Shown: in pieces, positions 1 through 58,981 of the stretch | Position numbering within the stretch: the first letter of the stretch is position 1 | Layout of the letters: each line of letters begins with the position of its first letter | Origin: a virus | Lineage: Duplodnaviria; Caudoviricetes | Length of the DNA: 58,981 nt | Virus record (IMG/VR): IMGVR_UViG_3300031785_000001 | Span: 1-58,981 of that record | Reading direction: 5' to 3' (one strand) | Translations under genes and position numbers: made by a program | The notes under the pieces: generated by a model | Databases searched by the model: none | What the model was told of the DNA's origin: nothing | What the model saw: only the letters and a program-made list of their open reading frames with translations

Positions 1-127
1 TCCAGTTTCTTATCTCTGATTGGTTGATTCCTCTAGGGAGATTGGGGTTTATACTGCTTAGAGGTATCTCTGGGTTTATAATAAAATCTGGCAATGCCCG
101 TTTAGACCTCGGAGGTCTATTCGGGTC
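1..127. repeat. 127-nt direct repeat identical to window end (assembly circularisation overlap)
   Basis: 1-127 equals 58855-58981; an ORF reads through the junction. Confidence 0.95.
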
Positions 128-2035
128 GTCTTTCGCAGGATTAGGTATATAGACCCAATAGCTTCTACCACCTACATTTATTTTTTCCTGACCAAACACT
201 TCTGGAATACCAAAGCCTTCCTTTCTGGCACTAAGGTCAAGCTCGTCTTGATTGGTTTGGTTGTAAATTATGTTGTCTTTAATCTCATTAGCTCTGTTTC
301 TAACTTCCTCTAATTTCTGTTGTAGGTTTGTTACTATTCCTTCAACTGCTTCTGCATCCCATCCGCCTTTAGAAAAATCTAACCACTTAATTGTATTGGC
401 TCCAGCCCTTCTTATATCGTTTCTGTATCCAGCCATAACATTTGTGGTCTCTAGAATTATTTTCTCTAAAGCCTCTTGCTGTTTCGTTGGGTCTGTTTCG
501 TTCTCTATAGCTGTTAAATAACTATCCATTTTAGCTAGGTCGTCAGTTATCTCTGAATTAATATTTGTTTGCCATTGACTGAATCCCTGAGTCTCAAGAG
601 GAACAGGATGTGTTTTAGCAAAGTTGTCTTGAGACGCTTCACTTAGACCCATTCTAACTCTTTGGTAATCGGGATGATTTTTAATAAATTGAATACCCAC
701 AGAAGGATTTTCACTATCTTTTGTTACCTCTGCAAACTCTTCGCTCGCCATAATGCTATTGATTATTTGTATTTGCATTGGACCTAGGTAATCAGTTACA
801 GCTATGCTTGCTCCAACTGGACCAAGAGCGTTCTTACCTGTTTCCATATTTCTTTCTCTAAATTCATTACCTGCTTCGACTCTTGCGGCACTTAATTTGT
901 TAACATCTTGTCCGTATCCCTGTTGCTGATTCGCCGTGACAGTAGCATACGCTCTTTCCATTATGCTTTTAATTATCGGTGAGTTAGCTTTATTGGGGTC
1001 GTTCAAGAAGGTTGCTTTGTCTACTCCAAATTTACGGTTAAATGCTTCTGGAGTTATGTTGTTATGTAGATACTCAATGATTTGATTTACTGTAGTGGCA
1101 GTATCTGGGTTGGTCACTACTAAAGCACTTAGTTGTGGCATAAGTCTAGTTACAGCGTCCTCATAATCTGAATCATATTTTTCGTTTAACTCTAATTCTC
1201 TGTCATCATCTTCTCTTTTCTTTTCTTCTGTTGCTCTTGCAAAAAGAGATGATATTGTAGAATCATTTAACGAATACCCAGTGTTTTGTAAAAGTGGGTT
1301 GTCGTTCATCATTGTCTTCAAGTCTTCTTGAGTAGCACCACCTGCAATATATTCTTTTGCCAAGCCTAATAAATTACTTTGATTACCTAAAATCCACTCA
1401 GCAGTTTCTCTATCTTTTTTTGTTTTTTCGTTTGCTAATATGTTACTTAGTTCTGTATCGGTAATACTAAAAGTCTGTAAAATGTTTGATTTAGTCGCGT
1501 CATCTAAATTACCGCCAGCCGCGTTTATTCTCTCTATCACCTGTGGAGTAATACCTGCTATTTGGTCAAACCTAAGTTTTCCATAATTTTGAGTAGAAAA
1601 AGCATTATCTAATTGTGGAGTCCAGTAATCTTCTTTATTCCCACCAAGACTCTTTATAAATTCATCTCTCGCTTTATCAATACCAGCCTGACTTCCATCT
1701 GATTGAAGAATATACTGGTCAGCTAAAGCACTAACTTGACCGCCTATTCTTAATTTATCAGCCATCGCTTCTATTCTTTTTTTCTGGTCGTCTCTAGCTT
1801 TATTCTCTTTATTTGTTTTTGCTATACCTTCCAGAACCCAAGACGATGGCGCACCTCCTCTAAGGTAATTAGAGCCACCAGATATATCATCTATGTAGTC
1901 TTGAAACTCTTCTAGGCTTGCGTAAGGATTATCTCTTTTGAACTGTTGGAAAGCATCAGCGATTTCGCGTCTTTGACGCCTTAACTCATCACCTCTTTTC
2001 TGCCAAGCCTGTCCAAAATTTGTAAAATCAACCAT
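1..2035 (-). CDS. Internal virion/ejection protein, ~686 aa, wraps the origin (continues 58854->58829)
   Basis: ATG at 2035 (MVDFTNFGQAWQKRGDELRRQRREIADAF...); frame continues across the junction to ...NWMLEQTPPQ-TAG at 58829-58831; missed by the ORF track; lies in the ejection-protein block; interior not fully translated by hand. Confidence 0.8.
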   Translation of the reverse strand, partial: MVDFTNFGQAWQKRGDELRRQRREIADAFQQFKRDNPYASLEEFQDYIDDISGGSNYLRGGAPSSWVLEGIAKTNKENKARDDQKKRIEAMADKLRIGGQVSALADQYILQSDGSQAGIDKARDEFIKSLGGNKEDYWTPQLDNAFSTQNYGKLRFDQIAGITPQVIERINAAGGNLDDATKSNILQTFSITDTELSNILANEKTKKDRETAEWILGNQSNLLGLAKEYIAGGATQEDLKTMMNDNPLLQNTGYSLNDSTISSLFARATEEKKREDDDRELELNEKYDSDYEDAVTRLMPQLSALVVTNPDTATTVNQIIEYLHNNITPEAFNRKFGVDKATFLNDPNKANSPIIKSIMERAYATVTANQQQGYGQDVNKLSAARVEAGNEFRERNMETGKNALGPVGASIAVTDYLGPMQIQIINSIMASEEFAEVTKDSENPSVGIQFIKNHPDYQRVRMGLSEASQDNFAKTHPVPLETQGFSQWQTNINSEITDDLAKMDSYLTAIENETDPTKQQEALEKIILETTNVMAGYRNDIRRAGANTIKWLDFSKGGWDAEAVEGIVTNLQQKLEEVRNRANEIKDNIIYNQTNQDELDLSARKEGFGIPEVFGQEKINVGGRSYWVYIPNPAKDDPNRPPRSKRALPDFIINPEIPLSSINPNLPRGINQSEIRNW

Positions 2036-2038
2036 GCA

Positions 2039-3517
2039 TTAACCCCATAACCAATGTTTTGATGCGTTTTCCTCTCGTCCAGACCCCCACTTCTGTTTAC
2101 CCCATGAACCTACTTCGTCAAATAAGTCTCTGCCTGTAGCGGCTACACCTGCACCTGCTCGTTGAGCGTCATCTAAAGCATTTTGATAAGTCTGACTTGC
2201 GGCTGTCATCATTGCACTAGACAAAGCACTATTATTTCCAAACTCTTTAGTTCCTATGCTCATGGAGTAAGGATTGTAAACTCCTGTAGGAAGTTGATTG
2301 GCTCCCATATAAGCGGCAGTTCTTGGATTTAACCAAGGTGCAAGACGAGACATTCCATAAGCCCTGTCTCCTCCATCATAGATACCAGAACCTATAGCTA
2401 CAGGAGCGCGGTAATCATTGGCAGAACTTATATCTCTATTAAGTATTCCTGTTGGAGTTCCTGCTAATAGATTTAAGTAACCTCCAGCAGACGCCTCTTC
2501 AGGTAATAAGTTTAAGTATTCCAGACCTGCGCCAGCTAATGCACCTCGGTCTTGAATCATAGCTTTCCTTTGACCCATGATTGTTCCGATGTTTTGATTT
2601 AGTGCATCCGTTTTGCCAGTTATATAACTCAATGCATCGTCATAGGCTTGGCGTCTTGCGTCTTGATACTTGTCTGCAATTTCCCTTGTAATGTTTGCTC
2701 GTCTCATTGTCCCCGGAGTTGACATATCTATACCACCACGAATTAAATCAGCTTCATTAATTGAAGCTGTTAATGTAGCGGCTCTGTCTACATCTCCTTC
2801 GTATTCTCTTGAGCGTCTGTTAAATTCATCAGCAATCATTCTTCCATCTAGTCTTGCAGGCTGAGGTATGAATGGTAAATCTTGTTCAACACCTGCCACA
2901 GCAGAACTATATGCATCTATCCTATCTAAGATGTCTTGCCTTTGAGCTAAATCTAAATCTCTTTCTTGTTGGTATAAGTCTCTAGCACCAGCATATTCTG
3001 CTTCATAGAACTCTCGTTCTATTTGCTTTTCTTCCCTATCTTCTAAGAATCTAATTAACTCTTCGTCTCGCTCACCACTGGCTATTGCTTGAGCTTCTTT
3101 AAGTTGCTCAATAGCAAATGCCCTTTCTTCTTCAGCCAAGTCTTGACGCTCAAGTATTGTAGTAAGATAAAGCTCTTGCATCCTTGCGGCTTCTTTGTCT
3201 TCCTGAACTTGTCGCCTTATGCTTTCTGCTCTTTCAGATAGTATCCTTTTCTTGTAGTCACGAAGCTCGTCTTGTGCAAACCGCCTTTCCTCGCTAGTCT
3301 GCATACGATTAAGTCTTTCCATGACTCTACGATAGGCGTTCTCTTCTCTTTGGGCTTTTTGGTCAGCAAGAGTTATTGCAAGGTTTGCACCTTGCATTTC
3401 ACGAGTTCTTTCAAACTCATATTGCTGTTGCGCTAGGGCGGCTGAGGCTCTTTTATCGGCTTTGTTAGCACCGTATATTGAACCTGCAAACCCTAATGCC
3501 GCACTAAATAAACCCAT
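2039..3517 (-). CDS. Internal virion (DNA ejection) protein
   Basis: N-terminal MGLFSAALGFAGSIYG Gly/Ala-rich helix then coiled coil; position after tail genes; AGGAGG RBS. Confidence 0.65.
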   Translation of the reverse strand: MGLFSAALGFAGSIYGANKADKRASAALAQQQYEFERTREMQGANLAITLADQKAQREENAYRRVMERLNRMQTSEERRFAQDELRDYKKRILSERAESIRRQVQEDKEAARMQELYLTTILERQDLAEEERAFAIEQLKEAQAIASGERDEELIRFLEDREEKQIEREFYEAEYAGARDLYQQERDLDLAQRQDILDRIDAYSSAVAGVEQDLPFIPQPARLDGRMIADEFNRRSREYEGDVDRAATLTASINEADLIRGGIDMSTPGTMRRANITREIADKYQDARRQAYDDALSYITGKTDALNQNIGTIMGQRKAMIQDRGALAGAGLEYLNLLPEEASAGGYLNLLAGTPTGILNRDISSANDYRAPVAIGSGIYDGGDRAYGMSRLAPWLNPRTAAYMGANQLPTGVYNPYSMSIGTKEFGNNSALSSAMMTAASQTYQNALDDAQRAGAGVAATGRDLFDEVGSWGKQKWGSGREENASKHWLWG

Positions 3518-3529
3518 AGTACGACCTCC

Positions 3530-5437
3530 TTAAGCTATCGTTATAGCATTAGCTAACGAAGATGAGAACGGAGATGAAGACGATAAGTAGTTATCTTCTT
3601 CTTCGTCTACTGGATTATAGTTATAAGCCTGAACTCCAAATGGGGTTATCAGAGACTGCTGACCAAATGTAGGTACTCCTTGCTGTCCTATAACAAGATT
3701 GCCTTGAGCCGCATTTTGTCTAGCCATAACATTTTGAGCATCACGCTCTAGTCTTTGTTTCTCTGAATTAAGCCTATCTAGAATAGCTGTGATTTCATCC
3801 ATAGCTTGTTGAGATTTATACAAGTCTATTTCTGCTTTCATATCACCAGCAGTATCTTGGTCTCCAGTTAAATCTCCAACAGAATAATAGCTTCCATCTC
3901 TTACAGACTGTAAAAGAACTTTTGCATCGTCTTCTAGTTTTTGTCTATAAGCTGTTAGCTCACCAATCTTGTTGTCAATTTCATTACTTCTGACTCTTAT
4001 TTCTTCAGAAATATCTGAAACTCTTCCACCAGAGAATGGGCTTAACCTATCTCCAGCTTGGTCTACTCTGCCTCTGTAAGCATTAATTGCCTGCTCATCC
4101 CACAAAGGAACATCAGCAAGACCAGTTGTTGAGCCTTGAATATCAGCTAAGATGTCATCAAGTCTTTCGCCTCTTTCATCATATAGACCTTGAAGTCTTG
4201 TTGTGGCTCTAGGACCATAGAATCCTCCAGTAAATTCATCAAATGGAAGAAGGCTACTAAAGTTATCTGCTTGATAATTCGCATAATCAAGTTGGTCTTG
4301 AAGTGCGTCTAGCCCAGCTTTTGAATAAATTCCTGTTTCGCCAGCAACATTGTAAATGTCTTGAAGACCAGACCTATAGTCTGTTCTGAAGTCATCTATT
4401 CTTCCTTGCTCGGTAGTTCTTTCTTGCATTAACTGATTAAGTCTTGTTTGTAATGCTTCGAGTTCTGCCTCTTGACCTCCCCAACTTCCCGGTCCAAGAA
4501 CAGAAGAGAATGAGTTTTTGCTTCTGTTAATCTCATTTATCCTGTTTTGGATAGATTGCATTTCTGCAAGATTGGTTATGTTCAAGCCACCAAGTATGTC
4601 TGACTGAGCATCAATATCTGTATAAAGCTGGTCACCAAAAGCCGAAACTCTCGCGCCTTCAGCCGCTCTAGCAGATTTCAGGTTATTAATCGTAGTCAGA
4701 AGACTATTGATTTCATTCTGCGCTCTTTCTCTGTCTGCGCCAGTCATTAACTGGTTAGCTATTTCAGACTGAGGATTATCTAAAGCAAACTGCAACTGAT
4801 TTAACTGTCTCTCTATATCGCCAGTATTGGAAGTTATATCCATGCCACCTAGAGAAAAGCCCATATCATTTAGGTTTTTAAAGCCGTCATATATTTGCTG
4901 TTTAATCCCTGCCTCTGCGTCTCTCCTATCTGATACAAGACCTGTTAAAGTACTTCTCGTTCCAGATAAATCATCTCTAAAATTTTGAAGACCAGAAGTG
5001 TCGTAACTTGAAAGAGTTGGAAGTTCAGATTCAGATATTGTAACTGGACCCCACTCTGTTTGAAGGACACTATCGAACAATGGCTTATCTATACCAAGAC
5101 CACCAGAATATTGGTCTATGTTACTAATGGTTGAATCAAGCCACTGACCATATGTCTGACCAGAGTCGTTTGTTCTGGTAGATATATTTTCATTTACATC
5201 TGTAGTTGTTGGGTCATCCCACAAAGATGTAACTGTCGCACCTTGAACCAAATTATCAACATCGCTATAGACATTTCTTGAGTCTTGCAATGCTGTATCA
5301 TATTCACTAACAGCCGTGTTCCATGCGTCTGCTTGTGTTTGAGCGTCTGCAAGATATGCCGCTTTAGCCGCTTGTTTCTGTGCTGTATAATCTGGGGGTG
5401 GTGGTGGTGAACCTCCCCCTCCGCCATAAAGTCCCAT
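3530..5437 (-). CDS. Internal virion (ejection) protein, coiled-coil
   Basis: MGLYGGGGGSPPPPPDY N-terminus typical of podovirus pilot/ejection proteins; long helical body. Confidence 0.65.
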   Translation of the reverse strand: MGLYGGGGGSPPPPPDYTAQKQAAKAAYLADAQTQADAWNTAVSEYDTALQDSRNVYSDVDNLVQGATVTSLWDDPTTTDVNENISTRTNDSGQTYGQWLDSTISNIDQYSGGLGIDKPLFDSVLQTEWGPVTISESELPTLSSYDTSGLQNFRDDLSGTRSTLTGLVSDRRDAEAGIKQQIYDGFKNLNDMGFSLGGMDITSNTGDIERQLNQLQFALDNPQSEIANQLMTGADRERAQNEINSLLTTINNLKSARAAEGARVSAFGDQLYTDIDAQSDILGGLNITNLAEMQSIQNRINEINRSKNSFSSVLGPGSWGGQEAELEALQTRLNQLMQERTTEQGRIDDFRTDYRSGLQDIYNVAGETGIYSKAGLDALQDQLDYANYQADNFSSLLPFDEFTGGFYGPRATTRLQGLYDERGERLDDILADIQGSTTGLADVPLWDEQAINAYRGRVDQAGDRLSPFSGGRVSDISEEIRVRSNEIDNKIGELTAYRQKLEDDAKVLLQSVRDGSYYSVGDLTGDQDTAGDMKAEIDLYKSQQAMDEITAILDRLNSEKQRLERDAQNVMARQNAAQGNLVIGQQGVPTFGQQSLITPFGVQAYNYNPVDEEEDNYLSSSSPFSSSLANAITIA

Positions 5438-5976
5438 TATATTTCTCCTTCTCTAATAATATTCCTAACATTGCTATTACTTTCACCCTTGTCTTGAGCG
5501 TTCGTAGTAGCATTAGGGTTGTCATAATTTCTATACTCAGCCATTTTTCTCATATGCTCCCACCCTCCTGTTAGATAAGATACATGAGCAAAAACATCTA
5601 AATCACCGCACCTTATTATATGTGCTGAATCCTTTTTTAATTGGTTATCGCTGTTTTCCCATTCATCACCAATGATAGCTCTGTGTGCCATTTGAATTAA
5701 AAGAGAATAAAGTTGCTCTTTGTGTTTTAAATAAAATGGATTGAAACTAACCATATGAATGAAAGCCATAAATTCCTTTATAGCAGTTTCGCCATGCTGT
5801 TGATTTTTAGATACCTCTTCATAGTCTCCATCAATTAAGTCATCAAATGCTTGAGACCAATTCCAGACTCTCCAAAGAAAATCATAAGCACCTTTGTCCC
5901 CATTAGAAGCGGCTCTGAGCCAATCCTTCATTAGTGGGTTTTTAGATAGTTCCTTATTTGTGTCGCAATAATCCAT
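5437..5976 (-). CDS. Isoprenoid synthase/prenyltransferase-fold protein (DDxxD)
   Basis: All-helical 179 aa with Q-x-x-DDLIDGD aspartate-rich motif. Confidence 0.55.
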   Translation of the reverse strand: MDYCDTNKELSKNPLMKDWLRAASNGDKGAYDFLWRVWNWSQAFDDLIDGDYEEVSKNQQHGETAIKEFMAFIHMVSFNPFYLKHKEQLYSLLIQMAHRAIIGDEWENSDNQLKKDSAHIIRCGDLDVFAHVSYLTGGWEHMRKMAEYRNYDNPNATTNAQDKGESNSNVRNIIREGEI

Positions 5977-5983
5977 GTTGTTC

Positions 5984-7543
5984 CTATGTTGAAGAAATAC
6001 TTATAGCCATTGTCACTTCTAATACACTGGCTGATGCGTTGTTAGTAACTACATAACCAATACTATGAGATACTGTTGTTGCGTCTATTTGTATTGGTGT
6101 TCCTAAAACAAACTCAGTTGGTGTTGTTGATACAGAATAAGTATCTCCGTATGGAGTTCCATCAACTTGTAATTGTACTGAGCATGTTCCAGAAGTTGTC
6201 ATTAAAGAAAGAGCTTCAATAGTAATAGCTTGCCTAAAGACTCTCTTTACATGAATCGTTCCATTAGCAACCGTAGCTACTGTGTGGTATACGCTGTCCC
6301 TTGATAGGGTGCTAGGTAATTGAGAGGCTGGCAATCTTCCGTTTGAATCCAGAGAAGCCACTCCACTTGCCGCGCCTTTTTGGTTTACGCCAATAACTGA
6401 AGACAAGTCTTGTGTGCCGTATTCTAATGCTGTTCCAGTACCATTTACCTTTACATATTTACCAGCGTCTAGGGTAGTGAATGTAGGTAACGATGACTCT
6501 GGAGATGTTTTTAACCATTGTGTTCCAGTATAGAATTTTAATTGATAAGGGTTGTCGGATGTATCCATCCATAAATCACCAGACGCAGGTCCAGTTGGGG
6601 ATGTTCCTGATACTGTTAACTTAGCTTTTGAGTTAAGTCCGTTTACAAGACCGCTAACTTTCGCTTGAGTTATGTCTCCGTCTGCAATTCCAAGTTTTTC
6701 AAACTTAATAAGACCAGTAGATGAATCGGCAAAAGCCTCTTCCATCATCAATCCAGTTACAGCCTGAACAGATGTGTTTTCAACTGTGATGATTGTAACT
6801 GTGTTCCCTGTTGTTACAGCAGTATTAAACTGAACGGTATTCTGGTCAGGAATAGTTGTGTAGTCATTTGAACCACCTTCCTTTTGAAGAAGACCGTTTA
6901 GATAAACTTGCAGTTTAGTATTTGAGTCGTGAGTGAATGGGAAGTTAATTTGACTGGATGTTGTTGTTGTGTCGCTTCTTGTATATCCAGTAATCGAAGT
7001 AGCTCTAACTTTAAATATAGTTACATTCTGACCTGTAGTAAGACCAGCGTTGAATGTAACAATTCCAGCACTTCCAGTTCCACCAGTCGCGCTTGATACA
7101 TAATCATTTAATGCTCCAGATTGCTTTAAGATACCATCAACATAAACAAGCAACTCATCTGTAGCTTCGTGAGAATAATCAAAATCTGTTTGTCCTGATG
7201 TAGCAACAGAGTCTGCTCTTCCGTAGAAGATAGGCGCACCAATTTCTCCAGCTTGAGAACCGGGAGTCCCCCTAAGTTCAGCTAGAGTCATTAATGTTGT
7301 CCATCCAGCAGAAGAATCTGTGTATGTGCCAACTCTATACTGTATGCCACCTGAAGAGTCTTTTCTAAACTCTACTGGTCCAATCCAGCTTCCTTGAGCA
7401 TCGAAGATTTTTCCAAGCAACTCACCTATTGTATTTTCACCTAACTCAGCCGCGTTTATATATCGTATAACGCTTTCAAATTCGGTGTTGATGTTGCCTG
7501 AAGAACCGTAGTTCTGTGGAAATTGTTGTCTAATTCGCGCCAT
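5984..7543 (-). CDS. Virion structural protein (tail fibre/collar-like)
   Basis: Repeated LxVYxxGxLQ..DY beta modules, GVASLDSNGRLPASQLP tail-fibre motif. Confidence 0.65.
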   Translation of the reverse strand: MARIRQQFPQNYGSSGNINTEFESVIRYINAAELGENTIGELLGKIFDAQGSWIGPVEFRKDSSGGIQYRVGTYTDSSAGWTTLMTLAELRGTPGSQAGEIGAPIFYGRADSVATSGQTDFDYSHEATDELLVYVDGILKQSGALNDYVSSATGGTGSAGIVTFNAGLTTGQNVTIFKVRATSITGYTRSDTTTTSSQINFPFTHDSNTKLQVYLNGLLQKEGGSNDYTTIPDQNTVQFNTAVTTGNTVTIITVENTSVQAVTGLMMEEAFADSSTGLIKFEKLGIADGDITQAKVSGLVNGLNSKAKLTVSGTSPTGPASGDLWMDTSDNPYQLKFYTGTQWLKTSPESSLPTFTTLDAGKYVKVNGTGTALEYGTQDLSSVIGVNQKGAASGVASLDSNGRLPASQLPSTLSRDSVYHTVATVANGTIHVKRVFRQAITIEALSLMTTSGTCSVQLQVDGTPYGDTYSVSTTPTEFVLGTPIQIDATTVSHSIGYVVTNNASASVLEVTMAISISST

Positions 7544-7544
7544 A

Positions 7545-9056
7545 TTATTCCCTCACTGTAACAGCAAAACCGATGATTCTTAATAAGCCTCTTCCGCCAG
7601 TAGTTTTAATTCTATACTGCGCGGCTCTATATCGGTGTTGCCACTTTCTTTCATATTGCCGTGATAATGGCACATCCGCAAAGTAGTTGTCGTCCGATGT
7701 GTCATCAACTTCCATAACTAATTCACCTATTATTTTCCCGTTTTCGTCTTGGGCGTCTATAGTTATAACTCCCTTACCAGCCGCTTGTATCAAAAGGCTA
7801 GATGTTTCCTTGGTTTGCTCAAGACTTCCGTGCCATAACAAGGGCGTCTTGATGTCCATATTTGGAGTAAAGGAATTGTCATTTTCTTTCTCAACTTTAA
7901 GAACTTCATACACTCCACCAGTAGTTCCAAATAAAAGTTTTCCATTCAAGAAAGCACCGCTTCTTGAATTTAAGAAATCACCAGTGCTGAACTTAGGTTG
8001 GGCTTCTCCGCCCTCTGGGTTCATCGCCAATGACAATCTTCTACATAACTTCCCTCCGCTCTGTGGAAAGAAGACATGATAAATAGCTTCGTCTTGGTCA
8101 AATACTGCGCTGATTTGTTCCTTCTTGGGTACGGAGTTGAATAGCTCTCGATAAAGCAGGTCTATCTTGTCCGATAGGCTGTAAGAATACACTAGGATTC
8201 CGTTTTCTTCCGAGCGTTTTATCGAATGGATACCAGACCGCGAGCAGAATAGGAGGTCTGTCCCAGCGTTCTGTATTGTGTTGTGCGATGCGCACCCTAT
8301 GTATATGTTTGCGTTGTCGTCTATTGTCCATTGAGTTATGTCTGGGTCTATTTTGTAAATTATGGCTCTATCAGCCGTGAAGATTACGAGTCGATTCTGT
8401 TCAAAAGCCCCCAATCCGGTTATTTGGTCTGCTGTTCCTAAATTGTTAGCTATGTCAATGTAGCCTCCCCTTAATACACTTGTCTCCCCTGCCGCTTCAT
8501 CAAGAGGGAAAATCTCGTCTTGGTCAACTCTAGTGATATGAACTTCTGTTTCTCTTCCTGTTATTCCTCCCACCACAAGACGCCTTTGCACCGATGTGCA
8601 AAAAGCAGGTAATAGTTCGTTGGCTGAAGGAGATTGATTTCGACTAAATGTAGACCCATCATATCTATACATAGGTCTGCCCTTAGATGTCAGTATGGCG
8701 TTTTGGTTAAATACTGTAGAAGAAACAATAGAGTTAGCTGAGTGGACATTCTCAAGAGTATGACCTCTTTGAGATTTAAAATTAAGTCCAGCTTCTGTGG
8801 ACTCAGCCCAGACAGCCTCATCTTTAGAAAAGAACCTTATATGGTCTACATTGTATTCGCCGTAAATATATTTACATGCAGGGTCACGCACAATTTGACC
8901 GCGCCAATCTGTAGTAGCGTTGTTAATTACTGACAGGTGTTGGTCTTTTCCTGTATCAAGACTCGTAACATCTCTCGATGTATCAAGACCTTGAAAATTC
9001 TCATAGGCGTAAGTCTTGACCTTCACCCCAGAAGGGCTTTTTGTTGTTGAAGTCAT
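7545..9056 (-). CDS. Tail nozzle/stabilisation protein (beta-propeller)
   Basis: FQGLD N-terminus, ITGLGAFEQNRLVIF and GCASHNTIQ..GTDLLF..SGIHS blades; follows the adaptor. Confidence 0.65.
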   Translation of the reverse strand: MTSTTKSPSGVKVKTYAYENFQGLDTSRDVTSLDTGKDQHLSVINNATTDWRGQIVRDPACKYIYGEYNVDHIRFFSKDEAVWAESTEAGLNFKSQRGHTLENVHSANSIVSSTVFNQNAILTSKGRPMYRYDGSTFSRNQSPSANELLPAFCTSVQRRLVVGGITGRETEVHITRVDQDEIFPLDEAAGETSVLRGGYIDIANNLGTADQITGLGAFEQNRLVIFTADRAIIYKIDPDITQWTIDDNANIYIGCASHNTIQNAGTDLLFCSRSGIHSIKRSEENGILVYSYSLSDKIDLLYRELFNSVPKKEQISAVFDQDEAIYHVFFPQSGGKLCRRLSLAMNPEGGEAQPKFSTGDFLNSRSGAFLNGKLLFGTTGGVYEVLKVEKENDNSFTPNMDIKTPLLWHGSLEQTKETSSLLIQAAGKGVITIDAQDENGKIIGELVMEVDDTSDDNYFADVPLSRQYERKWQHRYRAAQYRIKTTGGRGLLRIIGFAVTVRE

Positions 9057-9532
9057 GTCGCAACTGTTGTCCCGTTATATTGACTTGTCTTTGTGTTGTT
9101 CTTGTTTCTCTTATTTGTCCCATCATCAACAACTCGCATCCTTATTTTAGTATTTCCATTAAGTTTGTTCCATAAGTGTTGATTAAGAACCCTGTTATAA
9201 ACAGGCATATACATCTGAGTCTTGTCGCTTCCTTGCTGTAATGCATATTGGAATATAAGACCAGCTACTATTACTGGGTCTGGGACATCTCTAACTTCTT
9301 CCGCAGATTCATAGTAATTAATATCTGTACCATCATGGTATGGGTGCTGTCTTATCTCGTCTATGATTGTATTAGCAAATTCAATAAACATTAAAAGAAC
9401 ATCACCATCCACAGTGCCGGGGTTAAAATCCCCATATCGTCTTAAAGCCTGCATAGCCAAGACAGATAAGGGGGAGTGCTTATCCCTTATGTGTGGATTT
9501 GTATTGCTTGTTGCATTAGATGTGTTTGCCAT
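9053..9532 (-). CDS. Head-tail adaptor protein
   Basis: Helical 159 aa (ALRRYG...DVPDPVIVAGL) between capsid and nozzle genes. Confidence 0.55.
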   Translation of the reverse strand: MANTSNATSNTNPHIRDKHSPLSVLAMQALRRYGDFNPGTVDGDVLLMFIEFANTIIDEIRQHPYHDGTDINYYESAEEVRDVPDPVIVAGLIFQYALQQGSDKTQMYMPVYNRVLNQHLWNKLNGNTKIRMRVVDDGTNKRNKNNTKTSQYNGTTVAT

Positions 9533-9539
9533 ATTTCAC

Positions 9540-9860
9540 CTATTTGCGTCTTACTCTTCCGCTTTGTACGAAATGATGTTGTTCAAATCTTTCTACATCA
9601 CTCGCTTGTACTTTCCAGTTTAGTCTTCCATCAGAAAAATCTCTCGTAGACGAGATGTCAGCAACATCAAACATTGATGGCTCTTTTTCTCTAGACTCAT
9701 AATAAACTACTCCCGAAGCTGGGGTAGATGGTTTCGCAGGCTTTTCTTCCTGTACAAATGCTTCATTCACATCTGGAGTCTCTGGATTGTCAGCCTGATA
9801 ATGACCTTTAGAGTTCCTCGCTCTGACAGGTTTCTTTGTTGATTTGGTTTTTGCGTTCAT
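9540..9860 (-). CDS. Hypothetical protein (RARNxKGHYxADNPxTPDVNEA motif)
   Basis: AGGAG RBS; motif recurrent in marine phage structural modules. Confidence 0.6.
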   Translation of the reverse strand: MNAKTKSTKKPVRARNSKGHYQADNPETPDVNEAFVQEEKPAKPSTPASGVVYYESREKEPSMFDVADISSTRDFSDGRLNWKVQASDVERFEQHHFVQSGRVRRK

Positions 9861-9871
9861 GTTTAGCTCCT

Positions 9872-9904
9872 AAAATAAAAAAGGGGGTGCTATTGCACCC
9901 CCTT
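9872..9904 (-). terminator. Intrinsic terminator after major capsid gene
   Basis: AAGGGGGTGC-AATA-GCACCCCCTT followed by T-rich tract. Confidence 0.85.
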
Positions 9905-9935
9905 ACTATGGACTAACATACTGAAAAGGTCGTCC
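9905..9935 (-). promoter_or_regulatory. Candidate late promoter GGACGACC-N17-CATAGT
   Basis: Member of recurring motif family. Confidence 0.5.
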
Positions 9936-11123
9936 TTATTTAGTTGACCAATTCTTAATGTATGTATGTACCTTGTCTTGAAGTAATTCAAGACCGCACT
10001 CTGTCAGATACTCGTGTTTTACGCTATCTGCGTCTGGTGACTGTCGGTTTTCCAATAGTGATGTATCTCTGCCCTCAAGATACCTGTAAGACAGATATGG
10101 GAAATCTACAATAATCATTGCATTTTTCATGCCCGGAACTTGTCGGAACTGAGGATGCAAGTGAACAAGTAGGTCTCCAGCAAAGGTATTATATCGAGTT
10201 AAGTTAACTCCATATGCACCTTCATATGCTGTAGGTTGCCATCTGTCTTTACCAATCTGTTGAAGATTGTTAGCTACAGTTTCACCAACGAAAGCAATCT
10301 TCTGCTTAGAACCGTATTTGAATACGGATGAAATTAGAAGACTATCAAACCCAGCTTCAGTCATCTGACCTGCGGCTGAACCGCCGTAGCTTGAGTATGA
10401 AGTTGTGATGTCTGTAACATTAGTAAGACTATTTAGCAAACCACCAGTGAAACGAGTTGGTTGAGCAGAGGAGCCGTTTGACTCATGCTTTGTACCAAAG
10501 AACATAGCTCTTTCAATATCACTCATGTGAAGTTTAAGAGCTTTGGTCATAGCCTCGTCCAACTTATCGCCAGTACGCAAATATGTAGACTGTAATGTTC
10601 CTGATACTTGGAACGCAGTTCTGAATATTTGTGTGTAGTTACTAGCTACAGTTGCGTCAAAACTAATTGCTGTAGGAGAGTTTCCACCTTCCTGAGCCGC
10701 GAAGCCCGCAATAAATAGTTCTGCGTTATCAGCAATCTGGTGAGTAGTACCGCCAATGTTACGAGTTACTGCAAGAGTAGTTCCTGTAGTATCTGCTGTA
10801 ACATGCATTACTTCGCCAGTTTCACTGTTAACAACAATGGAGCCAGTGATAGCAAATTTGTTGTCGTCACTAGAGTCAATGGTAATAGATGCTGTAGTAG
10901 CAGAAGCTATTGCCCCATCAACTTTTAGTTTTCTGTCTGGTAGCTCATCTCTAAAGTTTTTGAACTCAGGGTCGTCAGTTGATTCTGAAGAACCCATTGC
11001 AAGCAAAGCGTTTAAAGGTGCGTTACCGTTTGGTTCGAGAAGCGTGAATAGCTCTCTATAGTTTTTTGGGCGGAAATCAGTCGAAAACTCGCCTGTTCCG
11101 CGCAATCCTTGAATAGCCGCCAT
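9936..11123 (-). CDS. Major capsid protein (HK97 fold, SU10/DUF5309-like)
   Basis: NYTQIFR, DIERAMFFG, RFTGGL, EYLTECGLE motifs; between scaffold gene and terminator. Confidence 0.9.
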   Translation of the reverse strand: MAAIQGLRGTGEFSTDFRPKNYRELFTLLEPNGNAPLNALLAMGSSESTDDPEFKNFRDELPDRKLKVDGAIASATTASITIDSSDDNKFAITGSIVVNSETGEVMHVTADTTGTTLAVTRNIGGTTHQIADNAELFIAGFAAQEGGNSPTAISFDATVASNYTQIFRTAFQVSGTLQSTYLRTGDKLDEAMTKALKLHMSDIERAMFFGTKHESNGSSAQPTRFTGGLLNSLTNVTDITTSYSSYGGSAAGQMTEAGFDSLLISSVFKYGSKQKIAFVGETVANNLQQIGKDRWQPTAYEGAYGVNLTRYNTFAGDLLVHLHPQFRQVPGMKNAMIIVDFPYLSYRYLEGRDTSLLENRQSPDADSVKHEYLTECGLELLQDKVHTYIKNWSTK

Positions 11124-11248
11124 GATAAAATCCTCCTGTGGCTGGTTAAAAAATTACGAAACATTCGAGCAACGAGGGGTCAAAACATCCCAAGACTGCC
11201 CATTTTTTTATGCGAATCGAGCCGTAGCGTGATTCATTGCATAATCAG

Positions 11249-11279
11249 AATATATTACACAAAAAAAAGTTTTTCGTCC
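11249..11279 (-). promoter_or_regulatory. Candidate late promoter GGACGAAA-N17-TATATT upstream of capsid gene
   Basis: Motif family member directly after the scaffold terminator. Confidence 0.5.
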
Positions 11280-11285
11280 TTATGT

Positions 11286-11330
11286 AAAAAAAACCCCTCA
11301 CTCTTTGCTCAAAGGCTCCGAAGTGAGGGG
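11286..11330 (-). terminator. Intrinsic terminator after scaffold gene
   Basis: CCCCTCACT/AGTGAGGGG stem plus T8. Confidence 0.7.
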
Positions 11331-11345
11331 AGTCTCAGGGAGAAA

Positions 11346-12407
11346 CTAAGAAATTCCCTTTTGCGCCATTTTACCTGCGGCGAATTTATCGAAGGTTGAT
11401 TCGCCTTGTGGCTCTGTTCCCTGTGCTGTTGGAGATGAACCCATAGAGCCAGTAAATGCTTGGCGTCTTTTGGCTATCTCTCTCATTCTATCCATCTCAG
11501 GTCCGTCCATATTGTTCTTAAAGTCAGACATAACTTTTAAGGTTAGATTGCCGTCAATAAAGTCTTCCATAGTGTAACCGCGTTCTGCGGCAAACAGCAT
11601 GAAGTCTTGTGCTTTATCGTCTTGCAGACCTAGATGACCTTGTACTCTATCTAAATTGTTAGCTATTTGTTGTCTTGCGGCAGACACTTTGTCTTGCTGT
11701 CCTTGTTGAGACGCATTTTTAGCCGCATCTGCTATACCTTGACCTTGAGCCATGACTTGTCTCAGCATTTGCTGAGTCCTTCCTAGCTCTGCTTTTATTT
11801 GGTCTACCTCGCTTACTCCAGAAACGAGGATGTCTTTATATCCGGGTGGTAATTCTATAGCGTTGTCATCAGACCATTTCTTTAGCAAACCATCTAAATT
11901 GCCGGGTGTTTTCTCTTGAGAGTCTCCAGACTTCTCGCCAGTAGTATTACCCATAGTTGGATTGCTTTGAGCCGCTTTGTAAAGAGCCGTCATTTCCTTA
12001 GCAAGTTGCTGAGGATTCATGCCGGGGTTCTCTCTCATTACAGCTTCGATGACATCGTTAACAGGCTTGTATTGAGCGTTCTTAAAGTTCATTGCAGAAT
12101 ATCTATCGAATGTAGATTTAATCTGATTGGCTGTAAGCTGACGCTTTTCTTGACCTTCACCCCAATCAACATCATAGACAATAGCCTCTTCGACTACTTT
12201 GTCTCCTTCTGTTTCAGGTGAGCCTTGTTCTGCGGCTTTTCCTTGATTGGTTTCTTCTGGTGCTGGTGGTGTTTCACCTGTTGGTTCTCCTGCTTGAGGA
12301 GAAGGTTGAGGAATCGCTCCCTCTTGTGGACCTGCTGGACCTAATTGTTTAGAAGCCAAAGCGTCTATTAAGTTAGCGGCGTCCTCTGGTTTTTGTGGCT
12401 GTGCCAT
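11346..12407 (-). CDS. Capsid scaffolding protein
   Basis: Acidic Pro/Glu-rich N-terminus, helical body, directly upstream of capsid gene. Confidence 0.7.
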   Translation of the reverse strand: MAQPQKPEDAANLIDALASKQLGPAGPQEGAIPQPSPQAGEPTGETPPAPEETNQGKAAEQGSPETEGDKVVEEAIVYDVDWGEGQEKRQLTANQIKSTFDRYSAMNFKNAQYKPVNDVIEAVMRENPGMNPQQLAKEMTALYKAAQSNPTMGNTTGEKSGDSQEKTPGNLDGLLKKWSDDNAIELPPGYKDILVSGVSEVDQIKAELGRTQQMLRQVMAQGQGIADAAKNASQQGQQDKVSAARQQIANNLDRVQGHLGLQDDKAQDFMLFAAERGYTMEDFIDGNLTLKVMSDFKNNMDGPEMDRMREIAKRRQAFTGSMGSSPTAQGTEPQGESTFDKFAAGKMAQKGIS

Positions 12408-12456
12408 TTTTTACTCCTTTCCCAGCCGTAGCGGGGGGTTGTTACAAAATTACCCT

Positions 12457-12488
12457 ACTATGTATCACTACTAATAGGCTTGTCGTCC
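12457..12488 (-). promoter_or_regulatory. Candidate late promoter GGACGACA-N18-CATAGT upstream of scaffold gene
   Basis: Motif family member overlapping the end of the upstream ORF. Confidence 0.4.
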
Positions 12489-12727
12489 TCATTAAGAGCT
12501 ATACTAGCCTCTAGTTTTGCTATCATCCTGTCGGGCATCTCTAGCATCCTATTTGCCGCCCAAATAGAACCACGCCTAAAATTGACTTCATTAATATCCA
12601 TCGTAGGTGATTCGCCTATTTGCATAGCCGCACTTAGAATTTCTTGCTCCATGACCTCTTTAAGGATTTCCCATCCTCTTGAGTTCTTTAAGTCATGGAC
12701 AGCTTTAATATCTGTCTTGTCTGACAT
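12458..12727 (-). CDS. Small head-module protein
   Basis: LKNSRGWEILK...FRRG pattern typical of small genes preceding scaffolds. Confidence 0.6.
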   Translation of the reverse strand: MSDKTDIKAVHDLKNSRGWEILKEVMEQEILSAAMQIGESPTMDINEVNFRRGSIWAANRMLEMPDRMIAKLEASIALNEDDKPISSDT

Positions 12728-12850
12728 TTACTTCTTTAATTTTTTTGAAACCTTTTTAGATTTTCTTGTCTTAGCTTTTCCAGCTATTGTTAGATGTTTT
12801 CCTACATCTCTTATGGCTGGTTTAACTAACTTAAGTTCTAATTTGTTCAT
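12728..12850 (-). CDS. 40-aa basic peptide
   Basis: MNKLELKLVKPAIRDVGKHLTIAGKAKTRKSKKVSKKLKK; AGGAG RBS; fills the gap exactly. Confidence 0.6.
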   Translation of the reverse strand: MNKLELKLVKPAIRDVGKHLTIAGKAKTRKSKKVSKKLKK

Positions 12851-12851
12851 G

Positions 12852-13127
12852 TTAATCTCCTACATTAATTCCGAGTTTCATAAAAACCGCAACAGATATA
12901 AAAACAAGAACTGCGGTGGTAACTATTTGGAGTATGGTTTTACCCATAGTAGACTTAGCTGAACGCCAAGCTGTTAGAAGGTGTCGAAGTTCTTTGATGT
13001 CTTCGGGAGCAGTATCTCCTTCAAGACCAACTTCTTTTAGTGCTTTTCTAGCACCCTGAGTCGCCGCCTCGCTTAGAATAACTTCTAGCTCTCCACGACT
13101 AAGAGTAACCATTACATCTTTATCCAT
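12852..13127 (-). CDS. Small membrane protein (DUF6127-like)
   Basis: GARKALKEVGL..DIKELRHLLTAWR plus C-terminal TM helix. Confidence 0.6.
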   Translation of the reverse strand: MDKDVMVTLSRGELEVILSEAATQGARKALKEVGLEGDTAPEDIKELRHLLTAWRSAKSTMGKTILQIVTTAVLVFISVAVFMKLGINVGD

Positions 13128-13128
13128 C

Positions 13129-13698
13129 TTAAAAACCGCCCCATATTACTAGAGACCTCCGTTTACCGTAAAAAACAGTGTTTGCTCTATGCATCATATA
13201 CGATGGGAATATAGTCATCGTCCCCTTTTTAACATTAGGCTTAGGATTTGGGTGATGATAGAACTGTAATCCGCCTCCGATATAACTTTTAGGGTCGTCT
13301 AATTCAACAGACGCAGATACTAACCGATGAGGTCCGCTTAAGCCAACATCCATATGCCAGCCGTATACATCTAATAAACCATAGTGGGTATATTGTATGT
13401 ACTCAACAAAAGGTAACTCTACCCCCCATTCTTTATGCGCACCTTGTTTAAAACATTCTACAACTTTTTGAACCACAGGAGCCAAAACTTCAAAATGCTC
13501 AGACTCATCAATAAAACATATTTTACCCCGTCTCTTGCTCCACATCTTTTTTGCAAAATTTGGTTTTTCAGTTTTACCTTCTGATGTGATTTTTTCCTCT
13601 GTAACGAAAGCTGTTTCCAATCTTTTGTCTACGGTGTCTGTAACAAGTTTTACTTCTTCATCATTAAGTAACTCGCATTGTATGTAATCAGGTCTCAT
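13129..13698 (-). CDS. 2OG-Fe(II) oxygenase (prolyl-hydroxylase-like)
   Basis: YGWHMD, GGGL, FPSYMMH, RRSLVIW. Confidence 0.85.
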   Translation of the reverse strand: MRPDYIQCELLNDEEVKLVTDTVDKRLETAFVTEEKITSEGKTEKPNFAKKMWSKRRGKICFIDESEHFEVLAPVVQKVVECFKQGAHKEWGVELPFVEYIQYTHYGLLDVYGWHMDVGLSGPHRLVSASVELDDPKSYIGGGLQFYHHPNPKPNVKKGTMTIFPSYMMHRANTVFYGKRRSLVIWGGF

Positions 13699-14504
13699 TT
13701 ATTGCCTTGTTTTTTATTTTTCTTAGGTTCGTTTTTTCTATAACGATTAGATACTGTCTCGTGAGGTCTGCTCCACTGGTTCATCCTGTATTGAGTCCCA
13801 CTACCAATAACACTTTGCCTAAAAACAAAATTACCTGAATAAATTATTCTATCTTCATCTCCTTGATGTTGCTCTGTGTAGTGATTCATAAATGATGGGA
13901 AAACATAAAAGCATCCAACCTCTGGCGGTAGCTTCCATGTCTCGCAAAACAAACTAGCATCATCGTTGTATAACATTCTGAAATGAGCATTAGCTGGATT
14001 CCTAAAAATTATCTTTCCAGTTTCTCCATCTGAAGCTCCATAAAAAACCCAAGACAAGTGTGAATCGGTATGAACATGTTCTGGGATAAAATGTCCTTTA
14101 CCATAGATACTAACCCAAGCATGATTTAATAAGCCTAAGTTTTCTAAGTCTGCGTCTTTCATGTATTTTTCTACCCAGAAAGGGCTGGCACTACAATACC
14201 TATAGCAGGCTTGAAAAGCCTCTTCATGTATTTCTTTGAATGGAGTTAGCCAAGGTTCTGAGAAAAGACTTATGCCAGAGCGGTAGGAACTGTATCCATG
14301 CTCATCATAATCTTCTTTTTTCTCGGCTGTTTGCATCTCGAAAGTGCCTTCGTTTCGCCAAGCATGCGAAAGTTTTGCACCGAGCTTTGGGTCTTCTTTT
14401 AATTTTTCTGCTTGTTCACATAAGGTTTGCGCCAGACTTTCCCATTTTTCTGGTTTGTATCTTATGATTGGAAAGCAGAAGGGTTGGTCTATTGCATAGT
14501 CCAT
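13695..14504 (-). CDS. 2OG-Fe(II) oxygenase (TIGR02466-like)
   Basis: WVSIY..HVH..SHLSWVFY, FPSFMNH, RIIYSGN. Confidence 0.85.
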   Translation of the reverse strand: MDYAIDQPFCFPIIRYKPEKWESLAQTLCEQAEKLKEDPKLGAKLSHAWRNEGTFEMQTAEKKEDYDEHGYSSYRSGISLFSEPWLTPFKEIHEEAFQACYRYCSASPFWVEKYMKDADLENLGLLNHAWVSIYGKGHFIPEHVHTDSHLSWVFYGASDGETGKIIFRNPANAHFRMLYNDDASLFCETWKLPPEVGCFYVFPSFMNHYTEQHQGDEDRIIYSGNFVFRQSVIGSGTQYRMNQWSRPHETVSNRYRKNEPKKNKKQGNK

Positions 14505-14528
14505 ACTTTCCTCTCTAAGTTTAAATTT

Positions 14529-14831
14529 TTACTCTTCCATCTCCTCTTTGACTTGTTCTATAGTCTTATCACCTTTTTCACAGGCGTCAATATCTTCTAG
14601 ACTAAAGTTCAATCCAATGTAAGCCTCTGGAATCCTATCGCCTTGGTCTTCAACTTCAGGAAGCTCTGCTGTTTCAGAAAACTTTCCATCAGAGTAAGTC
14701 CAGCCAACTTTATCTAAATCGGCTTTTTTAGCATCCACCCATGTGCCAACACTATCTGCATCAGCGACATGGGATTCTCTAACTTCAATGACGATGTCAT
14801 TTTCTATCCTTGCTTTGTATTTAGTAGCCAT
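14529..14831 (-). CDS. Hypothetical tail-associated protein
   Basis: VGWTYSDGKF motif typical of genes following Gly-rich fibres. Confidence 0.55.
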   Translation of the reverse strand: MATKYKARIENDIVIEVRESHVADADSVGTWVDAKKADLDKVGWTYSDGKFSETAELPEVEDQGDRIPEAYIGLNFSLEDIDACEKGDKTIEQVKEEMEE

Positions 14832-14835
14832 GTCT

Positions 14836-16344
14836 TTACTCCCACTCTATCATTATGAATCCGGGTCCACCGACACCGCCGTAACCATTTGAACTTGAAG
14901 AGAAGTTTCCTCCTCCTCCGCCACCGCCTCCGCCGAGACCGCCTGCGCCACCGTCACCGTAGTAACCGCCACCTGCTCCGCCTCCACCGAGGATTCCACC
15001 ATTTCCGCCATGACATGAATGTTGGTGAGGAGTGTAAGAGAAGTTATTAGTTCTCATCATACCTTTGTCGTAATAGTAATAAAAATAACTATCGGTGTTT
15101 GAGTGACTGCCCCAAGAGCTTTGGTTGTAGCAACCTGCTCCACCACCTCCGGCTCCGGGTCCACCGTCTCCACCTTTAAAAGCATATTGATAACTTGAAT
15201 AACCAGTTCCACCTGCGCCACCTGCCCCGTAAGCAGAAGCTAGTGGTCCCCAAGCAAAGGTGTCTTCACCTAAAGTAAAACTAGTACCGCCACCGCCACT
15301 TTTAGACGCTAGATAAGAAGTAGCTCCGCCACCGCCAGTAGAACCTACACTACTCGCTAGGGTTTGGTCTCCGTGTATGTCTGCATTTTCTGTATGCCAA
15401 TTTTGGTTACTTGAGCCGTAACTAGAGCTACCGTTAGGATATTTTCCGCCAGCAGTACCGTATTTGCCAGCACCACCTTGTTGTGGATTGTTGCTCTGTA
15501 CGCCATTACTACCTGACGCACCGCCGCCTGCGCCACAGCCAGACCAATATTGGACATTACTTGTTGAGTTTCCGCCATGAGTCCAAGCACCGCCATTATT
15601 GGCTCCAACTCCGCCACCAGCACCTGAGTTACTGGTATATCCGCCTGAGTTAGATGCGCCGCCGTTACCGCCGTTACCTAAGACGAAACCTGCCGCTCCG
15701 CCTCCGCCTGAACCATAAGGTTCTGGACCAAATCCAAAAGAAAGAGTTGAGCCTGAGCCTCCAGTACCGCCTGAATAATTCATAAAACTGTTTGCAACTA
15801 ATCTTGTGCCACTAGGCTGGCTTGAGCCTCCGCCTCCGCCTGCACTGTAGAAACTTCCTCCAGTTCCACCATTAGATGACATGTTGATTTCGGTAGAACT
15901 TAAAGTTCCACTACCTTGTACAGTACTGCTTTGACCATTGGCTTGTTGTCCAGTGCCTTGAGAGTATCCAGAACTGCCGGGGTGTATTGATAAAGTTTCC
16001 CCTGCTGATACAGTAAATTTCGCTAGAGAGAAGCCACCGCCTCCTCCACCACCACCGCCGTGATAGTGTGTGCCTTGAGGACTTCCGCCTCCTCCGCCTG
16101 CTCCTACACATGTAACTCTAATCTCAGTTACACCTGATGGAACAGTCCATGTTGTTGCACTGTTGTACCAGTTTGAGCTAGTTGCTCCTGAAATGTTATT
16201 GTAGTTCTGACAATAACCTGTATTAAACCCAGTTGCTACTAGGTCTGGTCTTCCGAAGAAAAGAGAAAAGTTTTTATATTTTCTTTGGTCTCCTCCAGAA
16301 GTTGAACCGCTACCTGCTGTTTGTTGTGATAATAAAAAAGCCAT
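14836..16344 (-). CDS. Glycine-rich tail fibre/receptor-binding protein
   Basis: WTVPSGVTEIRVTCVGAGGGGG...GGPGFIMIEW; start moved to MAFLL by TAATG coupling. Confidence 0.75.
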   Translation of the reverse strand: MAFLLSQQTAGSGSTSGGDQRKYKNFSLFFGRPDLVATGFNTGYCQNYNNISGATSSNWYNSATTWTVPSGVTEIRVTCVGAGGGGGSPQGTHYHGGGGGGGGGFSLAKFTVSAGETLSIHPGSSGYSQGTGQQANGQSSTVQGSGTLSSTEINMSSNGGTGGSFYSAGGGGGSSQPSGTRLVANSFMNYSGGTGGSGSTLSFGFGPEPYGSGGGGAAGFVLGNGGNGGASNSGGYTSNSGAGGGVGANNGGAWTHGGNSTSNVQYWSGCGAGGGASGSNGVQSNNPQQGGAGKYGTAGGKYPNGSSSYGSSNQNWHTENADIHGDQTLASSVGSTGGGGATSYLASKSGGGGTSFTLGEDTFAWGPLASAYGAGGAGGTGYSSYQYAFKGGDGGPGAGGGGAGCYNQSSWGSHSNTDSYFYYYYDKGMMRTNNFSYTPHQHSCHGGNGGILGGGGAGGGYYGDGGAGGLGGGGGGGGGNFSSSSNGYGGVGGPGFIMIEWE

Positions 16345-18254
16345 TAGACTATCCTCCATCCATTTGTGGCATCTGAATAGACAAGTTCAAAAGCCGCGTT
16401 TTTAACATCGCATGTCATATCATCGGAATTTCCCTGTATGACAAGACCATTTCTAGCAACAGTTAAGTTGTTGCTACCTCCAACCGCGAAGCTACCAGAC
16501 TGGTCAACTATTGCGACTGTATCTCCATATGTGGCTGAAGCAGGAAGCGTTAGGGTAAATGCACCCCCTGATGTATCAACAAAATATCCATTGCCTGAAG
16601 TTGCAGTTGTATTGGCACTTATATTAGTCCAACTTAAACCTGAAGTTTCCCAGACATAATTTGTTCCATCAGTTTGAAGGAATTTACCAGCTTGTCCTGT
16701 TGTAGAAGGTAAAACATATGACCCACCAGCCGCAAGTTGTGTCCATTTACTTGCGCCCAAATCTGTTGCGAATGTACCAGAAGTGTGGGTAGAAGCGGCT
16801 ATGTAGGTTGAAGAACCTTGAGTAACAACATCATCTTTTATGTAATCTGTTGCTGTCGCCCATGCTCCAGTAAACCTAATACCACCAGCGAATAGCTCCC
16901 ATTTACTAGCCGCTAAATCTGTAGCAAATGTTCCAGAAGAATGTGCTACAAGACATCTATAAGAGTTACCCCCATGAGATACGATGTCTCCGGGTTCGTA
17001 TGCAGTTGTAGTGGACCAAGTCCCCTCGTTCTTTATACCAGTTATGAAAGAGTCCCAGTAGGTCGTATCTGTAGGGAGGTTTCCAGTGGTGTCTTGTTTA
17101 GCTTTATAAAGCGAACCACCATAGGAAACTAAATCGTTTAATGTATAAGCTGTTGTATTGTTATATGCGCCCTCAGCAACGAAACCTTGTAGATATACTG
17201 CCCAATAAGTTCCGTTAGATACTGCGTTGCCTGTACTTGGCTGTAAGCATCTGTAAAGGTTTGCACCAGAAGACACAACATCATTTAACACATAAGCTGT
17301 TGCCGCATCGTAAGCACCTTTAAATGCATTACCTGCTACTAGCTGTGACCAATATGATGTGTCTGTTGGAACATTACCTGTTGTCTCTGCTGTACACACA
17401 AAAGATGATGCGCCGTAAGACACAATATCGTTAACTTTGTATGTTGTTGCCGCTTGGTAAGTTCCAGCGTGAGCCATGCCGGGGACAAATAATTCCCAAT
17501 GAGTTGTAGATGTAGGAGCGTTTCCTGTTGTTTCTACTTTAGCTCTGAAGGTATTACCTCCATAAATAACTACATCGTCTGGGACATAAGCTGTGGAGCC
17601 ATTGTAATCTCCTCTAGCTTTTACACCGCCAGTAAACTTCAGCCAGTATGCTGTGTCTGTTGGTAAGTTTCCTGTAGTGTCTTGGATAGCTATATATGTG
17701 CTTGCTCCGTAAGCTACAACACTATGCTTTCCGTAAGCTGTTGAATTGTTGTAGACGCCTTCTACACCAATACCTTCTAGCATTACTTCCCAATAAGTAG
17801 TGTCTGTTGGAACATTTCCAGTAGTGTCTAGCTTTGCTATGTATATTGATTTACCACCATACTGAACCATATCGCCTTTTTGATAAGCGGTTACGGCATC
17901 ATAAGTGCCTTCCCACTGTATTCCGTCTGCGAATTGTGACCAGTATGTGGCGTTAGGTGGTGTGTTGCCTGTGCTGTCTAGAATACAAATGTAAACTTTA
18001 CCACCATGAGCTACACCATCACCAACTCTGTAGTTGGCACTGTTTGAGTAATCTCCAATAAAACGGAAACCTTCTACCATCAATGCCCAATATGCTGGGT
18101 CTGTTGGTACTTTACCTGACTGTTTTAATCCATATGTGTAAACATAAACATTACCGCCATACTTGACGATGTCATTGGCTTCGTATGTTGTTGCGGCGTC
18201 ATACGCGCCTGCGAAGTGAAATCTCAGCTTCCCTAAATCTATTATCTGGCTCAT
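16344..18254 (-). CDS. Tail fibre with ~10 tandem CBM5/12-like repeats
   Basis: Repeat GxY...Y..DxVxYGG..Y......TGNxP.....W; C-terminal YFVDTSGGAFTLTLPAS domain. Confidence 0.75.
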   Translation of the reverse strand: MSQIIDLGKLRFHFAGAYDAATTYEANDIVKYGGNVYVYTYGLKQSGKVPTDPAYWALMVEGFRFIGDYSNSANYRVGDGVAHGGKVYICILDSTGNTPPNATYWSQFADGIQWEGTYDAVTAYQKGDMVQYGGKSIYIAKLDTTGNVPTDTTYWEVMLEGIGVEGVYNNSTAYGKHSVVAYGASTYIAIQDTTGNLPTDTAYWLKFTGGVKARGDYNGSTAYVPDDVVIYGGNTFRAKVETTGNAPTSTTHWELFVPGMAHAGTYQAATTYKVNDIVSYGASSFVCTAETTGNVPTDTSYWSQLVAGNAFKGAYDAATAYVLNDVVSSGANLYRCLQPSTGNAVSNGTYWAVYLQGFVAEGAYNNTTAYTLNDLVSYGGSLYKAKQDTTGNLPTDTTYWDSFITGIKNEGTWSTTTAYEPGDIVSHGGNSYRCLVAHSSGTFATDLAASKWELFAGGIRFTGAWATATDYIKDDVVTQGSSTYIAASTHTSGTFATDLGASKWTQLAAGGSYVLPSTTGQAGKFLQTDGTNYVWETSGLSWTNISANTTATSGNGYFVDTSGGAFTLTLPASATYGDTVAIVDQSGSFAVGGSNNLTVARNGLVIQGNSDDMTCDVKNAAFELVYSDATNGWRIV

Positions 18255-18496
18255 AGCATCTCCAATAATAAGTGACCCGAAGAGTTAATTGTGAATCTGA
18301 AAGTGTCTTCAGACCACACATAAGTTTTATACCCTGTAGGGTCGGTTATATTCTCGTCTGGAAGTACCACAGTTGTCGTCCCATCATTGATGATTTCTAC
18401 TGTTAAGTCTCCAGTTGCATTATCTAGCTTAAAGCCATAAAAAGTCTTATCCGCTAGTGCAGTTCCTGTGTATATTCCCTTCGCTGGCTCAGACAT
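18251..18496 (-). CDS. Small tail protein
   Basis: Coupled start/stop overlaps within the tail operon. Confidence 0.6.
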   Translation of the reverse strand: MSEPAKGIYTGTALADKTFYGFKLDNATGDLTVEIINDGTTTVVLPDENITDPTGYKTYVWSEDTFRFTINSSGHLLLEML

Positions 18497-18828
18497 TAAT
18501 CAACATCCTCTAATACTGACACGACACAATCAAGGCTGTTATCGACTTTGGAACTAACATTTATTTTTTCTCCAGCTTGTAACACTAACTTTTTACCACT
18601 GAGGAAGTCTTGTGTCGTCCCGCCTTTAACCCTTGTGCTAAGTGCTAAGTGAATGACAGTATTGTCTGCTTTTATGAGCTTCACCTCTACAGGAAGTGAT
18701 GCCCCAGTTATGTTGGAAACAGCACAACCTATGAGAATAGATTTCTTTGATGAAGGAACAGTATATACATCTGTCCCTGTCGTTCCTATTGCGTCTGATG
18801 TAGCATTTTTAAAATTGTAAGCCGCCAT
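18496..18828 (-). CDS. Small tail/virion beta protein
   Basis: FKNA..VYTVP..KLVLQAGEKI..LDCVVSVLE pattern. Confidence 0.65.
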   Translation of the reverse strand: MAAYNFKNATSDAIGTTGTDVYTVPSSKKSILIGCAVSNITGASLPVEVKLIKADNTVIHLALSTRVKGGTTQDFLSGKKLVLQAGEKINVSSKVDNSLDCVVSVLEDVD

Positions 18829-18832
18829 ATTT

Positions 18833-20947
18833 TTATCCTAAAGCTACCGCCATAGCTACAGACCTTGAGTCTATATATACGGCATCTGAGTTTTGGTCAG
18901 TCCTGACCTTTGCTCCTCCAAGTCCATAAAATTGTAATGAGTCTGCACCATTATCTGCCGTGATGTCGTCCGTATCGCCACTTGTTCTTTCATCACCTAA
19001 GATTGTTGTGAAGGCAGTACCTACCGCTTGTGCAGTTGCGGCATAGTGTTTTGCTGAGTATTCAATATTTCCATCACTGTCTGTAAATGTGGAATTAACC
19101 CCGTGCGTTGCATATTTTTTTGCATCGTCTGCATAATCGTCAGCTTGAAGTATTTGTGTCATATATGAGGCGATAGTATTTAAGCCAGATATATTTGTTC
19201 CGATTGATGCTATAGCAGTCGCATTATTAGCAGTCGTTGTAACATCAGAAGAAATTCCAGATAGTGTCTGAATGTGATTTAAGTTGCTCGCAACATTATT
19301 AACATCAGTAATAGATTGCCCCACCAATGTCACATCGTTACCAGTTCCTACATAAGGAGCTACTGTGTTTACATTGGCTATATCACTAGCAACAGTGTTA
19401 ACACTTGATATGCTATTAGCGAGAGTAACAATGTTAGCTATATTTGCGCCAAGAGGTGTAATAGACGCTAAGTTTGAATGAAGACCTGTTAAAGCATTAG
19501 TTGCTGTTGTTCCGTCTTCAATATCCGCTAATGCGGATATTTTTGAATTTATACCTGCTAATGTATTTACATCTGCAATACTGTTACCAACAGTTACAAC
19601 AGAAGACCAGTTAGCATTATTAGCAAGACTTGTTACTGCTGATATATTTGTTCCTACAGTATTAACATTTGCTATGTTTGTTGCGACTGTGTCTATCTCA
19701 GATAACGACTCTAATAAATCGTTAGCTACTTCAGTAACTTTTGAAATGTTTGTTGCGACAGTATTAACAGCAGTAATATTTGTGGCTACTGTTTGAACAT
19801 TGCCAATTCCTGAAGCTACGATTGTTATGTCTTGACCTGAACCAACCTTAGCGGCAACTGTTGTAATGTCTGAAAGATTTGTTACAACATCATTGACATC
19901 ACTAATGTTAGAGGCAACCGTTCCTACATTCGTTATTCCAGCACTTACTGTATTAATTGCTGGTAAGTTTGTAGCTACAGTGTTTACATTTGCGATAGAA
20001 CCGCCAACATTATTTACATTAACAGTGTCAGCCGCGACTGTGTTTACATCAGCTATATTTGTAGCAACCGTATTTACATTAGCTATATCGGTTGCAACTA
20101 TATTTACATTGCCTATTGAAGGAGCAACGGTGCTTGCTGTTGTTGTTATCGCTGTGTCTATAGAGGCTAATAAATCTAAGTTGTGGTCTTTTACATTTAT
20201 CGAATCACCCATTCCTGAGTGAGCAGTACAATAATAGTGAAGAGAATTAGGCGCATCAGAAGCTACAACAATCTCTATTTTTGCTCCAGTTGTACCTTGA
20301 GTTCCTGTTACTGTGACCCCATTTGTATACTGGGACGCAGGACTATTATTTGCGTTATTTGAAAACCTAAACGGATGCGTAGATAAAGAAGAATCTGATA
20401 AATCAAATGTATATGTCCAACTTCGTTTAAATTCTATGGCTGGGCTTGCTACTCCATCTAAATAAAATTCTCCGCCAGACGCTGTAACTGTATAAGTTTT
20501 TGTTCCTGCAATTTGACCAGAAACTGTGTTTACATTCGTAATACTTCCAGCAACTAGGTTTACATTATCAATACTGTTAAGTATTGGCATAACGGCTGTG
20601 TGAGCCGCTTGAGCTTGCGTCTTGGCTGTTTCTGCCGCGTTCTTATAAGCTAATGCGTCTGCTACATATTGAGCAAAATCAGTAAATGTAATTGTTGTCC
20701 AGCCAGTGTCTGCGTTTACAAACTGCCCTACCCTTACTTGGAAGTAGCCCGGATTACTTGGGTCTTCTCTAAACTGGAATAAGTCACTTCTAAATACGCC
20801 TGTAGTACTATTGAATAAATCTCCCAGCATATCTGAGAGAGTTCTGTTTCCTTTCTCAGCCGCTTCTAGGTAATCATCAAGGATGTGGTCCCCTGATTTA
20901 GAGGACAAGAAGCGTAGCTGTTCACCAATAGGTCTAGTTTGAGCCAT
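18833..20947 (-). CDS. Long tail fibre with cupredoxin-like domain and 14-aa IxNVNTVA repeats
   Basis: HPFRFS...LHYYCTAHSGMG; heptad-like repeats; C-terminal AMAVALG. Confidence 0.75.
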   Translation of the reverse strand: MAQTRPIGEQLRFLSSKSGDHILDDYLEAAEKGNRTLSDMLGDLFNSTTGVFRSDLFQFREDPSNPGYFQVRVGQFVNADTGWTTITFTDFAQYVADALAYKNAAETAKTQAQAAHTAVMPILNSIDNVNLVAGSITNVNTVSGQIAGTKTYTVTASGGEFYLDGVASPAIEFKRSWTYTFDLSDSSLSTHPFRFSNNANNSPASQYTNGVTVTGTQGTTGAKIEIVVASDAPNSLHYYCTAHSGMGDSINVKDHNLDLLASIDTAITTTASTVAPSIGNVNIVATDIANVNTVATNIADVNTVAADTVNVNNVGGSIANVNTVATNLPAINTVSAGITNVGTVASNISDVNDVVTNLSDITTVAAKVGSGQDITIVASGIGNVQTVATNITAVNTVATNISKVTEVANDLLESLSEIDTVATNIANVNTVGTNISAVTSLANNANWSSVVTVGNSIADVNTLAGINSKISALADIEDGTTATNALTGLHSNLASITPLGANIANIVTLANSISSVNTVASDIANVNTVAPYVGTGNDVTLVGQSITDVNNVASNLNHIQTLSGISSDVTTTANNATAIASIGTNISGLNTIASYMTQILQADDYADDAKKYATHGVNSTFTDSDGNIEYSAKHYAATAQAVGTAFTTILGDERTSGDTDDITADNGADSLQFYGLGGAKVRTDQNSDAVYIDSRSVAMAVALG

Positions 20948-21377
20948 TCAATTTCTCCTCATTTATTATCTCTGTAATGATTCCTTTTGTAATACTGTAT
21001 TTCTCCTTCTCAAAATATCTGTGGAGCTTGCTTGTCATTTCATCAACAGAGATTTGGAAATTAGAAACTTGTTCGGACATTGAGTCTATTTCTTTTTTTA
21101 CTTCTTCTTTAAAAATTTCATTGACACTAGAGTCTGAGCCGAGTTTCGCGTCTATTATTTCTTTTGTGCGTATTGCTATTGTGTCTATACTATTTTTTAC
21201 CGCATCTACAGATTGGCTTAGTTGCACCATGTCTTTCTGAACGCCTGCAACTACACCTTCGTTTTCCTTCAACTTGAGGATTAAGTCTTGTAGCTCTTTC
21301 ATGCTTTGCTCGACTGTCGCATTGACATAAGCGACTATCGCTGGTGACACATTCTTTTCTAGAATCTTTTTCGACAT
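20934..21377 (-). CDS. Coiled-coil hypothetical protein
   Basis: Coupled to the portal stop; heptad pattern. Confidence 0.6.
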   Translation of the reverse strand: MSKKILEKNVSPAIVAYVNATVEQSMKELQDLILKLKENEGVVAGVQKDMVQLSQSVDAVKNSIDTIAIRTKEIIDAKLGSDSSVNEIFKEEVKKEIDSMSEQVSNFQISVDEMTSKLHRYFEKEKYSITKGIITEIINEEKLNGSN

Positions 21378-23314
21378 TAAGCACCTCTCGCTTCAGACAT
21401 CGGTATGAGGTTTCCTTTTTCAATCTCATTATTAATCTGCCCTTCTGGTCTCACTGATGCCCCTCTTGCTTTTTCCATAAGCATCATTTGTTGAGAAGGA
21501 CTTGGACCCTGTTGCTGTAGTTTCTCTTGGCTTACTCTAAATCGGTCTAGGTCTGTAATACCCATAGCTCGGATTGCTTCCTCAGCTATTTGACCTGCGT
21601 CATACTCCATATTCAAACCTGTCTGGTTCATAATTTGGAGCATATTCATCCACGACTCGGCATTTCTTGTAGGCTCTAAAGGAAGAGTTCCATCAATAAC
21701 CAAGTAGTCAATATTACCCTGCAAATCTTTAGAAACATCGTAATCAAGGTATCCATCCTTCACCATACTTTCTAACTGATTTGGCATATTAGATGAATCA
21801 ATTTTTATAGAACCTTCAAGACTTAATGAATCCTGTATGTTTGCAACCATCATCCTTACCATTGGTCGGATTGTAGTAGCTGACATTATTCGAGATAGGA
21901 CTCCTAGTCTTTGTGAACCAAGTTGTGTTAACCTTGAAATCTCAGTAGCGGTTCTTATGCCGTCAGTTGTAGGCATACCTTGTTGCGCATCTGAAGCCGC
22001 ACTGACTCTTTGCTTTAGTTCAGCCATTTGAGCTATGTCTTGGAAATGACCTCTGGTTACATCTGGAACTTGAGCTATAAAAACTCCATCGCCCGGTTTG
22101 GTTCCCGGTAATGTCCTTACAATTCCCCAAGGATTACGGTCAATCAAATCGGGTATGGAGACCTGAGTCGGGTCTGCAAAAATAAGATTATTCAAAGCGG
22201 CACTAATATTATCTATACGACTTCTCATTAGGTAAGTCGCAATATCGTGCATAGGAAGAATTAAATCATACAGCGATTGACCATAAGTTTTATGGGCGTC
22301 TTGGTATAGACCTCCTATAACTATTGGGAACTGCTGACCATATGGATTTAATTGTAATCTAATGCAAACATTTTCATCCATGATGGTTACAACAAGATAT
22401 ATCTGCTCAATGCTAGGTATACCTATTTCATGTCCTGTTAACTTTACCCATGCTTCATCTACAACTCTGGAATCTCCAAGAGTAAAGTAAGCATGGTCTG
22501 CTCGCTCTCTTTGATTAGGAGATGCGGGGTCTATAGAAAGACCCCTTCCCTCATCCCTATGCCAATGGTGTGCGTTCCATCCTTGTCTAGGTGGTGACAT
22601 CCTTTTTCTTAAGGCTGGAAATTTTTTCAACTTCGGGTATAGCCCTGTATTTACCAGAGAGTTGAAAGAGGCATAGTCTGCGAATACTATAAACTGCATG
22701 TTGTCCCAATCACCCCAATTAACTCTTGGGTCTGGGAAACATCTTCGTGGGTCGAAATTAACTAATTGGTTTTGGTTAGTCTTAGCGTCCCAAGAAACCT
22801 TTGTAGGAGCAAAGCCATATCTAATACTGTCAAGTAGAAGTTGTGCAAGACGAGCCTCTCCTGCTGTCCTTCTCATTTGTTGATGAAGAACTCTTTCAAG
22901 TATTAAAGCTGACTCTCTAGACTTTCTATTTAAACCTTCAAGCTGGAACATTGGGTTTCGTCCACCCAAAGCCGCCATTAGATATGTAAGAACTGTATCA
23001 CTGATTGCGCGAGTATCAGCAATAACTGCTTTTTCTCGGAACTCAGTTGCATCTGGTGGCACATATACATCGTGTGCGCGGTCTGCCTCTTTCCAATGAG
23101 GATACCTTTTCTGAATCTTGCCATGAGACATGTCCATCATAGACTTTACATAATCTACGATTCTTCTTTCTTGTTCATCATTTAATAAATGAGAGATGTC
23201 ATCATAATTCACAAGCTGTTCAGCATACTCAGATAAATCAACAATAATCCCTTCTCTATCGCTACCAGTGTACTCTGCATTACGATAGCCTGCGCTACTA
23301 TTCATTTCCGCCAT
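21377..23314 (-). CDS. Portal protein
   Basis: ~645 aa immediately after terminase; DSIRYGFAPTKVSW, RTATEI motifs; start set at MAEMN after AGGTGG. Confidence 0.85.
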   Translation of the reverse strand: MAEMNSSAGYRNAEYTGSDREGIIVDLSEYAEQLVNYDDISHLLNDEQERRIVDYVKSMMDMSHGKIQKRYPHWKEADRAHDVYVPPDATEFREKAVIADTRAISDTVLTYLMAALGGRNPMFQLEGLNRKSRESALILERVLHQQMRRTAGEARLAQLLLDSIRYGFAPTKVSWDAKTNQNQLVNFDPRRCFPDPRVNWGDWDNMQFIVFADYASFNSLVNTGLYPKLKKFPALRKRMSPPRQGWNAHHWHRDEGRGLSIDPASPNQRERADHAYFTLGDSRVVDEAWVKLTGHEIGIPSIEQIYLVVTIMDENVCIRLQLNPYGQQFPIVIGGLYQDAHKTYGQSLYDLILPMHDIATYLMRSRIDNISAALNNLIFADPTQVSIPDLIDRNPWGIVRTLPGTKPGDGVFIAQVPDVTRGHFQDIAQMAELKQRVSAASDAQQGMPTTDGIRTATEISRLTQLGSQRLGVLSRIMSATTIRPMVRMMVANIQDSLSLEGSIKIDSSNMPNQLESMVKDGYLDYDVSKDLQGNIDYLVIDGTLPLEPTRNAESWMNMLQIMNQTGLNMEYDAGQIAEEAIRAMGITDLDRFRVSQEKLQQQGPSPSQQMMLMEKARGASVRPEGQINNEIEKGNLIPMSEARGA

Positions 23315-23343
23315 ATTAATGCCCACCTATAATTACATGTGTA

Positions 23344-23374
23344 AAGATAACCGTTGAGATGCATTTGGTCGTCC
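23344..23374 (-). promoter_or_regulatory. Candidate late promoter GGACGACC-N17-TATCTT upstream of portal
   Basis: Motif family member. Confidence 0.5.
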
Positions 23375-23375
23375 T

Positions 23376-25004
23376 TTACATTAATCCCCAGCCTTGCCAT
23401 GTTGCTTTTGCTTTCTTAACTGTGTCTGCTAATGATTTACCCAAATCTTTATCCCTGTTGTTATTCAAAGATAGCTGTGGGTTTGCATGCATTTCCCATG
23501 CGTCTGGAGAGACAGCAGTTCTAGATAAAACATCTAAAGCAATAGTCATGGCGTCCACTTGGTCGTCATGGTTGCCGTTTGGAAAAGAAACACTCTCATC
23601 TATAAACGCATCGAGCCAAGGTGCTTCTTCTGGAATAAAGACTCTACCTCCTTCTATGAGAGGGAGAATCGTATTTGTTCTTGCTACTTTATCAGTATTC
23701 ACTTTATATGGAATAACAGATACGCCAGATTCTCTTTTCATTTCTTGTATAAGAGATTGACCACTGGCTTTATCTTCTATGTACATACCTCGGAGACCTT
23801 TGCCTCGCCATACATTATTAAGTCTTATTATTCTTTGTTTAAGTTCTGGAAAGTCATACTTGCCTCGCATTATGTCAACAAGGTATATGTCTCCGTTCTT
23901 ATCCATTCCAGCAACTACAGCAACGCTGTAGTCTGCTGTTTCTGTTTTCTTGAACGCTGTATCAACCCCTATAACTAAAGTGACAAAATTTTCTGGAGAT
24001 AAATCTACTGGGTACTTTCGCCACCATTCTGTTTTTATTAAGTTACCCCCTTCTATGTATGGTTGTTGCTGATACAGGGAAGCGAACTCTCGTGGGTTTA
24101 AGCGTTCTCTTCTTTTTAAGTCTGTTAAAGGAAAGCGTTCTTCCCATAAGGATTCTTCTTTTTCTGTTTCTATGTATCTCTTTTTGTGGGATAGATTTCT
24201 AAACTCATCTGGAGTCACCCAGTTGGGGTCATCTTCTTCTAAATGCCGTCTTGATATTTTCCCAGACTTAACTTTTTTTATAGCTGGAAAGTTGATGTGC
24301 TTCCATCTGCCTTCTTTCCAGTCTTCTGTATCCATAAGACGCCCAGCAAGGTCATCTGGATGCCAGCGAGTTAGGATTACTATTTGTTTAGGCGTTGTCC
24401 CATCATGCTCTGGCTGAAGACGAGTTGCTAATGCTGATGTGTAATAGTTCCATGTCTTGTTACGCTGGGTCATAGACTCAGCATCCTCACGAGACTTGAT
24501 AGGGTCATCCACTATTAATAAGTTTGCAGGACGACCTGATGTTGTACCTCCTACGCCAACAGCAAAATACGCACCGCCTTCTTCAGTTCGCCATACATCT
24601 GCCGCTCTAGACTCCTGTGAAAGTCTAAATGTTTCAAATGCCTGTGTAATTTGTTTCTGCTCTATGATTCCCCGAACTTGTCTACCAAAGTCTGTAGCAA
24701 GCTGGCTGTTATATGAGCAAGACATAATATATCTGTTAGGATTCCTAGCCATATACCAGCAGGGGAACAGCATTGTAGAGAATGTAGACTTTGCATGTCT
24801 TGGCGGCATGGTTATTAAAAGGTTGTCTGCGTCTAGCGAACCTTTTTCTAGTCTATCTAGGGCGTCTATTAGCTCTAACTGAAAGTCAGCTATTTCCCAT
24901 TCTGGATAAATTAGTTTTACAAATCCTAAGAATCCGTCTTGGGCGTCTTTAAGCGTTAATAGGTATTTAGCTACCTGAGCTTGTGATAATTTTGCTTTCT
25001 TCAT
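23376..25004 (-). CDS. terL: Terminase large subunit
   Basis: MPPRHAKS Walker A, LLIVDDP Walker B, TRWHPDDL, LYQQ, VDTA, FPNGNHDDQVDA. Confidence 0.95.
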   Translation of the reverse strand: MKKAKLSQAQVAKYLLTLKDAQDGFLGFVKLIYPEWEIADFQLELIDALDRLEKGSLDADNLLITMPPRHAKSTFSTMLFPCWYMARNPNRYIMSCSYNSQLATDFGRQVRGIIEQKQITQAFETFRLSQESRAADVWRTEEGGAYFAVGVGGTTSGRPANLLIVDDPIKSREDAESMTQRNKTWNYYTSALATRLQPEHDGTTPKQIVILTRWHPDDLAGRLMDTEDWKEGRWKHINFPAIKKVKSGKISRRHLEEDDPNWVTPDEFRNLSHKKRYIETEKEESLWEERFPLTDLKRRERLNPREFASLYQQQPYIEGGNLIKTEWWRKYPVDLSPENFVTLVIGVDTAFKKTETADYSVAVVAGMDKNGDIYLVDIMRGKYDFPELKQRIIRLNNVWRGKGLRGMYIEDKASGQSLIQEMKRESGVSVIPYKVNTDKVARTNTILPLIEGGRVFIPEEAPWLDAFIDESVSFPNGNHDDQVDAMTIALDVLSRTAVSPDAWEMHANPQLSLNNNRDKDLGKSLADTVKKAKATWQGWGLM

Positions 25005-25327
25005 TTCGTTGGCTTATGCATAAATGCAGTAGCTCCCATATATGTTCCAACTATTCCACACATAGAGAAATAGAATAAGCCAAGTAAGTCTGAAAGAGCA
25101 GATACTCTCTCATCAGATATGATAGGGGTAAACAAAGTTATGGTTACTACAACCATAATAAGTATTGCCAACCAAGCCATCATCTTTTGTGCTTCAGATT
25201 TTTCCTCACGAAGCTCTATATCTACCATCTCTTTAGAACGAGCTATCTCATCATCTGTAACAATGCCATCTTCATCTAAATCAAACTCGTTATACTTGGA
25301 TTTAACTTGTAGTTTTTTAGGAGTCAC
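25001..25327 (-). CDS. EF-hand-loop two-TM membrane protein
   Basis: DLDEDGIVTDDE 12-residue loop; two hydrophobic helices. Confidence 0.6.
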   Translation of the reverse strand: MTPKKLQVKSKYNEFDLDEDGIVTDDEIARSKEMVDIELREEKSEAQKMMAWLAILIMVVVTITLFTPIISDERVSALSDLLGLFYFSMCGIVGTYMGATAFMHKPTK

Positions 25328-25542
25328 TTTTTATTCCTCATTAGTCTGGATATATGGATTATTTGAGCCTGCTCTTTGTCTTTAATTGTGTCAGCCATAA
25401 CTTTCATTAAATGGTCCATTATGGCTTTGCTTCTATTATGCTCTGGAACGCCATCTAAGTTAAGTTGCGACATAGCTTTTCCGAAATCGTGGACAGTTAT
25501 ATTTGTTTCAAGTGCGTCAGCTTCCTGATTCTTTATCTTCAT
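25324..25542 (-). CDS. Hypothetical protein
   Basis: GGAGG RBS, coupled overlaps. Confidence 0.6.
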   Translation of the reverse strand: MKIKNQEADALETNITVHDFGKAMSQLNLDGVPEHNRSKAIMDHLMKVMADTIKDKEQAQIIHISRLMRNKK

Positions 25543-26011
25543 TCTTTACCTCCAATGCTTCTACTTCTATAGAAGATATACCAGAAGCTATAGCCTCTAA
25601 ATCTTCCCTAGATAGTTCTGTTATTTGCTTTGTCGTGTGTTCATGTTGAACAAACGATGCATTTAAGTCTGGTATTACCTTATTAAGAAGTATTCCAAAC
25701 ACCCTAGCCTGAGTTGGGTTCCATTCAATGCCTCCCATAACCACAGAATGAGCGTCTTTTATTTGGTCAGTTACATAAGTTGCTATTTGACCTCTTATTT
25801 TTGCTGATTCAGCCGGGGTTAGTTTTTCTTTTTGTACAAGTGATGTCATTTCTTCAGCCTTTCTAATATTGGGTGATAACTTTCTACATTCCATTGAGCA
25901 ATATTTTCTTCTTTCTTTATGGCTTGCTTTAGTTTTGAACTTCTTTTTGCAAGTAGCACATGTAATTTCAACAGAGTTCTGAACTTTATCCTCTTCATCT
26001 AGCGTTTTCAA
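25517..26011 (-). CDS. Probable terminase small subunit with N-terminal Zn ribbon
   Basis: CxxC...YCSxxC; TQARVFGILLNKVIPDL and ELSREDL motifs; upstream of terL. Confidence 0.6.
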   Translation of the reverse strand: MKTLDEEDKVQNSVEITCATCKKKFKTKASHKERRKYCSMECRKLSPNIRKAEEMTSLVQKEKLTPAESAKIRGQIATYVTDQIKDAHSVVMGGIEWNPTQARVFGILLNKVIPDLNASFVQHEHTTKQITELSREDLEAIASGISSIEVEALEVKNEDKESGS

Positions 26012-26039
26012 AATTTGCTCCGCTTAGTAGAGCCGTAGG

Positions 26040-26300
26040 GGAGGTGGCGATTTGGCGAAAACGGACGCGGGCGGGGACGCCCCGCCCCCCACTGCGCAGA
26101 ATCGGGCATATCCTAGTCCCAAAAGCCCGCAAACCCTTGATTTCCCTAGGTTTTCCGTCCCTTGTTAAGGGATTTTTAGCCCTTCTCGCGTGTATGCAAG
26201 ACGCAGGCGTTTTGAGTTCCTTGCTCGCAAGACCGATTTCGATAGGTTTTTCGCGCATGAGTGTAACCATTTCAGCAACTTAGCACCAAAGCCGAGGTCA
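26040..26300. other. Candidate packaging-initiation/genome-end region
   Basis: GC-rich divergence point; GGGCGGGG-ACG-CCCCGCCC palindrome (26069-26087); exact IHF consensus on minus strand at 26130-26142. Confidence 0.45.
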
Positions 26301-26308
26301 GGTCGTCC
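26277..26308 (-). promoter_or_regulatory. Candidate late promoter GGACGACC-N18-TAAGTT heading the packaging operon
   Basis: Motif family member. Confidence 0.45.
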
Positions 26309-26315
26309 CACGCGT

Positions 26316-26341
26316 AGTCCCGAAGGGACTTAAGGGGTGAG
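26316..26341 (+). promoter_or_regulatory. Early motif copy A: AGTCCC-GAA-GGGACT hairpin / AAGGGACTTA-N4-GTGAG
   Basis: Repeated at 28230-28248. Confidence 0.4.
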
Positions 26342-26359
26342 CCGACAGCAAGTCGGATT

Positions 26360-26394
26360 GCCCTCGCTGTGTGCGGAGGGTTCAAACGCACACA
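26360..26394 (+). promoter_or_regulatory. H-type RNA pseudoknot in leader of first early gene
   Basis: S1 GCCCUC/GAGGGU, S2 UGUGUGCG/CGCACACA. Confidence 0.5.
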
Positions 26395-26413
26395 CATTCA
26401 CAGGAGGTTCCAA

Positions 26414-26794
26414 ATGGAATCACAATCAGCGAAACAGTGCGCGCAAGCGTATGTGGACGCGAAAACCGCGTCTGCGAAGAAGAAAATCCTCACACAGGTA
26501 GGCGCGAAAGCCAAGACCTCGAAGCGAGTAAGGTGGTCACGCCTTCACGCGGACATGGTCGCAGGAGACGAAACTCGCATACTCGCGAGAGCGACAGGCG
26601 ACTGGTCAAAGGTCGAGCGCAAGCCCGCGAAAGCGAAGCCAACGGCTTCGGCAAAGCCGAAAGCTAAGGCAAAGCCAAGCGCGGATGTGAGCGTGATTAA
26701 CGCACTAGCGCAAGAGTTAGCCGACTCAGGCGCGGATGAGCAAGCGCAACTAGCGTTCCTACGCGTTGCAACGAAGTTGCTCAAGAAGTCCTAA
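26414..26794 (+). CDS. Basic Lys/Ala-rich early protein (126 aa)
   Basis: AGGAGG RBS then ATG 26414; PAKAKPTASAKPKAKAKP linker; own terminator. Confidence 0.75.
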   Translation: MESQSAKQCAQAYVDAKTASAKKKILTQVGAKAKTSKRVRWSRLHADMVAGDETRILARATGDWSKVERKPAKAKPTASAKPKAKAKPSADVSVINALAQELADSGADEQAQLAFLRVATKLLKKS

Positions 26795-26802
26795 CTCCCA
26801 AG

Positions 26803-26851
26803 ACGCAAGTGAGGGCGCAAGCCCTCGCTTGTGTGTTTTTTTGTTTTTTTT
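26803..26851 (+). terminator. Intrinsic terminator
   Basis: ACGCAAGTGAGGGC-GCAA-GCCCTCGCTTGTGT then long T tracts. Confidence 0.85.
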
Positions 26852-26872
26852 CATGCGCAATAGGAGACAGCT

Positions 26873-27079
26873 ATGCGAGTAAACAACGAGCGAACAAGAA
26901 CGATACTTTCGGCTATCGGCTATGTCGCGTTCACAGTCCTCTTCGGGCTGTTCATGGGCGTGATAGTCGTTGAATGGCTAGTAGGTTGTGGAGAGAAAAT
27001 CTACTACGCGGACGGAACATGGGTAACAGGCGAATGTATTTTTGTCCCATACGAGCCAACAACAGGCGAGTGGGGTTAA
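26873..27079 (+). CDS. Small membrane protein
   Basis: AGGAG RBS; one TM helix then GCGE..YYADGTWVTGEC. Confidence 0.75.
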   Translation: MRVNNERTRTILSAIGYVAFTVLFGLFMGVIVVEWLVGCGEKIYYADGTWVTGECIFVPYEPTTGEWG

Positions 27080-27145
27080 GACGAAATCCGCCCAATCGGG
27101 CGGGTAAGTGTGGTGTGAGAGACCACGCTCTGATGAGTCATCTCA
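27080..27145 (+). ncRNA. Type II hammerhead ribozyme with loop I-3' tail pseudoknot
   Basis: GAC-GAAA-[UCCGCCC aauc GGGCGGG]-UA^-[AGUGUGGU gugagag ACCACGCU]-CUGAUGA-GUC-A-UCUCA; complete catalytic core. Confidence 0.92.
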
Positions 27146-27165
27146 ACTAGCAAATGGAGGTGCTA

Positions 27166-27501
27166 ATGCACATTCAATTTATCGCATGGTCGAGCGAGAA
27201 TCGACCAAACAACGAGTGGCGAACGATACAAACAGGCGACATCAGTCCTGAGTTTTCTCTAGACGAGAACGGACTTGAAGAAACTAGCTTGTCTTGGTTC
27301 TTCGCAACCAAGTTTGATGAGCGAGGCAGTATCAACCCTGACGCAGAGCCTTGCGAGTCTTTTAACAACAACCCAATCATCTTACACGAGGGAGACATAC
27401 GAGAATTATCTCGCATGCCTAGTGCGTCAAGAGATTTTATCGAATTTGCCAAGAGTGCTATGGCAGACGATAAATGCGTGTATGTAGATGTATCTTGGTA
27501 A
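27166..27501 (+). CDS. Acidic hypothetical early protein
   Basis: GGAGG RBS at 27156-27160, ATG 27166. Confidence 0.7.
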   Translation: MHIQFIAWSSENRPNNEWRTIQTGDISPEFSLDENGLEETSLSWFFATKFDERGSINPDAEPCESFNNNPIILHEGDIRELSRMPSASRDFIEFAKSAMADDKCVYVDVSW

Positions 27502-27512
27502 GGAGGGAAACT

Positions 27513-28103
27513 ATGCCAAATTGGTGTGAAAACATAGCCACAATATCGCATGACAACAAAGAGTCCATGCAACCATTAGTCAATGCTCTCAAGAGCGTTA
27601 CGCAAGCGAGAAAAGAATACTATGACAAGCTAGACAACGAGTCTGTCACGGATACTTTTCAGGTGTGTTACGAAGCAAATTATGACGACTGTCCTGAGTT
27701 CTTTCAGGCAACACACCCAATGCCAGACGAACTTAAGGGAACATCATCCCCACAGGATAGCCCTAACTGGCATGACTGGAGACTAGCAAATTGGGGAACA
27801 AAGTGGGATGTCCGATACGACTCCCTCAAAATCCACAGCATGTCTGACACGAGCATAACAGTTCAGTTCGACACAGCTTGGTCTCCACCTCAAGAGTGGT
27901 ATGCGCACATGAGATTGTGGAATTTCAAGATAGACGCATACTATTTCGAGGGTGCTATGGACTTCTGCGGTCTAGACACGGAAGAGGACGGAGAAGAGAC
28001 CTACTCTTGCAGTCAACTAGACTTGATTCCAACTCGCATAGACCAGTTATTCGGTATCTCCGAATACTACAAGGAAATGGAAGAAATGCAGGAGGATGAA
28101 TAA
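27513..28103 (+). CDS. Api92/YubB (DUF1281)-like ferredoxin-fold protein
   Basis: MPNWCEN, WHDWRLANWGTKWD, FDTAWSPP, YFEGAMDFCG. Confidence 0.8.
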   Translation: MPNWCENIATISHDNKESMQPLVNALKSVTQARKEYYDKLDNESVTDTFQVCYEANYDDCPEFFQATHPMPDELKGTSSPQDSPNWHDWRLANWGTKWDVRYDSLKIHSMSDTSITVQFDTAWSPPQEWYAHMRLWNFKIDAYYFEGAMDFCGLDTEEDGEETYSCSQLDLIPTRIDQLFGISEYYKEMEEMQEDE

Positions 28104-28198
28104 TGCCCCCGTCAATCATCATTCTCATAGTTGTGTGGCTTGCATTGTTTGGACTAGCCATACTTTTAGGTTTCACCGCGTCCAATGGTGGAAAATAA
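28103..28198 (+). CDS. 31-aa single-TM peptide
   Basis: MPPSIIILIVVWLALFGLAILLGFTASNGGK; TAATG coupling, AGGAGG upstream. Confidence 0.55.
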   Translation: MPPSIIILIVVWLALFGLAILLGFTASNGGK

Positions 28199-28243
28199 TT
28201 CATTATGCGCAGGTCTGCGCTTCCCCTGAAAGGGACTTATATA

Positions 28244-28800
28244 GTGAGATTTGAATTTCGAGTTGTTCCGACTCGGAATAGGTCTAGCTGTGTGCTATCA
28301 GGACACATGGCTAGACCAACAAGAATTTGTCTCGGTTGTCAGTTAAGAATCCAATAAAACCCGCATGGCGAACGAAAAGTGTCTAGTGCGTGGAGACACT
28401 GTGGTGGAAAGTCACAGACGACTAAAGGAGACGAGTATAGGTGGGTAATAGCCGTCCTAGGTCACTACCCTTAATTCGTAGAGAATCAGTTGCGAGCTAA
28501 TCTGCGAACCTTCTGCGCGAGGTTATTAGTGCGTGTGTGTCTAGCCAATCTTGTTAGAACTGCTGACACAGTCATCTACCTCGTAGCAGACGAGCCATGT
28601 ATTCAAACATGAATAGACAATCCTCAACATATCCTGTTGGTGCTTTATGCACATATCAGGGGTGGTCACATACTGTAAGGAAGACCACAGCAAGTCGTTC
28701 ATTCGTGTTTGTCTAGTCTTGCACAACGCAAAGGCAAGACAGAGGTATCCCAAGATAGAGAATTGGGAGTTCACCTCGCCACCTAGGGGTGGTATGCACT
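28244..28800 (+). ncRNA. Large (~550 nt) multi-domain structured non-coding RNA candidate, family unrecognised
   Basis: More than 12 hairpins plus nested long-range helices with G-U pairs on + strand; no credible ORF. Confidence 0.65.
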
Positions 28801-28814
28801 TCTACTCCTAGGAT

Positions 28815-28855
28815 TTGACATTAGGTGTAACGCATATTATACACATACCTAATGT
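28815..28855 (+). promoter_or_regulatory. Sigma70-type promoter TTGACA-N17-TATACA with overlapping 9-bp inverted repeat
   Basis: ACATTAGGT(28818-26)...ACCTAATGT(28847-55). Confidence 0.6.
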
Positions 28856-28898
28856 GCTTTAACTTTAATTTTAACTTTAACCATTTACGGAGGTAAAT

Positions 28899-30842
28899 AT
28901 GGCACTTGAATGTTGCTTAGAGGAACTTCAACGAGTCCTCAGTGAGCCTAAGTTTGTCGATAGACGCAAAGGCTTACGAAAACTAGCTACTCCTATCCTA
29001 GAAAAGGAACTATCTCAGGCAGAAATTGAGTCTTGCAAAGCAGATAGTCCTGTCTGGGGTTCACGGGAGGGGCAAATCAACCCTAGCACAACAGTCTCAG
29101 GGTTGAGAGACAGTCTAGATACATCCACCTTGCTTGTTCTTATAGCTACACATCTAGATTGCAGAGGCGGTAAGACTCCGCCTGTTAACCCACTTATGAT
29201 TCTCGACAGTCTTTCAGACACAGACAATCTACACAAGTCTGAAAAGTCTTCGACAGGATACATATTTGGGAGACCAACCTTTACAGAGGATGATGATGTG
29301 ACCGAACTAGAAAAACACATCTTGTCCTTAGACACACCAACAACCGCAAAAGAGGAGACATCTATGTCTGGAAATCCATACGAAGAACTAGCTACTGATG
29401 AAATCATGCAAGTAATCCTGTCTCTTAGACAAGACTACGAAGAAGAAGATGTTAGGTCTGAGTTTAAGGATGTTCTTAGCAAGACCAAAGTGGTTGCTAT
29501 CGAAAGCATGCTTGAACTTGGTGCTGAGTATGACAGAGGTTATGTGTTTAGTCAGGTCGGCAGGCAGTTGAGGGTAGACATATCCACAAGGATAGATGCT
29601 CTGGACGAAGACACATCAGATGTGTCCGAGTCTAAGCCTGTTGTTTCTGAAGAGTTTGCTCCCTTACCAGATGAGGCAAGCTCTAACATGATTGACATGG
29701 TCTTGAAGAACGCAGGCTACACAGACATAACGACTAAGGCTCTGTGGGATAAGATTAGTGGTCAGAGCGACACCATAGCCAAGTTGAACGAGAGAGTAAG
29801 CACTCTTGCATTATCGAGTTCAGATGTTAGCGGTGGCTCAGACTCCATGCCCTCTAGTGAGGATATGCCAAACGGTAAGGTCGTAGTCAAACAGGCATAT
29901 GAAGTCTTCAATGTGGGTAGGCAGAAAAATCAATTCCTATTCAATGTCCCCGTTTATGAGTGGGATACACCACATCCTCATGTTCCTGAGATAGACAGCA
30001 ATTACCAATGGAACTACGACATCTTAAGACGAGTGCTTTACAGCATAATCTCTAACACAAGATGTTATTTGCATGGTCATACTGGCACAGGCAAGACGAC
30101 ATTCGTTGAGCAAGTTGCCGCGTGTCTTAAGTATCCGTTTATGAGAGTCAACTTTGATTCAGAGGTTACTCGTATGGACTTGATTGGTAGAGACACACTC
30201 AAGCAAGAGGACGGTGTAACTGTCTCCAAGTTTGAGGATGGAATACTGCCACAAATGATGAGTGGTCCATATATAGGGTGCTTTGATGAGATTGACTTTG
30301 TTAGACCTGATATTGCCTATGTAATGCAGAGAGCCTTAGAGGGTAATGGTCTGATGATTACAGAGGACGGTGGTCGTGTCGTTAAGCCACATAGAATGTT
30401 CCGAATGTTTGCTACAGGCAATACTGTGGGGCAAGGAGATGAGTTTGGTATGTATCAAGGTGCAAGACCACAATCTCTAGCCATGCTTGATAGATTCCAA
30501 GTCTGGGCGAATGTTCCTTACATGACCTCTCCACAAAGAAAGAAACTTATCAAGGCTAGTGTTCCCACATTAGAAGAGAAAGACCTAGATTCGATTAGCC
30601 AATATGTAGATGAGCATATGGTTGCTTTCAAATCTAGTGAGGTTATCCAACCGATTAGTCCTAGAGGTTATGTGTCATTAGCTAAAGCGGTGGTTGCTTT
30701 CTACGAGTTCTATCCTGACGCAAAAGCTGACAAGGCATTTCAGTCTGCCTTTGAGACTGTTGTTTTGGATAGGGCAAATGTTCAGGACAAGGTAGTTCTG
30801 AAAGCGATTGGTGACAGAGTATTCAACAAGACGGAGGTGTAA
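28899..30842 (+). CDS. CobS-like (MoxR-family) AAA+ ATPase with long N-terminal extension
   Basis: GHTGTGKT Walker A, FDEID Walker B, RMFATGNTVGQGD, LDRF, ISPR. Confidence 0.85.
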   Translation: MALECCLEELQRVLSEPKFVDRRKGLRKLATPILEKELSQAEIESCKADSPVWGSREGQINPSTTVSGLRDSLDTSTLLVLIATHLDCRGGKTPPVNPLMILDSLSDTDNLHKSEKSSTGYIFGRPTFTEDDDVTELEKHILSLDTPTTAKEETSMSGNPYEELATDEIMQVILSLRQDYEEEDVRSEFKDVLSKTKVVAIESMLELGAEYDRGYVFSQVGRQLRVDISTRIDALDEDTSDVSESKPVVSEEFAPLPDEASSNMIDMVLKNAGYTDITTKALWDKISGQSDTIAKLNERVSTLALSSSDVSGGSDSMPSSEDMPNGKVVVKQAYEVFNVGRQKNQFLFNVPVYEWDTPHPHVPEIDSNYQWNYDILRRVLYSIISNTRCYLHGHTGTGKTTFVEQVAACLKYPFMRVNFDSEVTRMDLIGRDTLKQEDGVTVSKFEDGILPQMMSGPYIGCFDEIDFVRPDIAYVMQRALEGNGLMITEDGGRVVKPHRMFRMFATGNTVGQGDEFGMYQGARPQSLAMLDRFQVWANVPYMTSPQRKKLIKASVPTLEEKDLDSISQYVDEHMVAFKSSEVIQPISPRGYVSLAKAVVAFYEFYPDAKADKAFQSAFETVVLDRANVQDKVVLKAIGDRVFNKTEV

Positions 30843-30843
30843 T

Positions 30844-32820
30844 ATGAAATCGACTCTATTTCAGCATGAGGTTAACAAGACTAGCACAATCTTTGGTCGT
30901 GACGAGAAAGTTAAAGTGGTTTTTCAAGGCGACCAAGCATGCACAGACGGAAACACAATCACGATTCCTACTCTTGATGACACACAGGATATTCCTGTGG
31001 AGAAACAACAGATAATTCGTGGGTATGTTGACCATGAGGCAGGGCATGTAAGACACACAGACTTTAGTGTTCTTCACGATAACCAAAAGTTGTTTGCTAG
31101 GGATAATTTACTTGCCCAATGCAACAATGCTTTAGAAGACATTTGGTTAGAGCGAAAGGTTATTTCTGAGTATGCAGGCGCAGAGAAAAATCTTAGGGCT
31201 GTGTCTAGCGCAGTCAATAAGGAGTTCCTTGACAGCATAGACAAGGATGATGAACGCATTGAAGACCCCAAGTTCATTGGTCCTGTGTCTCTCACATGGG
31301 AGGGTAGGAAAGACTATGGTGGAGAGGGCAATCAGGAATGTATTGACCTGTTACCCAAAGATTTTGCCAACAAACTACCTAACTACATCAAAGGTCTAGA
31401 CGCCTGTAAGGATAGCAAGGATGTCTTTACTCTTGCCAAGATAATCAGAAATCAATTCTCTTCTGACAAGCCAATGAGTGAGGAAGAGTTTGATGAGTTG
31501 GTTAAGGAAGCAATCAAGGACAAGACGAAATCTGTATCAGTGCCAGCAGAGCATGAAATTGAGGGTGCATCTGACGATTCTCGTGAGGGCGAAGACGGTT
31601 CTTCTGGTGACGGAGAAGAGAAATCCGACAAGACATCTAGCGTTGGAGATGATTCGGTAAGAGAAGAGGGTAATGATGATTGGAAGAGTGACCATGAATC
31701 AAAACATGATGAAACTCCTAGCGAACATTCAGGAGGGAGCGGTGTTGGTGCAGAAGAGAGAGCAACAACATCCGAGACCTACGAGAACTTTGATGTCGGC
31801 ACTATCTTGCAGAAAGAAATCTCTGATTACACATCAAAGTCAGGGGGTGGAGTTTATAGACCATTCTCTACTGCCTTTGATAAGTGGCATCACAGGAGCG
31901 ATGAGCATGGTCTGTATGGAACATACGATACTCTAGGTCACAGCATCCTATCTCATGGGCGTCCTGCAAAGTATGACAGGATACTCAACCAATCAAGTGG
32001 TCCAATAAATGTGATGAGACGCAAGCTAGAGAGATGTCTCCTTGCCAAGCAGAATAGAGATTGGTTAGGCAACCAAGAGGATGGGAGGTTAGATACTAGG
32101 CGTCTTGTTGGTGCGTTTAATGGCAGTGCCAATGTGTTTAGACAGAGGTCTCCTCTTCAGGAATTGGATACTGCTGTTACTGTTCTGATTGATTTGTCAG
32201 GCAGTATGCATGGCTCACGGGCAACCTTAGCTATGCAGGCTAGTATATGTCTTGCCGAAGCACTTGAGAGAACAGGGTGTGTTTACTCTGTGTATGGTTT
32301 CAATAACCAATCGAGTATGGCTTGGGAGAAACTAACGGAAGAGCAGAGAGAAGATTACTACAATGGTTCTTGGTCTCGAACAGAGTGTATGGATATGTTC
32401 ATATTCAAAGACTTTCAAGAGAGACTACACGATTGTAAGGGTGCTATGTCTCGCATAGCAGACTGCTCTAACGGTAATAACTCTGACGGCGAATCCATAC
32501 TTAAGGCTTACGGTAAATTAAAGAACAGGCGCGAGAGCAGAAAGGTTTATCTCGTTATGTCTGACGGATACCCCGCCTGTCACACCAACTGCACCGATAC
32601 TTTGTATCAGCATACAAGAGACGCAGTTAAGACTATCGAAGATGACGGTGTTGACATCATTGGTATAGGCATTGAGTCCAAAGCTGTGTCTAGGTTCTAT
32701 CCTAAGTATGTAGTGCTAGACAAAGTAGAAGACTTATCTGGTGCGGTTATGGATAAGCTGAGTAAAGCATTGTTAGGAGAGAGATTCGAGATTGATAACT
32801 CGGTCTTGCTCAATGCGTAA
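30844..32820 (+). CDS. CobT-like protein: N-terminal HExxH domain, acidic linker, C-terminal vWA
   Basis: RGYVDHEAGH, GRLDTRRL, LIDLSGSM (MIDAS), SDGYP. Confidence 0.85.
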   Translation: MKSTLFQHEVNKTSTIFGRDEKVKVVFQGDQACTDGNTITIPTLDDTQDIPVEKQQIIRGYVDHEAGHVRHTDFSVLHDNQKLFARDNLLAQCNNALEDIWLERKVISEYAGAEKNLRAVSSAVNKEFLDSIDKDDERIEDPKFIGPVSLTWEGRKDYGGEGNQECIDLLPKDFANKLPNYIKGLDACKDSKDVFTLAKIIRNQFSSDKPMSEEEFDELVKEAIKDKTKSVSVPAEHEIEGASDDSREGEDGSSGDGEEKSDKTSSVGDDSVREEGNDDWKSDHESKHDETPSEHSGGSGVGAEERATTSETYENFDVGTILQKEISDYTSKSGGGVYRPFSTAFDKWHHRSDEHGLYGTYDTLGHSILSHGRPAKYDRILNQSSGPINVMRRKLERCLLAKQNRDWLGNQEDGRLDTRRLVGAFNGSANVFRQRSPLQELDTAVTVLIDLSGSMHGSRATLAMQASICLAEALERTGCVYSVYGFNNQSSMAWEKLTEEQREDYYNGSWSRTECMDMFIFKDFQERLHDCKGAMSRIADCSNGNNSDGESILKAYGKLKNRRESRKVYLVMSDGYPACHTNCTDTLYQHTRDAVKTIEDDGVDIIGIGIESKAVSRFYPKYVVLDKVEDLSGAVMDKLSKALLGERFEIDNSVLLNA

Positions 32821-33004
32821 GGCTAGGAAGATTAGGGTGCGAACTGAATGGATGAGATTACATCCTAAGCGAAAAGGTAATCTGAGATTTTGGATAACTG
32901 TAGGCAAGAAGATTGCTGATAAAGGTATCAAGAAATCAGATGTGTCCGCAATTTATAACATTATTAAGGAGGTTGAGAATGAATATTTATTTTCTAGACG
33001 ATAA
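32813..33004 (+). CDS. Small basic hypothetical protein
   Basis: Overlaps the upstream stop; contains RBS for next gene. Confidence 0.5.
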   Translation: MRKARKIRVRTEWMRLHPKRKGNLRFWITVGKKIADKGIKKSDVSAIYNIIKEVENEYLFSRR

Positions 33005-33506
33005 GCCTGAGAGGGCTTGCGAGTATTTAGCAGACAAGCATGTCTTCAAGATGCTCAAAGACGCAGTATCAATAATGATTTCTGCAACAGCAGGAGAAGA
33101 GTCTTACTACCAGCAGATGAAAGCTGGGAAAGGAACCAATACCCAACTGATTGATTTCAGTATGGTTGATTGGGTTGTCAAAAGTCCAAAGCATTACTCT
33201 TGGGTATGGGATTATGGACTAGGTTGTTCCAAAGAAATGGAACACCGTTTTGGCGAAATTAATGACGCGGCAAACCAATATTCTAAACAGTTAATTCCTC
33301 TCTCGCTTATGCGAGAGGAAACTGAACATGATGTTTGGATTAATCCCCCCCGTATGATTCCCGATAAATACAAGATGAATTGGGGAGACTATATCGAGGG
33401 AGATAGAGTCGATAGTTGTCATGTTCAAAGCTATAGGAATTTCTATCGTGACTGTCACGGTGATAGCCATTGGACAAAGAGAGGTGCGCCGACATGGATA
33501 AGGTAA
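32979..33506 (+). CDS. Pyrimidine-dimer DNA glycosylase-like (DenV/Pyr_excise) protein
   Basis: MNIYFLD...DKHVFKM, SYRNFY, WTKRGAPTW; AAGGAGG RBS. Confidence 0.7.
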   Translation: MNIYFLDDKPERACEYLADKHVFKMLKDAVSIMISATAGEESYYQQMKAGKGTNTQLIDFSMVDWVVKSPKHYSWVWDYGLGCSKEMEHRFGEINDAANQYSKQLIPLSLMREETEHDVWINPPRMIPDKYKMNWGDYIEGDRVDSCHVQSYRNFYRDCHGDSHWTKRGAPTWIR

Positions 33507-33802
33507 AACACTGCGACAAGAAACTTAAATGGTGGGCTTGGCACAAAGATAACCCTCATGTCTATGACACATTCGAGAAGTATGCATTTGATGTGATAGA
33601 CGCAGGCAAAAAGAAGACAAGTGCGTGGCTCATCATCAATCGTATTCGGTGGGAGTATGAAATAGAAACCAAGGGTAGTGAGTTCAAAATCAGTAATGAT
33701 TACATAGCTTATTACTCAAGGTTGTTTATGGCATACCACCCTGAACATCAAATTTTTAACATCAAACCATTTAAACATGAGAGAGGAGGCTCGTATGAGT
33801 AG
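33494..33802 (+). CDS. Conserved phage hypothetical protein
   Basis: HKDNPHVY..F, RIRWE, FKISNDYIAYYSRLF. Confidence 0.75.
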   Translation: MDKVKHCDKKLKWWAWHKDNPHVYDTFEKYAFDVIDAGKKKTSAWLIINRIRWEYEIETKGSEFKISNDYIAYYSRLFMAYHPEHQIFNIKPFKHERGGSYE

Positions 33803-34406
33803 GCAAGAGAGACGCAAGCAACAGCTTGCAGAAAAGAAAACAGCTAAGAGATTAGCGAAGAAAGACTTGGTTCATCCTGTAGGTGGACCACTTGAGAGGG
33901 CTGAGATTATTCCCAAGACCTCTGCACAACTAGAAGCTATGGCAAAGCGCATGTGTGAAGAGATGCCTGACATGACATGGGAGTTAGCCATGCAGTCGCT
34001 TCTTGAAGCAGAGAAAGACCAAGAGGTTTACATCAATGATGTTTACCAAGTGTTGGTTTATCGTGGGGTTAACGCAGATGAGATGATTCATCAGCCAAAC
34101 CTTAAAGGTAAGTGCGTCTGGCTATCTATTAAGCGTAGAGACAAAACGCCTTGCACATCTTGGCAAGACTTTCAGACCATCAAGAATCGTCTCATAGGCA
34201 CAAGACATGATGCGATACAGATTTATCCAAGCGAAGAGCGAATGGTTAACACATCAAATCAATATCACATGATAGTGTTTCCAACACATTACACCATACC
34301 TTTTGGTTGGATGAGTAGGGCTGTTTCCACAGAAGATAAAGGACACAGCGAGCAAGAAGAACTTAACCGTGAATCTAAACAAAACTTTAAAGGAGAAATC
34401 ATATGA
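33795..34406 (+). CDS. Conserved phage hypothetical protein
   Basis: WLSIKRRD..SWQDFQTIKN..AIQIYP..VNTSNQYH. Confidence 0.75.
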   Translation: MSRQERRKQQLAEKKTAKRLAKKDLVHPVGGPLERAEIIPKTSAQLEAMAKRMCEEMPDMTWELAMQSLLEAEKDQEVYINDVYQVLVYRGVNADEMIHQPNLKGKCVWLSIKRRDKTPCTSWQDFQTIKNRLIGTRHDAIQIYPSEERMVNTSNQYHMIVFPTHYTIPFGWMSRAVSTEDKGHSEQEELNRESKQNFKGEII

Positions 34407-35011
34407 GTAAAGAAGATACAGCAGATAAGTTAGTCAAGAAGAAACTCAACGAGGTTGTTGACCTCAAAAAGGATGAGCCAATAGTTGATGTTGGTCCTAT
34501 GTTGGGTGTTCCTTTTGACGATAAGTTTCCTTGGGAAGATGATGACTTCTCTGACCTTGACGACTTTGACAAGGAGAGAGATGACTGGGACAGGAGTCGT
34601 CTTGAGGATTCATTACCTTCAGCATCCCCGGCGATAACACGCAAGACAAGAATCAAACCACAGACTGCACCTAAGTATGTGTCTAGAGACCTGTTCGATA
34701 GCGATGTCACTAGACCAAGCACAGATAAGAAGCTGTCTAGCATGCGTGATATTGGAGAGGTTGGTGTTCCCATTAAGGGATACACAAACTTTTCATTGGA
34801 TGACTTCAGCAAAATTACAGACACCATGTATATGCAAGTCTTGGATATGTGTGAAGAGGTTGGTTTCATTTTGAAAGGTGGAACTTTCTCAACAGGATTC
34901 AAGAAAGAGTTTAGACGCATGGTCTATGACGCGATGATGCATGAAGACGATGAGGGTAAGCGTAGGTGGATTTCAGTTAACAAAAAATTGCATGGTAAGG
35001 AGGATTTCTAA
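34403..35011 (+). CDS. Hypothetical protein
   Basis: AGGAG RBS, ATGA coupling. Confidence 0.7.
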   Translation: MSKEDTADKLVKKKLNEVVDLKKDEPIVDVGPMLGVPFDDKFPWEDDDFSDLDDFDKERDDWDRSRLEDSLPSASPAITRKTRIKPQTAPKYVSRDLFDSDVTRPSTDKKLSSMRDIGEVGVPIKGYTNFSLDDFSKITDTMYMQVLDMCEEVGFILKGGTFSTGFKKEFRRMVYDAMMHEDDEGKRRWISVNKKLHGKEDF

Positions 35012-35523
35012 TGAGCAATACAGTTGATATGGTAATGAATGTGTTTAATGGCTTGAATAAAGAAGAAAAGAAAGAGGTCATTATAAGAATAGGCGAGCAG
35101 GCGGAAGACATACTTGGGAGGAAAGCATTTCCCGAAAAGGCGTCTGTGCCAAAGGGTAAGAGTAAGAGGTGGAAATCTACAGGGAAGAGTCCTTACTGGA
35201 TTAAGACTGTTCAAGGTCTCAATGAGGGAACCGACAGTAGAGGTAAGCCTTACCAAGGTGCTTTCAAGATTGAGGGGTCTTTCATCAAGGACTTGCATAA
35301 GAACTGTGGAAATGACGAGGTCTTGTTACTTGGCACAAGAAGCCCCAAGGAATACAGGATTGCTCTATGGAAAGGTGAGTCGTCTGGTAAGGAGTTGAGT
35401 ATGCACCTAGACGATGTCGGAGAGGTAATCATCAAAGGTCTTGAGTGTATTAAGGTGAGTGACAACATAGACGACATCATTGAACACATGAAAGACAATG
35501 GTCCTTTGGAGTCATACAAATGA
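35011..35523 (+). CDS. Hypothetical protein
   Basis: AGGAGG RBS, TAATG coupling. Confidence 0.7.
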   Translation: MSNTVDMVMNVFNGLNKEEKKEVIIRIGEQAEDILGRKAFPEKASVPKGKSKRWKSTGKSPYWIKTVQGLNEGTDSRGKPYQGAFKIEGSFIKDLHKNCGNDEVLLLGTRSPKEYRIALWKGESSGKELSMHLDDVGEVIIKGLECIKVSDNIDDIIEHMKDNGPLESYK

Positions 35524-35699
35524 GTCCGAGGAAAAAGGTAGAGACTCTCGACCTAGGGGTCGAGTGTCTCGTCTTGCCCCAAGGTTCGACCTATGATTTC
35601 ACAGACCTAGACCATTTAGTTAGGGTGTTACGCTTCCAACACAATAACGGTATGGCAATAACAGGAAGCCTACTCATTACAGATAGGAGGAAAAAATGA
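35520..35699 (+). CDS. 59-aa hypothetical protein
   Basis: MSPRKKVETLDLG...DRRKK; ATGA overlaps at both ends. Confidence 0.55.
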   Translation: MSPRKKVETLDLGVECLVLPQGSTYDFTDLDHLVRVLRFQHNNGMAITGSLLITDRRKK

Positions 35700-35881
35700 C
35701 AGTAGAAGAAAGAGAAGACCGCTTTAGAAAGTGGATAGAGGCACACCCTCTTTACGAAGAGGATAGCCCACCTGATATACAGGATGTCTTGGCAGACATA
35801 ATCTGTTTTTGCAGGGCAGAGAACATAGACTTTGACCAAGAACTTAACATGGCATATGTCTATGCCGACCAAGGAGAATGA
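35696..35881 (+). CDS. Hypothetical protein
   Basis: AGGAGG RBS; DVLADIICFC..IDFD..L pattern. Confidence 0.7.
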   Translation: MTVEEREDRFRKWIEAHPLYEEDSPPDIQDVLADIICFCRAENIDFDQELNMAYVYADQGE

Positions 35882-35882
35882 C

Positions 35883-36026
35883 ATGGCTAAAGAAAGAAAC
35901 CATAAAGGTAAGCTGAGTCATGCGAGAGCAATCAAGGTCGCCAATGCATGGAAAGGTAAGAAAGCAATTAGAAAAAACGGCAGATGGTTTTCTGTTGAAG
36001 AGGAGTCTAAGGATGGGAGTATATAA
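35883..36026 (+). CDS. Small basic hypothetical protein
   Basis: AGGAG RBS before MAKERNH. Confidence 0.55.
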   Translation: MAKERNHKGKLSHARAIKVANAWKGKKAIRKNGRWFSVEEESKDGSI

Positions 36027-36330
36027 TAACATGGGTATGGTAACTACAAGAATCGCCAAGTGTAAAACCAAAGAAGAAGATGAAAGACGCATGGCGAAGA
36101 AAGTATTTAGGTTTAGTGTTAAGTGTTCTTATGAGTATGACATCGAGGCTGATGACGAACACACAGCCAAGACAATTCTTGTTCAAGAGGGAGGTCTATC
36201 TATTGAGGGAGAGTTATGTCTCGACAATCAGGACTATGAGAACGCAGAACTAATTGAGACAGTTTACAGAGGAGGAACTAGCGATGAAAACAGAGAGGCA
36301 AAAGTTATTCGCACAAAGAAAAAAGATTGA
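36013..36330 (+). CDS. Hypothetical protein
   Basis: GAGGAG RBS; YEYDIEADDEHTA motif. Confidence 0.6.
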   Translation: MGVYNNMGMVTTRIAKCKTKEEDERRMAKKVFRFSVKCSYEYDIEADDEHTAKTILVQEGGLSIEGELCLDNQDYENAELIETVYRGGTSDENREAKVIRTKKKD

Positions 36331-36469
36331 CGAAGAGCGAGCAGAGTTAAGAGCCAAGCTGAACGAACACTTTGGAGAAGAAATAAACTTTGTTGGAACC
36401 TTAGTGTTCTGCACAATAATCTTTGGCTTCCTTATATTTATGAGTTTAATTTTCAAACTCTCGATATAA
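36284..36469 (+). CDS. Small coiled-coil plus TM protein
   Basis: GGAGG RBS; C-terminal hydrophobic helix. Confidence 0.55.
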   Translation: MKTERQKLFAQRKKIDEERAELRAKLNEHFGEEINFVGTLVFCTIIFGFLIFMSLIFKLSI

Positions 36470-36950
36470 GAAAGGGCGAGTTTATAGGATAAAAAAATCG
36501 TAATTTCAAGATTTATTTTATAATAATTTATACAAACAATACCCCCTAGCTTTGTGATAGGGGGTTTCGTTTTGCCGAACGAATGGAAACTGATTACATG
36601 TAATGCTTTGTGTTTACTTATTGTAATCGTTTGTAATTATATTACTTACGACAAATTTGATTACGGCGCAACAGATATTGTCTGCGCTTACTCAAAGCGA
36701 AGTGGTAAGAAAAAAAATAAAACAAAATCATTTACTAATGAATTAGAAGAGCTAAACGAGAACGCTTAAGCACCCTAAGTAAGTGATGAAGATGACAATT
36801 TTTATCAGGTTATCAAAGTATTTTTCAAGCATAGCCTGATATACACCCACCCCAAACAGAGTCAAGCACAATCGTGCAATTCCTAATGACTTATAGTCGC
36901 ACTTGACTATTTTGCTGTATGCTGTATAACTAATAATACAGGGAGCAATA
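36470..36950. other. AT-rich intergenic region, candidate attP / integrase control region
   Basis: Directly upstream of integrase; ACCCCCTA/TAGGGGGT hairpin (36541-36565); repeated TGTAAT/ATTAC words; TTGACT-N16-TATAAC promoter-like sequence at 36903-36930. Confidence 0.35.
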
Positions 36951-36953
36951 TTA

Positions 36954-37967
36954 ATGTTAAAATTAATTAAACGAAACAAGATATATTATGTGTGCGGATA
37001 CGCGCACCTCCTAGACGGACGCTCAATCCGTATTCGCCAATCAACAAAAACCTCAGATAAATTTCGTGCCGAACACAAACTGCGCGGTATTCTTTCTGAC
37101 TTAATGGTAGGCGAATATGACCACCCGAAGAACGAGACCGTTAGCGATGCGATAAACCATTACTTGCGGAGACCTACTCAGGCGAGGAGCAACACAGACA
37201 AGACGAATTTGTGTGGTTCTTTTGAGCGAGCGTTCGGCAAAGAAAGAATTTCTGTTCTCGACCAGAAAGAGGTGAACGAGTACTTCACCGACAGAGGAAC
37301 GAGAATAAAACCTAACTCTCTAGCCAGACAGATAACATCCTTCAACGCGATGATTAATTATTGCGAATCTTCTGGTTGGAAAGTTCCGTCTTGGCGTATG
37401 AAGAAACCAACTTATAGTGATGAACGAGTAAGATGGTTAACCGAGGCGGAGCGGGATGATTTTTTATTATTTTCTCATCCTGCGATAACCGATGTCTTGA
37501 CATTCTTGTTTTACACGGGAGCAAGAAAGGGAGAGGCATTTAACTTAAGGAAGCAAGACATCTTGCATGGTCAAGCACATCTAACTACATACAAGAAGAG
37601 AGGGAAGAAGCATGTCCGAGCAGTCCCTCTTACAGACAACCTAGTTAGTTTGTTGAATACCCTTACCATGAAAGTATCAGGTAATGCTCTTGTCTTCAAA
37701 GACGAAAAGGGTGAGGCGTGGACTGACAAAAGTTTTTCTCCTTACTTTAAAGAGAGTCTAGCTCTCGCGTCTATTAGTGACTTTAAACCTCACGACTGTA
37801 GACATACCTTCGCGTCTTTGCTTGTGCAAAAAGGAGCAAGTCTTAAAGCGGTAGCAGACTTACTTGGACATAGCTCATTAGATATGGTTATGAGATACGC
37901 GCACCTTGCGCCATCTCACCTTTCCGAAACAATTTCCCTTATTGATTCAGACAAGGCGTCTAAGTAA
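36954..37967 (+). CDS. int: Tyrosine recombinase/integrase
   Basis: TGARKGE, HDCRHTFAS, LLGH, MRYAH catalytic set intact. Confidence 0.92.
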   Translation: MLKLIKRNKIYYVCGYAHLLDGRSIRIRQSTKTSDKFRAEHKLRGILSDLMVGEYDHPKNETVSDAINHYLRRPTQARSNTDKTNLCGSFERAFGKERISVLDQKEVNEYFTDRGTRIKPNSLARQITSFNAMINYCESSGWKVPSWRMKKPTYSDERVRWLTEAERDDFLLFSHPAITDVLTFLFYTGARKGEAFNLRKQDILHGQAHLTTYKKRGKKHVRAVPLTDNLVSLLNTLTMKVSGNALVFKDEKGEAWTDKSFSPYFKESLALASISDFKPHDCRHTFASLLVQKGASLKAVADLLGHSSLDMVMRYAHLAPSHLSETISLIDSDKASK

Positions 37968-38010
37968 GTCGTTGCTATTTTTAAACTCGTGGTCAGAAAG
38001 GAGAAATGAA

Positions 38011-38241
38011 ATGCTGACGAACCAAAAGAGAGGGGAATACTTAGTAAGGTTGCCCTATACCGATGAGGAGATGGTTGAGATTAGAGAACTCTGTGAAAAT
38101 ATTATTGTTGTTATAGAGCAGAGGAAAAAGAATATGGCTGAACAGTCTAAAGCTATAGCCGATGACATCATAGATACTATTATAGATATAAAGATAGATG
38201 TCACAAACATGCACAAACAAAATAAGGAGAAATTAAATTGA
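38011..38241 (+). CDS. Hypothetical protein
   Basis: AAGGAG RBS. Confidence 0.55.
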   Translation: MLTNQKRGEYLVRLPYTDEEMVEIRELCENIIVVIEQRKKNMAEQSKAIADDIIDTIIDIKIDVTNMHKQNKEKLN

Positions 38242-38552
38242 ACGATAACGAAAAGAAAGATTCGGAAATTAGGTTCATACCTGTCGCCCAATGCACTCTT
38301 GTGCAGAGGGGCGATGAGTTTATTGGTATGGAATTAGATTACACGGAGAATGTTAAAGACGCGAGAGGCGCATCTTACATTCTTAATGTCTTGAGAAATT
38401 GTATTAACGAAGCAGGCTGGGTAACTAGCACTGTCCTGAAAGTACGAGGGAGCGATGCACCGAATGAAGGAACAGCAAGTAAAGAGAGCGATACTAATAG
38501 TGAAGTATCTGAGGAAGAAGAACGAGCAAGCAAATCTGTCGGAGCTATCTGA
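38238..38552 (+). CDS. Hypothetical protein
   Basis: AAGGAG RBS, TTGA coupling. Confidence 0.55.
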   Translation: MNDNEKKDSEIRFIPVAQCTLVQRGDEFIGMELDYTENVKDARGASYILNVLRNCINEAGWVTSTVLKVRGSDAPNEGTASKESDTNSEVSEEEERASKSVGAI

Positions 38553-38700
38553 ACAGATTGACTTAGGTCTGTCTTCTACTTCAAGACTAATAAAAGAACT
38601 GACAAGAATTGGTATTATGGAAAGAAATTCTTATATCAATGGGTTTCAGTTAGGTAAGAACGCCGACAAGTATATGACTTGGTGGCTAAACAGTGTATAG
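38455..38700 (+). CDS. Winged-HTH DNA-binding protein (IclR-N-like)
   Basis: LSELSEQIDLGLSSTSRLIKELTRIGIMER....FQLG. Confidence 0.7.
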   Translation: MHRMKEQQVKRAILIVKYLRKKNEQANLSELSEQIDLGLSSTSRLIKELTRIGIMERNSYINGFQLGKNADKYMTWWLNSV

Positions 38701-39135
38701 AATAAAGGCGACTAAGGCGACAAGACAAGACATTAGAAAAAACACTCCTCCCCCTAGGTAAATTAAATCTAATCTTTCTCTAGCCTTTCTCGCCCTCTCC
38801 TTTTCTTCTTCTTTTCTTCTCGCTCTTATTTCGGCTCTCAGCCGTAATAACTCCGACCAAGCAGACAACCCTCTTGTCTGAACAATAAGTTCTCTAAGCT
38901 GTGCTTCTAAATCTTTAGCTTGTTGTTTAGCTATGAATGTCTGCATAGCTTCTTCATTGGGGGATACAAACTGATTAACCACACTATTCTTTTTCTTTGA
39001 GTGCTGGTCTCTGCAATCATCTATCGCGTCAAACAATTTGCCTATGTCGCCAGCCATAGACGAAATGCCCTTGCCTGCTTCCGCGCCTGCTTTTATCGCA
39101 CTAAATGCTCCAAGAGCGATTGACAAGGGGTCCAC
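38686..39135 (-). CDS. Membrane-anchored coiled-coil protein
   Basis: MDPLSIAL..AIKAG N-terminus, C-terminal TM; AGGAGG RBS. Confidence 0.7.
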   Translation of the reverse strand: MDPLSIALGAFSAIKAGAEAGKGISSMAGDIGKLFDAIDDCRDQHSKKKNSVVNQFVSPNEEAMQTFIAKQQAKDLEAQLRELIVQTRGLSAWSELLRLRAEIRARRKEEEKERARKARERLDLIYLGGGVFFLMSCLVALVAFILYTV

Positions 39136-39148
39136 ACTATCACCTCCT

Positions 39149-39301
39149 TTAAGAGATAATAAGTATTAGTAGGATTGCTAAGACAACACCAATGATTATG
39201 TATGCTGTCTTGTTTTGTAGGCTCTCTGGTAAAAGAGATACTGCACTATTTAATAGTGAGGTTCCTACGCTTTTTGCTTTTTCTAAAATTGTATTTAACA
39301 T
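39149..39301 (-). CDS. 50-aa membrane peptide
   Basis: MLNTILEKAK...AYIIIGVVLAILLILIIS. Confidence 0.55.
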   Translation of the reverse strand: MLNTILEKAKSVGTSLLNSAVSLLPESLQNKTAYIIIGVVLAILLILIIS

Positions 39302-39302
39302 T

Positions 39303-39527
39303 TTAACCTCTGGTCCTTCGACCTCTTCTCATACCATACAGTGGTTTATATGAAGCCTTAGTAGATGTGCTTCCTTTGATGTTCCCATCAGTAATGCTTT
39401 TACCAAAGTGTGTAGGTAAATTGCCCGCCTGTCTGTATGGATTGGTTACTAAAATCGCCTCTTGTGTATTGGGTCGTCTTGGTTTAGCACCAAAAACAAC
39501 ACCTCTATCTTTTGCAATACGGCTCAT
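39303..39527 (-). CDS. Small basic protein
   Basis: AGGAG RBS; Arg-rich C-terminus. Confidence 0.6.
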   Translation of the reverse strand: MSRIAKDRGVVFGAKPRRPNTQEAILVTNPYRQAGNLPTHFGKSITDGNIKGSTSTKASYKPLYGMRRGRRTRG

Positions 39528-39529
39528 GT

Positions 39530-39667
39530 TTACTCCTTTGGTTCGTGTTTAGTAGACTTAATAACTATCTCTAGGTCTGTGTTAGCAGGTGTCTGTGTCG
39601 AAACATTTACATGACCTGCACAACCAATGAGAGCGAGTGCCACTAATGGTAGTATTAAATTTTTCAT
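39530..39667 (-). CDS. 45-aa lipoprotein
   Basis: MKNLILPLVALALIG-C lipobox; AGGAGG RBS. Confidence 0.65.
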   Translation of the reverse strand: MKNLILPLVALALIGCAGHVNVSTQTPANTDLEIVIKSTKHEPKE

Positions 39668-39676
39668 CTTTCCTCC

Positions 39677-39772
39677 TTACTTTCTACGCCCTCTCTTAGT
39701 GGAGGGCTTTTTTTTCTTGACTGTAGTCTTCCTGACTTTCAGTACTGGACGCAGTTTTTTCTTTCCATACAT
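39677..39772 (-). CDS. 31-aa highly basic peptide overlapping the upstream gene end
   Basis: MYGKKKLRPVLKVRKTTVKKKKPSTKRGRRK. Confidence 0.55.
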   Translation of the reverse strand: MYGKKKLRPVLKVRKTTVKKKKPSTKRGRRK

Positions 39773-40394
39773 AATATTCATCCTGCCTTTTCTTTAGTTC
39801 AACTAAGTCGTCATAGTGATATGCCTTGTAGTAATCTGTAGCCTTAGCTAATAACTGAGACATCTCTACTAGATGTTTGTATTCTTGCACAATTATTACC
39901 GCGTAGTCGTCCCCCATCGTTATTAATTCTTCGCCTTCTGGGATTGCCGCCAACTTGTCTTGCGTCTTGTGTTCTTCCGGGGACACCGGGGAACCCCCGG
40001 TGGACTCGGCAGGTAAGTGGTAATTGATGTCTAGCGTAGGATGTTCTGGGTGTATGCCAGCTATCCAGACGCCGAAGTGATTCTTGTTATGCTCATTTAT
40101 CCATGCGTCAAAATCAGTAACAGACATATTATTCCAGTCAGTCCAAGCAACGATATGGACAAGGTCTTCTGTCGGTGGGTGAAAAGCCTTAAGCTCATTA
40201 ACAGCTTGAATATCGCTAGATACATGTATCATAACCCTCTGACTTTGCCACGCTCTCTTTGCGAAAGGACAGGGAGGAACGCCATTAAAGGTATCGCTCG
40301 CAAGTTCTAGCCAGTTGGCTGACCATTCCCTGATTTCTTGAGCTATTAATACAGCGTTTTCATCCCAAGATAATTTCTTTATTGATGTCTTCAT
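39696..40394 (-). CDS. DUF1415-like protein
   Basis: W..........PPCPFAK, IHP, IIVQ. Confidence 0.6.
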   Translation of the reverse strand: MKTSIKKLSWDENAVLIAQEIREWSANWLELASDTFNGVPPCPFAKRAWQSQRVMIHVSSDIQAVNELKAFHPPTEDLVHIVAWTDWNNMSVTDFDAWINEHNKNHFGVWIAGIHPEHPTLDINYHLPAESTGGSPVSPEEHKTQDKLAAIPEGEELITMGDDYAVIIVQEYKHLVEMSQLLAKATDYYKAYHYDDLVELKKRQDEYYVWKEKTASSTESQEDYSQEKKALH

Positions 40395-40418
40395 AGCCTA
40401 TTATTATGTACACAAAGG

Positions 40419-40904
40419 CTACATGTCGTCCAAATGACCTAGTATGTCTTCGCACCAACCCTTTAAGTCTTCGTCTGACATCTCATTTCTCATCCAGTTA
40501 GACGCACGACATGTAAGTCTTATGTTATCCATCGTGTAACCTTTATCATTGTCTATTCTATCTAAAGACATATTACTAGGAACAAGACCTTTACCCCAGA
40601 TAATAGTCATAATTCTGCCAGATAAAGCACACCTCCCTCGTTGCTGTTTATACATCTCAAGCAGAGCGTCTTTGTCTAGAGAGTACTCAAGACCAGTATG
40701 TTTGCATCTCCGTTTTGCACCTGAACACAGGTTTGAAAAAAACTTATAAGGTGTGTCTGCTCCAGCGAGTGAAGAGCAGGGCTTACAGTATCCGTAAGGT
40801 TTTCCGTAATCACCTCTGTTTTTAGAGGCTTCTCCCTTACGAGTGTTAAATAAACTAATCGGTTTCTTCTTGTTGCACCTCGGACATTTGCGAGTCTCCG
40901 TCAA
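40419..40904 (-). CDS. HNH-type endonuclease with Zn ribbon
   Basis: CxxC...CxxC, QRGRCALSG, SLDRIDNDKGYTMDNI. Confidence 0.8.
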   Translation of the reverse strand: MTETRKCPRCNKKKPISLFNTRKGEASKNRGDYGKPYGYCKPCSSLAGADTPYKFFSNLCSGAKRRCKHTGLEYSLDKDALLEMYKQQRGRCALSGRIMTIIWGKGLVPSNMSLDRIDNDKGYTMDNIRLTCRASNWMRNEMSDEDLKGWCEDILGHLDDM

Positions 40905-41271
40905 TAATTCCCTCTATCTCTAAATACGATTTATAAAAAACAAGAAAGTCGTCTAGCGAGATGAGCAGTAATGAATCACCTGTCTTCATGCGGTTCTTGC
41001 GGTTGATAACTACAGGAAGTTCGGGAGATTGTGATGTCTCTTTGTTCCTCTTAGCTTGTCGCATAGCGTCATGGAAGTTAAGTCTTTCCACTCGCTTGGC
41101 TTCGACAAATAAATTTGGTGTGGCTAATAGGTCTGCGCCACCTGAATGTTTGTGAATGGTTCCACCGCCAGATAACGGTGCGCGAAAAGACTGGAGTCCT
41201 GTCTTCTCGTTAATGTAACGGGCTAGTTCTCTTTCGTAGCCATCTCCTTTTTGTTTTCTAGGGTTACTCAT
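40855..41271 (-). CDS. Holliday junction resolvase (PD-(D/E)xK, Hjc-like)
   Basis: KQKG..YEREL, RAPLSG, ADL, VEAK. Confidence 0.8.
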   Translation of the reverse strand: MSNPRKQKGDGYERELARYINEKTGLQSFRAPLSGGGTIHKHSGGADLLATPNLFVEAKRVERLNFHDAMRQAKRNKETSQSPELPVVINRKNRMKTGDSLLLISLDDFLVFYKSYLEIEGIIDGDSQMSEVQQEETD

Positions 41272-41564
41272 ACATCCTCGTATCCCATTTTCTTTCTACA
41301 TGGACGACAGAAGAACCAGTTCTTTGGTCTTTCTTCAGTGTCGCCACAAGACATACATGGTCTTACCCATGTCTTGCCACTGAAATCTCTACGCACTTGG
41401 TACTTTGCGCCGTCAAATTCCTGAAGTCCCTCCCTGACTAGGATTCGTTTTAAGGTATCGACACAGCAACCTATCCTTTCTGCCATGTCTGTGTAAGAGT
41501 GTTTGTTATGGTTATCTCGGAGCCAGTTCAAGTCCGTGTCTTTTACACGAACTACTTTAGGCAA
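41268..41564 (-). CDS. HTH plus Zn-finger transcription regulator (GcrA-like N-terminus)
   Basis: GGAGG then TTG 41564; SYTDMAERIG HTH; CMSC...CRPC. Confidence 0.6.
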   Translation of the reverse strand: MPKVVRVKDTDLNWLRDNHNKHSYTDMAERIGCCVDTLKRILVREGLQEFDGAKYQVRRDFSGKTWVRPCMSCGDTEERPKNWFFCRPCRKKMGYEDV

Positions 41565-41654
41565 ATGTGAAGCCCTCCATCTAAAAAATTTAAAGTAATA
41601 TAAGTTAGACACAGAAAAAACACAAACAAAAACCTTGATGTTTGCGTAAAAAAT

Positions 41655-41766
41655 TGATAAAACTACGGTGAGTTTTCTAACAGAGAACGAGCCAATCCGC
41701 CGTAGGCGGTTGTCTCGGAACTGTTTTAACTCGATAACGAAGTTATCTTCCTGAGTAGTTTTATCA
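41655..41766. other. Structured DNA element, candidate replication origin/primase site
   Basis: 12-bp perfect outer inverted repeat enclosing C-GTA-G and C-GAA-G triloop hairpins; near the primase gene 3' end. Confidence 0.5.
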
Positions 41767-41783
41767 CCCTTTATACACACCGA

Positions 41784-42143
41784 ATGGCTAAAAAAACAGA
41801 CAAGCAAATCAGACAAGAGAAAGAATATTTTGCATGGAAGGCGAAAAAAGATAGTCAAAAAATTGACGCCCCTGTCAAGAAAAAGACTATCCCTGTCAAA
41901 CCAAAAGTCACAAGAACAGAACACATCAAGATACAGAGAAATAAGTTATATGAGGAAACTGCTCAGAAAAATCGTGAGAAGTATCCAGAGATTGCGGAAC
42001 TTGTAGATGAGTTACGAAAGCATTTCGGTGAAGGGGTAAAGGTAGTAAGCGTCACCCCTCGCACCGCAATTAATGTTAATCCTCATCAAGCTCCAACCAA
42101 TTCCGAATCTGAAATAGAGGACGAGACAGACGAGAAGCAATAG
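41784..42143 (+). CDS. Basic hypothetical protein, lone plus-strand gene
   Basis: NREKYPEIAELVDELRKHFGEGVKV motif; protein-like composition. Confidence 0.65.
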   Translation: MAKKTDKQIRQEKEYFAWKAKKDSQKIDAPVKKKTIPVKPKVTRTEHIKIQRNKLYEETAQKNREKYPEIAELVDELRKHFGEGVKVVSVTPRTAINVNPHQAPTNSESEIEDETDEKQ

Positions 42144-43995
42144 CTTGAGGTTCCATTCCATCTAAAGCCATGTCTTTTGCTCTCTGTTTCGTTGACTTGC
42201 TAGACACAATAACCTTCTCATCTGTAAGGTTATTAGATGCAAAGCCAATCCATTGAACCCTATCATGTAGCTCTGTCCACTCTCTGACTTTCCCATACCT
42301 GATTTCCATAACCATATAGAGAGTAAAGTCTGAGGGTAGCTTTGCTTCTAGCTGTGGGAAGATAGGTTGCTCATAGTTTCCGTCATACAAAGCCGCATTT
42401 TGTTTAGCTGTGTCTTCATCTCGATAGACTTGAGCTACTCGTATCTGAGTCTCCAAGACGGTTAACTGGTTAGTACTTCCTGCTTCTCTACCAATTCCGT
42501 TCTCACTAGGCTTGTTTGAGTGGTGAATCATAATAACGCTAAGACCACTATTCCTTAAGGACACCGCCAATTTATTGACTCTCGCCCACTCGTCTGCTGA
42601 GTTTTCTGCAAGACCGGGGTACGCAGACCTGATAGTGTCTATCACGACAACATCTGGTCTAGAAAATTCTATCCAGTTTTGCAGTTCCATCAGACCTTCT
42701 CTCTTGTTTAAATCTATCTCTACCGAATCAACAAAAGGGGTCCATATGTTTAGTCTATCCTGAGTGTCTCCGTGTATGTCTCGCAAGTCCATCAGTCGTC
42801 TTGCTATCGTAGCCATACCCATTTCAAAATCCAGATAAAGAACTCTTGCTGGTCTTCCGATTTCAAAACAACCAAAATATTTTCTGCCAGACGACAAGGC
42901 TGTCATAGCATGCTGGACGAACAAAGATTTTCCATGACCACTGAATCCAAAAACTTGAACTATCGTGTTAGCAGGGAGCCAAGGCTCTATAAGATAGGTC
43001 TTTGCCATAGACTCATCTAATAGTGTCTGAGCATCCTTCATATGTATTAGTTTTCTTGGTCTGTTTTCATCAACCTCTGCGTTGCTAGGTGCTTGAGGAG
43101 ACAGTAAAAATTCACCCCTATCATTAAAATGATTAGGATGATTTCTTTTTTCTGCTTGCTCCATGCTAGAGACAGTTGCCTCAAACTCCCTCTCATCTAA
43201 TACTTCCTCAAAGAACTCGCGCATAAATGCGTGACCTCTAACCCTCAACTCTGAGCCAAAGTATCCTTCCTTGATGCTCTCTGATATATGCCTCATCACC
43301 CTTTCGTTTCTTCCGTTCCCCAAACCACTGGGTATCTTAAGACTATTAGGGAATGAATCTCTTACATACTTAGCAGTCCTATCCCACTCAGATAAAAACT
43401 CATCTGGGTCTATAGGATTTACTCCAGACAAATCTAATTCAGAAAAAGTAAATTCACCTGCAAATGTGGGTGCTTGATAACTAGGTTTCCAATCTTTCCA
43501 GATAGGCATATCCATAGCCAAATCAAAAACATCTTGAGCATAATCCCAATAATAATTTTTTGATGGTGGTAGTAGTGCGTAACTTCCATCACCTCTGAAA
43601 TCTAATCCGTTAACCTTTAACCAATCATCACCTCTTGAGTTTACGCCTGCCCTTGGACCTCTTCTTATCCCATCCTTCGGATGTTCAAAGTAAAGATGCA
43701 GACCCCTCTTGGTCTTAACAGTTATAGGTGAACGCATGCCTGCATCATAAGCCGCATGCTTTGCTTCCTCGTTATCACAGTCAACAATAACAACACCACT
43801 TATCTCTCCAGTAACGAGAGCTATGTCGTAGTCTTCCCATTGAGTCCACCACTGTGTAACTTCTTCTTCGGTAGGTTGCCTGTTTTGATACTCCGCCCAT
43901 CTAATTGCAGGGCGTTTACCTTTAGGCTTAATCGGTATTATCGACCATCCGTTCTCCAGATATTCCAGAGCCGCTTCCAGTTTCGTCTTGGACAT
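42076..43995 (-). CDS. Bifunctional prim-pol (AEP) plus RecA-type (AAA_25) helicase
   Basis: GWSIIP..KRP, VIVDCD, GLHLYF, DFRG..YALLPPS; GFSGHGKS, YLDFEM, VVIDT, IHH.NK. Confidence 0.9.
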   Translation of the reverse strand: MSKTKLEAALEYLENGWSIIPIKPKGKRPAIRWAEYQNRQPTEEEVTQWWTQWEDYDIALVTGEISGVVIVDCDNEEAKHAAYDAGMRSPITVKTKRGLHLYFEHPKDGIRRGPRAGVNSRGDDWLKVNGLDFRGDGSYALLPPSKNYYWDYAQDVFDLAMDMPIWKDWKPSYQAPTFAGEFTFSELDLSGVNPIDPDEFLSEWDRTAKYVRDSFPNSLKIPSGLGNGRNERVMRHISESIKEGYFGSELRVRGHAFMREFFEEVLDEREFEATVSSMEQAEKRNHPNHFNDRGEFLLSPQAPSNAEVDENRPRKLIHMKDAQTLLDESMAKTYLIEPWLPANTIVQVFGFSGHGKSLFVQHAMTALSSGRKYFGCFEIGRPARVLYLDFEMGMATIARRLMDLRDIHGDTQDRLNIWTPFVDSVEIDLNKREGLMELQNWIEFSRPDVVVIDTIRSAYPGLAENSADEWARVNKLAVSLRNSGLSVIMIHHSNKPSENGIGREAGSTNQLTVLETQIRVAQVYRDEDTAKQNAALYDGNYEQPIFPQLEAKLPSDFTLYMVMEIRYGKVREWTELHDRVQWIGFASNNLTDEKVIVSSKSTKQRAKDMALDGMEPQAIASRLSRPLFQIRNWLELDED

Positions 43996-44203
43996 TTGCT
44001 TTCTCCATCAGTTCATTTTCAAAGTAAGAGTTTAGGTCAAGTTCAGGATGTGCAGATTTTATTTTTTCCAAAACAGGAGACGATAGATAGTGTCTATTAA
44101 CCCAACCATATGGTGCTGTTCTCACTACTCCTGCAAGTTTTGCAACAGAAGAAACTCCACCTAGGTCTTCGATTAGTCTACTAATATTCAACCTCTTGTT
44201 CAT
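43928..44203 (-). CDS. Cro-like HTH protein
   Basis: LIEDLGGVSSVAKLAGVVRTAPYGW. Confidence 0.75.
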   Translation of the reverse strand: MNKRLNISRLIEDLGGVSSVAKLAGVVRTAPYGWVNRHYLSSPVLEKIKSAHPELDLNSYFENELMEKANVQDETGSGSGISGERMVDNTD

Positions 44204-44214
44204 TAACATTTCCT

Positions 44215-44269
44215 TTTTCACTTGTAATTACGAATGTATAATGTATACTACAAACTCTTTTAATGTAAA
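44215..44269. promoter_or_regulatory. Overlapping divergent sigma70-type promoters
   Basis: +: TTGTAA-N16-TATACT and TATAAT(44237); -: TTTACA-N18-TACATT. Confidence 0.55.
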
Positions 44270-44313
44270 GACATCATTCGTTAAATGCTGATGCTAATTT
44301 GAAAGGAGCAGTT

Positions 44314-44835
44314 ATGAAAGCAAAAACCGATGACACGGCTTGGACTGAATTTAATCCCAAACCGTCTTCCCCCTCTAAATCTTTATCAATACCAAAGGGT
44401 ATGACCATAAGGCATGGTGCTGTCGTTCCTATGCCAGAGGATGATTTAGAGGAGGCTAAAACAAAACGCGACAAAGCTATGAACGAACTAGCCAAAAGGT
44501 TATTCGCTCTAAAGGCAAGGTCTGAAGAAGACGCGCAAGAGATTGCACGGATGGAGGCAGAGCTTGGCACTTATTTCCCAGAAGAAGCAGGAGAGATTTC
44601 AGTTTCAACCGAAAACTTTACTGTCACTTGTAACCGCCTAGAGAGGTGGTCGTGGGACAAAACACTTCTTGAAGAAATTTTTAATCAAGAAGAACTTCCA
44701 GAGTGGGTGACTAGAAACCTATCTGTGGATAAAAGGAAGTTTCAAAAACTTCCAACTGAGGAGCGAGAGAAAGTTAAACCCGCTCTGACTCGTAAACTTA
44801 ATAACCCTCGAATAAAGGTGACAAAAAATGTTTAA
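44314..44835 (+). CDS. Hypothetical recombination-module protein
   Basis: AAGGAG RBS; coiled coil then WSWDK..L; precedes Sak4-like gene. Confidence 0.65.
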   Translation: MKAKTDDTAWTEFNPKPSSPSKSLSIPKGMTIRHGAVVPMPEDDLEEAKTKRDKAMNELAKRLFALKARSEEDAQEIARMEAELGTYFPEEAGEISVSTENFTVTCNRLERWSWDKTLLEEIFNQEELPEWVTRNLSVDKRKFQKLPTEEREKVKPALTRKLNNPRIKVTKNV

Positions 44836-45616
44836 GACTATGAACACGAGTGATATAACTCATGGTGGACCAACCAAGGTGTTGCTATATGCGCATCATG
44901 GTTGGGGCAAAACATACCAGTGTAGGTTCTACCAAAAGCGTTTTGGAAAAGGTCTCATAATTTCTGGTGAGGCTGGCTTAAAATCTGTTGAAGATGTGGA
45001 TATTGACTATCTTCCATTTACATCTTGGGACAAAGAGCATAACCCTGATGAAGGAGTTTATTCTTTCAAAGGTATTATAGGTATGCTTAATACTCCTGAG
45101 TTTAAATCAGCAGGTTACAAATGGATTGCAATAGATTCATTAACAGAAATGTCTGAGCGTCTTATCGAGCAACTCGAAGAAGAGCATAAGGGAGGTAACA
45201 ACTTTGCCTTATGGGGAGATTATAACAGACTAATGCTTGGTGCATTGAAGTGGGTTAGAGACCTACCGTACCATGTATATGTGTCTGCCCTTGCTAAAGA
45301 AGAGAAGGACGCAAATGATGTCACACAATACTGGGTCTTAGTTAAGGGAGCATCTGTTTCTAAACATGTTCCTGCATTATTTGACCATGTATTTTGTGGA
45401 GTGAGGACTACTGAGAAGACAGATAACGGTCTACCCAAGGTTCGTAGATATGTAGTTACAGACGAAGTATCTGGGTGGCACGGAAAAACAAGAGACCCTC
45501 GCAACCTTCTTGCACCTTTTGAAGAGGTGGACGATATAACCGAACTGTTAGCCCGAATGTCTGCACCAGCAGAAAATTCAAAAACCAAATCTCAACCTAA
45601 AGGAGGAAAAGAATAA
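44828..45616 (+). CDS. Sak4-like AAA_24 ATPase (ssDNA annealing)
   Basis: LLYAHHGWGKT, IAIDSLTE, ALFDHV, GKTR. Confidence 0.85.
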   Translation: MFKTMNTSDITHGGPTKVLLYAHHGWGKTYQCRFYQKRFGKGLIISGEAGLKSVEDVDIDYLPFTSWDKEHNPDEGVYSFKGIIGMLNTPEFKSAGYKWIAIDSLTEMSERLIEQLEEEHKGGNNFALWGDYNRLMLGALKWVRDLPYHVYVSALAKEEKDANDVTQYWVLVKGASVSKHVPALFDHVFCGVRTTEKTDNGLPKVRRYVVTDEVSGWHGKTRDPRNLLAPFEEVDDITELLARMSAPAENSKTKSQPKGGKE

Positions 45617-46104
45617 TGAGTGAATGGAATGGTTTTGGCGGATTAGACCTTACCGCCGTTGAAAACTCAGGTGGCGGAAGTATGAGACTGCCTGTCGGAA
45701 AGTATACTGCTAAGTGTACTGACGCTAAGATTGAAACAATATCAGGAACTAATAATAAAAAATTAGTTCTATCTTTTGAAGATGAAGGAGGTCTTGGTGA
45801 TATTCGCCAGAACCTAAACATCCATCATAAGAGTCAGCAAGCTCAGGAGATTGCGCTAAGACAACTCAAGTCTTTTCTTGTTGCGTCTGGTCATCCTAAT
45901 CCTGATAAACCTGATGATGTTGAATCTCTCATTGGACTGAGGTGTCAGATTGTTGTCGGTGATGGTAAACCATACACCAACAAGGATGGACAGAGTGTTC
46001 AGTATACAGAGATAAAATACTTTAATCCTGTAGACGGAGTTGTAATGGACTCTGCAAACACCAAGGAAACTCCAGAGAAACTGGACGATGACATACCATT
46101 TTAG
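45616..46104 (+). CDS. Single-stranded DNA-binding protein (DUF669-like)
   Basis: LPVGKY...; acidic C-terminus DDDIPF. Confidence 0.8.
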   Translation: MSEWNGFGGLDLTAVENSGGGSMRLPVGKYTAKCTDAKIETISGTNNKKLVLSFEDEGGLGDIRQNLNIHHKSQQAQEIALRQLKSFLVASGHPNPDKPDDVESLIGLRCQIVVGDGKPYTNKDGQSVQYTEIKYFNPVDGVVMDSANTKETPEKLDDDIPF

Positions 46105-46119
46105 TGGTATAAGTAATAG

Positions 46120-46150
46120 AAGGGGGCTTTCCTAGCCCCCTTTTTTCTTT
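46120..46150 (+). terminator. Intrinsic terminator
   Basis: AAGGGGGCT-TTCCT-AGCCCCCTT plus T tract. Confidence 0.8.
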
Positions 46151-46161
46151 GGAGATGTACA

Positions 46162-46983
46162 TTGTCAAATATAAAAGAAGTAGCAGAGGCTGTTGTCAAA
46201 GATATTGATGAAGCCTACGAAAAAGATAAGCGTGAGAAGTCCAGAAGATACATAGGTGCTTCTATCATAGGTAATCCATGTGATGCCATGATTGCTTTTA
46301 ACTTAAGGGGTTTCCCCAATGATGAGCCTTCTGCTCGACTAAAAAGAATTTTCAAACTTGGTCATATACTTGAGGACGAAGTCGTTAAAGACTTAAAGAA
46401 ATCAGGCACTTACCAAGTTTATGAAGTAGATGGTCTTACTGGAAAACAACACACATACACAGAGATGGGCGGACATGTTGTCTGTCATACTGATGGTCTT
46501 ATAGAAGTAGACGATAATGTTAGCATCCTAGAAATTAAATCTATGAACGATGCGTCTTGGTCTAAGTTTAAGAAGAGCGGAGTAAAAGTTTCTCACCCAT
46601 CATATTACGGTCAATGCCAAATGATGATGGGATTAAGTTCAATTCCAACAACATTATTTATTGCGGTCAACAAAAACAATTCTGAGTATCATGCAGAGAT
46701 TGTTGAGGCTGATGTTTTTGAATTTTCTTTTATTAAAGAAAGAATAGAGAGAGCGATAAGCGGTAATGTAACTAAGATTAGTGTAGACGAAACTGATTGG
46801 AGATGTAGAGGTTGCTTTAAAAGAAGTGTCTGTTGGGAAAAAGTTACTCCTCAACCAGACTGTACCTTCTGTGTTTTTGCAGAAGCTACTAAGAATGGAG
46901 AGTGGCATTGCAATAAGCACGACACAAGGGCAAGGAAAGTGTGTTCCGAGTATGAGCAATTTAAACCTCAAGACAAGGAATAA
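46162..46983 (+). CDS. Cas4-like PD-(D/E)xK exonuclease
   Basis: IGASIIGNPC, HTDG, LEIKS, YYGQCQ, CRGC...C. Confidence 0.85.
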   Translation: MSNIKEVAEAVVKDIDEAYEKDKREKSRRYIGASIIGNPCDAMIAFNLRGFPNDEPSARLKRIFKLGHILEDEVVKDLKKSGTYQVYEVDGLTGKQHTYTEMGGHVVCHTDGLIEVDDNVSILEIKSMNDASWSKFKKSGVKVSHPSYYGQCQMMMGLSSIPTTLFIAVNKNNSEYHAEIVEADVFEFSFIKERIERAISGNVTKISVDETDWRCRGCFKRSVCWEKVTPQPDCTFCVFAEATKNGEWHCNKHDTRARKVCSEYEQFKPQDKE

Positions 46984-46987
46984 GAAT

Positions 46988-47296
46988 ATGAATTATGGAA
47001 CCAGCTTTACAGAGTTGCAAGAAAAAATCTTAGAGTTAAATGAATCTCGAAACGACATACTTAAAGATATAGAAGATAGTCAGAATGAAATTCTTTCTAT
47101 AAGCGAACGCATACAAGAATTACAAGACATAAAAGAAGATACCAAATGGTGGAAAGACCAGATAACAAAAGCTAAAGATAAGAGAAAAAGAATTAGAGAA
47201 CAAATATCTTTACTAAATCACGAAGTTAGAACTGTTGATGCTCTAAAGAATAGTGTAGAACTAGAGCTTAAACATACGGAATACTATCAATCTTAG
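46988..47296 (+). CDS. Coiled-coil hypothetical protein
   Basis: AGGA RBS before MNYGT. Confidence 0.6.
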   Translation: MNYGTSFTELQEKILELNESRNDILKDIEDSQNEILSISERIQELQDIKEDTKWWKDQITKAKDKRKRIREQISLLNHEVRTVDALKNSVELELKHTEYYQS

Positions 47297-47298
47297 GG

Positions 47299-47595
47299 AT
47301 GAATATGAAAAAGAAAAGTATTTTAGACAACGCCTCTATGTTAATAGACGGTGAAAGAGCTAAAGATTATGGACCAGCATTATTAAATCACGAGAGAATT
47401 GCAGACGGATGGAATGTCATTGTTAAGTCTGCGATGGAGAAGCATGGAGAACTACTCCCCTCACATGTTGCTATGATGATGGCTTGGGTAAAGATAGCAA
47501 GACTATGTAACACAAAAGACCATCAAGATTCTTGGATAGACTTAGTTGCATACGGTGCTTTAGGAGGAGAATTTTCTGAAGAAGAAGATAAATGA
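47299..47595 (+). CDS. DUF6378-like helical protein
   Basis: GERAKDYG..NHERIA..W, VKIARL, DSWIDLVAYGAL. Confidence 0.8.
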   Translation: MNMKKKSILDNASMLIDGERAKDYGPALLNHERIADGWNVIVKSAMEKHGELLPSHVAMMMAWVKIARLCNTKDHQDSWIDLVAYGALGGEFSEEEDK

Positions 47596-47816
47596 TTGTC
47601 CTGTTTGCGAGAAACTAAATCTAGAAGTTTGTGCAAACTGTAACCCACCAACTTTATTATCTTGGAAAATAGCTATGTCCTTTTCACAAAATATGAAACC
47701 AGAGGACGAACAGAATAAGTAGTTCATATATTGTGAAGTATGACCCTTACTTATTTTGATATAGCAGGAATCTCCGCACTTATTGTTTTGTTATTAAACT
47801 ACTGGGCTAAAAAAGA

Positions 47817-47960
47817 TTAATTCTTTTTATTGTATAAGTCGAAGAGACTGGTGATTTGTTTTTTCATATGCTCAACATCAACATAGAGTTTTATGACAGC
47901 GAACACTAATGCTCCAACAAAACCTATCAAGGGCATATATGTGTTTATTTCCTCAAACAT
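47817..47960 (-). CDS. 47-aa TM plus coiled-coil lysis-module peptide
   Basis: MFEEINTYMPLIGFVGALVFAVIKLYVDVEHMKKQ...; TAATG coupling to endolysin. Confidence 0.55.
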   Translation of the reverse strand: MFEEINTYMPLIGFVGALVFAVIKLYVDVEHMKKQITSLFDLYNKKN

Positions 47961-48409
47961 TACATTAACTCGAAGTGTGGACCATCTATGAATGGTCTTC
48001 TTCCTTCACCGCGTCTTGTGTCAATATAAGAGTTCATCGCGTCTTCCATACTTCCTTCCCACGCACCTATATCCCTGACTGTCCAAGCCGCGCCCCATCT
48101 TAATGGTGTGCCAAGACTCCTAGACGCAAGAGCAAATGCGTCTGCTATGTCATCATACACTCCAATCTCCCAGCAGATTTCGCCATCTATCACAGCGAAA
48201 ACATCTATAGCTTTTCCGTCAATATGTTTTGACTTTAATGTCTGGGAGCGTTTCTGCTCAACTAATTTCTTTTGTCTTTCGATGGTACGCAAACCTTCTG
48301 AAATGCCGAAGTCCACTGATGTAAGGCTGATGGCTGTTCTAGCCAGTTGCTCAAGCTCAGGATTAATACCCTCCATCTTTTCAAAAGATTTTTTACTAAA
48401 AGAGAACAT
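47960..48409 (-). CDS. Endolysin, M15 family L-Ala-D-Glu peptidase
   Basis: EGLRT.ERQ, SKHIDGKAID, LRWG..W, DGPHFEL. Confidence 0.9.
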   Translation of the reverse strand: MFSFSKKSFEKMEGINPELEQLARTAISLTSVDFGISEGLRTIERQKKLVEQKRSQTLKSKHIDGKAIDVFAVIDGEICWEIGVYDDIADAFALASRSLGTPLRWGAAWTVRDIGAWEGSMEDAMNSYIDTRRGEGRRPFIDGPHFELM

Positions 48410-48426
48410 TTCAAACTCCTTCTCCT

Positions 48427-48810
48427 TTAATGGTTATTGTTTACGCCTTTCACTTTTTCAAAACTTCTAGCTCCTGCAAGACCTAGCATACCCATCAAGA
48501 CGGGCATCATAATAGACATGTCTGCTTGAGGTATTTGAACGCCGAAAGGCGCGGCGAGTGGTGAAACAAGAAAGTTAACCGTGAATCCAAGCACACAAAC
48601 CCAAGCGGTGGCAGGTCTCCAAGACGACTGGAACCAGTTGCCTTTAGCTTCTTCCTTGTTAATTTCCAGTTGGGCAATCATCAATTCTTGATGATGCCTG
48701 TCAGACATCGTTGCTATTTCGTGAGCAAGCCTGTTCTTTGTATCTGCGTCTGGAATAAATTTGTCTAGTATTTGTGTTACTGGACCTACTAATGTTGTTA
48801 TTATACTCAT
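48427..48810 (-). CDS. Holin (GTA-type 3TM family)
   Basis: LDKFIPDAD, WRPATAWVC, GMLGLAGARSFEK. Confidence 0.8.
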   Translation of the reverse strand: MSIITTLVGPVTQILDKFIPDADTKNRLAHEIATMSDRHHQELMIAQLEINKEEAKGNWFQSSWRPATAWVCVLGFTVNFLVSPLAAPFGVQIPQADMSIMMPVLMGMLGLAGARSFEKVKGVNNNH

Positions 48811-48821
48811 GTTAAGTCTCC

Positions 48822-49142
48822 TTACTCTTTCTCATTTAATTCTTTTTTCATTTCTTTCATCTCAAGCCTTAAATCTTTTACATCTTCTTTCAGTCTTTCG
48901 ATAAATAAATTTTGTTCTTTATCAAGAGGTAACATCCCCCCAGACTCCCACTCATCAATCCAAATAGAATTAGCGTCTATATCTTTTTCTAAATTTATTG
49001 TTGAGTTTTCCAAAGTCTGTAATCTTTGGTTGATTGTAAAATATGCGTACAGTCCAGAACATATAGCTACGATTAAACCTATTAAATTTTTTAGAGGGAT
49101 GCTTACATAAGAAGCATCACTCATTCTTACATCATCTGACAT
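48822..49142 (-). CDS. TM plus coiled-coil protein of lysis module
   Basis: IPLKNLIGLI..YF TM then heptads. Confidence 0.65.
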   Translation of the reverse strand: MSDDVRMSDASYVSIPLKNLIGLIVAICSGLYAYFTINQRLQTLENSTINLEKDIDANSIWIDEWESGGMLPLDKEQNLFIERLKEDVKDLRLEMKEMKKELNEKE

Positions 49143-49146
49143 TTAA

Positions 49147-52100
49147 CTACCATTTATTACCCCATCCTTTTTGCCATTCAGAACCCCAGCCGTTTTGTTT
49201 TTTCTTTCGCCCGGTTGGTTCTCCAGCTACTGCATCAGTAATACCTTCTCTCCAATCTCTTACACCACCAACGATTGGTATTCTAGTAGCAACAGTTCTA
49301 ACCGCAGTTCTTTCTTTAGCGTTGCTATCTGTGCTTCCTAGGATTGCATCTTTCACGCCACCCATGACATGAACTGAGTCTTGGAAGAGACCTACAGAAG
49401 GACCGCCAATGTTAGACATAAGTCTGTTAACCCCATAAGCTCCGTTGTCTGCTTGGGTCGCCGCGTTATGCGCAAGCTCTCCAAAAATTCCAAGACCACC
49501 CATATGCATTATGCCTTCCATGTACCAACCTAAGACATCATGCTCGTTGCCATGTATCTTTTCGTCATAACCCATAAACTTTAATGCGTTCCTAACTCTT
49601 ACATCAGCTTCTCTTTCTGTGTCTCCACCTCTAAGCTGTATTGTATCTTTTGCCGCTAGAGAAAAAGCACCAAAGGCAGGTCCAACACTTAACGCATACA
49701 TAAGAGGAGCCTTTCGCCCATCCTTTTTCATAGCTTCTTTCCATACATCCCAAGACATCTTTTGCATCATCAATGTAAAAGACTTAAGCTGGAATATCAT
49801 TGCGCCCCAAGGAGTTTGCGCCCACAAAGGTATGTCATTTTGATTCGGCTGGAAGATAGATTCATCAGCAAATCTTATTATTGCTTGTCTTAACTCTTTA
49901 TCATCTGCAAATTTTGTCAATGCTTCAGTAGAATCTAAAGACACTTTACCTTCATTACCTTCTGGTAAAAACTTCTCAAGACCATATCCTTTTAAATACC
50001 TATGAGCTTGTTTGTATTCAACGCTTTGTTTGTCAAAAGATACTCTAGGATTGTAATGTCTATTAGCTTTTGCCTGCATGGTCTTGAATGATTCAAACCC
50101 TACTGAGCCAGCGAACTTTCTGTTTAAATCCGTCCAAGGAGTTAGTAATGTTGTATTAAAGAAGGCGTTACTTAACTTACTACCTGTTCCGCCATACATA
50201 TAAAGCTGTCTTTCATGCAGAATGTTTTCTATAGCAACACCTGTGTTATACATGAAACGCCTATAGTCAGGGTCTCTCGCCCACTTACTTAAACCTTTAA
50301 CATAATCTTGCATTGAGCCAGACCTAATAAGAGGTAACACAAGGTCTCCAAGAGATGTAAGAGTTGTAAATCCTAATAATGATATATTGTTAAAACCTCT
50401 TACGGTCTTAGACATTTTCATTAATGCTCTGTTGTAATCAGCATCTTGTGGCTTCTTCATTGCTACCGCTAAAGACTTGTCCATAAATCTAAAGTCTTCA
50501 TTAGTCCAGCTAGGAGCTTTATCTCCTTTAAAGTCTTGTAGTGCGCCTAGTATTGCTTCGGCTCTCTTTACATAGCCTTCAGTTGGAATACCAGAACTAT
50601 CGACAGGAGCGACATCCATAAGAAGTTTTCTAGCAGAAGCTATTCCGTGTCTTTGATACTCTTCGACAAGACCATCAACAAATGCACTAGCCTCACCTTC
50701 TCTATTCAAGAAAGGCATGGTCACAGTATCGGTTAAATCGTACTGAGTCATATTGCCGTCTAAATCTAAACCATATTTATTCCAAGTAAACTCTCTTGGT
50801 GTTGACAATAATTTTGCTATGCCAGATTTACCATGTTCAGCAACATGCATGTAGTCATACCAAGCGTGGGAATTTATACCTAGTTTTTCTGTATGAGCTA
50901 ATCTTCTGGAGCTTCCCTCAAAATACTTAGTAAGCAAGAACTCTAAGTCATGCTCAAGAAACTCTTCCATATTAGCCATATGGTTAGGGTATTTTTCTAA
51001 CTCTATAACTCGGTTGTAATCAATGGCGTCTGATGTTGGGTTACGAGAACCTCCTCTATGAGGAATAAACACACCATCTGAACCTTCACCAGCTAAAGTT
51101 TCATACATCCTTCTAGCAAACTCTTGAGCGTCTGCTTCATTAACCATCTTACCGAAACCAGCTTGCTCATCTATATAGTATTGCCTCATACCTTCTAAGA
51201 ATTTACCTCTATTCTTATCTATAGCTTCTTTGTTCCAGACTTGAGGTAAATAATTTTCTCTTCTTCCCACCATAATTCCAGCTTGGGTTAAAGATTGATG
51301 CTCTGTTTCAAAAGCATTTCTTACATCATCATAGATTTCTAATTCTTGTTTACTTAAAGCAGAATGTTGTCTTGAGCCATCACCGTTCCTTAAGGCTCTA
51401 ACTATTCTTTGATAACTTTCAGGCTGTGTGTCACGAGTAAAGAATTGTCTTGGACCTCTTCTGTACCAAGAGTTTATTCTTCCGTGAGCGTCTGGAAGTT
51501 TCCTTAACTTTTCTTGTATTGGGAAAAACTTACCAGCAAATTTCTGCTGTACATCTGAGAAGTGCTGTTTGTACCAATCGGCTATCCAGTTAGCACCCAT
51601 TCTTTTCATTCTTCCAGATTGAGAAGAGAAAATTTTACCAACCGAATTATCCTTAAGAGCCTGTTCTTCATTTGCGTTTAGCTGTCTGCCTTTAATCATA
51701 GACATCATTGCGCCACTAAGACTTGAGTCGCCACCAGCTTTTTCTACTGACTCTCCAATAAGCCCCGGATTAATTGCATCAAGACCGCCTAATTTCTCAG
51801 CCATCATTGCTTCAATTATTCCACCGTTTATAGCTTTAGGAATACCAGCTTCTGGGGAATGATAAAGTCTTGCGTCTGCCTCATTAAACTCAGCCGCGTC
51901 AACATGCTTTACATTAGCTGTGTCAAAAACCAAGACGCCTTTATGACTTACGAAGTCTCCTTCATATGTTTCTTGGTTTCTCATTTTAGGAGTGCCATCA
52001 ACATTTGTTGTGTTGAAGTGTGTAGTTATAATTCCATCATAACCCAAGTCTTCTAATGCTCCATTAAGTTCTGTCTTTGCTTGATGCATACCTCTGCCAG

Positions 52101-55100
52101 AATCTCTAAGGAGTTGAGTAAGAGCTAAATATGTATCTCTTCCGTTTGTTGGGTTAGATAACTTATCAGAAAATTCTCTTATAGCTTTAGGTTTAATGCT
52201 GTCTGTGGCTTGGAAGTATTCTAATACTGCGCCTACCAATCCATCAGATATATTATAAGAAGCACTCTTTTGGAAGTCGGCAGGATTCTGGACATTCACA
52301 TATAAAGGAATAACCAGTGGGTCAGTTGTAATGCCGTGCTTAGTTAGGTTGTCTAAAGAAGCCTGTTCCATTTCGACAAGCTCATCTAATTCTTTTTTCA
52401 ATACAGATAGTCTTGTCTTGTCTTGGTCTCCAACATTCTCAAGATAGTAAGCCCTTCTCTTAGCAGATATTTCTTTTCTTACATCATGTAAGTCTTGAAC
52501 TTCAAAAATTAATTCTTCTTTTATTTCATCTGTATTATTACTCTCCATGATAGCTCTGTGTTGAGATTCTGGAGTTGGCTTCTTTGCGTATGTCTGACTA
52601 GCAACACTTGGGTTGTCTGATATATAAACCCCCGGTCCATAAAAACCATTAACACTTGGGTTCAAGACAACATCTGGATTGTCTGCTCTATTAAAAGCAT
52701 ATCCGTTAGGTGTGCCGTGATAGAAAGTTATAATCGAATCTACTTTAGGATTGTATCCTAATCCATTTCCTGTAAATTCTTTTATCTTTTCTAGTCTCCA
52801 CTCTGGAGAACTTAAAACTAAATCGTTTACTGCATTGGTTGCATTTGATGGGTGTAAGGCTGGTCCGCTCTTAGCTATAGCATCAGACATAGGAGCAACA
52901 TTTGGCTTCTCAAACATATCGCCAAACATCACAAGTCTTCTGAACTCTTGTTTAATGCTGTTTCTACCAATCAATCCGTTAACAACATAAGCTACATATT
53001 CAACGGTTCTATCTATCGCTCTTTCAAATGCGTTCCTTAACTTAAGATTAGACACATCACGATTAAGAACTGAGTTTAGTAAGTTTCCTTTACTTACTCG
53101 CTCTGACATATATAAAGCTAGTTGCTCAGAGAACCATTCTTCGGCTAACAAATCTTCTAAAGATTCATTTGTGTAATCCGCATATTTACTTGCATACTGA
53201 CTATTAATTTTTGTTTTAATTATGTCATCAGCACCTCTATACAAATCTACTATAGCTTGCTTTTCATCAGGCTTTAATGCGCCAGACCTAATGACCATAT
53301 GACCAACTTCATGCATAGCATCAAAAGGTGTAGCCGTATCTTTGTTTAAGCCTATAGCAACTCTTCTTAAATCCTTTCTTAACTTATTAAACTCAGGAGT
53401 TTTGGTGTCATAAAAAACTGCCGCGCCAATTTTTGAAGGCTTTACTCCAGCTAGTTTTGCTACAGTTTCTGTAGAAATAATATCTACTTTGTCTAGGTTT
53501 TCTTTTTGAGTTTTATTAAGAAGGTTAAACATCCTATAACCAAGAGTTCTAGCTGTGTACTGAATCTCTGGGTCTCTGTGTGTAACATAACTAAGAATGT
53601 CTCTAATAGAAGCGCGAGCAGAAGCAGGTATGCCATCAGAAGAAGACACTCCAACGCTATCTTTTATTTCTGTTTCTATAACTAAGTTGGTCTCAGTAAA
53701 CTTAGGTTGAATTATTTGCTGACCTGTAGACTTAAGACCTTTGTTAGTATATCTGCGCCTCATTTCATAACTAGCTTGGTCTATTTTTGTAGTGTTGTTT
53801 TCTGCAAGACCATTAAGCATGATGTCTTCTAATTCTCTACCGCTCATATTCTTCATTTCTGGAGGAATAGGAACAGCCCTTGCTGGAAGAGAAGTAGCTT
53901 TGTTTTTTCTAAGAAGCTCTATAGCAATTTGGTCGCCATACTCTGTGCCTCTATGCTCTACATAAAGTTTTCTTAGTTCTTCAAGACCAATAGACTTAAC
54001 CTCTTTGGCAGTCTTCTTATCTAATTTCTGGTTGTATTTAGAAGTTCTAGGTCTATCTTTGGGTGCAGTTTTAGCTGTCTTTAGTGCTTCGTTATCAACA
54101 GCTTCTACAGATTTTCTATTTTGATTCCTTGCTCTCTTAAGCGATTTACTTGAACGACTTCGTCTCGACTTCTTACTGTTGTCTAACTTTGGCTTTCCAG
54201 CTAAAGCACGACCTTCTGTCTCTGAGTACCTAGCTTTTAAAGTTTGTTCAATAGTATCTAGAGTATTAGACAAAGATGTCTTGCCTATATTTTTGTCTGT
54301 TACTTTTGCTGGCAATCCGTTAGCTGGTTGGAATACACCTTCATATCCGTTGTAATAAAAATCTCTCAACCTATCAGCAACTTCTTGAGGGTCAGCAACC
54401 TCTGTAAGACCATCATCTATATAATCATTAGATGTCTTGCCTTCTACTTTAGGACCAAGAATCATTTCATCAATATCATCTATCCTATTATGAATAAGTG
54501 CTGTTCTTTTTCTAAGAGGGATAAACGACTGAGGAAGTTTCTCATCTGGGTTTGCATTTATTCTTCTACCCAGCCTAATCTTTGGATTTGTAGATAGCAT
54601 TATTTTAACTAATGCTTTATGCGCTTCAATTATTCCATCAGCACTATCTCTTAAGAAAGCATCTTCTAGGTCTGCTCTTGCTAATGTGTATTCAACATAA
54701 CGCTTGTTAATATGTTTACCAAGTTCTGTCTTTGGTTTGGCTTCTACACCTAATTTAAACTCAGCCCTTTGTGCAGGAGGGAGTATCTTAGAGAATAAAG
54801 GCTCTAAGTCTGGGTCTATTTCTACACCTTGAGCGTAACGCTTGAAGATAGCTTTCATCTTTCTCATTACAGAGGTCCAGAAATTATCATCTCCAGAAAG
54901 ATGCCTTTGTCTTGTAGCCCATAATTCAAACTGATTAGCAAACAGTTCTGCTGGAGACTCAAACATATTGGCTATTTTTATTACGCCATCAGGGTCAACA
55001 GGACCAACTCTTCGCATAATAGACATGTTGTCTACGCCACCGCCATCAACATAATACTTCTCCATCCCCTTCCAGAATGTCGCTCTTTCTTGAGGAGTTA

Positions 55101-58100
55101 AAATATTAAGATAAGCCCAGTGAGCTACCTCATGGTATAGGGGAAGACTGCTTGGTACTTTAGGGTGAGGAGTTGAAGATAAAGCTACTTGTTCTCCTGC
55201 GTCTGTGTATTGAGTACTTAAATTATTTGCGTCTCCAGAATCAATAAATCTAGGACCAACAGTATTATCGCCGCCAAGTTTTTCTATGAAGTCTACAGCG
55301 TTTTCTATTTCTTCTGCTGAATACTTTGAGAACAACGACCTAATATCTTCTACAGACCTAGCTCTAATGTTGTCTGGTTGCACATAACCTTCAGGAACTA
55401 TCTCATCCATAAGGCTATAAATTTCAGAAAGTCTTGAAGCATGCTCTCTGTGGTATTCAACAGTAGGCATCCATTCGGCTGTCTCCATATCTCTACTAAA
55501 TTGCTGTAAATCAGAAGCAGTATTTAATTCTCTTGGATTATCTGGATTAGCTTCTCTCGCAACTTTTTGTAGTGCTTGGAAAGATTCTCTTTCTTTTATT
55601 TCGTCTGGAATAATTCTTTCATGCAAATCTAGTATGTTCGTAGGCTCACCTACACCAGTTGCATCTCCAACATATAGCCTTTGACCTGCTGGTCTTGCGC
55701 CTTCCTCTGCTGGTAAGGATTCAAACAGCGCACTTAAGACTCTAGCATTTGAAGTCCAATCTTCTTTCGGTGCGTATTTAAACTCCCAATTATCTGGGTC
55801 AGATTTAGGTCCACCTTTCTGACCTATAATAGCTGTAATGTCTTTACCATCTTCAGCTTGTTTGCGGTTAATCATCCTTACATCAGTAGGGTCTATTGTG
55901 CTTCTTGCGATAAGAAGTTTGTCTCCCTTTGAAACAGGTTGATGTAGTTTAGGTGTCTCTGTCTCAACTGGAGCATCACCTGAGCGTTTCTTAGTAACCC
56001 TAAGTAATTCCCTAAATTGGTCTAGAGCTAATTCTGGCTCTCCATTCTCAGCAATAGTAAGAATCTCTCGGAGCTTAGTAGCATCTGTATTAGGAGTAGG
56101 CTCTGGTGCTGATTCAGTACCAAGCTCTGGTGCATTATCCCTAACGACTTGAGGTTCTTGAAGTTTCCTTTTTGGCTCCCCTCCTTCTCTTACTTGCACG
56201 GCTAATTCTTGAGATTCGTATGCTCTCTTTGTAACTCCATCAGCATAAAGAGTTGTCCCAGCAGGAACTTCTTTAATACCATTTGCAGTTATTACTCCCC
56301 TCATTGGATGAGTTGTAACAAAAGGAACTATGTCTGGTCCTGCTTTGCCGTCACCATAAGCCACAGCGTTCTGTGCTTTTATAAGAGCTTCATCAAAAGC
56401 AAACTCTGTCGGATTAACAGCGTCTATTGTTCCGTGCTTGGTGGTTCTCCTCATAAAGGATTGGATTCTTCCAGCAGAAGTTTTACCAGCACTTCCTACA
56501 AAACCAATATCTTTGTCGGAGGCAAAGATATTTGCTTGTTCTATTCTTTCACCAGTCCCTCTAACTGGAGTTGGGTCAACCTCAGACACCCTAAGAACAT
56601 TGTCTGTAGCCATTCTTTCTGCTACCAAATCGCTTATGCCCGGATATTGTTTCTTAATGATTCGGGTTTGTTTTTTAATAGCTTTTTCTTGCGTCTTGGT
56701 TAGCTTGATTTCCATTCTCTGCGAACCGCCAGTAGGCGCATTTATGTGCAGAGCATCAAACAAAGCCAGTATGTCGTCTGTAGATACTGGAGTTCCTCTT
56801 GCGAGAAGTGCTACTCCTCTTCTTAAATCTTCGGTAGGAATCTCTCCTAAATCTTTTAGCTCATCAAGTATCCCAGACAATTCGTCTTGAACTTGAGTGG
56901 CATAGGCACTAGGCTCTCCTCCTTTTTTAACTTCAGCATTAACTGTAGCTTTCGTTATCTTCTTACTTTTTCCTCTAGGTTTTAAGGCGTTAGGGTCTAT
57001 GCCATTCATTAAGGCATGACCTTTTACATCATCTTTAATTGAGAATATTTCTTCTGGTACGGAATCTTCTACTAGATTACTGGTTTCATTAACTTCCACA
57101 TCCGTCTTAGGCATAGCCTCGTCTGTGTCTACAGTTTTCTGTATACCAGTTAACTCTTCATCATAAGCCTTTAATGTATTGTTAGTTACTTGCTTAGGTT
57201 TCTTCTTGCTTCGGCTTAATGGTAGAGGATTTTCAGTGTCGTTAATTCTTGCCCTGAAGTCTTCTTCTGTAACTCCGTGTTTTGCAAAAATCCTTTTAGC
57301 TTTTGCGCCAATTCCTGCTGTTGAATAGGGAACAGGTGCGTCATCTTCTATAACTTTAGGAATACCTGTGTCGGTTGTAGTCGCCCCTGCGGTTTCAGGA
57401 GAGAGAGGTTCTGTTGTTCCTGATTCCGCAGGGACTTCAACTACTTCAGCTTCACGGTTTAGGGAGGAATCAGCCGACCCTTCATTCGACTGAACTTGTG
57501 AAGCGTCTGTGGTTGCCTCTGCACTTGCGCCATCTGCACGAGTGACTAATTCTTCTCCGTCTGGACCATCAACACCATTTACCGCCGCTCTCCAATCAGC
57601 ATAATCATCTTCAAACTTAGATACTCTAGCTTCTCTTTGTTTGATTTTAGCGGGGTCTTGTTCATCTACATTAAAACCAACAATCTGCTCTTGTTCTGTT
57701 TTAAGTCTTGCAGACATTTGTCTTAGTCTACTTATTCTTTTTACTACTTCACTCTGAGCGACCCATTCATCAGAATCTCTTCCATGAGTCTGAGCAACTT
57801 TATCTAATTGCTCTCTAGCATCTCTTAATTTTTCAACTAATAAATCTTCTTTAGCTTTGAAGTCCGCTTCCTCTACAGAAACCTCCTCTACAACTTCCTC
57901 AGCTTCTGTCTCAGGAGCCTTAGCGTCTTCGTCTATCTTTGCCTTAGTTTGCTCAACTAAATCTTCTGGAGTAGTTCCTGCTCTCTCCATAGAAACTACA
58001 TCATCAGCTTTCCAGCCAAGTGCCTCGGCTTCTTGTACTGGCTTTAATGCGCCTCTTGTTCCTACCGCACCACCGACACCACCAAGACCACCACCTATTA

Positions 58101-58767
58101 CACCGCCTGCGACTCCTCCGACTGCTGTAGATAATCCAAGTTCTCCAAGACTAAACTCGTCTCTAAGACCAATATTTTTTTCTGTTATTTGGTGGGCTGT
58201 ATTAACTAGACCTTCTTGACCAGCACTAATACCGCCTTCAATTATTGCACCTCTTTTTGCACCAGCTTTTACGCCAGCCCATGTAGTATTTTTCCCAGCC
58301 GCGTAAGCCGCTCTAGCCGCTTGACCAGCAGTTGTGAATCCTTTTACTGGAGCTATAAAGTTTGTTGGGTCAGCAACCATTGCTGGTACTGCGTCTTTAA
58401 CAAACTCCCATGTTCCCCTACCACCTTCTTCCCAGAAATCTGGGGAAGCGTTATATACTTGAGCTATTCTATTGGCTCTTTCTTTCTGCTCTTTGCTGTA
58501 TCCGCTAGACTGATATGCTTCTTTACCAGCAGAGAAAACATTTAAGAACTGCCATGTCTTGTCTGAGTAGAGCTTATCTACTAAGTCTTCGTCTGAAAGG
58601 TTGTGGGTGTTTTCGCCTTTTTCGTAATAGAAATCACGAAGGTCTTTAAGAAATCGAGGGTCTGACATAGCGTTTCTAGGGTTAGAAACAACTTCAGATA
58701 CATAATTCCCTGCCGAATTATTATTGCCTATGTCATTTTCGCCATAGACTAAATTAAATTTACTCAT
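49147..58767 (-). CDS. Giant (3206 aa) polyvalent internal virion protein with two zincin-like HExxH modules and an ADP-ribosyltransferase-like domain
   Basis: HEVAH..ELFA, HEVGH..EEWF, FYHGT..FYGPGVYISDN..LGYDGII; follows the ejection proteins across the origin. Confidence 0.75.
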   Translation of the reverse strand: MSKFNLVYGENDIGNNNSAGNYVSEVVSNPRNAMSDPRFLKDLRDFYYEKGENTHNLSDEDLVDKLYSDKTWQFLNVFSAGKEAYQSSGYSKEQKERANRIAQVYNASPDFWEEGGRGTWEFVKDAVPAMVADPTNFIAPVKGFTTAGQAARAAYAAGKNTTWAGVKAGAKRGAIIEGGISAGQEGLVNTAHQITEKNIGLRDEFSLGELGLSTAVGGVAGGVIGGGLGGVGGAVGTRGALKPVQEAEALGWKADDVVSMERAGTTPEDLVEQTKAKIDEDAKAPETEAEEVVEEVSVEEADFKAKEDLLVEKLRDAREQLDKVAQTHGRDSDEWVAQSEVVKRISRLRQMSARLKTEQEQIVGFNVDEQDPAKIKQREARVSKFEDDYADWRAAVNGVDGPDGEELVTRADGASAEATTDASQVQSNEGSADSSLNREAEVVEVPAESGTTEPLSPETAGATTTDTGIPKVIEDDAPVPYSTAGIGAKAKRIFAKHGVTEEDFRARINDTENPLPLSRSKKKPKQVTNNTLKAYDEELTGIQKTVDTDEAMPKTDVEVNETSNLVEDSVPEEIFSIKDDVKGHALMNGIDPNALKPRGKSKKITKATVNAEVKKGGEPSAYATQVQDELSGILDELKDLGEIPTEDLRRGVALLARGTPVSTDDILALFDALHINAPTGGSQRMEIKLTKTQEKAIKKQTRIIKKQYPGISDLVAERMATDNVLRVSEVDPTPVRGTGERIEQANIFASDKDIGFVGSAGKTSAGRIQSFMRRTTKHGTIDAVNPTEFAFDEALIKAQNAVAYGDGKAGPDIVPFVTTHPMRGVITANGIKEVPAGTTLYADGVTKRAYESQELAVQVREGGEPKRKLQEPQVVRDNAPELGTESAPEPTPNTDATKLREILTIAENGEPELALDQFRELLRVTKKRSGDAPVETETPKLHQPVSKGDKLLIARSTIDPTDVRMINRKQAEDGKDITAIIGQKGGPKSDPDNWEFKYAPKEDWTSNARVLSALFESLPAEEGARPAGQRLYVGDATGVGEPTNILDLHERIIPDEIKERESFQALQKVAREANPDNPRELNTASDLQQFSRDMETAEWMPTVEYHREHASRLSEIYSLMDEIVPEGYVQPDNIRARSVEDIRSLFSKYSAEEIENAVDFIEKLGGDNTVGPRFIDSGDANNLSTQYTDAGEQVALSSTPHPKVPSSLPLYHEVAHWAYLNILTPQERATFWKGMEKYYVDGGGVDNMSIMRRVGPVDPDGVIKIANMFESPAELFANQFELWATRQRHLSGDDNFWTSVMRKMKAIFKRYAQGVEIDPDLEPLFSKILPPAQRAEFKLGVEAKPKTELGKHINKRYVEYTLARADLEDAFLRDSADGIIEAHKALVKIMLSTNPKIRLGRRINANPDEKLPQSFIPLRKRTALIHNRIDDIDEMILGPKVEGKTSNDYIDDGLTEVADPQEVADRLRDFYYNGYEGVFQPANGLPAKVTDKNIGKTSLSNTLDTIEQTLKARYSETEGRALAGKPKLDNSKKSRRSRSSKSLKRARNQNRKSVEAVDNEALKTAKTAPKDRPRTSKYNQKLDKKTAKEVKSIGLEELRKLYVEHRGTEYGDQIAIELLRKNKATSLPARAVPIPPEMKNMSGRELEDIMLNGLAENNTTKIDQASYEMRRRYTNKGLKSTGQQIIQPKFTETNLVIETEIKDSVGVSSSDGIPASARASIRDILSYVTHRDPEIQYTARTLGYRMFNLLNKTQKENLDKVDIISTETVAKLAGVKPSKIGAAVFYDTKTPEFNKLRKDLRRVAIGLNKDTATPFDAMHEVGHMVIRSGALKPDEKQAIVDLYRGADDIIKTKINSQYASKYADYTNESLEDLLAEEWFSEQLALYMSERVSKGNLLNSVLNRDVSNLKLRNAFERAIDRTVEYVAYVVNGLIGRNSIKQEFRRLVMFGDMFEKPNVAPMSDAIAKSGPALHPSNATNAVNDLVLSSPEWRLEKIKEFTGNGLGYNPKVDSIITFYHGTPNGYAFNRADNPDVVLNPSVNGFYGPGVYISDNPSVASQTYAKKPTPESQHRAIMESNNTDEIKEELIFEVQDLHDVRKEISAKRRAYYLENVGDQDKTRLSVLKKELDELVEMEQASLDNLTKHGITTDPLVIPLYVNVQNPADFQKSASYNISDGLVGAVLEYFQATDSIKPKAIREFSDKLSNPTNGRDTYLALTQLLRDSGRGMHQAKTELNGALEDLGYDGIITTHFNTTNVDGTPKMRNQETYEGDFVSHKGVLVFDTANVKHVDAAEFNEADARLYHSPEAGIPKAINGGIIEAMMAEKLGGLDAINPGLIGESVEKAGGDSSLSGAMMSMIKGRQLNANEEQALKDNSVGKIFSSQSGRMKRMGANWIADWYKQHFSDVQQKFAGKFFPIQEKLRKLPDAHGRINSWYRRGPRQFFTRDTQPESYQRIVRALRNGDGSRQHSALSKQELEIYDDVRNAFETEHQSLTQAGIMVGRRENYLPQVWNKEAIDKNRGKFLEGMRQYYIDEQAGFGKMVNEADAQEFARRMYETLAGEGSDGVFIPHRGGSRNPTSDAIDYNRVIELEKYPNHMANMEEFLEHDLEFLLTKYFEGSSRRLAHTEKLGINSHAWYDYMHVAEHGKSGIAKLLSTPREFTWNKYGLDLDGNMTQYDLTDTVTMPFLNREGEASAFVDGLVEEYQRHGIASARKLLMDVAPVDSSGIPTEGYVKRAEAILGALQDFKGDKAPSWTNEDFRFMDKSLAVAMKKPQDADYNRALMKMSKTVRGFNNISLLGFTTLTSLGDLVLPLIRSGSMQDYVKGLSKWARDPDYRRFMYNTGVAIENILHERQLYMYGGTGSKLSNAFFNTTLLTPWTDLNRKFAGSVGFESFKTMQAKANRHYNPRVSFDKQSVEYKQAHRYLKGYGLEKFLPEGNEGKVSLDSTEALTKFADDKELRQAIIRFADESIFQPNQNDIPLWAQTPWGAMIFQLKSFTLMMQKMSWDVWKEAMKKDGRKAPLMYALSVGPAFGAFSLAAKDTIQLRGGDTEREADVRVRNALKFMGYDEKIHGNEHDVLGWYMEGIMHMGGLGIFGELAHNAATQADNGAYGVNRLMSNIGGPSVGLFQDSVHVMGGVKDAILGSTDSNAKERTAVRTVATRIPIVGGVRDWREGITDAVAGEPTGRKKKQNGWGSEWQKGWGNKW

Positions 58768-58797
58768 AACGGTTCTCCAGTTTTCCGCATATAGTAA

Positions 58798-58828
58798 AAA
58801 CTATTATATATATTGCTTTTGGTCGTCC
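58798..58828 (-). promoter_or_regulatory. Candidate late promoter GGACGACC-N17-TAGTTT upstream of giant gene
   Basis: Motif family member. Confidence 0.5.
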
Positions 58829-58854
58829 CTATTGAGGAGGCGTTTGTTCAAGCA

Positions 58855-58981
58855 TCCAGTTTCTTATCTCTGATTGGTTGATTCCTCTAGGGAGATTGGG
58901 GTTTATACTGCTTAGAGGTATCTCTGGGTTTATAATAAAATCTGGCAATGCCCGTTTAGACCTCGGAGGTCTATTCGGGTC
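58855..58981. repeat. 127-nt direct repeat of window start
   Basis: Identical to 1-127. Confidence 0.95.

Follow-up and report, generated by a model that had tools for sequence, protein, structure and literature searches.

The closest described relatives of the element reported here are the type II hammerhead ribozymes of Rfam family RF02276, which combine a full core with a very short stem II, pair loop I with bases that follow stem II in a pseudoknot, and lie in intergenic phage settings (PMC3088659). The type II consensus given in that work places the pseudoknot between loop I and the 3′ tail and accepts a stem II of only 2 bp. Hammerheads that flank genes of prophages, such as those in the ardA region of Agrobacterium tumefaciens and in other prophage clusters, are described there as lying in pairs or triples in phage polycistronic RNA, among varied small genes; their cleavage is shown both in vitro and in E. 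coli, and their proposed role is to process the polycistronic RNA into shorter mRNAs (PMC3088659). Three type II hammerheads near phage-like genes of Desulfovibrio vulgaris are likewise reported to cleave in vivo, and the ends that hammerhead cleavage leaves are given as a 5′-OH and a 2′,3′-cyclic phosphate (PMC8782182). The purpose of such elements is left open in a review, which allows that processing could yield transcripts of different stabilities and gives no direction for the effect (PMC6765202). [quoted passage not shown]

The DNA analysed here (the window) represents one complete viral record, 58981 bp long and ending in direct terminal repeats; its nearest cultured phage is Roseobacter phage CRP-810 (large terminase 78% identical). 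On the plus strand of the window, positions 27080-27145 form a complete, pseudoknot-capable type II hammerhead between two cistrons (Table 1). The bases follow one another in the order GAC, GAAA, an 8-bp hairpin, A27106, a second 8-bp hairpin, CUGAUGA, GUC, A and UCUCA, which is the type II permutation, with stem II open and stems I and III capped. All positions given for these parts in the preliminary description proved right when the plus strand was read base by base. The hammerhead core agrees with the consensus at every position (C3 U4 G5 A6 N7 G8 A9, G12 A13 A14, the A15.1-U16.1 pair and a non-G H17; zero mismatches), and a non-G base at H17 obeys the NUH rule as set out in PMC4191386. 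The three helices comprise 8, 3 and 8 bp, stem III being built from the A15.1-U16.1 pair (A27086-U27105), one U.G wobble and six G-C or C-G pairs. Loop I and the 3′ tail can form five Watson-Crick pairs, where the definition drawn from PMC3088659 calls for at least four; random pairs of a 7-mer and a 10-mer from the window give a 5-bp Watson-Crick match 1.9% of the time. At 66 nt the putative ribozyme is minimal and carries no ligand-binding or extra domain.

Table 1. Parts of the predicted hammerhead ribozyme and its neighbouring cistrons in the window
Feature	Position	Strand	Details
Stem II, 5′-proximal strand GAC	27080-27082	+	Positions 11.3-11.1; pairs with GUC 27137-27139
Core GAAA (G12 A13 A14 A15.1)	27083-27086	+	Matched to Rfam consensus
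Stem III hairpin	27086-27105	+	8 pairs, loop AAUC; in MFE fold
Predicted scissile bond	27106/27107	+	After A27106, H17 of the GUA triplet (G27104 U27105 A27106); from core register
Stem I hairpin	27107-27129	+	AGUGUGGU (27107-27114) with ACCACGCU (27122-27129); 8 pairs, one U.G; loop GUGAGAG
Pseudoknot strand UGAGA in loop I	27116-27120	+	Exact Watson-Crick complement of 27141-27145
Core CUGAUGA (C3-A9)	27130-27136	+	Read from sequence and Rfam alignment
Stem II, 3′-proximal strand GUC	27137-27139	+	Positions 10.1-10.3
Pseudoknot strand UCUCA in 3′ tail	27141-27145	+	One base after stem II; placement fits the type II consensus as given in PMC3088659
Upstream cistron, 68-aa predicted membrane protein	26873-27079	+	From translation; ends TAA 27077-27079
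Shine-Dalgarno GGAGGUG and ATG 27166 of downstream cistron	27156-27168	+	Read from sequence; spacing inside the viral-survey range
Downstream cistron, 111-aa acidic ORFan	27166-27501	+	Two protein clusters only (97% and 82% identity) among 5.8 billion
Next cistron, DUF1281_C (Api92-like) protein	27513-28103	+	Pfam PF18406, E 3.7e-07

Set against the described systems, the predicted element shares with RF02276 all of the features listed above as well as the topology of closed stems I and III and open stem II, and departs from it in that H17 is A where C is usual and the pseudoknot pairs UGAGA with UCUCA where the consensus has one of the GGC/GCC kind. Its position resembles that of the prophage hammerheads; however, these stand in pairs or triples in the account of PMC3088659, whereas the window holds a single hammerhead in its whole 58981 bp, rather than at least two bounding a gene or short block, and so marks only one boundary of the downstream gene block. 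The principle of RiboJ is also recognizable, but here the ribozyme's own stem I would be the hairpin retained and the site lies between cistrons; the likeness is one of functional analogy only and not of membership.

The type II descriptor finds this single site when both strands of the window are scanned, and none of 300 dinucleotide-preserving shuffles of the window contains even a loose version of the motif (stems of at least 4, 4 and 3 bp), so that a chance match is excluded. Scanners for types I, II and III, run over 119 records (1.02 Mb), returned only the window site and one type I motif, a minimal hammerhead at 2456-2508 (+) of the unrelated viral contig L060, 1.5 kb upstream of a DUF1281 homologue. 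Thermodynamic folding points the same way for two of the three stems: stems III and I are contained in the minimum free energy (MFE) fold of both a 69-nt segment (z-score -3.73; 1 of 200 shuffles folds as well) and a 151-nt segment (z-score -3.55; 0 of 200 as good). The full three-stem structure is calculated at -27.4 kcal/mol against -29.4 for the MFE fold, with the pseudoknot uncounted; in the latter, UGAG of the core pairs with CUCA of the tail in a 4-bp hairpin (27134-27145) that rivals the core and pseudoknot.

Comparison with the Rfam model Hammerhead_II, which the preliminary description had named as a check, gave a divided answer. The match is full-length, covering model positions 1-66 with bases 27079-27147 at 33.1 bits (E 2.6e-05 in 231 nt, E 0.0067 in the whole window), and it is the only ribozyme match in the window at E≤1. 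It lies, however, 3.9 bits below the gathering score of 37, and Rfam at gathering level lists nothing for the site. The score is lost at H17, which is A and not C, and in the tail. Furthermore, the two stem II pairs annotated in the model require one inserted base after CUGAUGA in the alignment, and in this register the G10.1-C11.1 pair lands outside the annotated helix, at a cost in score for sequences of this kind.

A scan of viral contigs provided relatives against which both the structure and the low score could be judged. The first viral pattern, with stem II fixed as GAC/GUC, had returned six stretches, of which two were hammerheads by eye (L122 and L123) and four were not. The pattern used here fixed only CGAAA, GUH, CUGAUGAG and the tail UCUCA, leaving loop I free, and recovered 14 stretches; nine of these, with seven distinct sequences between them, are type II hammerheads and have precisely GUGAGAG as loop I. 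By these signatures, the window's putative ribozyme belongs to a viral subfamily defined by loop I GUGAGAG and tail AUCUCA, a group that may already be listed in Dataset S1 of PMC3088659. The comparison loci (L247, L250, L251, L252, L255, L259 and L260) share with the window not only loop and tail but also a near-identical distal stem I and the same placement from stop codon to ribosome-binding site; the distance from ribozyme to the start of the divergent terminase gene is 1.7-2.6 kb in L247, L250, L259 and L260 and 2.08 kb in the window. They differ from it in their flanking genes, which are unrelated to the window's, and in mostly carrying hammerheads in arrays of two to five where the window has one.

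When pairs were counted per sequence by script across the eight distinct sequences (the window and the seven others), compensatory changes were found in stems I, II and III. The middle (second) pair of stem II occurs as A-U, U-A, C-G or G-C; stem III differs in sequence from member to member and is always paired (6-11 bp); and four pairs of stem I vary with compensation, L252 having one C.C mismatch. The claim of an intact pseudoknotted type II hammerhead splitting two cistrons, as the preliminary description had put it, is thus supported from three sides, by the sequence, by the Rfam match and by covariation within the subfamily. The cleavage-site base itself varies: the window and L255 have A at H17, five distinct relatives have C, and L251 has U. 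Five of the seven subfamily sequences score 38.4-44.6 bits, above the gathering score, and the two with a non-C H17 (L251 457-523 and L255 2166-2238) have no Rfam listing at E≤0.1; therefore, the low score of the window reflects a known weakness of the model and not a defect of the motif, and the Rfam threshold misses hammerhead members whose cleavage-site base is not C.

Rfam matches in the eight comparison loci number 21, of which 18 are type II and 3 are type III below threshold, with up to five in a single locus; in these phages the hammerheads punctuate runs of small genes. Five Rfam type II matches lie at L260 2989-5577 and three at L247 4777-5624, a few hundred bases apart, and type II hammerheads are mixed with the sub-threshold type III matches in L252 and L259. 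Among the matches listed, seven type II pattern matches also follow one another at a few hundred bases at L158 4200-6746 (-).

As the preliminary description had stated, the ribozyme begins on the base after the upstream TAA, and 10 bases (27146-27155) separate its tail from the GGAGG that starts at 27156. To set this spacing in context we drew a second sample from the viral contigs with an AGCC-tail type II scan, comprising 92 well-formed hammerheads (87 distinct) from at least 80 loci. A stop was counted as adjacent if it closed an upstream frame of at least 50 codons -1 to +13 nt from the ribozyme, and a start if it was preceded by a Shine-Dalgarno sequence, opened at least 40 codons and lay 12-35 nt after stem II. 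Among the matches listed (n = 87 distinct), 77 have an adjacent stop, 65 an adjacent start and 59 both, compared with 407, 433 and 31, respectively, of 5000 positions drawn at random in these loci. Because the hammerheads were selected by pattern and some of them are related to one another, the counts describe a trend and not independent events. On the same measures the window has a stop distance of 0 and a start distance of 26. All 11 loci of a set made up of the GUGAGAG group, L122 and the window show the same arrangement, with an upstream frame stopping -4 to +13 nt from the ribozyme and a Shine-Dalgarno-preceded start 16-35 nt after the tail. Placement between a stop codon and the next ribosome-binding site is the norm for viral type II hammerheads, and the survey puts numbers to an arrangement, with hardly any spare bases, that is described qualitatively in the literature cited here.

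The wider setting concerns the direction of transcription and the genes on either side. The large terminase gene (23376-25004) and the structural genes run leftward, while a rightward block extends from about 26400 through CobS/CobT-like genes. The ribozyme lies about 0.7 kb into this plus-strand block, which diverges from the terminase and structural block, and this position makes plausible the preliminary description of the two cistrons as early, a label that is inferred only. Homologues of the upstream gene were found by tblastn in 25 related viral loci and in CRP-810 (gp02, 35% identity). In these relatives a small ORF, translationally coupled, comes after it and no ribozyme is present, and in seven of them a DUF1281 gene is next; in the window, the ribozyme and the 111-aa ORFan stand in place of that small ORF. 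The ORFan has no family in Pfam, PHROG or PADLOC, its matches in the protein atlas are only unnamed clusters at 0.92, within the stated chance range, and the viral and metagenome contigs scanned hold no relatives of it. In one of its two protein clusters, P0006, the gene call reads through the 3′ half of the ribozyme. The N-terminal residues of P0006 match a hand translation of the window in another frame, and the ribozyme is therefore kept in that variant; the case also illustrates that gene callers can swallow such an element.

Beyond that variant, the element was sought among the phage's relatives and not found. At E≤0.01, Hammerhead_II has no match in any of the 36 related viral records that have the nearby CobS-like gene in common with the window, CRP-810 has no hammerhead match at E≤1, and neither the region nor the ribozyme alone matches a GenBank phage by blastn; L002, the closest record (CobS-like protein 97% identical), begins past the site. 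Since it is missing from the 36 related records and from CRP-810, the ribozyme is dispensable for this phage family, and as judged from its distribution it is lineage-specific. The paper describing the CRP-810 family contains no occurrence of the word 'ribozyme'. The window thus adds a clean, complete hammerhead to a recently described, globally distributed family of CRP-810-type marine phages, of which 251 genomes are reported (PMC11288001). Though well formed, the element is an ordinary case of an RNA-processing signal already known from phages; none had been noted in this family before.

We propose that the element is a catalytically competent type II hammerhead that would cut a polycistronic RNA between cistrons and cap the downstream message with a hairpin, and we put the probability of this reading at roughly 60%. 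In this model, the ribozyme would be transcribed within the rightward polycistronic RNA. Folding would wait until the ribosome had left the adjacent UAA, where, while terminating, it would overlie stem II and some of stem III. The pseudoknot between loop I and tail would then hold stems I and II parallel, and self-cleavage after A27106 would split the operon RNA. The upstream product, carrying the 26873-27079 gene and anything before it, would close with the GC-rich hairpin of stem III and then UA bearing a 2′,3′-cyclic phosphate, its stop codon 27 nt from the new 3′ end. The downstream product, carrying the ORFan and then the DUF1281 gene, would begin with a 5′-OH flush on the 8-bp stem I hairpin and have a 59-nt leader before its ATG. 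Both new ends would be capped because of the type II topology. Cleavage would in this way uncouple the two halves of the operon and give the downstream genes a fixed, hairpin-capped leader, much like a natural ribozyme insulator. As the preliminary description had suggested, a downstream mRNA with a 5′-OH and a hairpin cap may also escape the RNase E pathway that depends on a 5′-monophosphate, an expectation based on the topology, for which RiboJ provides an engineered parallel (PMC6206723).

Folding calculations bear on one part of this proposal. The Shine-Dalgarno sequence has a predicted unpaired probability of 0.17 both before cleavage, in the precursor, and after it, in the 3′ product; with accessibility unchanged, folding lends no support to an insulating effect on translation. 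Marine RNA data touch the region as well: two runs contain short contigs 90-99% like the window, although these are assembled contigs of low depth from one study and cannot show transcript ends; runs X3 and X4 yielded none. In run X2 the contigs cover 26844-27068 and 27120-27342 and leave 27069-27119 uncovered, a gap that is one among others. With one ribozyme, an ORFan downstream and relatives that have neither, the window offers a simple natural test case for the role of genomic hammerheads.

Two other readings accept cleavage and differ over its consequences. In the first, cleavage would be gated, by ribosomes that terminate at the UAA and overlie stem II together with half of stem III, by the UGAG/CUCA hairpin or by Mg and ionic conditions, and the operon would be split only in some infection states. 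The immediate succession of the stop codon (ending at 27079) and stem II (starting at 27080) would suit such control, as would the alternative hairpin of the MFE fold, and regulated cleavage of phage hammerheads has been raised by Perreault et al. (PMC3088659). Nevertheless, the 66-nt element has no domain through which a ligand could act, and a spacing this tight between stop and ribozyme is the viral norm, which genome compaction fits equally well; we consider gated cleavage distinctly unlikely.

The second would have cleavage lower expression, one of the products being shorter-lived, for example through degradation of the 5′-OH RNA by a 5′-3′ exonuclease of the RNase J type or through loss of protection of the upstream RNA. 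A 5′-OH end can hasten decay where RNase J is present, as is reported for the glmS ribozyme of Bacillus, and this would count in favour of this reading. Against it, both predicted products end in stable terminal hairpins and the new 5′ end has no single-stranded overhang; stable terminal hairpins of this kind generally hinder exonucleases. The cleavage chemistry described in PMC8782182, with its 5′-OH and 2′,3′-cyclic phosphate, is compatible with such decay, and the review allows for differing transcript stabilities without favouring a direction (PMC6765202), but constructs of the RiboJ type are reported to raise expression in E. coli (PMC6206723). Taken together, we regard a lowering of expression as a distinctly doubtful outcome.

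It is also conceivable that the element acts mainly at the level of DNA, as a portable cistron boundary whose roughly 40 nearly invariant bases provide homology for the swapping of small early genes, the hammerhead and the ORFan having been gained as one cassette. The gene order of the relatives, in which the upstream gene is followed by a coupled small ORF and no hammerhead, is compatible with such a gain, as is the ORFan nature of the downstream gene. In L250 and L260 the upstream genes are 81% identical and the hammerheads nearly the same, while the downstream genes are unrelated, placing the breakpoint at the ribozyme; this is, however, the one clear swap pair among 11 loci. Phages whose flanking proteins are unrelated have an almost identical stem I, loop I, core and tail, although the pseudoknot alone explains the conservation of loop and tail. 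In the window itself, neither a repeat nor a second hammerhead bounds the ORFan, and GC content shows no break at the site of the kind that would mark an insertion. A role mainly at the DNA level therefore appears very unlikely to us. A combined version, in which the subfamily hammerheads would serve as portable cistron boundaries in hypervariable early operons of marine phages, both cutting the RNA and providing DNA homology for ORFan exchange, with the window a single cassette newly dropped into an otherwise ribozyme-free CRP-810-type phage, is speculative and, on balance, unlikely. If it were true, each small gene would be cut free with a hairpin on both new ends.

Finally, that the site is a chance match or a dead, non-cleaving relic is extremely improbable, for although its score falls under the Rfam gathering threshold, it stands alone where its subfamily relatives form arrays of two to five and A at H17 is rare (1 of 92 in the AGCC-tail sample, among the matches listed), no shuffle reproduces the motif, every core position conforms, the H17 base is one that the NUH rule of PMC4191386 permits, the pseudoknot is intact and the element is kept in the P0006 relative.

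Returning to the genome that surrounds the proposed RNA-processing site, several further features in and around the rightward block deserve mention. A strong terminator-like hairpin (14 pairs and a T-run) lies at 26803-26834 (+), between the first rightward gene and the upstream ORF, and may limit the transcription that arrives at the ribozyme, a point against the proposed cleavage model. Upstream of that first gene, at 26315-26340 (+), is a hairpin motif, GTCCCGAAGGGACTT, with a 5-bp stem and a 3-nt loop, and looser copies occur at 26158-26180 and 28222-28245 (+). A 15-mer of this motif is found twice in CRP-810 (L245, at about 845 and 1760). The looser pattern [AG]TCCC-N3-4-GGGA[CT]TT has 11 matches on the plus strand and 1 on the minus strand in 357 kb of CRP-810-type loci, compared with 3 in 1.35 Mb of unrelated loci. 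The motif may serve as a promoter or regulatory hairpin specific to the family; promoters are not mentioned in the CRP-810 paper.

Further along, the stretch 28200-28890 comprises about 700 nt with no convincing ORF and has the top contig depth in two marine RNA runs (39.5 and 15.2). The RNA contigs show single-base indels in this stretch, which is 88.7% identical, with gaps, to L002, while the adjacent CobS-like protein is 97% identical. It has no Rfam match and may represent either a long leader or a non-coding RNA. The CobS-like gene is closely preceded, at 28816-28844, by TTGACA and TATACA with 17 nt between them, a pair that the promoter scan did not list; a 37-nt block around it is the only part of 28200-28898 that matches L008, L009, L010 and L023.

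At the far end of the record, an ORF of 3206 aa occupies 49147-58767 (-). The possibility that it encodes an N4-like virion RNA polymerase was considered and rejected, there being no PDB sequence match and, in Pfam, only an ART-PolyVal match below threshold. PHROGs weakly assign it as 'virion structural protein', and the product may be a giant virion protein or an ejected polyvalent protein.

What the first reader, a model, noticed from the sequence alone, without database searches (positions are those of the whole stretch)
28244..28800. Large multi-domain structured ncRNA candidate of unrecognised family
Seen: the longest gene-free gap in a densely packed genome is filled with helices. Local: GGUCUAGCUGUGUG/CACAUGGCUAGACC (28281-28317), AGUGUCU/AGACACU, CUGUGGU/GUCACAG, UUCGUAGA/UCUGCGAA, UAUUCA/UGAAUA, GUGGUC/GACCAC, GUCUUGC/GCAAGAC, GAGGU-UCCCAA/UUGGGA-ACCUC, GCCACC/GGUGGU. 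Nested long-range: GAGAU(28246)/GUCUC(28329), GGCGAAC(28367)/GUUUGUC(28707), GACGACU(28417)/AGUCGUU(28693), ACGAG-UAGGUGG(28431-44)/UCAUCUA-CUCGU(28572-84). Possible kissing loop UGCGU(28387)/ACGCA(28726). Frequent G-U pairs favour RNA on the + strand. Known: phages carry large ncRNAs such as GOLLD and ROOL; I could not match this one by eye. Inference: a new large RNA class or ribozyme.
Basis: partly seen in the sequence, partly recalled or inferred. Interest (0 to 1): 0.85.

Follow-up and report, generated by a model that had tools for sequence, protein, structure and literature searches.

The report
Transcribed hairpin-rich spacer before phage cobS
A 700-base stretch without genes in a marine temperate phage is real non-coding DNA that turns up in RNA libraries, but it looks like an expanded terminator-and-promoter spacer peculiar to this one phage species, not a new class of large folded RNA.

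Summary
The window is one complete temperate CRP-810-type marine phage. The gap 28199-28898 is non-coding. No frame exceeds 86 codons, nothing matches a protein family, and strain variants carry 1-nt indels and a 34-nt insertion.

The proposed long-range helices have pairing probability 0.00-0.06. The shuffle z-score (-4.5 to -6.0) is matched by coding tiles of the same genome: 3 of 34 tiles reach -4.4 or lower. The signal sits in two border clusters, 28255-28320 (z -7.3) and 28700-28812 (z -4.0). The core is ordinary, z +0.2 to -2.4.

Rfam gives nothing. Outside near-identical strains no homologue was found, so covariation cannot be tested.

New here: contigs from four metatranscriptome runs cover 28342-28771. 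Their strand and ends are unknown.

Relatives have a compact terminator, a conserved operator-flanked promoter and cobS at this position. The window keeps that promoter at 28815-28850.

Best reading (0.4): a lineage-specific, expanded, transcribed terminator/insulator spacer or leader. An independent structured ncRNA remains possible (about 0.2). Interest is low to moderate.

The parts
28103..28198 (+). Last small ORF (31 codons, hydrophobic) of the upstream plus-strand operon; left border of the gap
   Evidence: ORF list. Its ATG overlaps the stop of the 209-aa gene 27474-28103, which carries a DUF1281_C domain.
28255..28320 (+). Two tandem near-perfect hairpins (11 bp at 28255-28279; 14+2 bp at 28281-28317) just behind the upstream operon. 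Putative transcript-end or insulator hairpins; no U-run follows.
   Evidence: -35.9 kcal/mol, z -7.31, 0 of 200 shuffles fold as well; pairing probability 0.99; inverted repeat I3. The terminator scan lists nothing here.
28342..28771 (.). Stretch found as contigs in four metatranscriptome runs; strand and true ends unknown
   Evidence: X18 covers 28342-28761 plus a 43-nt loose end that resembles the L004 insertion (depth 20). X20 covers 28342-28707 (15.2), X19 28408-28761 (39.5) and X17 28506-28677 (2.2, identical to the window). Segment z-scores here are +0.19, -0.56, -2.38 and -1.33.
28533..28571 (+). Variable hairpin, a hot spot of strain differences
   Evidence: One search places 4 of the 15 substitutions and 3 of the 5 one-base indels of the variant strain here. 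Searches give the predicted hairpin.
28700..28812 (+). Cluster of three hairpins directly upstream of the cobS promoter. The loop of the UCCCAA/UUGGGA hairpin (28754-28762) takes a 34-nt insertion in other strains.
   Evidence: -42.3 kcal/mol, z -3.99, 0 of 200 shuffles; 34-nt insertion in L004 after 28761; loose end behind 28761 in X18.
28815..28850 (+). Family-conserved promoter of the cobS-cobT operon (TTGACA, 17 nt, then TATACACA-type -10 region)
   Evidence: This is the only part of the gap with matches in distant relatives, and it aligns with them. The pattern occurs once in the window. That it is a promoter is inferred from the hexamers and their spacing; it was not shown.
28818..28855 (.). 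Perfect 9-nt inverted repeat (ACATTAGGT / ACCTAATGT) spanning the promoter. It contains the AGGTGT motif that flanks the promoter in relatives. Putative operator; on an RNA from upstream it would also form a hairpin followed by a U-rich tract.
   Evidence: I8; hairpin, z -2.17; AGGTGT motifs in relatives.
28899..30842 (+). cobS-like AAA+ ATPase gene; right border of the gap
   Evidence: AAA_5, E 7e-15. (45.7% identity over 98% of the length to CobS of Roseobacter phage CRP-810).

Best explanation
The gap is a species-specific, expanded version of the terminator-promoter spacer that related phages have between their early small-gene operon and cobS-cobT. It has three parts.

(1) 28199-28341: two very stable hairpins sit right behind the last ORF of the upstream plus-strand operon. 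I infer that they stop or pause its transcripts and block 3' exonucleases.

(2) 28342-28812: about 470 nt of non-coding sequence that is transcribed. I infer it is on the plus strand, made by read-through and processing or from an unrecognised promoter. Its body is only ordinarily structured. It ends in a second cluster of three hairpins that insulates the next promoter and stabilises the fragment, so it accumulates as a non-coding RNA tail or leader.

(3) 28813-28898: the family-conserved, operator-covered cobS promoter and a short leader.

Shown: the stretch is non-coding; the hairpin clusters exist; the promoter is conserved; relatives have a terminator at the same position; the stretch is present in RNA libraries. 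Inferred: the strand, the origin of the transcript, and the terminator, insulator and stabiliser roles.
For: Synteny. Relatives keep the order: p26369 homologue, p26873 homologue, (p27474 homologue), cobS.

In L035, L025, L010, L006 and CRP-810 the corresponding spacer holds a small ORF, a conserved hairpin plus T-run, the conserved promoter flanked by AGGTGT motifs, and a 16-codon uORF overlapping the cobS start. The terminator scan finds the hairpin plus T-run in L035 at 1245-1276 with 13 pairs.

The window shares only the promoter with these relatives.

The folding signal sits at the two borders of the gap, z -7.31 and -3.99. The core is ordinary.

The stretch is non-coding. The longest stop-to-stop frame is 86 codons. 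There is no family hit at E < 0.05 for the 8 longest frames, and no tblastn hit below E 0.046 for 26 six-frame pieces against the other 256 loci. One-base indels fall at 5 places and a 34-nt insertion in strain variants.

Three of the six indel events (28356, 28585 and the 34-nt insertion) fall in predicted loops or unpaired runs.

RNA-library contigs cover 28342-28771 in 4 runs from 4 studies. Three of those studies are from the same year and library type and may be one campaign.

All flanking genes are on the plus strand.
Against: No canonical intrinsic terminator on the plus strand is listed anywhere in 28199-28898. None of the hairpins is followed by a clear U-run, except the long-looped promoter palindrome.

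No promoter is recognisable upstream of 28342. No contig joins the upstream gene to the stretch.

The strand of the RNA is unknown, because contigs carry no strand. A weak minus-strand terminator-like site (28373-28359 plus T-run) lies next to the contig end at 28342.

The runs were selected because they hold this stretch. Contig depth is a poor measure of expression: in X18 a cobS piece has depth 22.6 against 20 for the stretch, and in X20 a portal piece has 12.6 against 15.2. DNA carry-over cannot be excluded.

One well-predicted small hairpin (28640-28652) is broken by 3 substitutions in the variant strain.

There is no sign of special constraint. The variant strain differs at 15 substitutions plus 5 indels in 420 nt, similar to flanking genes at 1.3-3.3%. 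The low divergence from L004 (1 substitution in 234 nt) is matched by 12% of windows in the 6-kb comparison.
Confidence: 0.4

Rival explanations
1. An independent, trans-acting structured non-coding RNA of about 0.45-0.6 kb. It would be made from the prophage or during infection and act as, for example, an immunity or regulatory RNA, an anti-defence RNA or a protein sponge.
For: An island of RNA-library contigs covers 28342-28771, in two runs with the same left end at 28342 and no loose end there. In three of the four runs these are, after the integrase contigs, the longest RNA contigs of the 20 kb laid. The stretch is clearly non-coding. Indels fall in hairpin loops. The motif GTCTAG recurs 5 times in 28282-28716, against 50 copies in 59 kb counted on both strands.
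Against: The core is not more structured than shuffles or than the rest of the genome. The long-range helices are unsupported. No homologue exists beyond the species, so there is no covariation. No promoter or terminator is recognisable. There is no complementarity to the rest of the genome beyond chance: 4 shared 12-mers and 0 shared 14-mers. One predicted hairpin is destroyed in the variant strain. The contig ends may be assembly branch points.
Confidence: 0.2
2. The stretch has no RNA-level function. It is a spacer of decayed or imported DNA, possibly with protein-binding sites. It would appear in RNA libraries only through pervasive read-through transcription or DNA carry-over.
For: It occurs in one species only. 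It diverges about as fast as neighbouring genes and collects indels. Its folding is unremarkable against the genome. Structural-gene pieces also appear in the same RNA runs at low depth, so background signal exists.
Against: No trace of a former gene was found. Word depth (15-40) is above most other pieces (2-8) in the same runs, although not all of them. The two border hairpin clusters are far beyond chance.
Confidence: 0.2
3. A minus-strand transcript that starts near or inside the cobS promoter region and runs leftwards to about 28342. It would be antisense to any read-through from upstream and would interfere with the cobS promoter.
For: A promoter-like site lies on the minus strand at 28897-28868 (9 of 12 matches). 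A terminator-like site lies on the minus strand at 28373-28359 with a T-run next to the shared contig end at 28342. The minus strand of 28342-28812 also folds below shuffles, z -2.33.
Against: Both sites are at chance level: 6 promoter-like sites were found against 7.4 expected, and the terminator stem has three G-U pairs. The contig end lies about 17 bases past the stem. Every neighbouring gene is on the plus strand. The two strongest hairpins carry G-U pairs only on the plus strand.
Confidence: 0.1
4. An RNA-primed replication origin, with the transcript serving as a pre-primer. Known parallels are ColE1 RNA II and the non-coding RNA regions of 400-497 bp required for replication of extrachromosomal mycobacteriophage prophages.
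For: The size is similar and the expression is apparently constitutive. The precedent is in PMC7157519 (passages read).
Against: This phage has an integrase and a primase-helicase 14 kb away. The precedent concerns phages that lack an integration cassette and carry parABS. There is no GC-skew turning point at 28.5 kb. No iteron or AT-rich unwinding pattern appears apart from TTTAAC repeats in the cobS leader.
Confidence: 0.05

Closest known systems
The terminator-promoter spacer upstream of cobS in other CRP-810-type phages (L035, L025, L010, L006, Roseobacter phage CRP-810)
   Same: Same position in a syntenic gene order. Same conserved promoter with AGGTGT motifs. Both separate an upstream small-gene operon from cobS-cobT.
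   Different: In relatives the promoter lies about 180 nt upstream of cobS. Between a conserved small ORF upstream and cobS they hold one canonical intrinsic terminator, the promoter and a 16-codon uORF. The window has about 610 nt of unrelated non-coding sequence before the promoter, no canonical terminator, no uORF, and an RNA product covering the middle.
GOLLD and ROOL, large ornate RNAs often found in phages and prophages
   Same: Phage-borne, non-coding, several hundred nucleotides long.
   Different: No Rfam match at gathering score or at E <= 10. Those families are defined by covariation-supported multi-domain folds shared by many genomes. Here the long-range helices are unsupported and the element is confined to one species. 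I recall from memory that GOLLD and ROOL often lie next to tRNA genes; the window has no tRNA gene.
Stable processed untranslated RNA fragments of bacterial and phage operons (3'-UTR-derived or leader-derived RNAs). This is general knowledge recalled from memory, not tested here.
   Same: A non-coding stretch between operons, bounded by stable hairpins, and present in RNA libraries.
   Different: No end mapping, no strand information, and no regulator or target is known. At about 470 nt it is longer than typical examples.
Non-coding RNA regions required for replication of extrachromosomal mycobacteriophage prophages (PMC7157519; passages read)
   Same: A 400-500 bp transcribed non-coding region in a temperate phage.
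   Different: Those phages lack an integrase and the RNA lies beside parABS. This phage has an integrase, and no par genes were noticed. There is no sequence relation.

Membership tests
Any Rfam 15 family (including GOLLD, ROOL, HEARO, OLE, cobalamin riboswitches, ribozymes, RNase P, tmRNA, 6S) | Covariance-model score at or above the family's gathering score | tested here: not met
   0 matches in the whole window at gathering score. In 28050-29000 at E <= 10 there are 4 chance-level matches, the best being CRISPR-DR45 at 19.5 bits against a gathering score of 37, E = 2. ARAGORN finds no tRNA or tmRNA.
   Homologues were found only in near-identical strains: L004 and RNA contigs about 96% identical. 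Nothing was found in GenBank phages, IMG/VR through cobS or p27474 neighbours, JGI metagenome contigs, GTDB genome contigs or 5 related records. With one variant strain, 0 compensatory double changes were seen. On the plus-strand fold of 28342-28812, 4 changes kept a pair and 3 broke one.
   z is -4.5 to -6.0 for 28200-28900 and -3.16 for the RNA-covered part. Of 34 genome tiles, 3 have z <= -4.4 and 9 have z <= -3. Core 300-nt windows rank 232 and 253 of 1174.
   Contigs from 4 RNA runs cover 28342-28771, and two share the end at 28342. Contigs cannot show strand, ends or level, and the runs were chosen because they hold the stretch.
Rho-independent terminator / transcriptional insulator | G+C-rich hairpin followed by a U-run on the transcribed strand | tested here: not met
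   No plus-strand terminator-like site lies in 28199-28898. The strong hairpins at 28255-28317 and 28710-28812 lack a U-run. The relative L035 has a canonical one at the same position. The functional claim 'works as a transcript end or insulator' therefore rests on position and stability only.
Sigma-70-type promoter shared by CRP-810-type phages | Conserved -35 and -10 elements at fixed spacing upstream of cobS in relatives | tested here: met
   28815-28850 aligns with TTGAC-N17-(G/A)TTATACACA of L025, L010-12, L035, L008/9, L006/7 and L001. Promoter activity itself was not tested.
RNA-based prophage replication origin (mycobacteriophage type) | Phage lacks an integration cassette; the RNA lies next to parABS and is required for plasmid-like replication | tested here: not met
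   An integrase is present (Phage_integrase, E 1.1e-27). The replication requirement cannot be tested with these tools.

The most novel reading that the evidence does not exclude
A species-restricted non-coding RNA of about 450-600 nt, bounded by hairpin clusters, that a temperate marine phage expresses (perhaps from the prophage, together with an integrase-internal RNA) and that acts in trans. Candidate roles are immunity, anti-defence or host manipulation. This would be a young, fast-evolving phage RNA gene with no relatives in any database.
Probability: 0.18. Interest if true: 0.55.

Novelty: new member of a known kind. Interest (0 to 1): 0.27.

Why it matters
If the best reading holds, this is an ordinary piece of phage gene-regulation architecture in an unusual, expanded form. 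It is useful for annotating CRP-810-type phages: the position of the conserved cobS promoter and operator, and the absence of a hidden gene.

It would matter more if the RNA proved to be a discrete trans-acting product. Temperate phages of abundant marine bacteria would then carry private, rapidly evolving RNA genes that homology-based RNA discovery cannot see.

The check also gives a practical warning. In this genome, dinucleotide-shuffle z-scores of -4 to -6.7 are reached by ordinary coding regions. Such scores alone should not nominate structured RNAs.

Tried and rejected
Searches for homologues:
- blastn (distant mode) of 28100-28950 against 50,697 GenBank phage records found no match.
- 37 IMG/VR loci were collected through cobS. 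blastn and nhmmer found only L004 plus short promoter matches.
- 80 IMG/VR loci were collected through the upstream gene p27474; the best has 35% identity, so there is no close relative.
- Two exact-pattern scans of IMG/VR returned 15 and 120 stretches, all chance. blastn at E <= 0.01 gave only two 23-nt matches.
- The JGI metagenome contig scan with the cobS N-terminus matched 169 pattern stretches, none of them a relative. The scan with a 22-mer gave 0 matches.
- The GTDB genome contig scan found 1 partial cobS at 58% identity without its upstream DNA.
- A DNA search of 5 related records found only L004's record.

Coding tests:
- Pfam on three small ORFs of the gap gave nothing.
- PHROGs on 8 frames gave a best E of 0.053.
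- tblastn of 26 six-frame pieces gave a best E of 0.046.

Other readings considered and dropped:
- Cobalamin riboswitch, ribozymes, tmRNA, RNase P: no Rfam or ARAGORN hit.
- Origin of replication by GC skew: the skew simply follows gene strand, with its minimum near 25.5-26 kb.
- Virion RNA polymerase with hairpin promoters: the 3206-aa protein shows only a weak ART-PolyVal hit and a virion-protein hit. The CRP-810 paper does not mention an RNA polymerase (term search).
- Antisense targets in the phage genome: shared words are at chance level.
- Extra conservation against L004: 1 substitution in 234 nt, but 12% of windows of that size have <= 1.

Parts of the laid 20 kb without RNA contigs were not used as evidence. 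These include 27838-28341 and 28772-29171, where the bin depths are fully accounted for by the one contig.

The control windows were picked after I had seen, so they were not blind. The systematic tiles replace them.

Full report
**Context.** The 58,981-base window is one complete virus record with direct terminal repeats.
- Its cobS-like AAA+ ATPase (28899-30842) is 45.7% identical over 98% of its length to CobS of Roseobacter phage CRP-810.
- cobT follows cobS. A terminase and an SU10-type portal lie on the minus-strand arm. Recombination and primase-helicase genes lie further right. A tyrosine integrase sits at 36954-37967.
- The CRP-810 paper (PMC11288001) describes this as a new, mostly temperate, globally distributed family. 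I read passages and section 9. The terms 'noncoding', 'non-coding', 'intergenic' and 'promoter' have 0 occurrences there.

**The observation.**
- The gap runs from the stop of a 31-codon hydrophobic ORF (28198) to the cobS start (28899).
- Four local hairpins are predicted with probability 0.93-0.99, and five others with 0.00-0.42.
- The five nested long-range helices have probability 0.00-0.06 and none of their pairs is in the MFE.
The first is in the MFE.

**Is it coding?** No.
- The longest stop-to-stop frame in the gap is 86 codons, on the minus strand.
- The near-identical contig L004 has a 34-nt insertion after 28761 that frameshifts that frame and the 54-codon plus-strand ORF.
- A strain about 96% identical, seen in RNA contigs, has one-base indels at 28356, 28541, 28556, 28565 and 28585.
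- Pfam finds nothing for three ORFs of the gap. PHROGs gives nothing better than E 0.053 for eight frames. tblastn of 26 six-frame pieces against the other loci gives nothing better than E 0.046.

**Is the folding more than chance?**
- Against dinucleotide shuffles, yes. For 28200-28900, z is -5.97 on the plus strand and -4.44 on the minus strand, and -4.53 in my own run, 20 shuffles each.
- Against the genome, no. In a systematic tiling (701 nt every 1400; 34 of 42 tiles finished), 3 tiles have z <= -4.4 and 9 have z <= -3, mostly in plus-strand coding DNA between 26 and 38 kb.
- In 1174 windows of 300 nt, with energy regressed on composition, the region's best window ranks 7th (28601-28900, which includes the promoter palindrome). 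The core windows 28301-28600 and 28401-28700 rank 232nd and 253rd.
- The part covered by RNA contigs, 28342-28812, has z -3.16 (plus) and -2.33 (minus) with 100 shuffles.
- Cutting the gap into eight pieces shows where the signal comes from:

| Segment | z |
|---|---|
| 28200-28254 | -1.78 |
| 28255-28320 | -7.31 |
| 28342-28425 | +0.19 |
| 28426-28515 | -0.56 |
| 28510-28600 | -2.38 |
| 28596-28700 | -1.33 |
| 28700-28812 | -3.99 |
| 28813-28898 | -2.17 |

- The plus-strand advantage in energy (21 kcal/mol) and in G-U pairs equals that of neighbouring plus-strand genes (19-28 kcal/mol). It therefore says nothing about an RNA.

**Known families.** Rfam 15 gives 0 matches at gathering score in the whole window and only chance-level matches (E >= 2) in 28050-29000. 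ARAGORN finds no tRNA or tmRNA.

**Homologues.** The element is confined to this species.
- Nothing was found in GenBank phages.
- Of 37 IMG/VR loci with a cobS relative, only L004 (97% CobS identity) shares the stretch, and its contig begins at window position 28579. The next relative, L035 (65%), and all the others share only about 20-37 nt at the promoter.
- No IMG/VR contig has a close copy of the upstream gene (best 35%).
- Metagenome contig scans, the genome contig scan, exact-pattern scans and a search of five related records added nothing.
- Covariation therefore cannot be tested. Mapping the variant strain's 15 substitutions onto the plus-strand fold of 28342-28812 gives: 8 unpaired; 4 at paired positions that keep pairing (all to or from G-U); and 3 that destroy one small hairpin (28640-28652). 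There are no compensatory double changes. The minus strand fares similarly, with 3 kept and 4 broken.
- Against L004, the 234 shared nt have 1 substitution, compared with 2.6% in cobS and cobT. Divergence is clumped, however, and 12% of 234-nt windows have <= 1.

**What relatives have at this place.**
- Gene order is conserved.
- In L035, L025, L010, L006 and CRP-810 the spacer before cobS holds: a small conserved ORF; a conserved hairpin with a T-run, called a terminator in L035 (1245-1276, 13 pairs); a promoter GTTGAC-N17-GTTATACACA flanked by AGGTGT motifs; and a 16-codon uORF whose stop overlaps the cobS ATG.
- The long arginine-rich 'ORFs' across this spacer are artefacts of high G+C.
- The window keeps the promoter (28815-28850, the only copy of the pattern) inside a perfect 9-nt inverted repeat (28818-28826 / 28847-28855). 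It has no canonical terminator and no uORF.
- About 610 nt of unrelated sequence stands where relatives have a terminator.

**RNA evidence.**
- Sixteen DNA runs hold 99-100% of the stretch's sampled words. Four metatranscriptome runs hold 10-15%.
- I laid those four on 18500-38499. X18 and X20 have contigs starting at exactly 28342, reaching 28761 (plus a 43-nt loose end resembling the L004 insertion) and 28707. X19 covers 28408-28761. X17 covers 28506-28677 and is identical to the window.
- Word depths are 20, 15.2, 39.5 and 2.2. Most other pieces of the phage in the same runs have 2-8. A cobS piece has 22.6 in X18 and a portal piece 12.6 in X20. The integrase pieces have 55-97.
- Caveats stated by the tool: the runs were chosen because they hold this stretch; contig depth cannot rank genes; contigs show neither strand nor ends; DNA may be present in RNA libraries.
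- I therefore take as shown only that the stretch occurs in RNA libraries of at least two campaigns. The shared end at 28342 is a weak hint of a real RNA end or an assembly branch point.

**Reading.** The anatomy is:
- a hairpin cluster behind the upstream operon;
- an ordinarily structured, transcribed, fast-changing middle whose indels sit in loops;
- a second hairpin cluster;
- the conserved, operator-covered promoter.

Together with the terminator-promoter arrangement of relatives, this fits best with an expanded, species-specific intergenic insulator or leader whose RNA accumulates because it is capped by stable hairpins (confidence 0.4).

The rivals are:

| Rival | Confidence |
|---|---|
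| Independent trans-acting RNA | 0.2 |
| No RNA function | 0.2 |
| Minus-strand transcript | 0.1 |
| RNA-primed origin, like the mycobacteriophage precedent of PMC7157519 (passages read) | 0.05 |

Literature searches for marine prophage non-coding RNAs and for GOLLD/ROOL in phages turned up nothing describing this element. I saw search listings only, except PMC7157519.

**Verdict.** The interpretation as a new large multi-domain RNA class is not supported, though a private non-coding transcript is likely.

Noticed in passing
window 37327-37874 (inside the integrase gene 36954-37967): RNA-library contigs over the 3' two-thirds of the integrase ORF have by far the highest word depth of the 20 kb laid (90, 97 and 55 in X18, X19 and X20). 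Contigs on the 5' third have 5.5-6.6. In X19 an Illumina adapter remnant abuts 37329, so many fragments end exactly there. This could be an internal start, an antisense RNA or a stable fragment.
   Followed up: partly
L035 1040-1510, L025 1-447, L010 2790-3257, L006 2930-3411, L001 1500-1830; window 28815-28855: CRP-810-type phages share a conserved promoter (GTTGAC-N17-GTTATACACA) flanked by AGGTGT motifs upstream of cobS, preceded by a conserved intrinsic terminator. This is probably the operator set of a family-wide regulator.
   Followed up: partly
L025 about 390-447, L035 about 1455-1510 (just upstream of cobS): Relatives have a 16-codon uORF (MSSFAVQNSKQKEPPQ / MGNFVVQNSKQKEPPQ) with its own AAGGA ribosome-binding site. 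Its stop overlaps the cobS ATG (ATGA), which suggests translational coupling. The window lacks it.
   Followed up: no
window-wide; 28282-28716: GTCTAG occurs 50 times against 30.6 +/- 5.1 in shuffles. Five copies lie in 28282-28716, mostly as (G/T)GTCTAG. The 34-nt loop insertion of L004 carries GTGTCTAA. A protein-binding or RNA motif is possible. One copy is disrupted in the variant strain.
   Followed up: partly
window 36401-37101, 37801-38501, 45500-46200, 33500-34200, 26601-27301: Stretches that are mainly coding fold with z -4.5 to -6.7 against dinucleotide shuffles on the plus strand. Dinucleotide shuffles are a poor null model in this genome. Alternatively, further RNA structure is hidden in the early genes.
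   Followed up: no
window 36331-36953: This is the second-largest stretch without a credible gene (623 nt; the 1-kb bin 36001-37000 has 35% G+C), directly upstream of the integrase. It is the likely attP region. No tRNA gene is present, unlike in CRP-810.
   Followed up: no
window 49147-58767 (minus strand): A 3206-aa ORF has only a weak ART-PolyVal match (E 2e-4, below the cut-off) and a virion-structural PHROG match. It looks like a giant polyvalent virion protein, with no sign of an RNA polymerase.
   Followed up: partly
window 26803-26834: A strong canonical intrinsic terminator (14 pairs followed by a T-run) lies just after the first plus-strand early gene, 26369-26794. Canonical terminators are therefore used in this genome, which makes their absence from the gap notable.
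   Followed up: no
window 28858-28880: TTTAACTTTAA is repeated twice in tandem in the A+T-rich cobS leader, between the promoter palindrome and the GGAGG ribosome-binding site.
   Followed up: no
L004 against window 28579-34835: Substitutions between the two strains are strongly clumped, 0 to 21 per 234 nt. This suggests mosaic recombination among co-occurring strains.
   Followed up: partly
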